Shown piece by piece: positions 1 through 64,000 of a DNA stretch of 64,000 nt (position 1 is the first letter of the stretch; each line of letters starts with the position of its first letter). Origin of the DNA: Selaginella moellendorffii (taxonomy: Eukaryota > Plantae > Lycopodiophyta). The position numbers were made by a program, and so were the translations under genes. Where the stretch lies: contig NW_003314356.1 in NCBI RefSeq assembly GCF_000143415.4, positions 310,001 through 374,000 on the forward strand. The letters run 5' to 3'. The notes under the pieces are model-generated. The model had not been told where the DNA came from. It did no database searches and saw nothing but the letters and a program-made list of their open reading frames with translations.

Positions 1-445
1 TACCTTCGGTGCACCTTCGGGTCCCAACATATGCCACTTGCTCAACTTTGCAAATTGATATTTTTAATTGAACTTTGCATAAGTACATAGAGTTCTGCCT
101 TGCAGAAATTCCTCCACTAGATCTCACACGTTCGCTAGGTTCTCCTCCGGTTCCCATGTTGCTTCGCAGTGTGGAAATCCTTTCCACTTCACATGGAACT
201 CTCTCACCTCGCGTCTTTGTCGCTTGCTCTTGCGCGCATTGAGGATGGCCTCGACTTCGTATTCCTCTTCCCCTTGGATAACCTCAGGTAAAGGTCTTAC
301 TTGGTCCTTGCAAAGCGGATCCTCAAAGTACGGCTTGAGTAAGTTCACGTGGAACACTGGGTGCATCTTCCCCATCTCTCGAGGAAGTCGGAGTCGGTAA
401 GCCACTTTACCGATTCGTGCCTCAATCTTGTAAGGCCCCGCGAAC

Positions 446-497
446 CTGCTTAAGGAACTCAAGATCAATTCATTTATAGGAATACATGCATTTTTAC
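446..497 (-). other. Spliceosomal intron 2 of integrase (copy 1), 52 nt
   Basis: GTAAAA...TTAAGCAG; removal restores KLTQ-R-FAGPY. Confidence 0.85.
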
Positions 498-915
498 CTT
501 TGGGTCAACTTTCGGCTGATCCCACTTGGTAGCCTAAGGTTCTTGGTGTTCAGCCACACCTTCTCCCCAGCTTGGAACTCTACATCTCGGCGCTTTAGGT
601 TTGCATACTTGGTTTGCCTTTGTTGAGCCCGTTCCAAGGAATCCCTCACTAGATTCCAAATGTTGAATCTTTCCGCCGTGAATGCCTCCACTGCGGGTAG
701 CTCTCCATGATACTCAGCCATGCCGAGTTCCACAGGACCTTCAATAGCTCGCCCATTGATGACTTCCCATGGACTCACCCCGATACTCGAATGTGGTGAG
801 TTGTTATAACACATTTCCGCAAGTCCCAAATGACTTACCCAATCGGTCTGGTCTCCCTAGACATAGCATTGCAAATAATCCTCCAGCTGCCTATTCACCC
901 TTTCCGTTTGTCCGT

Positions 916-962
916 CTGTCAAGAAGTGTTAGTGTCACCAAACTTGACTTAATACCCCATAC
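916..962 (-). other. Spliceosomal intron 1 of integrase (copy 1), 47 nt
   Basis: GTATGG...CACTAAC...TTGACAG; removal restores [12 protein letters not shown]. Confidence 0.85.
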
Positions 963-1000
963 CTGTCTGTGGGTGATAGGCTGTACTGAATTTCAACTTG

Positions 1001-3176
1001 AAGCTCTATTTCGTTAAAGTGGGAATTGTCATTATCCCACTTGTAAAATAAGGTTTCCAAACCTTTATATAGTATATAAATATAACAAAATTTAACTGCA
1101 TTGAGGCACATACCATTTTATTTTAAACAAGGAAATGTCTACTCAATCACTTCTCCTCCCCCTGCCACTGCTTCACCTCTCTCTTCTCCTTGTCATCGTC
1201 GTCCAATTTCTTTCCATCCTTTTAATATTGGCTCAGTTGCTCCGAGTCTAGGTGGAGCCCAAGTCCCCATTCAATCTTTACTTTCCCCTTATTAATAAAA
1301 CAACTTCGTAGACTTCCAATAACATGCTGTAACACTTCTAGTATAATGCAAATCCTCTCAAAGAATTGTCTTTTAATATTAATACAATGGCATGGAACCC
1401 CATGCCATAATAAGTTACATTTTTAAATAAATACATGCCATCTCAGACTGTTAAGTTACATTTTTAAATAAATACATGCCATCTCAGACTGTTATTTTTT
1501 TCCTCCAACGCTTATACAATAATCTTGGAATTTCATCACTCTCCACACTATCAGGATTTAAACCCAATAGTAATGCCATCTCTTCTCTAATACGTCCACG
1601 CTCATGTTCAGTGGTCAAAGAACCCATCCGGTTGAGCAGATTATGGAGATGCGGATAGTGCTTGGCTAGACAATATACATGCCATAAATGATGACTGGTG
1701 TCTGTCCGATCAAATGGCTTCTGATATACCGTTCCATCTGCCATTTGGTTGATTTCTGCAGCCACCTCCTGGACTGGCCGGTTCTCTATCACCATCGCTC
1801 CAAGCCATTTTGCAAGGTCCCCCAGAACATACGGTTTCTTCTCCCTAGTTTCCATATTGCAAGAGATGGGGTGCACTGCATATGTGTGCGTGTTCGCTGC
1901 AGTTTTAATCGGCGAGTCATCGATGATGAGGATTTCACTTGACCTAGCAGTCCGGTTCATCACTACAGCCTCTGGCTTGACGAAGATGGGCTTGCTACCC
2001 CTCACATGGACCATAGTCAAGCAATCCTCCTGTGTTAGGAGAAAGTCAAATGGTAATATTACTCGCGTCTGATCGTGCATCATCTGTAGCAACGTTAATG
2101 CATTGTGGCGCATCATGGATGTCCAAACTCCCAATTGCAAATTGAACCCGGCCCTCTGTTTTAAGTGTTGCATGGTCATTATTAGATCCCGCAGTTTCTC
2201 CCGTGTGATTAATGTGAATCTATCTCTTTTGACCAACTTGCGACTGCAGGCTTTGGAGGGTGCAGTGACATTCGAGGACGAGCCACGCTCATGGGAGAAA
2301 AGGACACCGTTCAGATCAAAAACGATACAGTACCTTCGCCGTGACTCTGAAATGAAATGCGTCAGCATAAAAAATGGTACAAGTCAATTTTACCATCTAC
2401 AATATTAGCAAATGGTGCTCCCGATGGTCGTTGAGAGGGTTTTGGTCGAGGAAACGTGAAGGGCGGAAATACTCTCCTCTGCAATGTGGGGTCAATCGCA
2501 TCCGATGGCGTGTGGGCACATGCCATTTCAGCTGTAGACTTTGGTACAACTGGCTCAACAGTGGCATGGGGTGGTTCCGATGGCGTGTGATCACACGCCA
2601 TTTCAGCTGGTGCCTCCGTTGGCAAAGTGGACATGACCGAACAGGCAGCAGGGGCGGTGTAGGGAGGTTTCAACGGCGCGTAGTCAGACGATTGGGCACA
2701 CGTTGAGTCCGTTGGAAATGAGGATACGACTGGCTTGGCGGCTGGGGCGGCCTCATGCGGGTCCAATGGCGCCTGGTCACCGTCAGTTGGATATGTGGAC
2801 AAGATTGACTCAGTGGTATGGGGAGCATCAAGTGGAGCGTGGTCAGCTTGCTTGGCGTTGATATGGATAGTAGCCTCCACCAGCTCTGATGACTCTTGCA
2901 GGCAAGTAGAGTCCACTGGCGGACCCATATGCATGTCCAAATATCTCCCTTCGATTGAGATGGTATCCTCCCTACTGGCTACTAAAAACAAACTCATTAG
3001 CACATTGAATCGACTATACTGTATTTACCATCAACTGCTATTGAGGAACTAGGACCGATATCACTTGGGCGCACTGCTGATTCTGAAGGATTGGACATAC
3101 GTTTCGACCCTTGCTTGGCACTATCCTTCCTCGACACTAAAGGCTAGAGTTTGTATCGTAATTCAACTGAATAATC
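1001..3176. mobile_element. Truncated copy of the Sola-like TIR transposon (left end only)
   Basis: Begins with AAGCTCTATTTCGTTAAAGTGGGA, the exact reverse complement of 60056-60079. Colinear and near-identical with 48806-50931; truncated at about 3176. Confidence 0.92.
1484..3136 (-). CDS. 3' exons (3136-3029, 2981-2394, 2346-1484) of the transposon accessory gene: low-complexity linker plus FCP1/SCP-like HAD domain
   Basis: 47-nt GT-AG introns at 2982-3028 and 2347-2393 join the ORFs in phase 1. HAD motif I IVFDLNGVL, VWTS and IIDDSPIK present. Frame is open in this copy. Confidence 0.8.
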
Positions 3177-3479
3177 CTAGGGATTTTGTGTCTCACAACT
3201 CCACCACCCATAGACGAAGTTCGATGTCCTCATTGAACGGTAAACCCTCCTATAAAGTAACACCCAAATGTATTACTAGTTCCATCCTTGGCACCCAGCC
3301 AATATTTGTCTATGGTATGACACCAAAGACGCACCATGCCTCGTCCATCCTCTAAGGAGCATAGTCTCTCCAATATAGAGGCTCATTTGACCACCTGGGG
3401 TGGTTTGCTCCCTTTTATTGGTTCAGTTTTTGCTAAACCCGTTAGAGACTCCCTCTCTAACTCAATTCCACTACTCATT

Positions 3480-5547
3480 TGTAAGGAACCAACTCGCCGA
3501 GGTGTCGTAGGCTAAAGGAACCCCGAAAGCAATACCAAAATGACAAAGAGTTCATCGGATGAGACCAAGTCGAAGATCGAGTCCAAGACCGACTCTAGGA
3601 CCGAGTTCGAGATCGAGTCCGGAATCGATGCAACGTGTATGTACATTTCTCCAAGTCCTTTAGGGATCAAAACAACATTGAGAGCGCACTCTCAAAGAAA
3701 CTAGTGAAACTATGAGCGCGAACGCCCGGCGCTGCTCTTGGGCTGTCCACCTCCCAGGTGACTCCACCGCGGAGCTTGAAGCCACCTGCTTCGCCTCGCC
3801 ACTCCTCCACTCGGTCACAATGATGTCAAGCCGGATGAACACCATGTCGATCTAGCTCAACGTCGTCGCAGCCAAGCAGTCCAACTCGAGCACGATGACC
3901 CGGCGTCGCTCATGGGTCACTCGCCTCCAAGGTGATTCCACTGCACAAGCTGAAGCCACCTGTTACGCCCCAAGACGTGATGCTGTGTCTTGGAGCGCCT
4001 ACCTCCCCAGTGTACTTCCAGCACTAAGTCGGTGCCCATTGCGAACAAACTCCAAGGCGTAGAACAAGCAAGGTGTGAGCCTCCTCCAGCTCTAGACTAG
4101 AGCGTGCTACCTTGCCTCCCACACTAGACAAGTGCGCTGGCCCCCTTCAATGATATACGAGCCCCCGTTGCCGGCATCGCGACAATCACAAGACTTGCAA
4201 GCCTCCGCAAACCTCCTCAAAGGACTAGCCCTGAAGCAAGAACCATGTGGGATCCCCTCCGCGAGCAAACCAACTCGGCCATCCGCCACTGGCCCCCTTT
4301 GTGACAGCACTTCCCTGTCACTAGATCCAAAAATGCGCCCATAGTGTCTTCCACGTCCATCCACCGCGGACACTTTGCTATGTCGGGATGTCGTCCCGAA
4401 CTGTCCTCCACCAGTCAACAAAGTTCCCATGACTTGGTCGTGTTTCCACGACTCAAGTCACCAAGAACCTCCGACACATGCAGCTTCACGCTCCCCGTAC
4501 CTCAGTCACCACCTTGCATGGCCCGACCTAAACGAGTCCGGAATCGAGTCCGAGACCGACTCGGGGACCGAGTTCGAGTCCGAGTTCGAGACCGAGTTCG
4601 AGACGGAGTCCGAGATCCGAAATCGGGTCCGAGACCGAGTCCGAGGTCGAGTCCGAAGTCGGGTCCGAGATCGGGTCCGAGATCGAGTCCGAGATCGAGT
4701 CCGAAACCGAATCCGAAGTCGGATCCGAAATCGGGTCCGAGATCGAGCCAGAGACTAAGTCCAAATACTAATACGGGTCAAGGGGTGAAAGCCCAAAGTG
4801 TACGTCTCCCAGGGGGGGGGGGGCTGCAGGGGGTTCCAAAAGTATAGTAGGGATAGTGAGGTCCAGGAACCAGTTTTGAAGGGACTCTCCAGTTGGGCTT
4901 CCAAACCGACTTGAGGTTGAGACTGGGACCGAGGGGCCTTGGGTGGGAGTGAGCATGGACTTGGCTGGTGCCGGAGGGGCCATCCAAGGAAGTGCTCAAG
5001 AGCAGCTCCCACTCCCGAAAGGGAAACCGATTGCGGTGCTCCCAGCTCATGTGGAGTGGTGCCCCACTTGAGTACCATGCGGCTCATTGGTCCTCGCCCT
5101 CCCTAGGGGCTTGGGCCTTCCTTCGGGATGGAAGTGGGGGACGAGAGGTACCCATACCGGGCCGCTAGGCCACGGTGTTTCGCCCCGGCATCCCGAAGCA
5201 AGTGTTGCACTCAAGACTTGGGATTTAGAGGGTCCCATGATCAAGTCTTGTGGTATCAAGGGATGTTAGGAACCTGGAAGCTTGGTGTGCTTGGCTGCTT
5301 GTGCTTGCGGGGAGTGTAGCCAAACCTTAAGTCCAGTCTAACCCGGGGAGGGGGATTGGGAGTGATTTGGGAATCCGAGGAAGGATGGCTAACACTCCGT
5401 TGCTCGTGCATTGAGTAACTGAAACCAAGTAAGAGCTGGTACCATAGGCGAGAACCTTGGCCAGGGAACTTAGCAAAAGCCAAGGCAGTGTTGGACGGAT
5501 AGACGAGGTAAGCTGGCAAATTGGAAAGGAAAAATTTGTGGCTTACA
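3480..5547 (+). repeat. 5' LTR of family A (contains a 904-bp insertion at 3629-4532)
   Basis: TGTAAGGAACC...GTGGCTTACA, matching 12585-13746 once the insertion is removed. Confidence 0.95.
3629..4532 (-). mobile_element. Unclassified retroposed insertion (non-LTR-like, variably truncated), copy 1
   Basis: Absent from the 3' LTR. Flanked by a 15-bp direct repeat CGAGTCCGGAATCGA (3614-3628 and 4533-4547). Same left end (TGCAACGTGTATG) as 18678. Strand is inferred. Confidence 0.75.
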
Positions 5548-5550
5548 ATT

Positions 5551-5562
5551 TGGTATCGGAGC
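5551..5562 (+). promoter_or_regulatory. Primer-binding site (tRNA-iMet type)
   Basis: TGGTATCGGAGC, 3 nt after the LTR end; one mismatch to TGGTATCAGAGC. Confidence 0.9.
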
Positions 5563-5606
5563 CTTTATCTCAGTTCTAGCGAAGGATAGAGGCGGATTGC
5601 TGGGAG

Positions 5607-8600
5607 ATGGCAAGGGCAGGGCGTAAGCGAACCCAGGCGAAGACGGAACCTCCGCCGGAGCTGGAGCCTCCGGTCGAACAAGAGGCTATGGATGAGGAAT
5701 CCTTGCATGAGGAGGACTCTAGTGAGGAAACTTCAAAACAGGAGTCCGGTGGCGAGGTTCGGTCGTCCAAGGCTCGATTGGACGTGCTAGAAGGACAATT
5801 GGCACAGACCAATGCCCTGCTGGAAACTCTCGTACGCAAGCTAAAGCGTGACGAGAGGCGGAAGAAAAAGAAAAAGACTGCGGATGTTGGCAGCGCAGAA
5901 GGTGCGGATCTTTCGGCCGGGACTGAGGCAAAACCAGACAAGGTCGAACAGACCGAAGTAGAATCAGTCCCTCAGGCAGTTCCCAAGTACAAACCGAAGC
6001 CCCCACCGGTCTTCAAGGGAGTGAACGACTATAAGGTGGTGGAGGATTGGTTTTACGATATGGAGGACTACTTCCGAGCGTTGCGGTTACCGAGCTCGGA
6101 GAAGGTCCCATGTGCAAAACCATACTTGGCAGATAATGCCAAGTCTTGGTGGAGAACGACGGAGGCCAACGAAGGACCAGTGGCCACTTGGGACATGATG
6201 AAGGCGAGGATCCGCGCAACATACGTTCCTCCGAATGCCACTCTGCATCTGAGAGATGAGCTGAGTAGGCTGAAGCAGACTGGAACCATCCAGGAATATG
6301 TGAATGGGTTCATGGCAAAGAGGATACTTGTCACGGACATGGGGGATATGGATGCGTTCCATGCCTTCATATCCGGTTTGCAAACCTGGGCTCGCGGTGA
6401 GGTGATGCGGTGGAACCCGACCAACTACAAGGAAGCGTTGGATGCGGCCATCAAGGTGCATTTCAACGATAACCTGCGAAAGGGGAACACGACGGGGTCG
6501 GGATCCACATTTAGCAAAGGGGCCAAACCAAGGGGAACGTATAGCAAGGGGAAATTCAAAAAGAGTTTCTCTAAGAATGAGTCCTTGGGGTTCCGGAAAA
6601 GCAAATCTGGTGGCCAGCGAGCGAGTACGTGGGGGAGTCAAGCGAAAAAAGACAAACCCACGGATAAGAAGGTCAAGTCGTATAGCAGCGTGGGAAACAA
6701 CGTATGCTACAACTGCGGTGAAGCGGGACACTTCTCGAAGGAATGTCCCTACCCGAAGAAGGCCAGAGCCAATATGGCCATCAAGTCGGGTGAAGTCCAA
6801 ACTGAGGTATGTGATCCAGTCCCTAACTCAAAGTTATTCATTACACGAGCAACTTTGGTAGAGAGTCGTTCGCGACATCTACTAGCCCTCCGAGGGAAGC
6901 TCGGAGGTAGCTTTGTTAAGATCCTTATTGACACGGGTGCTTCGGATAATTTTGTGGCTGCAGACATAGTCCAGCAAGCCGGACTAACGGTGCAGCGGCT
7001 AGGCGAACCAAGGACTATAGAGTTTGTTCAAGGTAGCCAAAGCACCGATGAGATACTTCGACAAGCGAGAGTCAAAGTGGGGACATGGAAAGTGGACATG
7101 GATTTCACTGTCTTGGACATGGCGGGATTTGACGTGATCTTCGGAATGGATTGGTTTAATCGGTTCGTGGTAGCCCTGCATGGACAAGGTAGGAACCTTG
7201 TGGTATTGGCGAATGCCCAAGGAAGAAGATCTAGGGTGGAGGCCCAGGATCTAAAGGTAGGGCAAAGCAAGGCCAAAGAGTCATGCTTAAACCTGGTGTC
7301 CACGAGAGGACAACTCACTAAAGGAACTAAGGCAGCCTTTTTGTGCTTACTCTCGGTGAAGAGTGACAAAAAGACAACGGAAGAAGTACCTTTAGTGATC
7401 CAGCAGGTGCTGGACCAATTCCAAGATACGATGCCGGAGGAGCTACCGGCGGGGTTGCCCCCCGCACGACCGATAGAACATAAGATTGAGCTGGTCGAGG
7501 GTGCTGAGGCGGTGGTTCGTCCACCCTATCGATTGAACGAAAAAGAACTCAAGGAGCTCAAGAGCCAACTAGAGGAGTTGGTGGACAAAGGGTATGTTAG
7601 GTTGAGCAAGTCGCCGTATGGGGCGCCGGTGCTATTTGTGAAAAAGAAAGATGGATCTATGCGCATGTGCATAGACTACCGGTTGCTCAACAAGTATACC
7701 AAGAAGAACAAGTACCCTTTGCCAAGGATCGAGGACCTGTTCGATAGGTTGGGAAAGGCAAAATACTTCTCGAGGATTGACCTAAGGTCAGGATACTACC
7801 AGATCAGGGTAGCTGAGGAAGATGTCGAGAAGACAACCTGTCGAACGAGGTATGGGAGCTTTGATTTTCTGCTGATGCCCTTTGGGCTGTGCAATGCGCC
7901 GGCAACGTTTTCGGCGTTGATGAACCACATCTTTGTACCCTGTCTGGATCGCTTCGTGGTCGTCTATATTGACGACATCCTGATCTATAGCGAGACGCTA
8001 GAGGAGCATGCCGAACACTTGGCGAAGGTGTTTGAGAAACTAAGGGAACACAAACTGTATGCTAAAGAGAGCAAATGTGACTTTGCTCAACAAGAGGTAA
8101 AGTTTCTCGGGCATGTGGTGGGCCAGGACGGGCTCAAGGTGGACCCGGAGAAGGTCCAAGCGATCCAGGAATGGGAACGACCATCGAATGTACATGAGTT
8201 GAGGGCGTTCCTGGGGCTATGCAACTACTATCGAAATTTTATCAGACACTATTCGAGAGTAGCTCTGCCCTTAACGGACCAAACAGGAAAAGGGAAGATG
8301 GTATGGACAGCGGAATGCGAGGCGGCATTCGTCCACCTCAAGGGGAAGTTGAGGAAGGCTCCGGTGTTGGCATTACCAGACTTTGGTAAGGACTTTGAGG
8401 TAGACACGGATGCTTCGGACTTTGCGTTGGGCGCAGTTTTGAAGCAAGACAACCATCCAGTAGCGTTCTTCTCGAAGAAGCTGGACAAGGCTCAACGGAA
8501 GTGGCCTGCCCACGAGAAGGAATTGTTTGCGGTGGTCAAGGCGCTCAAGGAGTGGCGACACTACCTTAAGAGACACTTCAAGGTTTACACGGACAATGTG

Positions 8601-10376
8601 GCAACGAAACACTTCTTGTCACAGCCCGACCTAAGGGGAAAACAAGGTCGGTGGGCCAATGCTTTGGCTGAGTTTGATTGCGAGATCCTGTACAAGCCTG
8701 GGAAGAGCAACGTCGTGGCAGATGCGCTAAGTCGAAAAGCGAGCTTGAAGTTGGCGATATCTAGCGCGACAGCAACCTTTTGGGATGATGTGCGGACTGC
8801 ATACAAGAGTGATGGTCTAGCACAAGAAGTGTTGCTGAGGAATCTGGAGGCACGGGAAGCTCACCAGAGAGGTGAGCTGCCAACGGAAGAGAAAACGGGC
8901 TATGCGGAACACAACGGACTCATATATTACAAGCAAACGAGGGTGTATGTTCCAGAAGGGGAACTAAGGAAGGTAGCCTTGGAAGAGTGTCATGACGGAC
9001 CTCTCACGGGACACGGCGGAGTGCCCAAGACGATGGGCTTACTCAAAAGGAAGTATCACTGGCCAGATATGGCTAAGGACGTCCAAGACTATGTAAAGAC
9101 ATGTCCAACATGTCAGCAGGTCAAAGCCGTGACGAAGGCTAGTGGGGGCTTGTTGCAAAGCATCCCCATTCCAGATCGTCCGTGGAAATGTCTCACGATG
9201 GACTTCATCACGGGACTACCCCCAAGCGAGGGGTTCGATGCGATATTCATGGTGGTGGACCGATTTTCAAAGATGGCACATTTCATACCCACCACAACGG
9301 ATGTGGATGCGGAAGGTGTGGCGAAGCTGTTCTTCGAACAAGTGGTTCGAGTGCGGGGAAGGCCGGAAGAGATTATCTCAGATCGAGATAAGATCTTCAC
9401 CAGTAGGTTCTGGAGGACACTCCTAGAACAGTATCGCACCAAGTTGAAATTCAGCACGGCCTATCACCCACAGACAGGTAATGGGTATTGAGTCAAGATT
9501 GATGGCACTAACACTTCTTGACAGACGGACAAACGGAAAGGGTGAATAGGCAGCTGGAGGATTATTTGCGATGCTATGTCTCGGGAGACCAGACCGACTG
9601 GGTAAGTCATTTGGGACTTGCGGAAATGTGTTATAACAACTCACCACATTCAAGCATCGGGGTGAGTCCATGGGAAGTCATCAATGGGCGAGCTATTGAA
9701 GGTCCTGTGGAACTCGGCGTGGCCGAGTATCATGGAGAGTTACCCGCAGTGGAGGCATTCACGGCGGAAAGACTCAACATTTGGAATCTAGTGAGGGATT
9801 CCTTGGAACGGGCTCAACAAAGGCAAACTAAGTACGCGAACCAAAAGCGTCGGGATGTGGAGTTCCAAGCTGGGGAGAAGGTGTGGCTGAACACCAAGAA
9901 CCTCAGGCTACCAAGTGGGATCAGCCGGAAGTTGACCCAAAGGTAAAAATGCATGTATTCCTGTAAATGAATTGATCTTGAGTTCCTTAAGCAGGTTCGC
10001 GGGGCCTTACGAGATTGAGGCTTGAATCGGTAAAGTGGCTTACCGTCTCTGACTTCCTCGAGAGATGGGGAAGATGCATCCCGTGTTCCACGTGAACTTA
10101 CTCAAGCCGTATTTTGAGGATCCGCTTCGCAAGGACCAAGTAAGACCTTTACCTGAGGTTATCCAAGGGGAGGAGGAATACGAAGTCGAGGCCGTCCTCA
10201 ATGCGCGCAAGAGCAAGCGACAAGGACGCGAGGTGAGAGAGTTCCATGTGAAGTGGAAAGGATTTCCACACTGCGAAGCAACATGGGAACCGGAGGAGAA
10301 CCTAACGAACGCGCGAGATCTAGTGGAGGAATTTCTGCATGGCAGAACTCTATGTACTTATGCAAAGTTTAATTAA
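5607..10376 (+). CDS. Gag-Pol polyprotein (Gag, CCHC, protease, RT, RNase H, integrase, chromodomain); exons 5607-9477, 9525-9942, 9995-10376; last exon has two CGA>TGA stops
   Basis: [14 protein letters not shown]; LIDTGAS; YIDD; DTDASD; HHCC; MDF...SDRD...TERVN; GPY; [10 protein letters not shown]. Stops at 10023-10025 and 10050-10052 are Arg codons in copy 1. Confidence 0.93.
9478..9524 (+). other. Spliceosomal intron 1 in integrase core, 47 nt
   Basis: AG|GTAATG...CACTAAC...CTTCTTGACAG|AC; removal gives [13 protein letters not shown]. Confidence 0.88.
9943..9994 (+). other. Spliceosomal intron 2 before the integrase GPY/F motif, 52 nt
   Basis: AAG|GTAAAA...TTCCTTAAGCAG|G; removal gives RKLTQRFAGPY. 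Confidence 0.88.
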
Positions 10377-10725
10377 AAGTATCAATTTGAGAAGTTGAGC
10401 AATGGCATATGTTGGGACCCGAAGGCGCGCCGAAGGTAAGCTAATTAGCATGGGTTAGCTAGGTCGACCAGGCGTAGGGAGCTACGTCCGACTCCCTGCG
10501 GGGATGTCGAATCCGTAGACGTATTCTACGGAGGTTGGGTTCGAGTCCCAACCCCCTAGTAAAGCAAGGCTGGGTTCAAGTCCCGACCCTATACTAGGGC
10601 GTGGTGAGGTGAGGAGTATAGGGACACCTATATTCCGTTGTCATGGGCTCTTGGCCGGGGAGGTTAACTTAGGCACACCGCTAAGTGGGGGGATGCCCCC
10701 AGAGACATGGTCAACAAGTCGTAGG

Positions 10726-12526
10726 TGTAAGCGACTAAATTTTCCATTCTACTTTAGTCACTTAACCACACCTCTGACCACTTGGAGGAGTCTCATTCAC
10801 AACCTCCATAAGTCCAATCCAGGACTTGGGACTTGCTAGCCCCGAGAATGGCATCCATGCCACTCAACATTTGCACTTGGTCCAAGTGCTCCATGTGTCC
10901 AATCCCATGACCGACACTCAAAGGTACCACCGACATAGCAGCCCGTTACGCTAAGGCCATGCCCAATCACCTTTGCTACACTAGTAATCCAATACCACTT
11001 GCATCACCGTCTTGGCTCTCCAAGACTAGGCAAACCATCCGTGAGTGGTCACCTCAGATCCACTCCTTAGCATCCTTAGGATGCCCACCGACAAGGGGAA
11101 TAGCCTTCCCCAATATCCCTCTGTCAGTCCCCACTAAGTCCCTTTCTGCCCTTGGCCGTGTTTGCCAACACTGCCACTGGATCAAGACCCACAGGCCCGA
11201 CCACTAAGTCCCACGGTCCTCTAGGACTTCCTCACCACACGACTGTGTCCTTGGTCACTACCCCAGAGGACGGCTCCTCTTCCTTTCCACAATCTGGGCC
11301 TTTGGGACAACATTTCGGAACACCGTGGCCTTACGCGAGCCACCTGGGTACTCTCCTCGCCTTCTGCCCTTGGGTGCTCTAGCCATGGGCTTAGAGCGGG
11401 TTCCGTTGAGCCACACCAGGTATCCAAGTAGGTAGTGCCACCCACACTTGGACTGGGAGCATCGGCCAGTCGATCTCCCGGGGGAACTAGAGCCGGCTCT
11501 TGAACACTTCACCAAGCTACCCTGCTTGTCGGTCTGTGTTCACTCTAGTCTTGGACTTCCCAGTGGGCAGCTCATCACCCAACACTGGGTCCGGCCTTCC
11601 TGGGCCAAACTGGCCTTTCCTGGCCAAACTGGCTCCACTGCAGTCCTCCCCCTACTATACTTTTGGAGCTCACCAAACCCCCCAGGGTCTGGGAGACGAA
11701 CGCTTTGGGCTTTCACCCTCTCAGGCTCCGGACTCGGACTCGGAGTCGGACTCGAACTCGGACTCGGACTCGGACTTGGACTCGGATTCGGACTCGGACT
11801 CGGGCTCGGGCTCGGTCTCGGCCTCGGCCTCGGTCTCGGTCTCGGTCCCGATCTCGGTCTCGGTCTCGATCTCGGTCCCGGTCTCGGTCTCGACTTCGGA
11901 CTCTATCTCGGACTCCATCTCGGACTCCATCTCGGGTCCATCTTGGGTCCATCTCGGACTGCATCTCGGACTCCATCTCGGGTCCATCTCGGACTCCATC
12001 TCGGACTCCATTTCGGGTCCATCTCGGGTCCACCTCGGACTCCATCTCGGACTCCATCTCGGGTCCATCTCGGACTCCATCTCGGACTCCATTTTGGGTC
12101 CATCTCGGGTCCACCTCGGACTCCATCTCGGACTCCATTTCGGGTCCATCTTGGGTCCACCTTGGACTCCATCTCGGACTCCATCTCGGGTCCATCTCGG
12201 GTCCACCTCGGACTCCATTTCGGACTCCACTTCGGACTCCAACTCGGGTCCATCTCGGACTCCACTTCGGACTCCAACTCGAGTCCATCTCGGACACTCC
12301 CACGTGTCATGTGTTGGTCCTTTTGGGTCCCTTTTTGGAGCCTCGCCTTTTGCTTGCTTCGTGCTCGTTCCTCGAGCACTTCGTTGGGAGTTCCACTCCC
12401 GCTCTTGACTTTTCAAGTCGGAGCTTTTGGTCCAAACGTGTTACGCTCGTTTGGCTCTCGCTTCGGCCACTACCATGTGGCGCCCTTCCGGCTCCACTTT
12501 GGGGCCTAGGGATTTTGTGTCTCACA
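10726..12526 (-). mobile_element. Solo LTR of family B nested in the 3' UTR of family A
   Basis: TG...CA ends, TSD GTAGG (10721-10725 and 12527-12531), homologous to 17093-19356. Confidence 0.92.
11727..12296. repeat. CpG-rich LTR minisatellite (6/12-nt units such as GGACTC and CTCGGACTCCAT)
   Basis: Visible tandem units that create open low-complexity ORFs in all frames. Related arrays at 4533-4750, 12670-12950, 18088-18480 and 21735-22090. Confidence 0.9.
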
Positions 12527-12572
12527 GTAGGATAAAACGAGACGTTCGATGTGGGCATTGAACTTCTTCTAT

Positions 12573-12583
12573 GGGTGGTGGAG
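12573..12583 (+). promoter_or_regulatory. Polypurine-tract-like plus-strand primer site of family A
   Basis: GGGTGGTGGAG just before the 3' LTR; identical tract precedes the family B LTR at about 3198-3208 (minus). Confidence 0.75.
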
Positions 12584-12584
12584 T

Positions 12585-13746
12585 TGTAAGGAACCAACTC
12601 GCCGAGGTGTCGTAGGCTAAAGGAACCCCGAAAGCATGACCAAAATTACAAAGAGTTCATCGGATGAGACCAAGTCGAAGATCGAGTCCAAGACCGACTC
12701 TAGGACCGAGTTCGAGATCGAGTCCGGAATCGAGTCCGAGACCGACTCGGGGACCGAGTTCGAGTCCGAGTTCGAGACGGAGTCCGAGATCCGAAATCGG
12801 GTCCGAGACCGAGTCCGAGGTCGAGTCCGAAGTCGGGTCCGAGATCGGGTCCGAGATCGGGTCCGAGATCGGGTCCGAGATCGAGTCCGAGATCGAGTCC
12901 AAAACCGAATCCGAAGTCGGATCTGAAATCGGGTCCGAGATCGAGCCAGAGACTAAGTCCAAATACTAATACGGGTCAAGGGGTGAAAGCCCAAAGCGTG
13001 CGTCTCCCAGGGGGGGGGGGGGCTGCAGGGGGTTCCAAAAGTATAGTAGGGATAGTGAGGTCCAGGAACCAGTTTTGAAGGGACTCTCCAGTTGGGCTTC
13101 CAAACCGACTTGAGGTTGAGACTGGGACCGAGGGGCCTTGGGTGGGAGTGAGCATGGACTTGGCTGGTGCCGGAGGGGCCATCCAAGGAAGTGCTCAAGA
13201 GCAGCTCCCACTCCCGAAAGGGAAACCGATTGCGGTGCTCCCGGCTCATGTGGAGTGGTGCCCCACTTGAGTACCATGCGGCTCATTGGTCCTCGCCCTC
13301 CCTAGGGGCTTGGGCCTTCCTTCGGGATGGAAGTGGGGGGTGAGAGGTACCCATACCGGGCCGCTAGGCCACGGTGTTTCGCCCCGGCATCCCGAAGCAA
13401 GTGTTGCACTCAAGACTTGGGATTTAGAGGGTCCCATGATCAAGTCTTGTGGTACCAAGGGATGTTAGGAACCTGGAAGCTTGGTGTGCTTGGCTGCTTG
13501 TGCTTGCGGGGAGTGTAGCCGAACCTTAAGTCCAGTCTAACCCGGGGAGGGGGATTGGGAGTGATTTGGGAATCCATGGAAGGATGGCTAACACTCCGTT
13601 GCTCGTGCAGTGAGTAACTAAAACCAAGTAGGAGCTGGTACCATAGGCGAGAACCTTGGCAAGGGAACTTAGCAAAAGCCAAGGCAGTGTTGGACGGATA
13701 GACGAGGTAAGCTGGCAAATTGGAAAGGAAAAATTTGTGGCTTACA
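12585..13746 (+). repeat. 3' LTR of family A (1162 bp)
   Basis: TGTAAGGAACC...GGCTTACA followed by TSD TCATT. Confidence 0.95.
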
Positions 13747-16700
13747 TCATTGTCGAGTAGTCTCAGATTCCATTGACATAACCTTGCACTTTGGAACTTT
13801 TAGTTTTGACTTCTCAGAGTCAATTTCCTAGGTGTCTTCGACACCTTATGTTGCACATGGTGCAACTCCACTTCTCTATCCTAGGAAGTTTTTTACTTGA
13901 GGATACCATCATCCTCTCTCCGATATCGTGCCACCTTTGACACTAAGTTTCAGTTATCATAATTGGTGCTAAGGCTGCCCACAGCCCTATTATTTGGCTA
14001 CGTTACCACTCCCCCCTTTGGAGCATCCACTTGACCAAGCCACACCATTATCAATAGTTCAAATCAACACTTTGAACTAGGAATCATATTCCTTAACCCA
14101 AACAAAGACCTTGTCCTTGTTTAGCCACAAGATCACCTGGTGATCTCATCTTGACCCCTTAATAGGTCTACCCATAGGAACCAGGTCTTCTAGACCCCTC
14201 CATGTTGTTGACTATGACCCCGGGGGCATCCCCCACACTTGGCAGTGCGCCCAAGCCAACCCTTCCGACCAAGGATCCATAGCAACTGAGACTGGGTGTC
14301 CCCATCTCATTCACCATGTCCTTGGTGCCCTTTGCACCAAAATGTTCAAGTTAGATATGCCGAGCTTTCACTCTAAGCAATCTAACGGTGCATCACGACT
14401 CCGAGGCATCCCTCGCTTGGCGGTGTGCCCAAACCAGTCTCCTCACTGAGAGTCCATGACCACCGAAAAATGAGTGTCCTCATATTCCAAACCATCACCA
14501 CGCCCTAGTGATTTGGGACTCGAACCCAAGCACTAGAGGGTCGGGACTTGAACCCAACCTCCGTATATGCATATACAAATGGCATCACACTAGATGCCTA
14601 GCGTGATTCCCCACGCCGGTGCACCAATTTATATTTAAAGCACGTTATAGATCACAGCATAGGAACCTAGTTCCTCTACACTGCCAAGTTCTCTCGCTTG
14701 ACAAGTCTGTGATCATGCATGGACTCCTCCATGCTCGGCCCCATGGCCCACCCTTTTTTAAGTTATCACCTTCAACTAGGGCATTTATTCCCCTGACTTG
14801 CCAATCTCGCTTGGCAAGTCCTCCGACCATTGTAACATGGTTCCTGCATAAGCGTGAAAGTTCTTGGCCATCGACTTTCATTCAAAGCCCTCTCTTTGAA
14901 CACTCGGGAACTACTTCCCTAACCTTGATAGCTTTGCCTCATTGCAAGCTTCAAGCCCACGCTTTTACTGCGCCACTCTGATTTTACGCATTTCATGAAC
15001 CATTTACACTTAGCCTTTCTAGGTACTAAGCTACTTAAAATCGTCTTTGGGAACCTTGAAGGAACTCTGTCCCTTAGCTTGCTAAGGCCTCCCTTTTTGC
15101 AAGCTTTATAGTTGCTATATAGTCTAACATGGACAATTCTATATTTTAGACTCTCCATGGCATCACGGTCGCTAGCAACAACATCCTCGAGCACCCTCTT
15201 GATTCTCCACTCCCAACTTGCATAACCACCGTTGGATATGCCTTTCGATTTCTATGGTTCAGTTCCATCCCAATACTATGTGCCTTTTGGCCGCATATGT
15301 TTCCTTTGGTTATTCTCCTCCAGACTAGGAGGATAGCTTTGCACATTTTACTATGCCTTAGCAAGTATTCTTAAAGATGAACCTACCCGATAGCCTAGGG
15401 AGTGGTTCCTCAATCTTGGGCATGCTCACCTTATAATCCCACACATTGGGATTAACATTGCTGCTTATGGGCCCTTACATGCACATCACTAGCCTTGCCA
15501 AAATTCCATTTTTGGCTTTGTCCAATTTGGGTAGACAGTCTTCTATTGTCTCCACAACCTTGGACATTTGGATAGCACCTACTATCCATCATTCGCTAGG
15601 GATTTAATCCCTTGGGCCTTATCTATTGGCCTTGCGACACGAAACACCACCTTCTGGTGTTCTAGAGTGTTTGGGTGTCCCAATGATGGCCTTCTGACAA
15701 TGAGCATTCCCGTTTACGACATTGACTTACTATATCGCAATATAAGCAATTTATCCCCCATAAGGGTATATCTAACTTCCTTATGCCATTAAGAAGCCTT
15801 GGGTAGCTACCTTCTACCCATTTGCTTGCACCTCTTGCTTAGTTGCCCCATAGTTGTCAAGTCCTACAACTCATTGCTTGGTGCTTCCACACCTCCATCA
15901 TTATCTGGGTCACCACACTCCAACCGCATGCCTTCCAGCTTAGGCCATGCCATTCCCGCTTCTGTTGGGATTCCCTTGGCAAAGGGTTCTTATGAACCCA
16001 CCATCATAACCTCTAGGTATCACACCTTGGCACATTTGATGTCTCCACACCATCGGCCCCACGAGCCTACCCTTATGACACTACTTATTAGTGTCTAGGT
16101 CTTTGCCAAGACTAATATGAGTTGTTCCTCATGCTAACTATCCGTTAGCACCGCACCATAGTGTTTGCACCCAGCTCTGGGCCAAAGTTGCTTTCTTTTG
16201 GGAACATCTTTCCCACAACTTTAGTATGGCACATTCTGCCATCAATGAGATACCTACTGTTCTCATACTTGGATCTTATGATCCCCCCCATACCTCATGG
16301 GGCACCATACACCTCAGTCCAAATGCTCCAACCAATCCCTTAGAACCATTCCCTGACTCCGCTTAAGTCATCCAGCATTTTGGACTTTGCTAATCCAACA
16401 ACCTGCGAGGTCTCAGTCTTAGAGGTGCCAACTTACTGGAATACAACTTCTTGTATTCATGTCCTACTCACAAGGACAATCTTTGCAAGTGTTACTCTAA
16501 CACTTGATGATTTTCTTGGGGCTAACCTTTGCCCCTTAGGACTACTTGTCCATGTGATGAGAATAGCAACTCGTCTTTAAGTACACCCCCAACTCCTTGG
16601 GTTGTTCCAGCATTTATTAGAGGTAGTCCGGCTACCATTTCAAGGACTGGTGTCCTCTTCTGTATTTGACCTCCCACGGTCAACAATTCCAGTCTCAAAT

Positions 16701-17092
16701 TTATGAGTACCAGCCTCAACCATATAAGGGTAATCTTGTGACTCCTTTATTGTTTTGGAGTCTTCATCTTTCCCGTGATCCCAACTATAGTTGTTTACCA
16801 CAACTACATTAGCTCGTTTACTATGTCAAACGCTCATCTGGATCACATCCTCAGCTCTCTGAGGAAACCCTTATATTGTTCCCAAGATCCCAAAGTCATT
16901 CCCTTACTGGCCCTCTTCCATCCACCACATTGTGCACAAGTTCACACATGAACTTGAGCGGAGAGCCATGTCCTTTCGACGTGCTACTCCTCGAGGATAG
17001 GTCCATATCTAGGACCTTCCAACTCCAATACAAGTGGTGATATGCTTGGCCACCAATAAGAGTCGGACTAAGGAACAGCTCCAATACCAAGT

Positions 17093-19356
17093 TGTAAGCG
17101 ACTAAATTTTCCATTCTACTTTAGTCACTTAACCACACCTCCAACCACTTGGAGGAGTCTCACTCACAACCTCCATAAGTCCTATTTTAAACTTGGGCTT
17201 GCCAGTCCCAAGAATGGCATCCCTGCCACTCAACCTTTGCACTTGATCCTAGTGCTCCACGTGTCCGATCCCAGTACCGACACCCCAAGGTACCACCGAC
17301 ATATCAGCCCGTTACGCTAAGGCCATGCCCCTTTACTTTGGTCACACCAGTGGTCTACCACCTACATCACAGTCCCATCTCTCAAGGACTGAGCCATCCG
17401 TCCATGAGTGATCATTCCAGATCCACTCCTTAGCATCCTTAGGATGCCCACAGACATGGGGAATTGCCTTCCCCAATATCCCTTTTTTTAGTTTTCACCA
17501 AGTCCCTTTTTGCCTATAGCCGTGTTTGCCAACACTGCCACTGGATCAAGGCCCACAGGCCCGACCACTAAGTCCCACGGTCCTCTGGGACTTCCTCACC
17601 ACTCGGCTGTATCCTTGGTCACTACACCAGAGGACTACTCCTCTTCCTTTCCACAGTCTGGGCCTTAGGGACAACAATTCGGAACGCCATGGCCCTATGC
17701 GGGCCTCATGGGTACTCTCCCCACCTTCCACCTTTGGGTGCTCTAGCCATGGGCTTAGAGCGAAGTTCCGTTGAGCCACGACAGGTATCCAAGTAGGTAG
17801 TGCCACCCACACTTGGACTGGGAGCATCGGCCAGTCGATCTCCCGGGGGAACTAGAGCCGGCTCTTGAACACTTCACCAAGCTACCCCGCTTGTCGGTCC
17901 GTGTTCACTCTAGTCTTGGACTTCCCAGTGGTCAGCTCATCACCCAACACTGGGTGCAACCTCTCTGGGCCAAACTAGCCTTTCCTGGCCAAACTGGCTC
18001 CACTGCAGTCCTCCCCCTACTATACTTTTGGAGCTCACCAAACTCCCCAAGGTCTGGGAGACAAACGCTTTGGGCTTTCACCCTCTCAGACTCGAACTCG
18101 GACTCGGACTCAGCCTCGGTCCCGATCTCGGTCTCGGTCTCGGTCTCGGTCTCGGGTCCTTCTCGGACTCCATCTCGGATTCCATCTCGGGTCCATCTCG
18201 GACTCCATCTCAGACTCCGTCTCGGTCCATCTCGGACTCCATCTCGGACTCCGTCTCGGTCCAGCTCGGACTCCATCTCGGACTCCATCTCGGACTCCGT
18301 CTCGGTCCACCTCGAACTCCATCTCGAACTCCATCTCGGACTCCGTCTCGGTCCACCTTGGACTCCATCTCGGACTCCATCTCGGACTCCATCTCGGGCT
18401 CCACTTCGGACTCCATCTCAGGTCCATCTCGAGCTCTACTTTGGGTCCATCTCAGACTCCACTTCGGGTCCACCTCGGACACTTCCATGTGTCATATGTT
18501 GGTCCTTTTGGGTCCCTTTTTGGAGCCTCGCTTATTGCTCGCTTCATGCTCGTTCCTTGAACACTCCGTTGGGAGTTCCACTCCCGCTCTCAACCTCTCA
18601 AGTCGGAGCCTTTTAGTCCAAACGTGTTACGCTCGTTTGGCTTTTGCTTCAGCCACTACCACGTGGCACCCTTTCGGTGCAACGTGTATGTACATTTCTC
18701 CAAGTCCCTTAGGGATCAAAACAACATTGAGAGCGCACTCTCGAAGAAACTAGTGAAACTATGAGCGCGAATGCCCGGCGCTGCTCTTGGGCCGTCCACC
18801 TCCCAAGTGACTCCACTGCGGAGCTTGAAGCCACCTGCTTCGCCTCGCCACTCCTCCACTCGGTCACAATGATGTCAAGCCGGACGAACACCATGTCGAT
18901 CTAGCTCGACGTCGTCGCAGCCAAGCAGTCCAACTCGAGCACGATGACCCGGCATCGCTCATGGGTCACTCGCCTCCAAGGTGATTCCACTGCACAAGCT
19001 GAAACCACCTGTTACGCCCCAAGACGTGATGCTGTGTCTTGGAGCGCCTACCTCCCCAGTGTACTTCCAGCACTAAGTCGGTGCCCATTGCGAACAAACT
19101 CCAAGGCGTAGAACAAGCAAGGTGTGAGCCTCCTCCAGCTCTAGACTAGAGCGTGCTACCTTGCCTCCCACACTAGACAAGTGCGCTGGCCCCCTTCAAT
19201 GATATACGAGCCCCCGTTGCCGGCATCGCGACAATCACAAGACTTGCAAGCCTCCGCGAACCTCCTCAAAGGACTAGCCCTGAAGCAAGAACCATGTGGG
19301 ATCCACGTGGCACCCTTTCGGCTCCACTTTGGGGCCTAGGGATTTTGTGTCTCACA
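17093..19356 (-). repeat. 5' LTR of family B element (contains insertion 18678-19302)
   Basis: Same termini as the solo LTR 10726-12526; adjacent PBS-like sequence. Confidence 0.88.
18678..19302 (-). mobile_element. Unclassified retroposed insertion, copy 2 (shorter)
   Basis: Near-identical to 3629-4253; flanked by the direct repeat CCACGTGGCACCCTTTCGG (18659-18677 and 19303-19321). Confidence 0.75.
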
Positions 19357-22340
19357 CAGAAACCTTATTTTTTAACCTAGCATGGACCTTGTCCTTGTTT
19401 AGCTATAGGATCACCTAATGATTTCGCTTTGACACCTTAACAAGTTTGCCAATAAGTACTAGGTCTTCCAAAACTTTAAGTTGTTGACTATAACCTCAGA
19501 GGCATCCCTCACACTTGGCAGTGTGCCTAAGCTAGCCCTTCTGGCCAAGGTCTATACCAACTAAGACTGGGTGTCCCCATCTCATTTACCACGTCCTACT
19601 TGCACCAAAGTGTTCAAGTTAGATATATTAAGCTTTCACATTAAATAATTTAACCGTGCATCATGACTTCAGGGCATCCCTCACTTGGTAGTGTGCCCAA
19701 GCCAGTCTCCTCACTGAGAGTCCATGACCACCAAAAAATGAGTGTCCTCATATTCCAAACCATCACCACACTCTAGTGAGTTGGGCCTCAAACCCAAGCA
19801 CTAAAGGGTTGGGACTCGAACCCAACTTTTGTATATGCATTTACAGACAGTATCACCCAGGATGCCTGACATGACTCCCCACGTTGGTGCACAAATTTAT
19901 ATTTAAAGCATGCTACAGATTACAGCTTAAAAACGTAGTTCCTTTAAATTGCCAAGTCCCCTCACTTGACAAGTCTGTGATTATGTATGAACTCCTCTAT
20001 GCTTGGCTCCATAAGCCACTTTGTTTTGAAGTTAACATCTTCAACTAGAGTCTTTGTTCCCCCCGACTTGCCAATCTCACTTAACAAGTCACCTAACTAG
20101 CGTAACATGGTTTTCTGCATAAACGTGAAAGTCTTTAACCATTGACTTTCATTTAAACCATCTCTTTGAACACTCAGAGACTACTTCCCCAACTCTGATA
20201 GCCTCGCTTCATGGTAAGCTTCAAGACCACGCTTCTACTATGCCATTCTAATTTTGCACATTGTATGAACCATTTACACTTGTCTTTCTAGGTACTAACT
20301 TACCTAGAATTGTCTTTACAAACTTTAAAGGGACTTTGTCCCTTAACTTGCTAATGCCTCTTCTTTTGCAAGCTTTATAATTGTCATATGGTCTAACATG
20401 GACAATTCTATACTTTATACTCTTCATGGCATCATAGTTGCTAATAGTAACATATTCAAACACCCACTGGATTTTCCACTCCTAACTTGTATAATCACCT
20501 TTAATTATGCTCTTCGATTCCTATGGTTCAAATCTATCCCTTTACTACTTGCTTTTTGGCCTTATGCTTTTCCTTTAGTTATTCTCCTTCTTTCTAGGAT
20601 GGTAGTTTTGCACTTTTTACCATGCCTTAACAAATATTCTTATGGATGAATTTACTCAATAATTTAGGGAGTGGTTCTTCAATCTAGATATGCTCACTAT
20701 GTAATCCCACATACCAGAATTAATGTTGCTACGCATGAGCCTCATTATGCCCATTGCTAGCCATGCCAAAATCCTTTTTTGGTTTTGTCCAATTTGGATA
20801 GATAAATTTCTCTCATCCCTGCAACATTGAACATTAGATAGCACCTACTATCCATCATTCACTAGAGACTTGGTCCCTTAGGCCTTATCTAATGCCCTCA
20901 TAATACCAAACACCACTTCTTGGTGTTTTAGAGTGTTTAGGTGACCTAAAGGTATCATTGACATATCAACCTATTACATTAAGGCCCATGCTCATTCACC
21001 CTTGTCACATCGGTAGTCCAAGACCACCTGCATCACAGTTCTATCTTTCAAAAACTAGGCCATCCATCCATGATTGGTCATCCCTTGACCACACATTAAC
21101 ACCATTAGAATGCCTAAGATATGGCAAACACCCTTCTTCAATGTCCCTTCTTCCATTCCCACCAAGTCCCTTTCCATCCACAGCTATGCTCACTAACACT
21201 TCCACTGGGTCAAGGCCCAAAGGCCCAACCACTAAGTCCTATTGACATTTGGGACTTCCTCACCATGTGACTGTATCCTTGGTCACTATACCAGAGGACT
21301 ACTCTTCCTTGACTTTGGGATGACATTTTGGAACACTGTGGCCCTACACGAGTCTCGTGAGTACTCTCCCCACCTTTTGCATTTGGGTGCCCTAGCCATG
21401 TGGCTAGAGTGAGGTTCCGATGAGCCACACCAAGTATCCAAGTAGGTAGTGCCACCCACACTTGGATTGGGAGCATCGACCATTCAATATCCCAAGGGAG
21501 CCAAAGCTGGCTCTTGAACACTTCACCAAACTACCCCACTTTTCTGTCCATATTCACTTTAGCTTTGGACTCCCCAATGGATATATCATCACCCAACACA
21601 TAGGTATAGTCTTCTTTGGTCACATTGGCCTTTTCTAGCCAAACTGGCTCCACTAGAGTTCTCCCTCTATTATACTTTTGGAGCTCACCAAACCCCCTAG
21701 GGTCTAGGAGATGATTGCTTTAAGCTTTCACCCATGGTCTCAAACTTGGTCTCAGACTCGGTATCAGATTTGATCTTGGACTCAATCTTAGTCTTGGTCT
21801 CGATCTTGGTCTTGGTCTCTTTCTTGGCCTCGACATCAGACCCCATCTCAAGTCCATCTCAGACTCGACCTCAAACTCCATTTCAAGTCCATCTCAGACT
21901 CGACCTCGAACTCCATCTCAAGTCCATCTTGAACTCCATCTCGGGTCCATCTCGGACTCCATTTTGGGTCCATCTCAGACTCCATCTTAGGTCTATCTCA
22001 GGTGTATATCAGACCCCATTTCAAACTCCATCTTGGACTCCATCTCGGATTCCTTCTCAAACTCCTTCTCAGACTCCTTTTTGGACTCGTTCCTGATACT
22101 TCCATGTGTCATGACACTTGCCATGTGTCAATCCTTCTTGTGTCCCTTTTCAAAGACTCATTCACTAATTACTTCATGCTCATTCCTCGAGCACTTTGTT
22201 TTGACTTTCACTCTCACTCTTGACTTTTCAAATCAGAGCTTTTGGTCCTAACATATTATGTTTGTTGGACTTTCACTTTGAGCACTACCATGTGGCACCC
22301 TTTCTGCTCCACATTGTGGCTTAAGGATTTGTATCTCACA
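19357..22340 (-). mobile_element. Older, degenerate family B copy (internal fragment plus partial LTR)
   Basis: 19357-20945 aligns by eye to about 14070-15680; 20950-22340 aligns to the family B LTR and ends GATTTGTATCTCACA. Heavily C>T mutated. Confidence 0.8.
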
Positions 22341-22342
22341 AT

Positions 22343-22592
22343 TGTGGCTTTCAGCTTCTATTCATAAGGGTGTGAACTTGAAGGGAAGCGTGGTGGATTG
22401 TAAACAACCAAAGAAAATGACTTGAGTGATGATCTATAAAGGTTTAAATATAGACGGAAAGGGCCCATAAATAAGAGTGCACCCTTTTTTCCAATCAATT
22501 AAAGGTGTTAGAATATTTATGGTTAATGTCTTTGGGATTGAATAATACTAGGCTGGATAACCTCTTAGAAAGTCTAAATTCATGAGCTTACA
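22343..22592 (+). mobile_element. Degenerate Cassandra TRIM remnant (end of internal region plus one LTR)
   Basis: Aligns to 44570-44819; a further remnant lies at about 46033-46167. Confidence 0.75.
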
Positions 22593-22619
22593 GTTGTATA
22601 TACCTCATGAAGTATAACA

Positions 22620-24780
22620 TCTAATTAGGGTTGTTGGGAGAATGAAGGAAATATAACTAGTTGTGTGAAAAAGAACTACTGCTAGAAGAAATGCATTCTT
22701 CAAGTGGTCTTTAGTTAGGATGTTCTAGCTTAGGACATCACTAGCAATGTTTGGAAGAAGATCTAGTATGTTGAAGAGCATGAAGTTTGTGCTCTTGAGC
22801 AGTTTTTTATGGATCTTCTAACAAAAGCACTCCCACGTTTGCCAGATAGCCATATTCTTAGTATCCACCTTGAAAGATGTCATCAATGAATTAGAAGAGC
22901 CAATAAAGAGTTTGACTTTGCCACAAAATACCTTTGAAGAAACAGGGTGAATTAGGGGGAGAAGAGGAAAGTAAGATGTGAAATTAAGTAAAATTTACAT
23001 ACTTTCATGTAGCATTTGTTCCTCCAAGTCCTCTTCTCAGGTATCAAGACAAGCTGGAATGCAATTACCCCTAACAATTCTTGCTATAACTAAGAATAGA
23101 AAACATTAAAAGAAATATCCCTCAATTATAGACACATTTTGCACAATCATCATCATTGTTGATTAATTCCTCTATATGGAGATTTGCATGCCTTCGTCAT
23201 GGTGGAACTTCTTGCATGTCCTAGTTCTCTCATCTTGAAGGACACTTCTCCTCCCATTATGGAAGAATTTCTTATAAGTCCTTCTCACTACCATTTTCAC
23301 TCTCCTCACCATCAACATTGATAGTATTGATATTCTCATAGCCGCCATCTTCGTTATTCAGCATGTCTTCGTCATTGCCTCTTGCAGCCTCTTGGTGGGC
23401 TAATGCATAGTCTAGGATCTCTAATTCCCAAGGGCAAGCTAACTTTATTATCTCTAGAAACTTCATTGTTGTTGAGTATATAGCTTCATTTCTTACACTA
23501 TGCCTCAGGAGTTGATTATATATTGGTGTTTCAAGAGGAATGCCTCTATAGTATAGATACTTGCAATACAATATATTCAAATTGAGTAAAGTTGAGAAAT
23601 TGTAAATTATTTGAAAGCTACTCTCTCATGAAGTAAAGTTGGCAAAACTGTTTATCAAATAGAGTCATGCTTGTGGCCTTCTTTGGCAGCCAGCCATCTC
23701 TGAGTTTTGTAAGCTTAGTGGTGACAAAATCCTTGTATGGAAGCTACTCAGAATCATCCCCTATTAAAGGCACCAAATTTTCATATATAGTTTGTGAAAT
23801 ATAAACATTCCTTCTCATCACATTCTCTATCATATTATCTAAACCACTGCCGGATCAGACACAATATCCCTTTTGGGCGGGGTGGGCCTATTCGGATACC
23901 CGACCCTCTGTTGCTGCCACCCCCGCACCGGCAGCATCGGGTGTCCCATTTTTCTTCTTCCCTAAGCATGCTATTGAGGTCATTTAGAATGTGTATTTAC
24001 TCCTTATATATAAACTTTAACTTTGAGATGTTGTAAATAGTTTAATCTAGTCTTGCATACTAGGAGACAACCTTTATGAGTAACCTTTAAGTAAACATGC
24101 ACAATACTTACTTTTATGACATGCAATCTCTATTATGATATTAACCACTCTTTTTGCTATTGAGATCAGCTATGCTAAATAATTTTTTTACCTTTGTCTT
24201 CTTTGTGATATTGATTTTCTTGTCAATTATGGCTAAATTCCTAGAAAGCTCTTTATTATTTTCAACCAATGAAACTATGCATATGTGCCTTGCCTAATCT
24301 TCACCAACAGCTAAAGACAATGCAAACATTCAATAACAGGGAAGAGGTAGATTAAGAAGAACATACCTTACTTCACACTACTATAATAAAAGCCATTGGA
24401 TTTTTATACCATCTATTAGCATCTTGATAACTTTGTTGATGTTGAATAAGTGATGCCAAATCATCACCATAATGGCTACGAACTGCATCCTCATCTAGAT
24501 TGGTGCGAAGCTGCATTTACTCAATATCATACATTAGGCTTTGCTTCTGCACTATAAACTATTTTAGCCTACAAAAAATAAATTGTCAAAATTGATTGAA
24601 GAGGGATATGTAAGTACATTAATTTTGTGGCAAGCTATAACAATGTTGCAAATATAACCATAGATATTCAAAGTTACTTGTCAGCTAGTCCTTTTGGATA
24701 TTCTTTCCTTACTACCACGATAGTAAAATATCAGTATTACTAGTCTCTTTTTCAATCTCCATCTAAGTTAGTTGAGAAAT
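22620..24780 (-). pseudogene. Decayed coding fragments of unknown identity
   Basis: Exon-like pieces with stops (e.g. 23272-23580; 24410-24568 LK*FIVQKQSLMYDIE*MQLRTNLDEDAVRSHYGDD); no family recognised. Confidence 0.3.
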
Positions 24781-26164
24781 TAGTCCTTGCATGTGCACTT
24801 GACTAGATGAGCATAAGGATGAAATTTCTAAGTGTTATTAGTCAAACATACTTGACCTAGTTAAAAAAACTTATTTGTTAATTTGTATTTGCTAATGTTA
24901 GGAACTGTTGCAATATTGAGCTTGGTCCCTCAATATTAGCCAAATAATAAATTACCATCTCTACCAAACACTCTCGCTATCATGCATCTTGTGTTAGTTC
25001 CGTTCAGTCCCAATTGCTATTTATGGAATGTGTCTAAATTTGCTAATTTAGCATATCTATTGAATATAAAGATTGTTTTGAACACAATAGTTTTGGTCCC
25101 GTGTCTAAATTAGTGGGTAGATCGGGCATAGCCGACCAACTTGAGGTATAGTCTAACTCCCACTTATATATTTGTCCTTGTTCTGCATCTAGCTTGGGTC
25201 TAAGCCCAAGTTTTACACCATGTTAGCTAGTGGAGTACCTATATCCTTGCATTAAACCACTGGTATGCTAAAATAACACTAGACTCTATTTGGCTTTGTT
25301 TTACATGTTGGTCCTGGCATTGGGATGCTGGATGCTCTAAGACTATTCCAAGTCACTCTGTGCTCTTGTCCCTTTACTCCTTGGGTTGTACACTCAGAAG
25401 TCACTTTTTCACTCCTTGGCTCCATGCTTAGGAGTCTGGCTCTGTTCCTTCATTCAGTAGCTCAAACCGTTGAAACTTGGGTTCTACTCCACTGTCCCTG
25501 GACACATGGCATGTGGCACTTGGCATATGAAAGGTTTAAGTTCTACTTCATGGTTATCCTATAATAAATCACCATAGGTTAAAGGGTGAAAACCACATAC
25601 ACTACAAACAACCCTTGAGAGGGTGTTTGTCATTTCTGACTTGAAGATTGAAACATATACCTATATGTGTCCCAAAGCCATTTTATTTGTAAATGTCCAT
25701 GTTGACAAAGTGAGGTGAAGTAGTCCGAATGATGCTTATTTGAGTGAATTGACATAGTGGAATTTCTTGAATCATGTCTTCTAGGCCTTCCCACTTGATT
25801 GATTTTAAAATCATGTGAATAACCTTCTCTCTAGTTCTCAAAACTATCTCCTAAAAGTGTTTATCCATCATATGTTCAAGCAACTCCACTTCTCTTTTAG
25901 CTTCAGGTACACCTCCGATAGCATCAATGTCAGACCTAGCCCCCATTAGGCATCTTGGGGCCAACACCCCCCAGATGTAGCAAGTTTAACTCCCACATAA
26001 ACTTTATTCCCGCATAAACTCCCGCGGATATGTATTTAGCAAGTTTAACTTGCTAAATAAACTCGCATAAACTCCCACATAAAAGTATTTAGCAAGTTTA
26101 ACTCCTGCTTATATATTTGTCCTTGTTTAGCAAGGTAGCAAGTTTATGCCATATCTAGAAGCTA

Positions 26165-26325
26165 TGGTGTTGGATTGGAGTCTTTTGGTAGCATTATGGG
26201 TGGTGGTGGCAGTACTAGTGTCAGCAATGGTGGTGATGGCACTAGTGACAGTGATGACAGTGGTGGTAATGGTGGCAATGGCAGTGATGGTGGTGGTGGT
26301 GGTGATGTTGGTGATGATGGTAATG
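26165..26325. repeat. Degenerate (GGT/GAT)n trinucleotide-rich low-complexity tract
   Basis: GGTGGTGATGGC-type units; the ORFs across it are compositional artefacts. Confidence 0.8.
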
Positions 26326-26851
26326 TGGGCTGTGTTTGTCTCAACTCTACCATTAACCAACTTGATAGTAAGATCATTGTATAGTTAAATTGGACTTATC
26401 AAATACAACATTAGTTGCATTATTGATGTTATTGGGCTTGGTAAAAAAAAAAGAACTTCCACAATACACTTAAGAACAAGAGGCACCAATGCACATCAGG
26501 TAAATTCTTTATTTTTGAAATGATTATGTTCGCAAATGTTTATACCCAGGCCCCAGCTGGGGCACACTATGTTTTAAGCCAGCTGGATCAGCTGGATCAG
26601 GAAATTCTTTGATTTACAGTTTCTGTTGCAAGAGGTGCTGGATGCACAGATTCCTTGCAAATCAGTGGCACCTGCAAGGTGGGAGTGAGATTGTGGGGAG
26701 TGGAAGAGAAGATGAGCAGAGTGGGGCATGCAGACGGGCTTCTTTAGTAAGAGGGTGATGTGAAGTTTAGCACGTTACTGACGGGGCACAAAGCCAATGC
26801 GTGAATGTCATGCATTCAATGTTTGATAGGGACAGTTTGACTAGCTATGAT

Positions 26852-29800
26852 TTATGAAGTTTCACTTACTGATCTTGGAAAGCTGATTGATGGGCCATCT
26901 GGTGCGTACCTTGGATCATAGGTTCCAGGACCAGGTGTGGGACTGCTGGCCTTATAAGGCAGCTTTGGGTATATGCTGCAAGATGGAGTGCTTTGTCTAC
27001 TATTTACAACGTAAGCTCCTGGCCCTGGTGTTTCATCCACTTGCCTATCTGTGAGCCTCTCTCTTATAGTGAAGCTTAAAGATAGAGTTTCTCCCTTGGG
27101 CGAATATGCACCAGGGCCTGGGAGCAGATCTGGAGCTTTGTCCTTGAGCTGTCCATACATAGTAAAGGACGGCGTTGATGGTTTTTGTTCAGTCATATAT
27201 GCTCCTGGTCCGGGTGAGTCACTGTCTGGCGGTGGACTGAACCGAAAGGGCATGGTCAACGCCGGTCCGTCGAGGCTGGATGGTGAAGAATATGTTCCAG
27301 GGCCCGGTGTCTTCTCCACAAGAGTTTCACGGAACTTTCCTCCTAGAGTGAATGCTGGTGGTGATGGGCTACGAAGCTCTTCTTTGGGGTGGTACGCTCC
27401 CGGCCCAGGAACATCGCCATCAAAATTTGCTGTCTCACGAGGCTTGCGCCTGATGGTGAAGGAGATTCCTCGTTCGGATGTGATCGGGTACGTGCCAGGT
27501 CCAGGATTGGCTGATAGTGCAGGTGCCCTGCTTCCCAGCTTACCAGCGAGTGAGAACGCCAACAAGCCCTTCCTTTCAGCCGGCGAGTAGGCTCCAGGGC
27601 CAGGAGTGTCGCTAACTTTGTAATCCTGCACTCTGGTGCCAAATTTATAAGCTGGAGCTTCTGACCAGGCGGTAGCGACCGCATCCGTGTAGTCACCTGG
27701 TCCAGGTGTTTCCTGCGCAAACTGGTTATCCCCAGTACGGATGCCAAATGTGATCATGGGCCCCACTGCTGCCGGAGCGCTGTAGTGTGCGCCAGGACCA
27801 GGTGTGTCGAGCGCGTTTGGTCTCTCTATACGGACTGCCATGCTGTACTTTGGACCGTCGTCATCTTGCTTTGGGCTGTAGGCTGCAGGGCCTGGCGATC
27901 GGTTTGCCTCCTTGCTGGTAAACTTGGTAGCCATAGTGAATCCCGGTGCATCGTGGAGCGGCTCAGGGCTGTAATGTCCTGGCCCTGGACCATCGCTACC
28001 CTTTTGTGGACCAGACCGCGCTGTCTCAGTTATCAGCACATTCTTGCAAGTCTCATATACAGGGTTGGGATTGTACGCCGCAGGACCGGGGCTCTCTTCC
28101 ATCTTGCATGATGGCAAGCTTCCACCCAATAAGTAGGCTGGCGCCGCTGGCGAGCAGAGACGCGTACCAGAACCAATAATGTAGGAACCTGGGCCGGGAG
28201 TTGGATCTAAGGGCCGTGGCTCCACTCGTGAAGCCATGGTGTAGTGAGGACCATCTGTGGTGGTTGTTTCCAGATAAGCACCAGGCCCTGGCGTTTCTTC
28301 AGGCTTTGGATCCAGTATTTTCTTTCCAATGGCATATGAAGGACTGTTGCTCCTCCTGTTTGCTTCATAGGCTCCAGGGCCAGGCGACTTGTCAGGTTCC
28401 GGGTGCCGTAACTTTGCGCCCAGTGAAAAGGCGACCCCCGTGTGCTCGGGTAGTGGATATGAGCCAGGCCCGGGAGTCTTATCCAAGAGTGGTGTCCTGG
28501 GACGAGCTTGCATACTGAAGCTTTGAAGGTCCTTGCCGACGTTCCCTTTGTTCACCGTGTATGATCCTGGCCCTGGGTTATTAGCATCCCCAAGGTGGGT
28601 GGCAGCTTGCCTCGACGGCATTGTGTAAGCCGGTCCTTCCCGCTTGTGCTCAATGCGGTAAGCTCCGGGCCCCGGGGTCACAAACAGTTCTGGAGCAGGA
28701 ACAGCTCGACCACTCAACGAAAAAGCTGGCGCATTCGATTGCAAAATGAGTGCATAGGCTCCGGGTCCGGGTATTGATGCGTTATCTGAGTCAGGCAAGT
28801 CATATCTGCCCCGGATGCTCGCGGTGGGCCCCTGCCTTGGTCCGGTTGTCTCGTAATCACCAGGACCGGGAGTTTCCTGGTCATGCGGCGGGCTGAGTTT
28901 GTTGCCAATAGTGACACCAGGTTGCTGTCCGATTGCTTGATAGGCAGCCGGATAGGAACCAGGGCCTGGGGTTGGGTCTGCCGCAACGTAGGTTCCTTTG
29001 TTGCTGATGGAGTAGTGAGGTCCAGATGGGGTACATTTGATGTTGTAATGGCCGGGACCAGGTTGTACTGGTGTATTTGTCTCTTCAACTTTTGCTCCCA
29101 TCGTAAATGATGGTGACGAAGCCTTTGGCCAAACTGAGTAGGCACCAGGGCCTGGCGTTGAGCCAGTGAGCTTAGGCTCCTGGCGCTTAGAGCCAATGAT
29201 AATGCTACATGGCGGTGATGAGAGCCTGGAATCGGACGTCTGATAGTGACCTGGGCCAGGCATGTTCTCTGGCTTGAGAGGTGCCTGAATTTTCTTGCCA
29301 AAGGAGAACACTGGCGACATGGGCTTGTTGGTCGTAACTGTGTAGCTTCCGGGCCCTGGGTTGCCTTGAGTAGGATCTGGAATGCACGACAACTTGCCAA
29401 AAATTGTGTAGGCTGGTCCATTGGTGACACTGTCCTGGTGATAAGCTCCAGGTCCTGGCAAGCTCTTGCCGTCCAACCTGTTGACAATTGATGACCTGTC
29501 TCCCATTGTGTAGGATGCAGAGGAGGAAAATGACTTCACTTCATATGCACCGGGTCCAGGGAACTGGTTTCCCGCTGGCCTGTTGGTGAGGCCACCCAGG
29601 GTGTAGGATGGGCCAGTTGTTGTATAATTTGATGACCTTGCGGATGGAGTTGCAGAATGATACGATACGCCCAGTAACTTCGTGGACCTCTGTTTGGTGA
29701 TTATTTTGAAAGCAGGGCCTGTGGCGTCGATTTTATAGTACCCTGGTCCAGGAGTCATTAAAGTGTTTTTCACTGGTTGCAGCTTCGGTCCAATGGAACA

Positions 29801-30814
29801 GGAGAGCTGTGAAGCAGCTGCAGCTTTAGTGCTGGGGTTATAATGTCCGGGGCCGGAGGCCAAAGGAGCGGGGTCCCTGCGTGCTGACAATCTCAAGTCA
29901 GGAGCCCTTCCTTTCTCTGAGGAAGGACACTGGTCTTGTGAAGGGATTGAGCGTGCAGTGCTGGCTCTAGATACTGGTGCAGACGCAACTGATGCACCAC
30001 CCCGAAGTTGTGATGGCTTTTGCCCCAGCTCTACTGTGTAACTGGCGGCTTCCAGGTTATTGTCAAGGTGCCAAACTACGGGGAGTTCAAGGGAGCTGTT
30101 CTTGCCAGAGTTGTGAGACCAGCCAGCAAATTGAGATTCAGGGCTGGAAGAACTTCTGCTAATGTTGCCATCGTTGCCGTTCTTTAACTTGTGGCCATGC
30201 TTTTGTGGATCCAGCTTTATTGTTGCAACTTGAATATCTCTCTGGGAATGGTGACGAGAACCTGGGTTTTTCGATGATCGGTTGGTGCTGCAAGTGCATG
30301 AATAGTCCAGTGTTTCTGGATTGGGACTGCTGCTCTTTGTCTGTTTGCTGCTAAAGACGGTCCCTCTTGTGGAAGTAGTGTCGAGAGGAACACGGTAGGT
30401 TCCTGGCCCGGGAGTGATAGACGTCTTTTTATACACCTTCTTCCCCATTGTGAAGGCCATGCTCGTCGATTGTGACCTTGGAGAGTATTCTGCTGGACCA
30501 GGGGTGGGTTTTGTCGTTGGCTCGAATCTTGATCCAAAAGAGAAGCATGGCGATGCGACCCGTCCGACAACGCCGAATGGGGAGAGATCGTAAGAGCCAG
30601 GCCCGGGTGTTTGGCTGGGTTTGGCGGGAATCCGTGCATGGATTCTGAATGCCGGTCCGTCCTGGCGCTTGTGGACGTGATAGGATCCTGGGCCTGGCGA
30701 TTTCTCGCTGGACTCCTTAATCTGTAACTTGCTGCCGAATGTGTAGCCCGGCTCAATCTTTCGCCTTGGAGAAACGCGTGGACTGGAACATGATTGGCCA
30801 TCGGGCTTCTTCAT
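26852..30814 (-). CDS. SHIPPO-repeat (PGPGxY) protein, ODF3/STPG-like axonemal microtubule-associated protein, 1320 aa
   Basis: About 34 (T/S)PGPGxY repeats, most followed by P(A/S)(F/Y)(T/S)(M/I/F)G-type spacers; one long ORF. A possible acceptor at about 30838 may add a 5' exon. Confidence 0.9.
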   Translation of the reverse strand: MKKPDGQSCSSPRVSPRRKIEPGYTFGSKLQIKESSEKSPGPGSYHVHKRQDGPAFRIHARIPAKPSQTPGPGSYDLSPFGVVGRVASPCFSFGSRFEPTTKPTPGPAEYSPRSQSTSMAFTMGKKVYKKTSITPGPGTYRVPLDTTSTRGTVFSSKQTKSSSPNPETLDYSCTCSTNRSSKNPGSRHHSQRDIQVATIKLDPQKHGHKLKNGNDGNISRSSSSPESQFAGWSHNSGKNSSLELPVVWHLDNNLEAASYTVELGQKPSQLRGGASVASAPVSRASTARSIPSQDQCPSSEKGRAPDLRLSARRDPAPLASGPGHYNPSTKAAAASQLSCSIGPKLQPVKNTLMTPGPGYYKIDATGPAFKIITKQRSTKLLGVSYHSATPSARSSNYTTTGPSYTLGGLTNRPAGNQFPGPGAYEVKSFSSSASYTMGDRSSIVNRLDGKSLPGPGAYHQDSVTNGPAYTIFGKLSCIPDPTQGNPGPGSYTVTTNKPMSPVFSFGKKIQAPLKPENMPGPGHYQTSDSRLSSPPCSIIIGSKRQEPKLTGSTPGPGAYSVWPKASSPSFTMGAKVEETNTPVQPGPGHYNIKCTPSGPHYSISNKGTYVAADPTPGPGSYPAAYQAIGQQPGVTIGNKLSPPHDQETPGPGDYETTGPRQGPTASIRGRYDLPDSDNASIPGPGAYALILQSNAPAFSLSGRAVPAPELFVTPGPGAYRIEHKREGPAYTMPSRQAATHLGDANNPGPGSYTVNKGNVGKDLQSFSMQARPRTPLLDKTPGPGSYPLPEHTGVAFSLGAKLRHPEPDKSPGPGAYEANRRSNSPSYAIGKKILDPKPEETPGPGAYLETTTTDGPHYTMASRVEPRPLDPTPGPGSYIIGSGTRLCSPAAPAYLLGGSLPSCKMEESPGPAAYNPNPVYETCKNVLITETARSGPQKGSDGPGPGHYSPEPLHDAPGFTMATKFTSKEANRSPGPAAYSPKQDDDGPKYSMAVRIERPNALDTPGPGAHYSAPAAVGPMITFGIRTGDNQFAQETPGPGDYTDAVATAWSEAPAYKFGTRVQDYKVSDTPGPGAYSPAERKGLLAFSLAGKLGSRAPALSANPGPGTYPITSERGISFTIRRKPRETANFDGDVPGPGAYHPKEELRSPSPPAFTLGGKFRETLVEKTPGPGTYSSPSSLDGPALTMPFRFSPPPDSDSPGPGAYMTEQKPSTPSFTMYGQLKDKAPDLLPGPGAYSPKGETLSLSFTIRERLTDRQVDETPGPGAYVVNSRQSTPSCSIYPKLPYKASSPTPGPGTYDPRYAPDGPSISFPRSVSETS

Positions 30815-31575
30815 TCTAGTATGCGCCTTCTGAAGACCTGCACACCATGCGATGGATTAGAATGTCAGTGCGGTGCAACGGTCATACACACCGTTTTGAG
30901 GATTGCAAGTGCGATGAGGAGTGCTTACTAAATTCCTGGGTTTTGAGAGTGCAAGAGATGCTAGTGATTCCACGTGGGACGAGGAGTTTATATATATACA
31001 ATTCTATTTTTGTATCTTTCACAAATTTCAGATCAATATTTTCTAGTTTCCGTGTTATCTTCTAAATTCCTTTCATAGATCTGTGATCATGCAGAGGCAG
31101 CTCTCCGGACAAAGGGAATTAGATTCTCGTTCAGCATACCTGTTCAGTTTTAAGCACAAACAACCACTATAATCTATAGACAACACAAAAAAGATCACAT
31201 TAATCTTAAGACTGGAGATTACCTTCTTACATTAACCAAGTATCTGAGAGAACTATTTAAATTTTAGTCCTTTAATGCATATCTTTATTTATCAGCCAAG
31301 CGCATATACTGTTGTTTGACGTCATCAGACTTTTGGATATGGCAGTTGCCAAGCCGCCAGGGTTCTACGGATCTCAACGTGAGGGTAAGGTGCGTACCTC
31401 CATTGCTCGACTAGCTCACTCTTCAACAACTTACTCCGAGTCATGCAACAACTGATGGGACTAATCACCTCGTGGAGATTTGCAACATTGGTTTGTTTCT
31501 TGTTCTTATTTCTTCCCTTGGCATTGAATTTAGTTAGAAGACCAGAGATAACCAGTTCTCTTCTATCGATAGCTG

Positions 31576-32416
31576 ATGGGGGACCCATCCGGCCATCAAA
31601 GCAGCTACATCTATTTCGATTCGGATAGCTCCACACTGCGAGCAGATTCATTCTCAGATGGAATTCTTAGGTGCAAGGGATGTAACTATATTCTCAGCGC
31701 AGAGCACGTCACGGCATGCAGGTACTGCATGGGTGACTTGAACACAAAAAACAAGAAGCTCAGGAGTACACTTCATGAATTGGAGGAAGAACTGCTAAGG
31801 CTGCAGCGAGATCTCAGTTTTCTCAGAACATGGGATGAGGAGCTCACCAATAGCACATCAGGAACTGGTGACATAACTCTGAAGACTAGAGATGGCAACT
31901 TTTTTAAGGCACATCAGCTTATTTTGGTATATCTTCCCATTTCAGTGGCAGACAGCTAAATGATTACCTTGTCAACAGGCAAGCCGGTCTCCAGTCTTCA
32001 AGAGACTCTTAGACGAAAGGCGTGAGGTAGACAAAGGGGTGCTCACAGTCCACGACATGAATCCAGACATATTTGCTCCGTTTTTGGACTTCCTCTATAC
32101 GGCTCAGGTTAGCAACAAAGTGCTGGAAAAGAATGCGTCAGACTTGCTAGCTGCAGCTCATATGTACAGCATTCCCTCGCTGAAGTCAATATGCGAAGGC
32201 TTCATATGCCAGCAGATGAGTCGAGATAACGCTGTTGCAATGGTAGAGTTGGCCTGCAAGTATGACGCGGTAAGCATTCGAGAGGCAGCCTATGATGCGG
32301 TGACTATGACTTACAGAGACATTCTTGCCTGTCCAAATTTCAAGAAACTTTTGGAAAGAGAACCCCGAATTGCGGCCGATATGCTTAAGGAAATACTTCT
32401 CCGGACAACAGCTTAA
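31576..32416 (+). CDS. BTB/POZ domain protein (exons 31576-31926, 31979-32416)
   Basis: 52-nt GT-AG intron removal gives FKAHQLILASRSPVFK; FLDFLYTA and LLAAAHMYSIPSLKSICE follow; N-terminal CxxC...CxxC and a coiled coil. Confidence 0.9.
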
Positions 32417-32865
32417 AACAGACAGTAGAGCATATTAATGTATATATGTGAATTAAGTAAATACAGAAGCAAACATTATGCGACGTGCATTTTTCTTTGC
32501 ATTGAGGTGGTAGTTATATGATGTCTTTTGGCGCCAAAGTTAAAACCCAAACTCTAGGTTGGCACGACGTAGCTGCTAAAGATGAGCAAGGGAGCATCCG
32601 CGGCTGGAAAAGGACCAATAATATCCAAAGGAACTCCTGCGCCACCTCGTTCAAAGGATGGCAAGGTGTAGACGCCAATGAATTTTGTCAACGTGCTCAT
32701 TCCCTCGTACAGGACCCTCCATTGCCTGCGTTTCCTATCACCTGGACTTCAATGGGGATGTGTGTTGAATGTGTGGAGCCCTATCTCAACGTCACTAAAC
32801 TGATAGAGTTAGTAAACGCTGCAACACTTCCAGATTTGAGTGTCACACTCGTTGACGCTCAGGAA

Positions 32866-35800
32866 ATGGCCGAAGAGGTAATTCTATATGTATCGGCCCT
32901 AGACCCAAACATAAGTGCAGGAAATGTATGTCGAAGATTCTCAACTTGGAGCGGCTTTAAAGGAAGCCAAAAAGGTGGGATTTATTGCACCGCAGCGTTC
33001 GATAAACGTCGCTTTGCAGGATTTTACTGATAAAAAGAAAGAACCTTTGAAGGAGAACTGGGTCCCTCCAGAATCACTCTCACAACTTCTAGCTGGTAGT
33101 CTACATAATACAGTGATTTGAAAATTTTCAAGTTTTTCTGTTCAGTAAGGTCAAAATTGGACAATGACTATGAGCACAGACAAGAAGAAATCAGAAGAGA
33201 CACTGCATTGTCAAAAGCAAAGAAGGCTTTTGAAGTACTCTTTCTTGCCAACATTTAGTTCATTGTTTATTTTTCTTTCAGGACGCCAAATTAGCTGTAG
33301 AAGATGCCGAAACTCATTTAGCAGCCTCAAAAAGTGCAGTCAAAGACTGTATAGAGAAAGAAAGGTTGCGAATTAAAGCTGAAAAAGAAATGAAAGATGC
33401 GGGGAAAGAAGCATCACCTGAACCGAAAACCAAAGCGCCTCTCACCAAAGGTAGGTTTTCATAGTTATACAAAGCCATAACATTCTATATAGGCAAGGAC
33501 GCTAAATACAAAGAATCGGTGGCTCCTATCCTGGACTTCAAAACCGAGCTTCTGAGATTAAGACAAGTGGTTGCTGACGCAGAGAAAAATCTTCAGGAAT
33601 TACAACAAAAAGTGAGCTATTAAAAAAGTCACTACTTCCAAAAACATGCTTATTTCTCAGGTAATAGAATGTCAATCAACGGAGGCTACAACAGAGTCAT
33701 CTTTACTGTCTCCATACGTCACAGGACGATTATATTGGTGCCTTATTAACGCAGCAAGCTCGGAATATCTTGCCAGCGTGGCTGCAGCGGAAAAGCCCAT
33801 GTTTGGTGCTCTTTTCTATATTGCTCCAAGATATATATTGCCACCTCAAGAAGAGCTGTCTATCCTACCATTGCTGGATACTACACCTGTGCTAGTTTCC
33901 GATCTTAGGAAGCTCAGAGAAATATCTCAGCTATTCGAACCAGCGAGAAAGGTTGCCATTGTCGATGTACGCTATGATAAAGTGTCTGCTGCTCCAGTGG
34001 AGTCCTCTTCGGATCAGAAGAAGGCCAAGGACAAAAAGACCGATAAAAGAGGATTAGTTGATGACACCTCTGTTCCGTACGACACTATTGCAACAGCTTT
34101 ATCTGCAGCATTTAAAAGTTTTCTTATTCAAGTCCGAGACTTTCAAGAAATTCGGAAGCATGCTGTCGATGTTAGCGTTCCAGATGCGGTGTCAACCAAG
34201 GTTGAGAAACTGATCGTCTTAATACTTCTAATCCTACAAGTAAATGCAGGAATTGGACATGTCACATTATAAAAAGCTTATATCATTCGTTCCAGAAGCC
34301 ATGGTTAGCGTTTCTATAATCTTACACTGCATGCTCGAGCAAATCAGTGAAATGCTACTAGCCAAATTGGAAATTAAAAGCACATTTTGCAGAAGCACAG
34401 GGGAGGTGATTAGAGAAAGCTTTAATAGGACGGGTCATTCTGGCAAAGAGGATTGTCCAGTCACGTGTTCGAGTTGTTGTCAGTGTTATAGATGCCTAAT
34501 AACAAAAGAAGGTCCGGATCCGCTTATAGTAGTGAATGAGGGCGACAAAGTGGGCCTTCTTACTGCCACAATGCTTAAAAGCAAGCTTGAATCAACGACA
34601 AAATGGTCTGCCGCCGCTGCACTTGATATTGTAGAAATCGAAAACCAGATGATACGTCTCCTTCCAACTCCAGGTTTGTTTGTTCTTTTTGCGCACCCCT
34701 ATAATAATGTCAAATTCTGATTATAGGACTTAACAGAAGGGGAATGCCTACTAAGGCAGGGCTAGGGAAGGAAAGGAAAGGAGCGTTTGCAACTGCTCTT
34801 AATTCATCAAGCCATGGATTCTTTTCAAAAACTGAACGTTTCAGAAAATTGGTAGCTTTATTCAAATAACTTTTCAAAAATTAAGAATTTATGTTTTTTT
34901 AGAACTTGTTTTCATCGATGTTTCCTGCGGAGGATATTGATGCAAATAGTATTATTAACCGTTATCAGATAGAGAGATTACCTGACACGGTACTTGGTCA
35001 AGTTTTCTCAAACGCGAGACTATCTTTACCGTTTCAAGTGATGCGGTACGACCAAGATGATGATTGTGTCCTGTCAGCTTTATATGTCAAAGAAGGAAAG
35101 CACTTGTGGAAGCACCAAATTAATTGCCAGGCATGTTCATCCTCAAAGCTTATCCTTGTTGCTTCTATTAATTGCTACCTGCAATTCAGGTTCCGTTTGG
35201 TGATTTCTGCACAGCCGAATGGGCATCTGAGTTGCCAAGGTCTTATCATCTAGCATATGAGGTTGAGCGAAGCAAGACCTTGGTTCTTGACGAAACTGTG
35301 CTATTATTTACAAAGAACGATGGCCTTGTTCGATGTGGTCTTTCATCTGCATACTCAGTGCGAAGAGCTCCTCAAACAACCGTTTACAAGGTTTACAAAT
35401 AGATAATTCATCCTTTAGTTATTATTGTGCCTTCTACAGGATAGTAACATGTATTTACTTCGCGAGTGTGGGCAAGGCAACTGTTTCATTGCGTGCTTAA
35501 AGGACGGTGTTATTGTATATTTTTTTTTGGGTGCAGATGGTACACCGAGGCTGCAAATAAAAGTTCCCACTGGTCAGACTTACGAAATTTCGTCCGGAGT
35601 GGTGTGTATGTTGCCTGATACATTCACTGGGGAATGCTTCCAAGCTGATGAGATTATTTCAAGGCAGTCACCGGCTTCAAACGATCTACTTACCAGCACA
35701 ACTAACATGGTAAATATTATTAAAAAAGAACAAGGCTTATTAGAACATTGGAGATGCGTCTTACCATCCGGAACAGCAGTCCGATACATGCAGAATGGAG

Positions 35801-38800
35801 ATTCTCAGGTATCTTTCATGTACATAAAAAATCCCTAACTTAAATTTGCAGCTTTATTTCGCCAATGGCAATGTCAGTAAGTGGCACCTAGATGATGAGG
35901 GCGACAGCAGCTGGGAAACGACTAATAACATGGGAGAAACAAATATTAAAGTATGTAATATTTTGAATTGCAAGCTTCATTCAAGTATGGTTGCTTTCAG
36001 TTTAATCGCAAAGACAAACCAGTAGTCGTGAAGGAAGAACGACCACCAGAACCACCTGGAAAAAGCAAAAACAAAAAAGCTCCAGAGGCTGTAAAGGTTG
36101 AGGAACCAGCAGTTGTGGAGCCGCCAAAACCTCTGTTCCTTTCCCTTCCTACGAAGAAAGTTGTGAAAGTTTCAGATCCAGATACCGGGGCCTCCGTAAC
36201 AACTAGGGAAGATCTAGTTGTCATAGTTAACTCCCATGAGAACCAAACACGGCTGGTTCAACATGCCGATGGAACAGAGATTTTCAGCACTGTTACAGTT
36301 CAGAAGATTCAACGCCTTGATCCTGCTATTAGGGTTGAACCAGCTGCTAAGGATGAAACAGATGGCAAGGTCGGTGCTAACAGAGCGGTGGGTTTAGAAG
36401 TCGGAAAGTTTCCAACGCCTTCAGAAGAGACCACAACATTTCAGGATACGTCTGAAGTAAGAAATCCTGCCACAGAAGACGTTGTTAGAACTGTTGCATG
36501 GTGTGTCAAGAAAGAAGGATATGCGACTGTTCGTGGATCGGACACAGAAGTGAAAGTGGAATTTGGTTTATTTGGAGGGCGCTATACGGCACAGTGGTCC
36601 AAATCTGACCAACAGCTATCCCTTATTCTACCCTGTAGAAGTGTGCTGTTTCTCAGGGAAAGCACCGTGGGGTTTATTCCCTCAGATATTTCAGACCCCG
36701 ACGACCTAAGGGTCGAGATTTCAACTGGGTCAGATGCCAATCACGCAGCTTCAGAAGTGGAAGACTGGGAATCAAGGAATTTCCATCTCGGAGAGACGCC
36801 ATCTCGTGATGCTGCGAGCCCTTCCATCAACACCAATGGGAAGTATATCTACAATCTGGTAAGTGCATGGTTGTTAACTTCTTTATTTATTATTTCCTTC
36901 CCTTGCAGCTCAAAGGATCACTATGTCATACGGATTGTCATGGAAATGGATTTTTAATTCACGATGGACTGAAAGTTGATCGCATTGCTGCTGGCTTGTA
37001 TACAGAGCCAAAAGACTCAATGACAGTTGTAAACAATACGGCCCTTGCATCTGTCAATGAACGTGGGTATTCTGCTGGTAGGGACATTGAAGCGGTAAAA
37101 GTGGGAATCGACAATAATGACGGTGTAGACAAAGAACAAACAATCGCATTCCCTGAAAGAAACAACGAAGCAAATCATATGGTCTTGACACCCTTTCCAG
37201 AAGAAAATGGTAAGAAGAATTACAAGAGCATCTACAAAGGGCCTTCCATTCGGTTGTTTGGTTTCTACGAGGGTGGACATGGATTTGAAGTTCTAGACGA
37301 AAATGACGTTAACAAGTACATGAACTTTAAGAAGTTTGCTGGATGTCACTATGCATCAAATAAAATCAAAGCAGATGCTGAGGATGCCCGTTTCCACATG
37401 TTCGTCACAGTGCCTCAGAAAAAACAGTGCAGGAACCTTGATGACTTGAGCTTAAAGTGCACACCAATTCAAAAGGAGGGAGATATAGAGTACACTGGTC
37501 CATTTGATCTTTCACAGCGCAATTTTAGCTTACCAAGGTCCGTTGCACCGCCGAAAGTGGGCGGATTGCCAAACTGCAGGGTGACCATTCTCTTGTATCG
37601 TCAAATTCTGGACTACCCGCTGTTTCAACAAAAAGCTAAGGAGATTGTGAGCTTGGAAATTTATGCAAGTTTAAAAAACATTATGCATGAGGTACCCGCC
37701 TATTTTCCCCACCAACATGATAAAAAGACTCAGGAAGATCTTCTGAAACAAAACAACGTTTCAAACCAAATAATGGAGGTAAGAATTTTCATGTTTGAGC
37801 TACTAAAAATGAGCATCCTGCCGCAGAAGTTACGAAAGTCTTAAATGGGTGTAGGGTCTGGCGGAGCAAAGACTACAGTTTGCAAAAGCTGATTTCCAAT
37901 ACGAAAAGGGTCTTGCGAAAAATATATTTACACAGCTGAAAGATGCAGAAAATGAACGCCTGGAATCCATTGCAATGGAAATTCATAATAATAAGTTGAA
38001 GGTGGCGGTTGACTTTGCGAAATACAAAGAAAAAAAGAGGAAAATAGAGTGCATTCACAAGGCAACAAACGTACTTCAAAAGGAGGGCCCTTTCAGACCT
38101 GTATCCAACTTTCTTTTACTGTATTTTAGCTGCGAAGAGGGTCTAAGAGCAATTTTAGAGATTCTTAAAGTGAGTAGCTAAGCTGGCTGTTGATGCTTCC
38201 TCACATTGTTACGCTCATGCAGCGTCAAGAAGCAGACAACGGTGACGGAGACAAGGTATGTACTTCAAATCCAGTTACAGAAGAGCACTTTAGGAAGGGA
38301 AAGCACTCAGGTGCTTCAAATTATTCTCCGCTTGGACGTCCACTCAAAGTTGGACGATGGAAAAGCTTACTATCACAGGCAGAATCCGTTGTGTCAGAAG
38401 GAAGTCCACCTCATGGTGGACAAAAGAAATAAGAATTAGAGCAGGGGAGAACGCTCTTGTCAGAAGAACGTTTACTCAATGTTAAAAAATGGGCGCCTGT
38501 GAAAGGCATACTAGAACAGGGTGCTGGAAATCTGGTTTCAGACGCTACTGAGACTTCTGCTCCCGTGTGGAAGGTTAGAAACCTTGATAAACCTTCCATG
38601 CACTCATTGGAAAGGAAAGGAAAGGAAAGAGCACCGTTCTTTAGTTGAACGCAATGCTTCTCGTTCTTACTCCAACATAATCCTCGTTTTTGTTTGCTTT
38701 TTTTTTTTTTTTGTTTTTTTTTTTTGCCTCTTCTCTTGTTGAATTTACCCTGACCTATGGCAGAGCGAGGAGGTGGAAGTAAAAATTCATCAGCTATGTA

Positions 38801-40262
38801 GTTTGAATGGCCAACTCATTCTGAAGGTAGATATTATTCCAATTGAATATGCAAACACGTCAGATCTGAAGCAGCGGCAGGTACTATGATGGTATAAATC
38901 AATGAAATTGAAACTGTTTGTTTTAACTGAAAGGAAAACGTGTTTGATCCTGTGGAATCTGGAGGTGAAGAAATTTCGAGGATAGACGTGCACGCAATTG
39001 AAAACTTTAAGCCCAAAATAGAAAATATTCGAGAAAGTGTGAAAGTTAACCTTCAGGCCTTTGGAGGTCAAGCACCTGTCAAATTGCAGATACTCTATAA
39101 GGACGGCGTTTTTTCAAAGGTTTATTTTTCGGTTTGGACACAATTTATAAAGGTTTTTCACCTTGATTTATTCCAGCCAAGGTCAGCTTCTCCAGTAAGA
39201 GTATGGATAAAAGAGAGTACCTCACTAAAAGTGGGCCTTGTGCCCGAAATCATGGATGCCAGCTACCAAAGTCCAAAAGTGGTTGTCTCTGACGTGTTTC
39301 TCACTTTCATATTCATGTGTGCATGAACTGCAGAGCACAGAAGCTTCTGCAAAGGTTCATTTGCAAGAAGGACCTGGATTTGTCAAAGTTGAAGTTCTTA
39401 CAGAGGACGGTCAAATCAAGACAGTGCGTTGAGTTTTCTGAATAGCATTGTTTGCTTAAAATTACAGGCTCAGGCTCTGAGGCACAAGCTACATGACAAG
39501 GAGGAATGCGTACCAAGAGAAGACAATATCACCAGAAAAATCAGATACATGAAAGAAGATTGGGTTCCAAGAGAAGTAGAAGAAGATAGCATGATAAAAG
39601 ACCCGCTTTTTTGGGAATGTAAAATGGACCTTTCCAGGACAAGGTATTTTAACTTTTCTTCAGTTAGAGTAACTTTCTCTTGATTGCAGTTCCAGTAAAG
39701 TCATTTGGTCTCCTAATGAGAAGTATCTTGAAGGAAGAAATATGACTAAACTACCGCTACAAACAGCATCTATGAAACTTTTCAAAAGACTACGTCCAAA
39801 AGTGGACAGGCCTCAGTTTAATGTGTCACCTGAGGTTATTAATTTTAAAAGACTAAGATTTGGGACTACAAGAATGAAGGTGACTTTTTTGAAAAATTAT
39901 ATTACACATTTGTAAGAGATTTCTGGATTCTACAGGTTTTGACGATTTCAAATTATCAATCCGATCTGAGCCGCTTCAAAGTTTTCACTTGTGAGAAGTC
40001 AATTAGAGTTGTATATGACCATGGCGCGGTAATCTGTCCTTTCTTATAGTTCTGCTTATATTTTCTGTGCAGTTAGCTGCTGGAATGGATAAGCGTTTAA
40101 AAATTTATTTGGAAGGCTGTATACATGGTTCATTTCTTGGGAAGGTACACTTTTTTGTGTTTTCAATCATTTATTAAGTTAGCTGTTCTGCAGGTGCATA
40201 TAGAAACCGAGTTCGATATTTACATTATTCCAGTCATAGCAGAAATTGTCCAGATTCTATAG
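32866..40262 (+). CDS. SPAG17: SPAG17/PF6-like central-pair projection protein (many exons, ~50-nt introns)
   Basis: DPDTGASVTTREDLVVIV...RLVQHADGTEIF motif; C-terminal PapD/ASH-like segment (FNVSPEVINF...LTISN...LAAGM); stop TAG at 40260-40262. Start ATG and some exon edges are approximate. Confidence 0.78.
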
Positions 40263-41359
40263 TGTTTGTGAATCTCCTCCAATGAAACCTTCACAATGAG
40301 CAGAAAATCCAGCTCCAATTAGAAATTTTCCTGCTGTATGTATGATCCAGTGTCAGAAATTTTGTAATCTTAACCCTACCACATACCCAGGGAAATCCGA
40401 GCTGTGATTTCATACCCAAACCAATTTTGCATGGGTATATGAATGAGTGTGTGACTGGGTAAAGGAATATGCATGGTAATTTTGATGGGTAAAATGTATG
40501 AAGAAAGAAATATCGATAAATTTACCTTTCATCGAAGACAAGGGTGATCATGGTCAAGATCACAACCAAGAGACTTGGGTCGGGAGTTTCTTTTAGCTAA
40601 AGGTGCTCTTGTGCCCGCCCCAGACAGTGTTTCGTGGTGGAGGCTCACCCCAGCGGGGCTCCAGCACAGTCTATGCACCAATTCATGGAATGAGATCAAG
40701 AGGGTTTGTTTTAGAATTTCTCGCTTACGTCTTTGAAGTGATACTCCCAGCTGTGCTTAATAAAGATTGCCCTACGCACTGCATTGGTGAAGTTTGAGAT
40801 AGAACCACCAGACTCTTGACGAATCTTTTACAATGCCGTAGATCCATAGAAACCATCCAATCGCTCCATGGGTGGGTCTATGTCGCTGGCATTGGCTATA
40901 ATGACCGGAAAACTTACAGTTCACCGAGATGCAATAGATAAAACACTTCATATAGAATCTCAAGACATAGTTGCATTATCCAGAAGATCACAAGACTATG
41001 TTGTTGTGCTTGACGTCAAATCCTCAATTTTCTCCTACTCATCATTCTATATTTAAAAGAGCAAGGGCAACATATTCAATCTAGATTCTTATTTTCTTTG
41101 AATTGCTTGGATGTGTACACATGGCAAAAAATGGTTGAGGTGGTTATTATGAGTTTAGGGCTACATTTTTATAGGGTTCCAATGCAATCGTCCACTCCAT
41201 TTGAGCTCCAAATGCACTCTCCATTTTATCTGAGTGTCACCAACTGGACTAATCTGGCCTCTTTTTACTCTTTCCCACTTCACAGAGAGTTCACTTTTCT
41301 ACAGGCATTCTGAGTTGAGGTAGATTGCCTGGAAAAAAATATGTTTTTCCCACCTTGGT

Positions 41360-41418
41360 CATCATACTACAGCCTCTAGAGGTCTGTTATCGCTCTCTTT
41401 GCTCTACAGGCAATCGCG
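41360..41418 (+). pseudogene. Phosphoenolpyruvate carboxylase fragment
   Basis: ILQPLEVCYRSLCSTG; duplicate of about 43878-43930. Confidence 0.65.
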
Positions 41419-41444
41419 ATGGTGCAGTTTCCTCCTCTGGAGAA

Positions 41445-42786
41445 TGTGGCTAGAGCACCTAAAGGCGAAAGGCGGGAAGAGTACCCATGAGGCTTGCGTA
41501 AAACCACAGTGTTCTGAAATGTTTTCCCAAAGTCCCAAACAGTGAAAGGGAAGAGGAGTAGGCCTCTAATGCAGTGACCAAGGATACGATCACATGGTGA
41601 GGAAGTCCCAAAGGATAGGGGGACTTAGCGGTCAGGCCTGCGGGCCTTGATCCAGTGGCAGTGTTGGCGAACACGGCCATAGACTAAAAGGGACTTGGTG
41701 GGGATTGGAAAAGAGTTGTCGGGGAAGGCTATTCCCCATGTCTGCGGGCATCCTAAGGATGCTAAGGAGTAGATCTGGGATGATCACTCATGGACGGACG
41801 GCCCAGTCTTTGAGAGACGGGATTATGATGTAGGTGGCTTTAGACCACCGGAGTGACCAAAGTTAATGGGCATGGCCTAGCGTAACGGGCTGGTATGTCG
41901 GTGGTACCTTGGGGTGTCGGTCATGGGATCGGACAGATGGAGCACTTGGACCAAGTGCAAAGGTTGAGTGGCATGGATGCCATTCTCAGGGCTGGCAAGC
42001 CCCAAGTCCTAACTGGGACTTATGGAGGTTGTGAATGAGACTCCTCCAAGTGGTCGGAGGTGCAGTTAAGTGACTAAAGTAAAATGGAAAAATTAGTCGC
42101 TTACAAGAACCTTGCTCTAAGCCCATGGCTAAAGCACCCAAAGGTGGAAGGCAAGGAGAGTACCCATGAAGCTCGCGTAGGGCCACAATGTTCCAAAATG
42201 TTGTCCCAAAGGCCCAAATTGTGGAAAGGAAGAGGATTAATCCTCTGATGTAGTGATCAAGGATACAGTCAGGTGGTGAGGAAGTCCCAGAGGACCGTGG
42301 GACTTAGTGGTCGGGCCTATGGGCCTCGATCTAGTGGCAGTGTTGGCAAACACGGCCATGGGCAGCAAGGGACTTGGTGGGGACCAGACAAGGGATATTG
42401 GGGAAGGCTATTCCCCATATCTGTGGGCATCCTAAGGATGTTAAGAAGTGGATCTGGGATGATCACTCATGGACGGATGGCCCGGTCTTTGGGAGACGGG
42501 ATTGTGATGTAGGTGGTGTCAAACCATCGGTGTGACCAAGGTGAATGGGCATGGCCTTAGCGTAATAGGCTGATATGTTGGTGGTACCTTGGGGTGTCAG
42601 TTATGGGATCGAACACGAGGAGCACTTGGACTAAGTGCAATGGTTGAGTGGCATGAATGCCATTCTTGGGGCTAGTAAGTCCCTAAGTCTAGAATAGGAC
42701 TTACGGAGGTTGTGAGGGAGACTCCTCCAAGTGGTCGGAGGTGTGGTTAAGTGACTAAAGTAGAATGGAAAATTTAGTCGCTTACA
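41445..42786 (+). repeat. Two tandem 3'-half fragments of the family B LTR
   Basis: Both end in GTCGCTTACA (42105 and 42786); reverse complements of about 10726-11400. Confidence 0.85.
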
Positions 42787-43162
42787 GTTAGGCTCTAGTC
42801 ACCATGGTCCTTCTTTTAGGGTCTACTAAAAATTGGTTCTCCCTCTAGATCCATCATTTTGAATATTCCTTCAGAATATTTTTGCCCCACTCGTCAACCA
42901 TGAGAATCTAATTGGGCTCCAAATGTTAGGATCTTATCCCTTACACCCTAAGCCAACTAGCTAAAGGGGTGATCACTTTATTGCAGGGCCCTTTCTTTAT
43001 CCTATTGTCTTGACTTGGTGCCTAACAAAAGATGAGTTGATCAGTGTTGGTTTTCCAGCATTGCTCTGCATCATTTGCTGGTAAGGATAATCCCAAAGGA
43101 GAATCAACATACTGCTTTGTTGTTTCTCCAGTTCTTTAGTGGTAGTGACGATGCCACACTTA

Positions 43163-43275
43163 CCACTAATCAAGCTCCAGCCATCCACTGAAACTGCTAG
43201 GCTGGTGATAGTTGAGAAATGCTTCTCCAAAACAGTGGAAGATTTTTTTGTCACTAGATCCCACACCCGTATGAG
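43163..43275 (-). pseudogene. WD40 fragment resembling TBL3/UTP13
   Basis: IRVWDLVTKKSSTVLEKHFSTITSLAVSVDGWSLISG; isolated fragment. Confidence 0.6.
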
Positions 43276-43877
43276 GGATAAGGTATTTCTTTTTTCAATA
43301 AACAAATACAGTGTTGTTGCATGGAGGTTCAAAATATTTGGAGTCTTTATGACTAAAGGTACTGCATGAAGGAACTGTACAGGTAATTGAAGAAATGGAC
43401 GCAATCTGTGTTCTAGATGGCTGCAATCGACCAGGAAGTTCTATCTTGAGAAGAAGGGCTCGAAGCCAAATATGTTACTGTTGGCAAGCTTGGAGTTATC
43501 CATATGTTCTCTATCGAAGGGTCTGTATGAGGAATGATCATTAGTTTGTCTTGCATTGATTTTATTTTTATTTCTGGTGACTATAGGGGAAATTGCATAA
43601 ACAAAAAAAATTCTTTCAACGTTTGCATAGCAACAGATGATATGGACAAGACAAAGCATGGGTTTACTATGGCATATATTCTTCTAGATGCAAAAGGAGT
43701 TCTTTGCATCACACATGATCATCTCATTTCCTTTTATGAGCCATTTCTAGTAGACTACAAACAAAGAGATTTGCACAATCAGCAAGTGCTTAGAGAAGAT
43801 TGTAGAGTTAAGGCATTCTAAGTAAAGGTATGCTATGGATTGCCTGGAAAAATATATAAGCTTTTCCCACCTTGCTC

Positions 43878-44086
43878 ATCATACTGCAGCCTCTGGAGGT
43901 CTATTATCTCTCTCTCTACTCTACAGGTGACAAACCAATTACGATTGAAGCTTGCTGGACTTCATGCATCAAGTCACAAGCTTTGGGCTGGGACTTACGA
44001 GATTAGACATTCTTGAGAAGTCTGAGAGGCATACAGATGTTATGGATACCATCACGAATCATCTTGGCCTGAGTAGCTACAGAGAT
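43878..44086 (+). pseudogene. Phosphoenolpyruvate carboxylase fragment (frameshifted)
   Basis: ILQPLEVYYLSLYSTGDKPI.../[44 protein letters not shown] resembles plant PEPC [30 protein letters not shown]. Confidence 0.8.
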
Positions 44087-46030
44087 GAGACCGAGTCCAA
44101 AATTGAGTCCAAGACTGACTTTGAGACCGAGTTTGAGACCAAGTCCGAGATTGAGTCTGAGATCCAAGATCAAGTCTGAGATCCAAGATCAAGTCTGAGA
44201 CTGAGTTCGAATACTAAAATAGGTTGTTGTAAGCAACCAAAGAGAATGACTCGAGAGACGATCCATAGGGTTCAAATATAGAGGGAAAGGGCCCATGAAT
44301 AAGAGTGCACCCCTTTTCCAATCAGTTAAGGGTCTTGGGATACTTGGAGTTAAGCATCCTTGGGTTTGAATAGTACTGGGCTGGGTGACCTCTCGGGAAG
44401 TCCAAATTCAGGAACTTACATTTGGTATCAGAGAGGTCTCGGGTCCGACTCTATTGGTTGGCTAAGGGAATCACACCACATGTTGATTGACATTTGGCTG
44501 GTCCATTTTGCTCCTACTAGGCTCGACCCGAGGGGTAGGGTGTCAAGAAAGTGGGGCTCTCGGGAGAGCTGTGGCTCTCAGCTTCCGTTCACGAGAGCAT
44601 GAACTTGCAGGGAAGCGTGGTGGATTGTAAACAACCAAAGAGAACAACTCGAGAGACAATCAATGGGGTTCAAATATAGAGGGAAAGGGCCCATGAATAA
44701 GAGTGCACCCCCTTTTCCAATCGGTTAAGGGTTTTAGGATACTTGGAGTTAAATGTCCTTGGGTTTGAATAGTACTAGGCTGGGTAACCTCCCGGGAAGT
44801 CCAAATTCAGAAGCTTACAGTTATGGGGTGAAAACCCAAAGTGATCATCTCCTACATGAGGCATTGAAGGGTGTTCCAAAAGTATAGTACGGATAATGAG
44901 GATAAGGACCTAGTCTTGAAGGAATTCTTCAATAGTGCTTCTAAAATGAGTTGAGGTTAGGACTGATTAGTGGCCTTGGGTGGAAATGAGCATGGATTTG
45001 GGGGGTGCCAGAGAGGCCTCTTAAGGAAGTGCTTAAGAATAGCTCTTACTCTTGAAAAGGAAACTGACTATAGTGCTTTTGGCTCATATAGACTGGTGCT
45101 TCACTTGAGTACCATATGGCTCATTATAGGGGCTTGGGTTTTCCTTTTGGGAAGGAGTGGGGGAATAGGAGTACCCATACCAGGCCATTTAGCCATGGTG
45201 TTTCTCTTTAGGGTCCCAAAGTAAGAGATGCACTCAAGGTTTGGGATTTAGAAGGTTCGATGATTAAATCTTATTATATGATAGGATGTTAAGAACATAA
45301 AGGTTTAGTGTGCTTGGCTGCTTATGCGTGTGGAGAATATAGTTGAAACTTAAGTCCAATTTAACTCCTTGGGGAGGGGGATTATGAGAGAATGTAGAAA
45401 ATTTTGAATGGATGGCTAACACCCTAATGCTTGTGCAATGAGTATTTGAATCCAAGATGGAACCTCCAATCAAACAAAGAACTACGATGAGGAATCCCTG
45501 CATAAAGAGGATTCTAGTAGGGAGACTTCCAAATAGGTGTCTAGTGGTGAGGTTCAATTATCCAAGGCTCAACTGGATACTCTAGACGGTCAATTGCCAC
45601 AAATCAATGCTCTAGTAGAGACCCTCATACATAAGCTAAAGTATGACAAGAAACATAAGAAAAGGCAAAAGACTGTAAATGCTAGTAATGTAGAAGGTGT
45701 TGACCATTTGGCAAGCATTGAGGTAGGACTAGACAAAATCGAGCAAATTAAGGTGGGAGTTTATCCCTCAAGCAGTTCTTAAGTATAAATCAATACCCTC
45801 ACCAGTCTTAAAAGGAGTGAATGACTATAAAGTGGATGGAAGATTAGTTTTACAATATGAAGGATTATTTTTGAGCATTGCGGTTACCAAACTTGAAAAA
45901 TGTCTTATGTGCAAAAGCATATTTAGCATATAATATTAAAACTAATGATAGGGGCCAACGAGGAATCGTTGGCCATTTGGGAAGTGATAAAGGTGAGGAT
46001 TCAAGCAATCTATATTTCTCCAAATGCAAC
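44084..46030 (+). mobile_element. Degenerate family A copy (LTR plus 5' gag) interrupted by Cassandra
   Basis: Aligns to LTR A and to gag 5650-6240 (SSGEVQLSKAQLDTLDGQL) with stops and frameshifts. Confidence 0.82.
44228..44819 (+). mobile_element. Cassandra TRIM (LTRs carrying a 5S rRNA-like domain)
   Basis: LTRs 44228-44420 and 44626-44819; PBS TGGTATCAGAG 44423-44433; purine-rich tract before LTR2; TSD GTTGT/GTTAT. 5S-like core AGTTAAGCATCCTTGGG...TAGTACTGGGCTGGGTGACCTCTCGGGAAGTCC at 44348-44403. Confidence 0.9.
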
Positions 46031-46344
46031 TAAGGGAAAGGGCATATAAACAAGAATGCATATCCTTTTTCAATTGGTTAAATTGGTTATTTGGTGTTAT
46101 ATATTCTTGGGTTTAAATAATATTAAGCTATGTGACCTCCCAAGAAGTCCAAATTCAAGAGATTACAATTGGATACTTTGCATAACTTATCAAAACCTTG
46201 CTCTAGCTATATAGCTGGGGCATCCTAGTGGTGCAAGGTGGAGGGAGTAGCCACAATGCTTGTGCTAGGCTGTAGTGCTCTGAAATGCCATTTTGAAGTT
46301 TTGGATCTTGGAGAAGAAGAAGAGTGGTGCTCTTGTTTTGTGAC

Positions 46345-47034
46345 TGTAGCACATGTGATCATGGGATGAGATTTGGATATACTGTCACTATGGATCTTTG
46401 GAACTTTGGAACTTTGGGGGACAAATGGGAATAAAATAACCACTAAGGGCTCTCTCATAAAGCACTTGCCCCTTTTTCAATTGGATTAAGGGGAGAGAGA
46501 TAAAGTGTGTTATATGTGGTATCAAAACAAATGGCATGGGTTTGATTCCTATTGATTAATGGCTACTTAAAAATATAATATACCCTTGAGCAAGGTATAT
46601 TCCTACCCCTAAATTTGAAATTGTACATATTGGGCATCCATGCATACATCCTTCCTCTTGGTGGAGCATCCACTAACAAAGGTATCCACCATGGGCCTGT
46701 GGTACAGGTGGATGACTAATTGCTTCACATGGAATAATTAGTCTACGCAATGGAAGAATTGCTAGATTCAATGTAGAAATGGAGGTGTTAGTTCTTCTTG
46801 GCTCAATAAAGGTTATTAGTCAATAGTCAATAAAGACATTAAATCTTTGAAGGAGGGGGGGGGGGGGGTGAGTGTAGCCCATATGATAATGTGATGAGAT
46901 TTGGACATATTGTCACCGTGGATCTTTGGAACTTTGGGGAATAAATGAGGATAAAATAACCACTAAAGGCTTTTTCACAAAGCAATTGCCCCTTTTTTTA
47001 TTAGATTAAAGGGAGAGAGATAAGGTGTGCTACA
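46345..47034 (+). mobile_element. TRIM of a second family (about 160-bp LTRs), copy 1
   Basis: TGTAGC...GCTACA ends, PBS-like TGGTATCAAAAC, G-rich PPT, TSD GTGAC/ATGAC; homologous to 60832-61508. Confidence 0.8.
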
Positions 47035-47199
47035 ATGACCAAAGTATGGATATATAGTGATGAAGCTCCAGAGATTAGCAGTTTTTAGTGAATGGGCCTT
47101 TAGGCCCTAAACCAATGGTGGTGTTGGTGGAAACTACTATGAATGGAGAAGGACTTAGTGGTGATTAAAGATGGAATATTGAGAGATAGTGTTCTTTAT

Positions 47200-48180
47200 G
47201 TCTTGGAGTAATTTTATTCTTTTAAATATATATCTCATTTTTTGGTATGAGTGCAATAATCCCATCAATAGAATTGTCTAGCCATTCTCTAGTGCATATG
47301 ACCTCCTTCCATATGTTGAAAACTTTTGGCCCTAACCATTCCCAGCTCTTTTTGTAGAAGGTTGGCGGCATCCTATCTTGGCTTAGCATCTTATCATCTT
47401 TTAAGTTGTGTAGCACCTCTTGGAGTTCGTCTATAGTGCACAATGGCAAAGTGTATTTGATAGGGACGTGCTCTAGTAGTTGATTCAATTTTATATGTCA
47501 GTTCTTGTCCTAAGTCTCTGCCTTGAAAAGCTAAGTGCAGTACTATTCTGCTATATGATGCATGTCATCCAAGTCTGTGTGGATGTTGTCTTGTTTGTCC
47601 TTGAGGCCAAACATCAGAGATGAGACAATCTTAGGTTTTATGGAGAGATAAAACTCTCTATTCAGTGCTAATTCACTAGTATGCCACCAAATATGCCCTA
47701 CTTGTAAGAAAGCTTCCATTCTGTTTGCCTCAATCTTATCCAATTAGCACTTAACTTGAATTTTCTATGTGTGCAGCCATGGATCATTGGGATTGTTCTG
47801 AAGATCAACATTGATTGAATTGAGAACCACTCAGATGCATTGAACTGTGCTAAAGACTCATTTGTCCTTTTGGATCTTAGAGAGAATCTCCTTGGCAACA
47901 TGGAGTGTAAAAAAGTGTAGATCCTTGTTATATTTTTGCAATTGTTTATGTAGGTGTCAATTGTTATTGAAGTTCTCAAAAAAAAAATTTGGGATTGCTG
48001 TTGGTTTCCGAAGCCCCAGAGTTTGATAGGGTGATGATCTATGTTGTCAATATCTAGTTTGCCACCTTGCATAGACAAGTCCATGGTGAGGTAGAAGCGG
48101 TCTAGTTGTCTTTGGATACCCTTGCTTTGACATTCTTCCCAAGTGCACAGAGATTCATATACAAAAAATCTAAGGATCTC
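47200..48180 (-). pseudogene. Degenerate LINE ORF2 fragment (end of endonuclease to start of RT)
   Basis: RQLDRFYLT and DHHPI (EN motifs); KMLSQDRMPPTFYKKSW...GIIALIPK (pre-RT motif); stops and frameshifts. Confidence 0.78.
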
Positions 48181-49247
48181 GTGTCATATGTTACAAGTAC
48201 CAAGATGCTCAAGGTCCCTTGCATCTACCAATCTCTAGATTCTATAACTGTTCTCTCTAGGAAAACTTAAACACAGTATATTTGTTAGTTAGAGGAGTGC
48301 TTGGATCATGTGATTCTTTTGTTTCTAGGAACATAGAATACAAGAGGGTAATTAATCATAGTTTCACCCTCTTGTCTCTATAAAACACATCATCTTTACC
48401 AATACCTCCTACATTCCATAATAGTACCTATAGATAAGTCATTGTCACTATTGCAAGAAATTTCACTGCATTTGTAGCACACATGATTTTCACCCTTTAT
48501 CCTATAGTGATTATAACTATGAAACAAAACCTAAATCCTCTATATGCCATATGTCACATGCTATATGCCACATGCCATATGCCTTATGCCACAATTCAAA
48601 AGCAATGGAGCAAAACCTGAATTTTAGGGGATTGTGCCACTAAATAAAGGGATGGAGCCAAACTCCTAAGCATGGAGCCAAAGAATAAAGGTATTAATGC
48701 ATGGAGCGACTCTTGAGTGTATAACCTAAGGAGCAAAAAGACAGAAGCATAGAATGACATTGGAATAGTCTTAGAGCTTTTAGCATCCCAATGCTAGGTC
48801 CATAAAAACTCTATTTCGTTAAAGTGGGAATTGTCATTATCCCACTTGTAAAATAAGGTTTCCAAACCTTTATATAGTATATAAATATAACAAAATTCAA
48901 CTGCATTGAGGCACATGCCATTTTATTTTAAACAAGGAAATGTCTACTCAATCACTTCTCCTCCCCCTGCCACTGCTTCACCTCTCTCTTCTCCTTGTCA
49001 TCGTTGTCCAATTTCTTTCCATCCTTTTAATATTGGCTCAGTTGCTCCGAGTCTAGGTGGAGCCCAAGTCCCCATTCAATCTTTACTTTCCCCTTATTAA
49101 TAAAACAACTTCGTAGACTTCCAATAACATGCTGTAACACTTCTAGTATAATGCAAATCCTCTCAAAGAATTGTCTTTTAATATTAATACAATGGCATGG
49201 AACCCCATGCCATAATAAGTTACATTTTTAAATAAATACATGCCATC

Positions 49248-52200
49248 TCAGACTGTTATTTTTTGCCTCCAACGCCTATACAATAATCTTGGAATTTCAT
49301 CACTCTCCACACTATCAGGATTTAAACCCAATAGTAATGCCATCTCTTCTTTAATACGTCCACGCTCATGTTCAGTGGTCGAAGAACCCATCCGGTTGAG
49401 CAGATTATGGAGATGCGGATAGTGCTTGGCTAGACAATATACATGCCATAAATGATGACTGGTGTCTGTCCGATCAAATGGCTTCTGATATACCGTTCCA
49501 TCTGCCATTTGGTTGATTTCTGCAGCCACCTCCTGGACTGGCCCGTTCTCTATCACCATCGCTCCAAGCCGTTTTGCAAGGTCCCCCAGAACATACGGTT
49601 TCTTCTCCTTAGTTTCCATACTGCAAGAGATGGGGTGCACTGCATATGTGTGCGTGTTCGCTGCAGTTTTAATCGGCGAGTCATCGATGATGAGGATTTC
49701 ACTTGACCTAGCAGTCCGGTTCATCACTACAGCCTCTGGCTTGACGAAGATGGGCTTGCTACCCCTCACATGGACCATAGTCAAGCAATCCTCCTGCGTT
49801 AGGAGAAAGTCAAATGGTAATATTACTCGCGTCTGATCGTGCATCATCTATAGCAACGTTAATGCATTGTGGCGCATCATGGATATCCAAACTCCCAATT
49901 GCAAATTGAACCCGGCCCTCTGTTTTAAGTGTTGCATGGTCATTATTAGATCCCGCAGTTTCTCCCGTGTGATTAATGTGAATCTGTCTCTTTTGACCAA
50001 CTTGCGACTGCAGGCTTTGGAGGGTGCAGTGACATTCGAGGACGAGCCACGCTCATGGGAGAAAAGGACACCGTTCAGATCAAAAACGATACAGTACCTT
50101 CGCCGTGACTCTGAAATGAAATGTGTCAGCATAAAAAATGGTACAAGTCAATTTTACCATTTACAATATTAGCGAATGGTGCTCCCGATGGTCATTGAGA
50201 GGGTTTTGGTCGAGGAAACGTGAAGGGCGGAAATACTCTCCTCTGCAATGTGGGGTCAATCGCATCCAATGGCGTGTGGGCACATGCCATTTCAGCTGTA
50301 GACTCTGGTACAACTGGCTCAACAGTGGCATGGGGTGGTTCCGATGGCGTGTGATCACACGCCATTTCAGCTGGTGCCTCCGTTGGCAAAGTGGACATGA
50401 CCGAACAGGCAGCAGGGGCGGTGTAGGGAGGTTCGTAGTCAGACGATTGGGCACACGTTGAGTCCGTTGGAAATGAGGATACGACCGGCTCGGCGGCTGG
50501 GGCGGCCTCATGCGGGTCCAATGGCGCCTGGTCACCGTCAGTTGGATACGTGGACAAGATTGACTCAGTGGTATGGGCAGCATCAAGTGGAGCGTGGTCA
50601 GCTTGCTTGGCATTGATATGGATAGTAGCCTCCACCAGCTCTGATGACTCTTGCAGGCAAGTAGAGTCCATTGGCGGATCCATATGCATGTCTAAATATC
50701 TCCCTTCGATTGAGATGGTATCCTCCCTACTGGCTACTAAAAACAAACTCATTAGCACATTGAATCGACTATATTGTATTTACCATCAACTGCTATTGAG
50801 GAACTAGGACCGATATCACTTGGGCGCACTGCTGATTCTGAAGGATTGGACATACGTTTCGACCCTTGCTTGGCACTATCCTTCCTCGACACTAAAGGCT
50901 AGAGTTTGTATCTTAATTCAACTGAATAATCTCTACTTACCATTTGCTCTGCGACCTACATGGACAATGTTAGAAATGGTAAAAGGTTAGGAATGGATGT
51001 ACTATTATTTACCTGATGGTTTGTCTTGTATGACCTTCCTCCACTGCTCTTTGGCCACCTCAGGCTGGCCATCGTCGTCATCATCGTCGTCGTCGTTATT
51101 GTGATTGTCACCATTGTGAGGACCATCCAAGTCCTCTTCGTCCTCCTCTTCTTCGTCCTCCTCTTCTTTGTCCTCCTCTTCGTCCTTCTGCTCTTCCTGC
51201 TCATTATCTTTCTTTGGCTCCTCATCCCCCTCCTGCATTTCTTCCATAGGCTGCTTAGGCTGGATGGCTTGTTCTTCCAGGACCATCTTGGGAAAATCAT
51301 CTGGCCGAGTCTCCATCTCAAAATACAAGACATCCATAGCCTGTTTTAGTGCGTGATCTAGGACCGTATCCTCACCCGACTGTCTTAACATGGTTTCTGC
51401 ACGTTCTTGCACCCTTCGAAGACGACGAGATGAGAAAAACGTGGCCCTGACTTGAAAAGCATCCCTCATCCATTATACCTCTCCATTGAAATTGGGGAAG
51501 GGGAGTCCGCCATAGAAATCTGAGTCAGGAGGTGGTGACTGGCTGCTTTCACTCAGCCCTTGATCTGCAATGAATGGCATGAGCACACACGCCATAACCG
51601 CGAGGCATTACCTATCATCTTTTTGTTGCCCTTCTTCCTTTTTGAATCAAACGCCTCTGATCCCGACGACTGTCCAACGTGCTTTCGCTTTTTATGACCA
51701 CTGTCAGTTTGAGCTTGGCTGGTGCTTGCCTGTTTTGCCTTTGAAGAAGTGTCTCCTGCAAGGAATGGCATGAGACCACACGCCATTGCAAATATAATTT
51801 GTACCTCCTTTTTTCCTATTGCTTGTCTGTTTGTCCTTCTTCGACGCGCCACCAGTGCGCTTTTCAGTCCTCGTGTCTGAATATTCACAACGATCTATAA
51901 TCAAAATGGTGTGAGGCCTCACGTGACCTTACCTTGTGCAGGTTGTGAGCTCGACCCAACATGGGTATCTTCAATAGTAGCTGTTAATGCCGTTTCAGCA
52001 TATGGGGGTGGCTACACTCCTGCATACAGAGCTTGTGAGATAACATTTAAACTTAAAGTGCGTACTCACCAGGTTCGCAGAGAAGATACTGTTTTTCTTT
52101 GGCAACTGTAATTATATGCTCCATTGAAGTCACCTCTTCAATGGAGTTTGTCACCGCAACACACGGGACACCCTTGAGTAGTGCGGCTCGAAAGAATAGT

Positions 52201-54626
52201 CCGCCGCAGTTGTACTCGACAACGCATTTGCCCTTGGAGTCGGAAGCAGGTGACCCACCCGCTATTGTGTTGAAGACCCAGCTGAGCATTTCCCATGCTG
52301 CACCTGGAGCTTTCTTTGGATTCGAAAGCTCCATAGCCGTCTTCAGTTCCTCAGGCACGGGTAAATTGACCTCCCTTAGATCAATTCGATTGGCCTTGTC
52401 GAACGAAGCTGGGAAGTCACTCCAGTCCCACTCTGCTGCAGGACCAATAACAAGGGCGAGTCTGAAGATGCGGACATCCGTCGGTATCTTCTTCTTAGCC
52501 ATTATCCCATGGATCTCCCGCATCTCCTTGCCTTTCAACCGAGCCTTCACCTCGTTCAAGGCCTTCCAGAACTTGTGATAGGATTCGGAGTCGTAGATCA
52601 TATAGTGGACTGAAGATTCCACCTCCGCAAGTCCCACCATTAAGTCAATGATGGAGCTGACTTCGTCTGCATGAGTGATCTCCTCGTTTGTGAAGTCCAT
52701 CACACAAAAGATGTTTTTGACCTGCTCATCTCCGCGGGAAACGATGCTCCTCCACCTTTGATCCTCATCCGAATTCACGTATACCCGGTAAGGTTCTCGA
52801 TAGGCCTTTGCTGCGGGGTCGAGCTGTTTCTGAAGCCGGCGGTCGACATCCCTCTTAATGAAATTTGGATACTGATCCAACTTCTCAGCTTTACTTTTCG
52901 TGGCATCCCGCAGCAGATCGATGAACTTGGGGGCCCCCTTCACGTACTTGTCGATGTCTTCATTTGACAACTCCAACTCTTCCATCATCTCTTGCGTGGT
53001 GTCGATGCTCACCCTCTCCACGGCCACTTGCTCGAAGATCCAATCCTTCAATAGCGCACAAGCTCTCAGAGTCGTGCACAAGTCCTCGTATGTCACAATA
53101 TGGCCGGGAGTCATTTTGGTTTTGTTGAAGACTACCTCACCACGTAGAAGAGCATTAGCCACTGTCAGAAGGTCGTCGTCGTCTAGAGACCGCGAGAAAC
53201 GCAAGGCGTTGAGCTTCAAATCATTGGGCTTCCGGCCGTCCTCCACACCCATTGAGTTTAGCAACTCCCCGTCATAGTACCTCCTCAGCACATCTACCCA
53301 TTTGTCAAAAACAACTTTTGTCGCGAGTAGAATGTTATGGATGCTGAGTGTGTTATTGACCCCCAGTGTTTTCGAGAGAAGACTCGAGAATTCCTGCAAT
53401 GGAAATGGCGTGAGGCCACATGCTATGCCACATGCAACGAGGCTTACCTGCTAGGCGCTAGTTGCTAGTGCACGTCCTTGTCCTGGTTTTTGTGGCTTCT
53501 TCAGTTGAACCCAGAGCTTCTGTATTCGTGCCAATGTCTCGTGCAGACCCGATTTATAGCACGTTTCTTGCTTGACATTCTGCGCGTGGGAGATGTATAT
53601 GATAGATCGGAGGGGCGAGTTGCCTTTTATCAGGCGGACAACTCTTGTCTTGAAGACTTTCTTCACCTCCTCGCCCACCATAATATCCACAACTATCTGT
53701 TGCATCGCCAAGCTAGAATGCTGCCCGGAGACGGCATAGAACCGGATGTTCTGATCGTCCAACACCTTCCTATTGATCAAGTCTGGAAACCTCGTCTCAC
53801 CCTTCATTGTTCAGTAGTAGGGGATCACGTCTGCGATGTCGGGTGTTACTGGACTTGCCAGCATCTTCTGCTTCAGTTTCTCCACCCACTCATCAGATAC
53901 TAGAATGTGGTTGTATTTGGTTTGGATGTCGATACGGCTCACGTCGATTGTATATACTTTGTTGGAATAGTAACAAGTACTATTATCTGCGACGATTTTT
54001 GCTGCCTCTTCTTGCTCTTTCTGCTCTTTGCGGCTCTTCTTTTTGGTGGGTGTAGTGTTCGAAACCGAGGCAATGGCATCACCGAATAGCTTCTTTTTTG
54101 GAGCAGGAGAGTTGGACGTCGGCTTGAGCTTGACCACCCTTTTCTGCTTCGGGGTAGTTTCCAGATCGACCCCCTTCCCCTTCGCTTCGCGAACTGGAGG
54201 CACTCTCAACGGCTCAATGTTGGAATATAGTTTTTGAACATTGCCGTAGGTGAAGTTCGTGGATTCCATATAATCTTCATAGACCCGCAGCATCTTTGAA
54301 ATTGTGGACCTCCTAGACAACCTTTCCTTAGCTCCCTCTAGGAATTCCTCATAGCTACTGCCCCCCTCCGGGAAGCCGCTAGGATGTGCAAGGTGGATCT
54401 TGAAGGCGGACGCTGTCTCTACCACAAGTGCCAGTCCATATTCTTGCATGGAACTGCATGGAGTGTCTATCACTTGGATGAGGATCCCCATGCATTTTTT
54501 TCTCCCACCATCTGTGTTGTACAGCCTCAGATCCTCGCCTTCCATCCCGAAAGTCCAACTGGTGAGCTCCTCCCCCTTCTCTGCATCCACATTGACAGTG
54601 GCTGGAAGAAGAACGCAATTCCTCGC
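49248..54626 (-). pseudogene. Accessory gene: unknown N-terminus, ParB/Srx-like domain, helical region, degenerate beta-class DNA MTase-like domain, acidic linkers, FCP1-like HAD domain (5' end not resolved)
   Basis: In-phase GT-AG introns at 53394-53447, 52020-52069, 51895-51932, 51756-51804, 51565-51611, 50956-51012, 50892-50940, 50737-50783 and 50111-50157 link all ORFs into one frame. Six premature stops (53811, 53451, ~52012, 51473, 50192, 49848), each explicable by a single transition. Confidence 0.8.
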
Positions 54627-55613
54627 CTGTTCAGAAATGCACAACAATTAGAGCTGACAGATGAAAAGCTAGCAGCTGGAAATAACGTGAGGCCACACGC
54701 CATTCACCACTGCATCAGATGTCTTGTGGCTGCATCCTAAGATGGCGTGAGGCTACACGCCATCTGTAACCGGACTGCACTCGAGAGCCCAATCGGTGCA
54801 TGCCAATGTTGCTACTGAATGGCATGTGGCCTCATGCCATTTTTTACTTGGCCTAAAAGACTTACCATTTGAAGCCGAATGGAGGCGTGACAATCGAGGC
54901 CGGACTCGCTGGCGAATGTGCACTGTTTGTGCAGCGGATCGTAGCAGCAAGGCTACTCTGCCACTTACAGTTGGAGAGTGGCGCTGAAATCTCCCGGGAC
55001 GCCAAGTGGGCTGCGTGTGGGTGGCGGAGTGGGCGGCGGAGTTGGCAGCGAAGTTACAAACTGGGTGTGTCTTGAAGTGGACGCCGATGCACACGAGCGC
55101 GATGCGAGCGCGAGTGTGATGCAAGCGTGAGTGGACGCCGATGCACACGAGAAACCTGTAGAGAAGGTAGATGAGCGGGAATGTGAGCGTGATCGCGAGT
55201 GGGAGCGCGATGCGAGTGCGAGTACGATGCAAAACCTAACCTCACACGCGCGAAATGTCACGACGGTTGGTAATCCCGCAACGTCATCATTCCTCGGACT
55301 TGGGCGCCACCATTAATTTCTGGATCGCCGCGCGCATGCATGCACGTGAAATCCAAAAGAAATCCGCAACGTCATCATTCCTCGGACTGCATGCACGCGA
55401 AATCCAATAGAAAGATCATGATTGGGATATCATTTAATACCCTCGCTATATTTATACCATGCATGATTGGATATTCCAAAGCATCTTGTATTTCCAAAAA
55501 TGCCAGATGTTCAGCTAAATAAAGAATGGTATACAATGTCCTTCTTGATGACCTTGCAAAGAAGGATTTTGCATCAAGTTCTGTATTTGCATGTTTATCA
55601 AGCTCCTGAATTG

Positions 55614-55633
55614 CTAAACCCTAAACCCTAAAC
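55614..55633 (+). repeat. Short plant telomere-type tract (TAAACCC) x ~3 / telo-box
   Basis: CTAAACCCTAAACCCTAAAC in the intergenic region of the transposon. Confidence 0.6.
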
Positions 55634-56849
55634 ATTTGGCAAATGGTGCGTGAAGAAAGATGCCCTTTCTGGGCAAATGCTGTAAGAAGCAGATGCCGAG
55701 CAGATGTATCTCAGGCTAGCGAAGGGGACAAACGAAAGCTAGCTATAAACATGACAGGATGCAAATAGTTTACTAGGCTGGTCCTGCGAAAATCAAAAAC
55801 CATAATTGAAAACATTGAAAATGCAAAAAGAAAGGTTTATAATATTTTTGAATTTTAAGCAACCAAAGGAATGTAAGTAGGGCATGTGTTTGTAAGTTTA
55901 AAAATGCCTCAACCACTTAAATTCCCAAGTAAATAAAGCTGTTTCTATTTTTGGTATAGGTAAACTTTATAGCGTGTGGGCTCATGCAATTTTGAACCCA
56001 AAAATGCACCAAAAAATGCTCGACTAGCATTATTCTTTGAATGGCGTGTGGCCTTATATTGCCATAAATGGCCGTACACACACAGCATAATTATTCCTTT
56101 ATACGGCGAATAATCTTGGCGCGGATCGCTGACATGGCATGGCAAAGTTCGAATCACTGACATGGCACAGCTGGATCGAGGCAAGGACATGATGTGACAA
56201 AGTTCAACGTTCGACAGCAAAGTCTAGAAGCTACTCAGTTTGAAATTTGTCAGAGGAATCATAAGATCTGGTTTGTCAGAGGATTTGATGTGACGTTCAA
56301 GCGTGTGTTATTTTTGAATTCTCAAACTCATTCCTAGGTCTATCATTTTTGTGCGCCGTGTTCTTGGTTCTGCTGAGCACAGTGAGCGCTGCTTGTGTAA
56401 GCGGCGTTGTGAGCTGTGGTTTATGCGTCTACGAGCGGTTGCGGCATTGCGAGTGCCATTGCGAGCGGCAGTTTATGCGAGTGGCAGTTTGTGCGAGCGG
56501 CGCTACGAGCAGTTGCGGTGTTGCGAGCGGCGCTACGAGTAGTTGCGGTGTTGCGAGCGGCACTGTCTTTGGTGTGGCTACCGCTTCCTCTTGATATTCG
56601 GCACTTGTGCTTCCTGGTATGTTCACCATGGAATGGCTGAGGACCACATTTAGAAATGGCATGAGGCCACATGCCATCTTGGGCCCTTGCAATTTCATGG
56701 CTAGCGTATTGTCATGTATGTTTTTACTTGCCTGCAGCTGTGTGTATATCAAGATGGCATGAGGCCTCATGCCATCTTTGGCCCCTGCTAGCCTATTGCC
56801 ATATTCCTTTTGCCTTGCTACAACTGTATATATTTTTGTATGGGTGACT

Positions 56850-58521
56850 AGTCACGCACACAAGGCAATCTCTTCATCCATGCAGCTGCCTGTGTCTCTG
56901 TTTGGTATAATCGCTCATGGGCATGGTGCCCAGAAATATGGGAACTTCTTTGTACCTCTATGGGGTGGCGGGGGTGCAAACATGATGATTGCGTCCCTAG
57001 CAAAACACTTAAGGTCTATGCAAAGTGCGCAGACTAAGCTGAACGGCCAACCCTTGCATAAGGCCCTTGTCGATCGAACCCCATACAAGGTTCAGCTGGA
57101 TGAGGAGCAAAGGCTTGCAGTATCGCGTGGGGCCCCATGCCATCCCAGTGAATATGTTGGCCGTCAGATTGTAGGGTTATCACGTGAGGCCTCATGCCAT
57201 TCCGACGAGGTTGGTCGCCCGGTGAATGCACAGCCTCATCCAAACGAAGCAGAATCTCAAGGAAGTTCTTGCGGCCGATGTGGCCTTCCACCCCATCTTC
57301 TGCTCCAAACAGACAATGCTGGCAGTGAGAACAAAAACATGTACGTCTTTGCGTACTTGGCGATACTTGTTGCCAAAGGCATATTTGAAACGGTTACACT
57401 TGGCTTTCTCATGGTTGGGCACACTCATGAAGACGTCGATGCCATGTTCAGTCACCTGGCAGAGTCCCTCCGGCGATCCAATGTCCTCACCCTCCCACAA
57501 CTCTACGATGAATTCCAAAATTGCATCAAAGGCACTGTTGAAGTTGCACTTGTGATAGAGGTTCTAGACTTTAAGGGGTTTGTAAGAGGCTACATCAGGG
57601 ACGGATCTGAAACGCTAATTGGCCACTCCAAGCCTCTTTAGTTTCATTTCAGCATGCGTGACGGTGCTCCAGTGATGAGGTACAAGATGAGAGAATGGGA
57701 CACAGTGTGGCTGCCAGTGGACGGCATTGAACTCTTCAAGAGAGATCCCATAACTGGGGAACCTATGATTCCTCAGGGTTCCCCACGGCCGATGCACCCG
57801 GATGGACTCAAAGACCAGGAAAGTATAGTGGCCGGGATTAGACAGCATATTGCCTTCTGGAAGAGGGGGTTGGTGTTTGGTGGAGAATCCTATTTTCAGA
57901 GGTGCAAGCCTTTGCTCGAATACTGGGAGAAGATTATATCTGCTATCCAAAATGGGCCGGTTGTATATGAAGAATTGGAAGAGTCCTTTTGGCCAGAACC
58001 CAGAGCACCAGATAGTAGCGGAACAACGTCCTCTGGAAATGCAGTGATAGATAACGATGTTGAGGATCACTATTGTGGGCCGAGGAACAAGAAGCCGGAT
58101 TCAGCATTCAATCCAGTACAGGTCTGCAAAGGAATGGTCGTGCTTGTCAGACCCAGTAATAAAAAACAAATGATATGGGTGGGGCGCTGCATCACTGATG
58201 CAGAGGAGGACGCGGAAACTAACTCCTTCAATGTAACTGTGGAGTGGTTCAAGCCAAGTTCCGGATATATGAAGGATTGCCTAGAAAAGAGATGGGTGCT
58301 GAATCCAAGGGATCCCAGCATGAGCATATCGGTGGATAATGTTGTGCATGGTTGGATGCGGAAGCAGAGTGCCACCATCACCTTGCCAGACCATGCAAGA
58401 GATGCAGCAAGAGCATTCATAACCCGGGTTCAAGGTGAGATTTATTAATATTCCTTTACTAAGTTTCTAATGTATTTTATTTCAAGGTGAACAATCCGAA
58501 TCTGAATCAGAGGAGGCGTGA
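56850..58521 (+). pseudogene. Sola1-like DDD transposase, N-terminal part apparently missing, one internal stop
   Basis: QLPVSLFGIIAHGHG; LLLQTDNAGSENKN; FLMVGHTHEDVDAMFS; GHSKPL*FHF (TAG 57639-57641); intron 58435-58486; final stop 58519-58521. Confidence 0.78.
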
Positions 58522-60129
58522 TGGCATGTGGCCTTACGCCATTCCTAGGTGAGATGATACAAATAACAAGTATAAATTCTTAGTTGTTCTAGCAAATCTT
58601 ACTTAAAGTTCAAGGTGAACAAGCCGAATATGAATTCATCGGATTGTTATAACAAATTGCGAGGTGATGGCATGAGGCAATACACCATTTGAGAGTGGTA
58701 GCCATTCCTATATGAGGTGAGTGAAATATTTATTAGAAATACCTCATTCAATTGTGCACTTCTAAGTCTTGGTCCACTCAGTACTATTTGCATGTTTTTA
58801 TTTTAATTCTTTCTCTAAAATGTTATTTAGCATGTGGCTTCATGCCATTGCTCTCCACAATCATGCATTGAATTTTTCTATCCTTGCATAATACTTCTCC
58901 ATATATATAGCATGTGCGCACATGTGATATGGTTCATTAGGCCTGATATAGTGTGTGAGGTAAAACAAAGATGATGTGACATATGCATTTACCAATCACA
59001 CGTGCATAAATCTAATAATATGGCGTGTGGCCCATATTAATGGCACATAAACCCATATTGTGGGCTTACGTGCTTTATGTACCATCATTCCCTTGCAGCG
59101 TGTGTGTTGGTTTCCTTTTATAACACAACAAACTCCATATTTTAGGGTGAAGAGTGTTCTCATGGCAAGCACAAAATCTGTAAGTGAGGCAGAAAAGGAG
59201 ACGGAGAAGGAGATAGGTGAAGATGTAGAATATATTAGTCTTCCAAACTCCCCGTACTATACTCCAGGTGATCATTTTTCTGAACAAACGGCAATATTAA
59301 CAACTATCGAGAATGCCCCAGTAACGTCAGAGACAACAATCCAAAGCAAAACAACTGACCCGGAGAAGGATGATAGTACCGCTGAGAGTACCAAAAAGGA
59401 GGTGTCCACTAGCGCTTAGGCTTATAATGGCGTGTGCCCTCATGCCATTTACTTGATCACCAAATACCTTTTTCCCTTTGCACTAGTATATCTTAATACC
59501 GGTCTGAGAAATAGAATGGCATGTGCCCTCAGACCTTTTACTAAATCACCTTTGAAAGAAATGCAAGCCTCTATGTCGTAAAAAAAAGGTACTAGAGAAA
59601 TTCCTTAATAATATGAATGTTATTTAGTTTCATGAAAATACACTAAGGGTCAAATGAGTTAAATGACTTCTCCAGACTAGCAATGCCTCTTGCTACACCT
59701 TCACAATTAGATTCGTTAGAAAAAGATAACATTGAATAATATCTAAATGTTCTCACCATTAAGTTATATGTCTGGCTAATAGGAATGACGTTCATCTTGG
59801 AAAGCTCACCACACGCTCAATGAACAAACAAATAGTGTGTGCGCGCATGCCATCGCTCTTCTTTAGCTTCAGATTCGGCTTGTTCACCTTGACAATGAGA
59901 TTTATTATACAACCAGATGGACTTAGTCTGGACACAAAGTCACCGCGCTAGTCACTATGCCCCAGATATGTCTAGCCCCTGGACAAGAAACATAAAATTT
60001 CACGTCATTTTCAAATACTTGAAAATTTGTACCTAGTCCCATTTTACTGAATAAATCCCACTTTAACGAAATAGAGCTTATAATGCAAAACGGAGCTAAA
60101 TAGAGTCTAGCACTATTTCAGTATATGAG

Positions 60130-62140
60130 CTAGATGACTCGAGTGGAGTCAAGGAATGGTCCTAAATAACTAGTGGAAGCATTTGGACTGAGGTGTATTG
60201 TACCCCATGAAGGATGGGGAAGATCATAAGATCCAAGTATGAGAACAATAGGTATCTCATTAATGGCAGAATGTGCTATACTAAAGTTGTGGGAAAGAGG
60301 TTTTCAAAAGAAAACAACTTTGACACAAAGTTGTGTGTAAACTCTATAGGGCAGTGGTAATGGATAGTTAGCATGAGAAACAACTATATTGATCTTAGCA
60401 AAGAGCTAAACACAAACAAGAAGTGTCATAAAAGTAGGCTTGTGGAGCCGATGGTGTGGAGACACTGAATGTGCCAAAGCGTGCCTTGAGGTCAAGTTGA
60501 CAGGTTCATGAGAACCCCTTCCCAAAGGATCTTAATAGAAATGGGAATGGCATGGATTAAGTTGGAAGGCATACGGTTAGAGTATGGTGACCCAAATAAT
60601 GATGGAGGTGTGGAAGCACCAGCAATGAGTTGTAGGACTTGACAACTATGAGGCAACTAAACAAAAGGTGCAAAATAATTAATTAAACTAGTAGAAGATA
60701 ACTACCCAAGATTTTTTTATTGGGATAAGGAAGTTAGACATACCCTTATGGGGGATAAATTATTTATGTTGCGATATAATAAGTCAATGTTATAAAGGGA
60801 ATGCTTATTGTCAAAGAAAACCATTATTGAGTGTACCGCATGTGATCATGGGATGAGATTTGGATATATTGTCACCATGGATCCTTGGAACCTTGAGGGA
60901 TAAATGGGGATAAAATAACCACTAAGGGCTTTCTCATTAAGTAATTGCCCCTTTCCCAGTTGGCTTAAGGGGAGAGAGATAAGGTGCACTATATGTTGTA
61001 TCGAAACAAATGGCATGGATTTGATTCCCATTGATTAGTGGCTACTTAAAAATATAATATACCCTTGAGCAAGGTATATTCCTACCCCAAAATTTTGAAA
61101 TTGTATGTATTAGGCATCCATGCATACATCCTTCCTCTTGTGTGGAGTATCCACGGACGAAGGTATCCACCATGGGATTGCGGTACAGGTGGATGACTAA
61201 TTGCCTCATATGGAATAGCTAGTCTACACAATGGAAGGATTGTTGATAGATTCAGTGCGGAAATAGAGGTGTTGGTTCCCCTTGGCTCAGTAGTGGTTGT
61301 TAGTCAATAGTCAATGGGGACATTGATATCTTTGAGGGGAGGTGAGTGTAGTGCATGTGATCATGGGATGAAATTTGGATATACTGTCACCATGAATCCT
61401 TGAAACCTTGGGGGATAAATGGGGATAAAATAGCCACTAAGGGCTCTTTCATAAAACAATTGCCCCTTTTCCAGTTGGCTTAAGGGGAGAAAGATAAAGT
61501 GCACTACATTGAGACACCTAAACACTCTAAAACACCAAGAAGTGGTGTTTGGTGTTGTGAGGGCATTAGATAAGGCCCAAAGGACTAAGTCTCTAGCAAA
61601 TGATGGATAAGAGGTGCTATCCAAAAATTCAAGGTTGTGGAGATGGGAGAAGTCTGTCTACCCGAATTAGTCAAAGCCAAAAAAGGATTTTAGCAAGGCT
61701 AGTGATTAGTATATAAAGGCTCATAGGTAGCAACATTAATCCTGGTGTGTGGGATTACAAAGTGAGCATACTCGGATTGAAGAACCACTCCCTACGCTAT
61801 CGGCTAGGTTCATCCCTAAGAATACTTGCTAAGGCATATTAGAAAGTGCAAAGCTATCCTTCTAGTTTGGAGGAGAATAACCAAAGGAAATGTGGGAGGC
61901 GAAAAGTAAGTAGAAAAAGGATAGAATTGAACTATAGGAATTGAAAGACATAACTAAAGGTGATTATGCAAGTTAAGAGTGGAGAATCAAATGGGTGCTC
62001 AAGTAGGTTGTTATTAACAACCGTGATACCATGGAGAGTCTAAAATATAGAATTATCCATGTTAGATCATATGACAATTTGAAAGCTTGCAAAAAGAGAG
62101 GCCTTCACAAGCTAAGGGACAGAGTTCTTTCAAGGATCAT
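60130..62140 (+). mobile_element. Degenerate family B internal region (with nested TRIM)
   Basis: Reverse complement of about 15050-16370. Confidence 0.78.
60832..61508 (+). mobile_element. TRIM of the second family, copy 2
   Basis: LTRs 60832-60993 and 61347-61508; perfect TSD TTGAG (60827-60831 and 61509-61513); PPT GAGGGGAGGTGAG. Confidence 0.85.
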
Positions 62141-62959
62141 TGTTTATGACTTTGATATTGTCCATCTATTAATCTTTGAGTTTGGGTTAGTATAGCCAGA
62201 CTGGCTTCAACACTTCATGTGCATGGTGAAATCTCTAGTCATGGGGTAGATATTGTCGACTAGTCACATAACCCGCCTCTTTGTCAATGTTCCTTATTCC
62301 GTTAAAAGGGCGTGACCGTGTAAAAAACTCTAACTGCCTATTTACAATAGTCTATCTAAACCTTACTGATGGGTTTGGTTTCTTTGCTCAAGAGGGTTGG
62401 GGCCTTTAGCTTCTCTCTCTATGTTCCTACGGGCAGAGACATATCACACTTTTATAAGCTAGGTGACACTCAGAGCAGCAAGAGTGGCTGACTCCGTTGG
62501 TCATTTCCTTGTCGGCGACGGCCGGAAGGTGTCTAAGCTGATAGCGCATCCGCGTTAGACAAAGAGGTTACCCTAACTCATTTAAGTTGATACATTTTTC
62601 ACATAGTGTGAATATCGTGAACTTTTTCTAGAGTTGTTTCCTTGGTGGTATTTTAGACTCGAGTATGCATTGACGAGGACATCGATCTTCCCTAGGTGGG
62701 GAGAGTGTCGCGAATGTGATTTCAGGTATCGAAAGTTACCTGTCGGCCAGTCCTTACGGACACTCTTACCTTACTACCACAATGGTAGGAGGTCAATATT
62801 GCTGGACCCTTTATCAGTCCCTTTTGTGCTAGTGGAGTTAACTAGGCATTTCAAGTTTACTTAGACTGAAAAAGCATAAGGACAGAATTCTTACATGTTA
62901 TTAGCTAAGCATATTTAGTCTGGTAAGGAGTTCCCATCTTGTTTTGTCTTGCACTTGCT

Positions 62960-63360
62960 AGTGACAAGAACCCTCGCGTATTGAGATTGGTCCCTCAATA
63001 TCGCTATATGATAGCTTACCGTGTCTGCTAAACACCCTCGCTATCATGCCCTTTGTGTTAGTCTCAATTCAGTCCTAAATGTTATTTATAGAAAGTGTCT
63101 AGATTTGCTCATTTGGCATATCTACGGAATGTAGAGGTTCGGTTCCATTGCTCCTAGGCTCCATGCTTGGAAGTTTGGCACCGTTCCTTCGTTCAGTGGC
63201 CCAAGGCCCTGAACCTCGGATTCCACACCACTATCCTTTGGGCACATGGCATATGACACATGGCATTTGTCACGTGGCATAAAGAGGGTTTAGGTTCTGC
63301 TTCATGGTGTTATCCTATGGTAAATCACTATAGGATAAAGGGTCACAACCACATGCGCTA
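62960..63360. repeat. Dispersed repeat family C (probable old LTR), also at about 24895-25620 and, inverted, flanking the TIR transposon
   Basis: Shared ATTGAG...GGTCCCTCAATAT...CTAAACACCCTCGCTATCATG and GGATAAAGGGT...ACCACATG segments. Confidence 0.6.
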
Positions 63361-63361
63361 C

Positions 63362-64000
63362 AGCATCCTAAGGATGCTAAGGAGTGGATCTGGGATGATC
63401 ACTCGTGGATGGATGACCCAATCTTTGAGAGACGGGATTGTAATGTAGGTGGTGTTAGACCATCGGTGTGAACAAGGTGAATGGGTATGACTTTAGCGTA
63501 ATAGGCTGATATGTCGGTGGTACCTTGGGGTGTCGGTTATGGGATCGGACACGTGGAGCACTTGGAGCAAGTGCAATGGTTGAGTGGCATAGATGCCATT
63601 CTTGGAGCTAGCAAGTCCCTAAGTCCAAAATAAGATTTACGGAGGTTGTGAATTAAACTCCTTTAAGTGGTCGACAATGTGGTTAAGTGATTAAAGTAGA
63701 ATGGAAAATTTAGTCGCTTACATAGTCCTCTTGTGTAATGACCAAGGATACAATCACGTGGCAAGGAAGTCCCAGAGGTCAATGGGACTTAGTGGTTAGC
63801 CCCTTGGGCCTGACCCAATGGCGTGTTGCAAGAATGGCTATGGATGAAAAAGGACTATGGAGACCAAAGAAGGGATATGGGGAAGGGTGTTCATAATGTC
63901 TTCAGCATTTCTAAGGATGCTAATGTGTGGTTATGGGATGACCACTCATGGATAGATGCTTAGTCTTGGGAGATGAGAGTATAGTATGGGTGGTCTTGGA
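63362..64000 (+). repeat. Family B LTR fragments
   Basis: AGCATCCTAAGGATGCT...GTCGCTTACA (63722), followed by a second, more decayed fragment. Confidence 0.8.

What the first reader, a model, noticed from the sequence alone, without database searches (positions are those of the whole stretch)
9478..9994. Ty3/gypsy integrase interrupted by two spliceosomal introns that survive retrotransposition
Seen: 47-nt and 52-nt GT-AG inserts, the same size as host introns; intron 1 has a CACTAAC branch point and a pyrimidine tract. Their removal restores [12 protein letters not shown] and KLTQRFAGPY. Both occur at identical positions in the independent copy (916-962, 446-497), and the full-length copy has two LTRs and a TSD, so it was integrated with the introns in place. 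Unspliced RNA stops at 9489-9491, before the catalytic Glu of the DDE triad. Established: reverse transcription of spliced RNA should erase introns; the LTR-element splicing cases I know (copia, Ogre) mainly adjust Gag:Pol output. Inference: only spliced mRNA makes active integrase while unspliced RNA is preferentially copied, giving a splicing switch on integration and a split between mRNA and genomic RNA.
Basis: partly seen in the sequence, partly recalled or inferred. Interest (0 to 1): 0.9.

Follow-up and report, generated by a model that had tools for sequence, protein, structure and literature searches.

The report
Retrotransposon integrase split by real introns
A jumping gene of the spikemoss Selaginella (the published SM1-Galahad family) carries two tiny host-style introns in its integrase gene and two more upstream; RNA-type data show them cut out exactly while DNA copies keep them, which is rare for an element that copies itself through RNA.

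Summary
Window 3480-13746 (+) is a chromovirus with two LTRs and a 5-bp target duplication (TCATT). Its first reading frame has the length published for SM1-Galahad (3885 bp). Two GT..AG inserts (9478-9524, 47 nt; 9943-9994, 52 nt) split the integrase. Ten intron-free homologues align straight across both.

One 2500-nt contig of an RNA-type assembly skips both inserts exactly, and one raw RNA-seq read shows the first joint. A deep DNA-like run shows no intron-less form. The exons behind the first intron's stop show purifying selection between the two copies (pN/pS 0.15, P = 0.003), so they were translated.

- A 66-nt leader intron (5508-5573) holds the LTR end and the primer-binding site. RNA that loses it cannot prime its own copying, a plausible reason why the introns persist.
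- A 157-nt coding intron (6807-6963) covers the protease active site. Its removal gives a Gag-only message.

Both copies are damaged: copy A has two in-frame stops in the third integrase exon (exon 3) and a 905-nt insert in its 5' LTR, and copy B is truncated. The "splicing switch" remains inference. This scan has reported the same family many times on other DNA. Closest precedent: Ogre. Verdict: a new variant of a known kind.

The parts
3475..3479 (+). Target-site duplication TCATT, 5' side
   Evidence: Sequence read; the same 5 nt follow the 3' LTR.
3480..5547 (+). 5' LTR (TGTAAGG...CTTACA), carrying a 905-nt foreign insertion at 3629-4533
   Evidence: Self-BLAST, repeats, sequence. With the insertion left out it differs from the 3' LTR at 18 of 1137 aligned sites.
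5508..5573 (+). Leader intron, 66 nt, GAG|GTAAGC...TCTCAG|TT. It contains the last 40 nt of the LTR and the whole primer-binding site.
   Evidence: The joint 5505>5572 (GT..AG, cut +2) is in a 1041-nt contig of RNA-type run X1, with 110 nt on the shorter side. Sequence.
5551..5563 (+). Primer-binding site TGGTATCGGAGCC (13 nt, tRNA-Met type), 3 nt after the LTR end
   Evidence: Sequence. It matches the 13-bp tRNA-Met PBS described for SM1-Galahad in PMC3350952. No tRNA gene lies in the window to test the match directly.
5607..9491 (+). ORF1 of the unspliced RNA, 1294 aa: Gag, zinc knuckle, protease, RT, RNase H, integrase zinc domain, and the integrase core up to HPQT. It stops inside intron 1.
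   Evidence: ORF list, translation, Pfam domains. The length, 3885 bp, equals the published SM1-Galahad ORF.
6807..6963 (+). 157-nt coding intron (exitron), in frame when retained (aa 401-453, holds the protease DTGA at aa 442). Its removal shifts the frame into a stop two codons after the joint, giving a Gag-only message of about 401 aa.
   Evidence: The joint 6804>6962 (GT..AG, cut +2) is in X1 (255 nt on the shorter side) and weakly in X3 (28 nt). Sequence; frame and stop position.
9478..9524 (+). Integrase intron 1, 47 nt, phase 1, GT..AG, CACTAAC branch-point motif, in-frame stop at 9489-9491. It lies between the second Asp and the Glu of the DDE triad.
   Evidence: Excised exactly in the X1 contig, and one raw RNA-seq read in X14 shows the joint. 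Homologues are colinear across it.
9525..9942 (+). Integrase exon 2 (begins ..D-GQTERVN, holds the catalytic Glu)
   Evidence: Translation, homologue alignment, purifying selection between copies A and B.
9943..9994 (+). Integrase intron 2, 52 nt, phase 2, GT..AG. It splits the C-terminal SH3-like domain of integrase.
   Evidence: Excised exactly in the same X1 contig. Retained in a DNA-like contig of depth 132 that is identical to this copy (record 19). Homologue alignment.
9995..10376 (+). Integrase exon 3: end of the SH3-like domain plus the chromodomain. In this copy it is broken by in-frame TGA stops at 10023-10025 and 10050-10052. The natural stop TAA is at 10374-10376.
   Evidence: Translation. 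Pfam Chromo 6e-16 and a weak SH3_Tf2-1 match. Copy B reads sense codons at both TGA places.
10440..12584 (+). Long 3' non-coding region: a chain of hairpins with two tRNA T-loop-like hairpins (about 10530-10600), a 1.77-kb segment repeated elsewhere in the window, 12-nt tandem repeats, and a polypurine tract GGGTGGTGGAG at 12573-12583
12585..13746 (+). 3' LTR
13747..13751 (+). Target-site duplication TCATT, 3' side
1..1000 (-). Copy B: a truncated second copy (equivalent to A 9440-10438), 95% identical, with intron 1 at 916-962 and intron 2 at 446-497. It carries its own in-frame stops.

Best explanation
This is a slightly decayed copy of SM1-Galahad, a high-copy chromovirus (Ty3/gypsy) of Selaginella moellendorffii. 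The family carries four U2-type GT-AG introns.

The two flagged introns are obligatory non-coding mini-introns in the integrase. Unspliced RNA encodes Gag-PR-RT-RNaseH plus an integrase that stops before the catalytic Glu. Only RNA spliced at both sites can encode the full integrase core, its SH3-like tail and the chromodomain.

A third intron is a 157-nt coding segment over the protease active site. Its removal yields a Gag-only mRNA.

A fourth intron lies in the leader and contains the U5 end of the LTR and the tRNA primer-binding site. RNA that has entered the splicing pathway therefore loses the site needed to start reverse transcription, and only wholly unspliced RNA can be copied. That is why the introns are inherited.

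Shown: the introns, their exact excision in RNA-type data, their retention in DNA copies, the position of the PBS inside the leader intron, and selection on the downstream exons.

Inferred: that leader and integrase splicing go together on the same molecules, that the truncated integrase is inactive, and that splice efficiency limits integration.
For: Identity of the element:
- ORF1 is 3885 bp / 1294 aa, as published for SM1-Galahad (the paper gives 1295 aa), with the chromodomain on a separate short ORF. The paper never mentions introns and found no intact copy.
- Domain order is Gag-PR-RT-RH-IN, then chromodomain.

Introns are real:
- GT..AG ends, and frames restored at both sites.
- Ten intron-free homologues are colinear across both.
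- One 2500-nt X1 contig joins 9472>9520 and 9940>9993 exactly. One raw RNA-seq read (X14) shows joint 1.

Introns are inherited:
- Copies A and B share them although they differ at 49 sites.
- Copy A has LTRs 1.6% apart and a TSD.
- DNA-like run X8 (1543 contigs laid, depth in the hundreds) shows no intron-less joint.

Downstream exons are functional:
- Of 35 A/B differences in exons 2-3, 20 are synonymous against 11.9 +/- 2.7 expected. P = 0.003, pN/pS 0.15.
- Intron 1 diverges at about the synonymous rate, 6 of 47.

Leader intron: the joint 5505>5572 is in X1, and the LTR end (5547) and PBS (5551-5563) lie inside it.

Gag-only splice: the joint 6804>6962 is in X1, and the stop falls two codons after the joint.
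Against: - The RNA evidence is thin. X1 is only guessed to be RNA, and each joint rests on one contig.
- The real RNA-seq run gave a single spliced read at very low depth.
- X3 holds a contig that retains intron 1 and one that retains the leader intron, so splicing is incomplete or DNA or pre-mRNA is present.
- No molecule links leader splicing to integrase splicing. RNA spliced in the integrase but not in the leader would be copyable and would give intron-less progeny.
- Contigs drop rare variants, so the lack of intron-less DNA copies is not proven.
- Both copies in the window are damaged.
- The selection test rests on two copies only.
Confidence: 0.72

Rival explanations
1. The introns are real but are passengers. 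SM1-Galahad copies are mobilised in trans by proteins of intron-free relatives (for example SM2-Galahad, published with one 4731-bp ORF) or of a few intron-free masters. On this reading the split integrase is a tolerated defect, not an expression strategy.
For: The published survey found no intact SM1-Galahad copy, while SM2-Galahad has an intact single ORF. Both copies here carry stops. The window holds several pol-less relatives that share the element's 3' region, so trans-mobilisation does occur in this genome.
Against: Exons 2-3 lie behind the intron-1 stop, yet they show a strong excess of synonymous change between two diverged copies (pN/pS 0.15, P = 0.003). That is not expected for untranslated sequence. 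Splice sites are intact in both copies, and both introns are excised exactly. ORF1 is intact over 1294 codons.
Confidence: 0.15
2. The spliced contigs come from one or a few copies embedded in host transcription units or domesticated as host genes. In that case splicing reflects host gene processing, not the life cycle of the element.
For: Each joint is seen in a single contig that differs from this copy by about 3.7%. RNA-seq reads over the LTR (5016-5372) run on into unrelated sequence on both sides, so at least one LTR fragment is transcribed as part of another transcript.
Against: All four joints are GT..AG and are placed so as to make sense for the element: frame restoration at two sites, a stop just after Gag, and PBS removal. 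The introns are shared by diverged copies and by high-depth DNA contigs, so they are a property of the family and not of one locus.
Confidence: 0.08
3. The inserts are not introns. The X1 contig would then be DNA of an intron-less genomic copy or an assembly artefact, and the inserts are short insertions fixed in a dead lineage.
For: X1 is labelled RNA only by a guess.
Against: X1 totals 26 Mb of contigs, the size of a transcriptome, and shows four separate GT..AG deletions. A true RNA-seq read shows joint 1. The deep DNA-like run shows none of the joints. Two independent insertions that are both GT..AG-bounded and both restore colinearity with ten homologues are very unlikely by chance.
Confidence: 0.03

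Closest known systems
SM1-Galahad (Selaginella moellendorffii chromovirus; Int J Plant Genomics 2012, PMC3350952)
   Same: It is the same element. ORF of 3885 bp, LTRs above 1 kb with TG..CA ends, a 13-bp tRNA-Met PBS, core integrase at the ORF end, and the chromodomain on a separate short downstream ORF.
   Different: The paper describes three ORFs, 'no chromodomain at the C-terminus' and no intact copy, and never mentions introns (0 occurrences). The intron reading explains those oddities. The published reconstruction is about 7.5 kb. This copy is about 10.3 kb because of a 905-nt LTR insertion and a longer 3' non-coding region.
Ogre elements of legumes (Ty3/gypsy, Tat lineage; Steinbauerova et al. 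2008, as cited in PMC12786077)
   Same: A non-coding intron with stops inside pol, kept in genomic copies, which must be spliced out to join the downstream pol domains. Only part of the RNA is spliced. (These details are from my own knowledge; the paper was not held. The review confirms 'functional introns'.)
   Different: Ogre has one larger intron between the protease and RT. Here two mini-introns affect only the integrase, RT is made from unspliced RNA, and there are also a PBS-containing leader intron and a Gag-only splice. The lineage differs too (a chromovirus close to Galadriel).
shGAG splicing of Ty1/copia elements (Drosophila copia, barley BARE1, Arabidopsis EVD; PMC5580714, PMC3735527)
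   Same: The 157-nt intron at 6807-6963 is centred on the protease. It is coding when retained, and its removal shifts the frame into a stop just after the joint, giving a Gag-only mRNA. This is the logic described for EVD and BARE1.
   Different: Those are Ty1/copia elements, and Oberlin et al. found no such conserved splicing in Arabidopsis Ty3/gypsy. Coupled premature polyadenylation was not tested here. Those elements have no intron that must be removed to complete a pol enzyme.
Retroviral division between spliced mRNAs and unspliced genomic RNA
   Same: Spliced RNAs lose a cis element needed for replication, so only unspliced RNA is propagated. In deltaretroviruses and foamy viruses the major splice donor lies upstream of the PBS, so spliced RNAs lack it (own knowledge).
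   Different: In retroviruses the unspliced RNA encodes a complete Gag-Pol. Here the unspliced RNA encodes a truncated integrase. No env or accessory gene is involved.
Penelope-like elements that retain introns (Arkhipova et al. 2003; noted in PMC4209133)
   Same: Retroelements whose genomic copies keep spliceosomal introns.
   Different: A different class: no LTR-type reverse transcription, no tRNA priming, no integrase.

Membership tests
Ty3/gypsy chromovirus, family SM1-Galahad | Two LTRs with TG..CA ends, flanked by a 5-bp target-site duplication | tested here: met
   LTRs at 3480-5547 and 12585-13746. TCATT on both sides.
Ty3/gypsy chromovirus, family SM1-Galahad | Domain order Gag, PR, RT, RNase H, IN, with a C-terminal chromodomain | tested here: met
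   Pfam: Retrotrans_gag, zf-CCHC, RVP_2, RVT_1, RT_RNaseH, Integrase_H2C2 and rve on ORF1. Chromo (6e-16) on exon 3.
Ty3/gypsy chromovirus, family SM1-Galahad | Published hallmarks: a 3885-bp ORF, a 13-bp tRNA-Met PBS, LTRs above 1 kb | tested here: met
   ORF 5607-9491 is 3885 bp. PBS at 5551-5563. The LTR is 1162 nt. Paper text. The published sequence itself was not available to align.
U2-type spliceosomal introns | GT..AG boundaries, with a branch-point-like motif and a pyrimidine run before the 3' site | tested here: met
   All four introns have GT..AG. Intron 1 has CACTAAC 12 nt before its AG.
U2-type spliceosomal introns | Exact excision in RNA | tested here: met
   The X1 contig skips both integrase introns, and one raw RNA-seq read (X14) shows joint 1. 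The leader and 157-nt joints are in X1. Support is thin: one contig per joint, and X1's RNA label is a guess.
U2-type spliceosomal introns | Present in genomic DNA | tested here: met
   Two window copies. DNA-like run X8 shows no intron-less joint, and a depth-132 contig spans intron 2.
U2-type spliceosomal introns | Dependence on the spliceosome (lariat, snRNP requirement) | not testable with these tools
   Needs experiments.
Ogre-like intron-bearing LTR retrotransposons | A non-coding, stop-containing intron inside pol whose removal joins downstream pol domains | tested here: met
   Stop at 9489-9491 inside intron 1. The frames rejoin after removal.
Ogre-like intron-bearing LTR retrotransposons | Both spliced and unspliced RNA present | tested here: inconclusive
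   X1 has the spliced form. An X3 contig (9339-9947) retains intron 1, but X3 may contain DNA or pre-mRNA.
Ogre-like intron-bearing LTR retrotransposons | Belongs to the Ogre/Tat lineage | tested here: not met
   The element has a chromodomain, and the literature places it next to the Galadriel clade. It works like Ogre but is not a member.
shGAG-type alternative splicing (copia / BARE1 / EVD) | An intron around the protease whose removal frameshifts into a stop just after Gag | tested here: met
   Intron 6807-6963 holds DTGA (aa 442). The stop falls two codons after the joint.
shGAG-type alternative splicing (copia / BARE1 / EVD) | The element is Ty1/copia, and splicing is coupled to premature polyadenylation | tested here: not met
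   The element is Ty3/gypsy. Polyadenylation was not examined.

The most novel reading that the evidence does not exclude
SM1-Galahad has evolved a retrovirus-like split between messenger and genomic RNA by using host mini-introns. The cap-proximal leader intron removes U5 and the PBS, so commitment to splicing and competence for reverse transcription exclude each other. Integrase can be completed only from spliced RNA, which is never copied. Retrotransposition would then need both RNA pools in one cell. Integration competence would be set by host splicing or intron-retention conditions such as tissue or stress, a host-tunable gate not described for any LTR retrotransposon.
Probability: 0.35. 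Interest if true: 0.8.

Novelty: new variant of a known kind. Interest (0 to 1): 0.66.

Why it matters
Introns are expected to be erased from elements that replicate through RNA; that loss was the original proof of retrotransposition. A 2025 review names only Ogre and EVD as plant LTR retrotransposons with functional introns.

This element is abundant: the paper reports hundreds of copies per genome. It combines three uses of splicing in one compact unit: a Gag-only message, completion of the integrase, and removal of the primer-binding site from spliced RNA. That makes it a natural system for asking how a retroelement keeps apart the RNA to be translated and the RNA to be copied, and how introns can be gained and kept in such an element.

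It also corrects the published description of SM1-Galahad as having three ORFs, no C-terminal chromodomain and no intact copy. In practice, ORF-based TE annotation will score such families as broken.

Tried and rejected
1. Census of intron-less copies through the protein database.
- The polyprotein search gave no Selaginella copy; the best hit was 51% identical.
- The exon 2 search gave nothing.
- So no count of intron-plus against intron-minus copies could be made. A blank here says nothing.

2. The spliced joint-1 sequence was searched in the window with up to 3 mismatches and gave 0 matches. The window holds only two integrase copies.

3. The related LTR/gag fragment at 44825-46085 is about 72% identical in DNA. 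It lacks the LTR end, PBS and pol, so it says nothing about intron positions in relatives.

4. No tRNA gene lies in the window to test PBS complementarity.

5. Rfam on 3400-13800 gave only one chance-level miRNA match, E = 0.08, far below its gathering score.

6. The Ogre splicing paper (PMC2596294) is not held, so the Ogre details are from memory.

7. Short direct repeats flank both integrase introns (GACAG and AGGT; 'both' columns). They could hint at insertion with a target duplication. They largely overlap the splice-site consensus, so I give them no weight.

8. Read-through or frameshifting across the introns as an alternative to splicing was rejected. The frame of exon 1 meets a stop after four codons, and the RNA joints are exact.

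9. The raw RNA-seq run X14 is too shallow over the integrase (depth under 1) to estimate splicing efficiency.
Full report
**What is there**

Window 3480-13746 (+) is one LTR retrotransposon.
- Its LTRs are at 3480-5547 and 12585-13746. They begin TGTAAGG and end CTTACA, and are flanked by the 5-bp duplication TCATT at 3475-3479 and 13747-13751.
- With a 905-nt foreign insertion in the 5' LTR (3629-4533) left out, the LTRs differ at 18 of 1137 aligned sites, p = 0.016.
- A 13-nt tRNA-Met-type primer-binding site lies at 5551-5563, and a polypurine tract at 12573-12583.
- ORF 5607-9491 (3885 bp, 1294 aa) carries Gag, zinc knuckle, aspartic protease, RT, RNase H, the integrase zinc domain and the integrase core. 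A chromodomain lies further downstream in another frame.

The ORF length, the PBS, the LTR size and the "separate short ORF with the chromodomain" are those published for SM1-Galahad of Selaginella moellendorffii. That paper reports hundreds of copies about 95% alike, found no intact copy, and does not contain the word intron. Earlier notes of this scan name the same genome and family. I treated them as leads and re-tested the claims here.

**The observation**

It is correct to the base.
- Intron 1 is 9478-9524: 47 nt, GT..AG, CACTAAC at 9506-9512, phase 1.
- Intron 2 is 9943-9994: 52 nt, GT..AG, phase 2.
- ORF1 runs into intron 1 and stops at 9489-9491 (..HPQTGNGY*). The next frame opens with GQTERVN. 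Removing the inserts gives [12 protein letters not shown] and KLTQ-R-FAGPY.
- I kept the pieces apart and aligned ten intron-free homologues to the DNA: Closterium, Pinus, rice, and single-ORF contigs from Logan and JGI. Each gives three pieces in frames 3/2/3. They end at 9476, span 9512-9943 and start at 9993, with contiguous homologue coordinates. The inserts therefore interrupt an otherwise colinear integrase, and relatives at 40-50% identity lack them.
- The published sister family SM2-Galahad has one 4731-bp ORF. The introns therefore look like a gain in the SM1 lineage.

**The second copy**

Window 1-1000 (minus strand) matches A 9440-10438 at 95%. It has both inserts at the stated places with GT and AG intact.

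**Are they introns?**

I laid four runs on 4800-10700.
- In X1 (contigs of a run guessed to be RNA, 26 Mb in all) a single 2500-nt contig covers 7725-9472, 9520-9940 and 9993-10323. Both inserts are removed exactly at GT..AG.
- X14 is a true RNA-seq run of raw reads with depth under 1 over the integrase. It gave one read with joint 1, 41 nt on the shorter side.
- X8 is a DNA-like run with 1543 contigs laid and depth in the hundreds. It shows neither joint, and a depth-132 contig identical to this copy spans intron 2.
- X3 holds a contig (9339-9947) that retains intron 1, so unspliced RNA, pre-mRNA or DNA is also present there.

**An independent, evolutionary test**

Copies A and B differ at 35 sites in exons 2-3. 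Twenty are synonymous against 11.9 +/- 2.7 expected when the same changes are placed at random on sites of the same base and CpG status (P = 0.003). pN/pS is 0.15, and codon positions are 11/4/20. These exons lie behind the stop in intron 1. Selection on their reading frames means they were translated in the active lineages, which requires splicing. Intron 1 itself differs at 6 of 47 sites, about the synonymous rate. The test rests on two copies only.

The same X1 run shows two more GT..AG joints.

(a) 5505>5572 is a 66-nt leader intron at 5508-5573 (GAG|GTAAGC ... TCTCAG|TT). It contains the last 40 nt of the LTR and the whole PBS. From established knowledge of LTR-element reverse transcription, RNA without a PBS cannot anneal the tRNA primer and is a dead end for replication.

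(b) 6804>6962 is a 157-nt intron at 6807-6963, also seen weakly in X3 (28 nt on one side). It is in frame and coding when retained (aa 401-453, including the protease DTGA at aa 442). When it is removed, the frame shifts into a stop two codons after the joint, just behind the zinc knuckle. That gives a Gag-only message, the logic described for BARE1 and EVD.

**How it most likely works**

Three RNA classes would be expected.
- Wholly unspliced RNA is the template for reverse transcription. It encodes Gag-PR-RT-RNase H with an integrase that lacks the catalytic Glu, the SH3-like tail and the chromodomain.
- RNA spliced at the 157-nt intron gives Gag alone.
- RNA spliced at both integrase introns, with the 157-nt intron retained, gives the complete polyprotein.

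The leader intron is cap-proximal and is transcribed 4 kb before the integrase introns. RNA that enters the splicing pathway would therefore usually lose the PBS first. That would explain why spliced forms are not copied back and why the introns persist.

Shown: the four introns, the exact joints, the PBS position, retention in DNA, and selection on the downstream exons. Inferred: coupling of leader and integrase splicing on the same molecules, inactivity of the truncated integrase (from DDE biology), and any regulatory "switch".

**State of these copies**

Copy A is not intact. It has in-frame TGA stops at 10023 and 10050 in exon 3, where copy B reads sense codons, and a 905-nt insertion in its 5' LTR. 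Copy B is cut off 38 nt upstream of intron 1 and has stops at the equivalents of A 9581 and 10314.

**Comparison with what is known**

- The closest functional precedent is Ogre, which has a non-coding intron in pol that must be spliced. It belongs to another lineage, with one larger intron between the protease and RT. A 2025 review lists only Ogre and EVD as plant LTR retrotransposons with functional introns.
- The Gag-only splice matches copia, BARE1 and EVD, which are Ty1/copia. Oberlin et al. saw no such conserved splicing in Arabidopsis Ty3/gypsy.
- Spliced RNAs that lack the PBS are known from some retroviruses (own knowledge).
- Full-text searches found no paper describing introns in a chromovirus integrase or in SM1-Galahad.
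- I class it as a new variant of a known kind.

**Limits**

- The RNA evidence is one contig per joint plus one read.
- The DNA census rests on contigs, which drop rare variants.
- The protein databases returned no Selaginella copies.
- The scan has reported this family on many other pieces of the same genome, including first-reader predictions of the PBS-excising leader intron. Here that joint is seen in RNA-type data.

Noticed in passing
window 3629-4533 and 18674-19304: A 905-nt insertion in the 5' LTR of copy A is flanked by a 14-nt direct repeat (GAGTCCGGAATCGA). Its first 631 nt (3625-4255) are 98% identical to 18674-19304, where that sequence directly follows a copy of the element's 3' internal region (17090-18677). 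It may be the LTR of a related non-autonomous family or a recombinant.
   Followed up: partly
window 10440-10720: Just after the chromodomain stop, the RNA folds into a chain of hairpins (MFE -124.8 kcal/mol, z = -4.2). Two of them have tRNA T-loop-like sequences (GGGTTCGAGTCCC and GGGTTCAAGTCCC). There is no Rfam match.
   Followed up: partly
window 10723-12491; also 17090-18677, 20948-22340, 41447-42786, 63363-63969: A 1.77-kb part of the element's 3' non-coding region recurs five times in the window at 73-86% identity without adjacent pol. This suggests non-autonomous relatives that share the 3' end.
   Followed up: no
window 4533-4790, 12640-12990 and (inverted) 11715-12300: 12-nt tandem repeats of the CTCGGACTCGGA type lie in both LTRs and, in the opposite orientation, in the internal 3' region. 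This gives long imperfect inverted repeats within one transcript.
   Followed up: no
window 5016-5372: RNA-seq reads (X14, 15-18 deep) and an X1 contig cover only this part of the LTR and run on into unrelated sequence on both sides. An LTR fragment elsewhere in the genome is therefore transcribed as part of another transcript.
   Followed up: no
window 1484-2368 (-): A 294-aa ORF with a NIF/FCP1-like phosphatase domain (Pfam E = 4e-6) lies between truncated copy B and copy A. It may be a fragment of the ParB / FCP1-like DNA transposon that other notes place at 48806-60079.
   Followed up: no
window 9473-9477/9520-9524 and 9941-9944/9993-9996: Each integrase intron is flanked by a short direct repeat (GACAG; AGGT). 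This would fit intron gain by insertion with a small duplication, but it overlaps the splice-site consensus and may be chance.
   Followed up: partly
window 44825-46085: A degenerate relative, about 72% identical to the SM1 LTR and gag. It lacks the 229 nt that hold the LTR end, the PBS, the leader intron and the start codon.
   Followed up: partly
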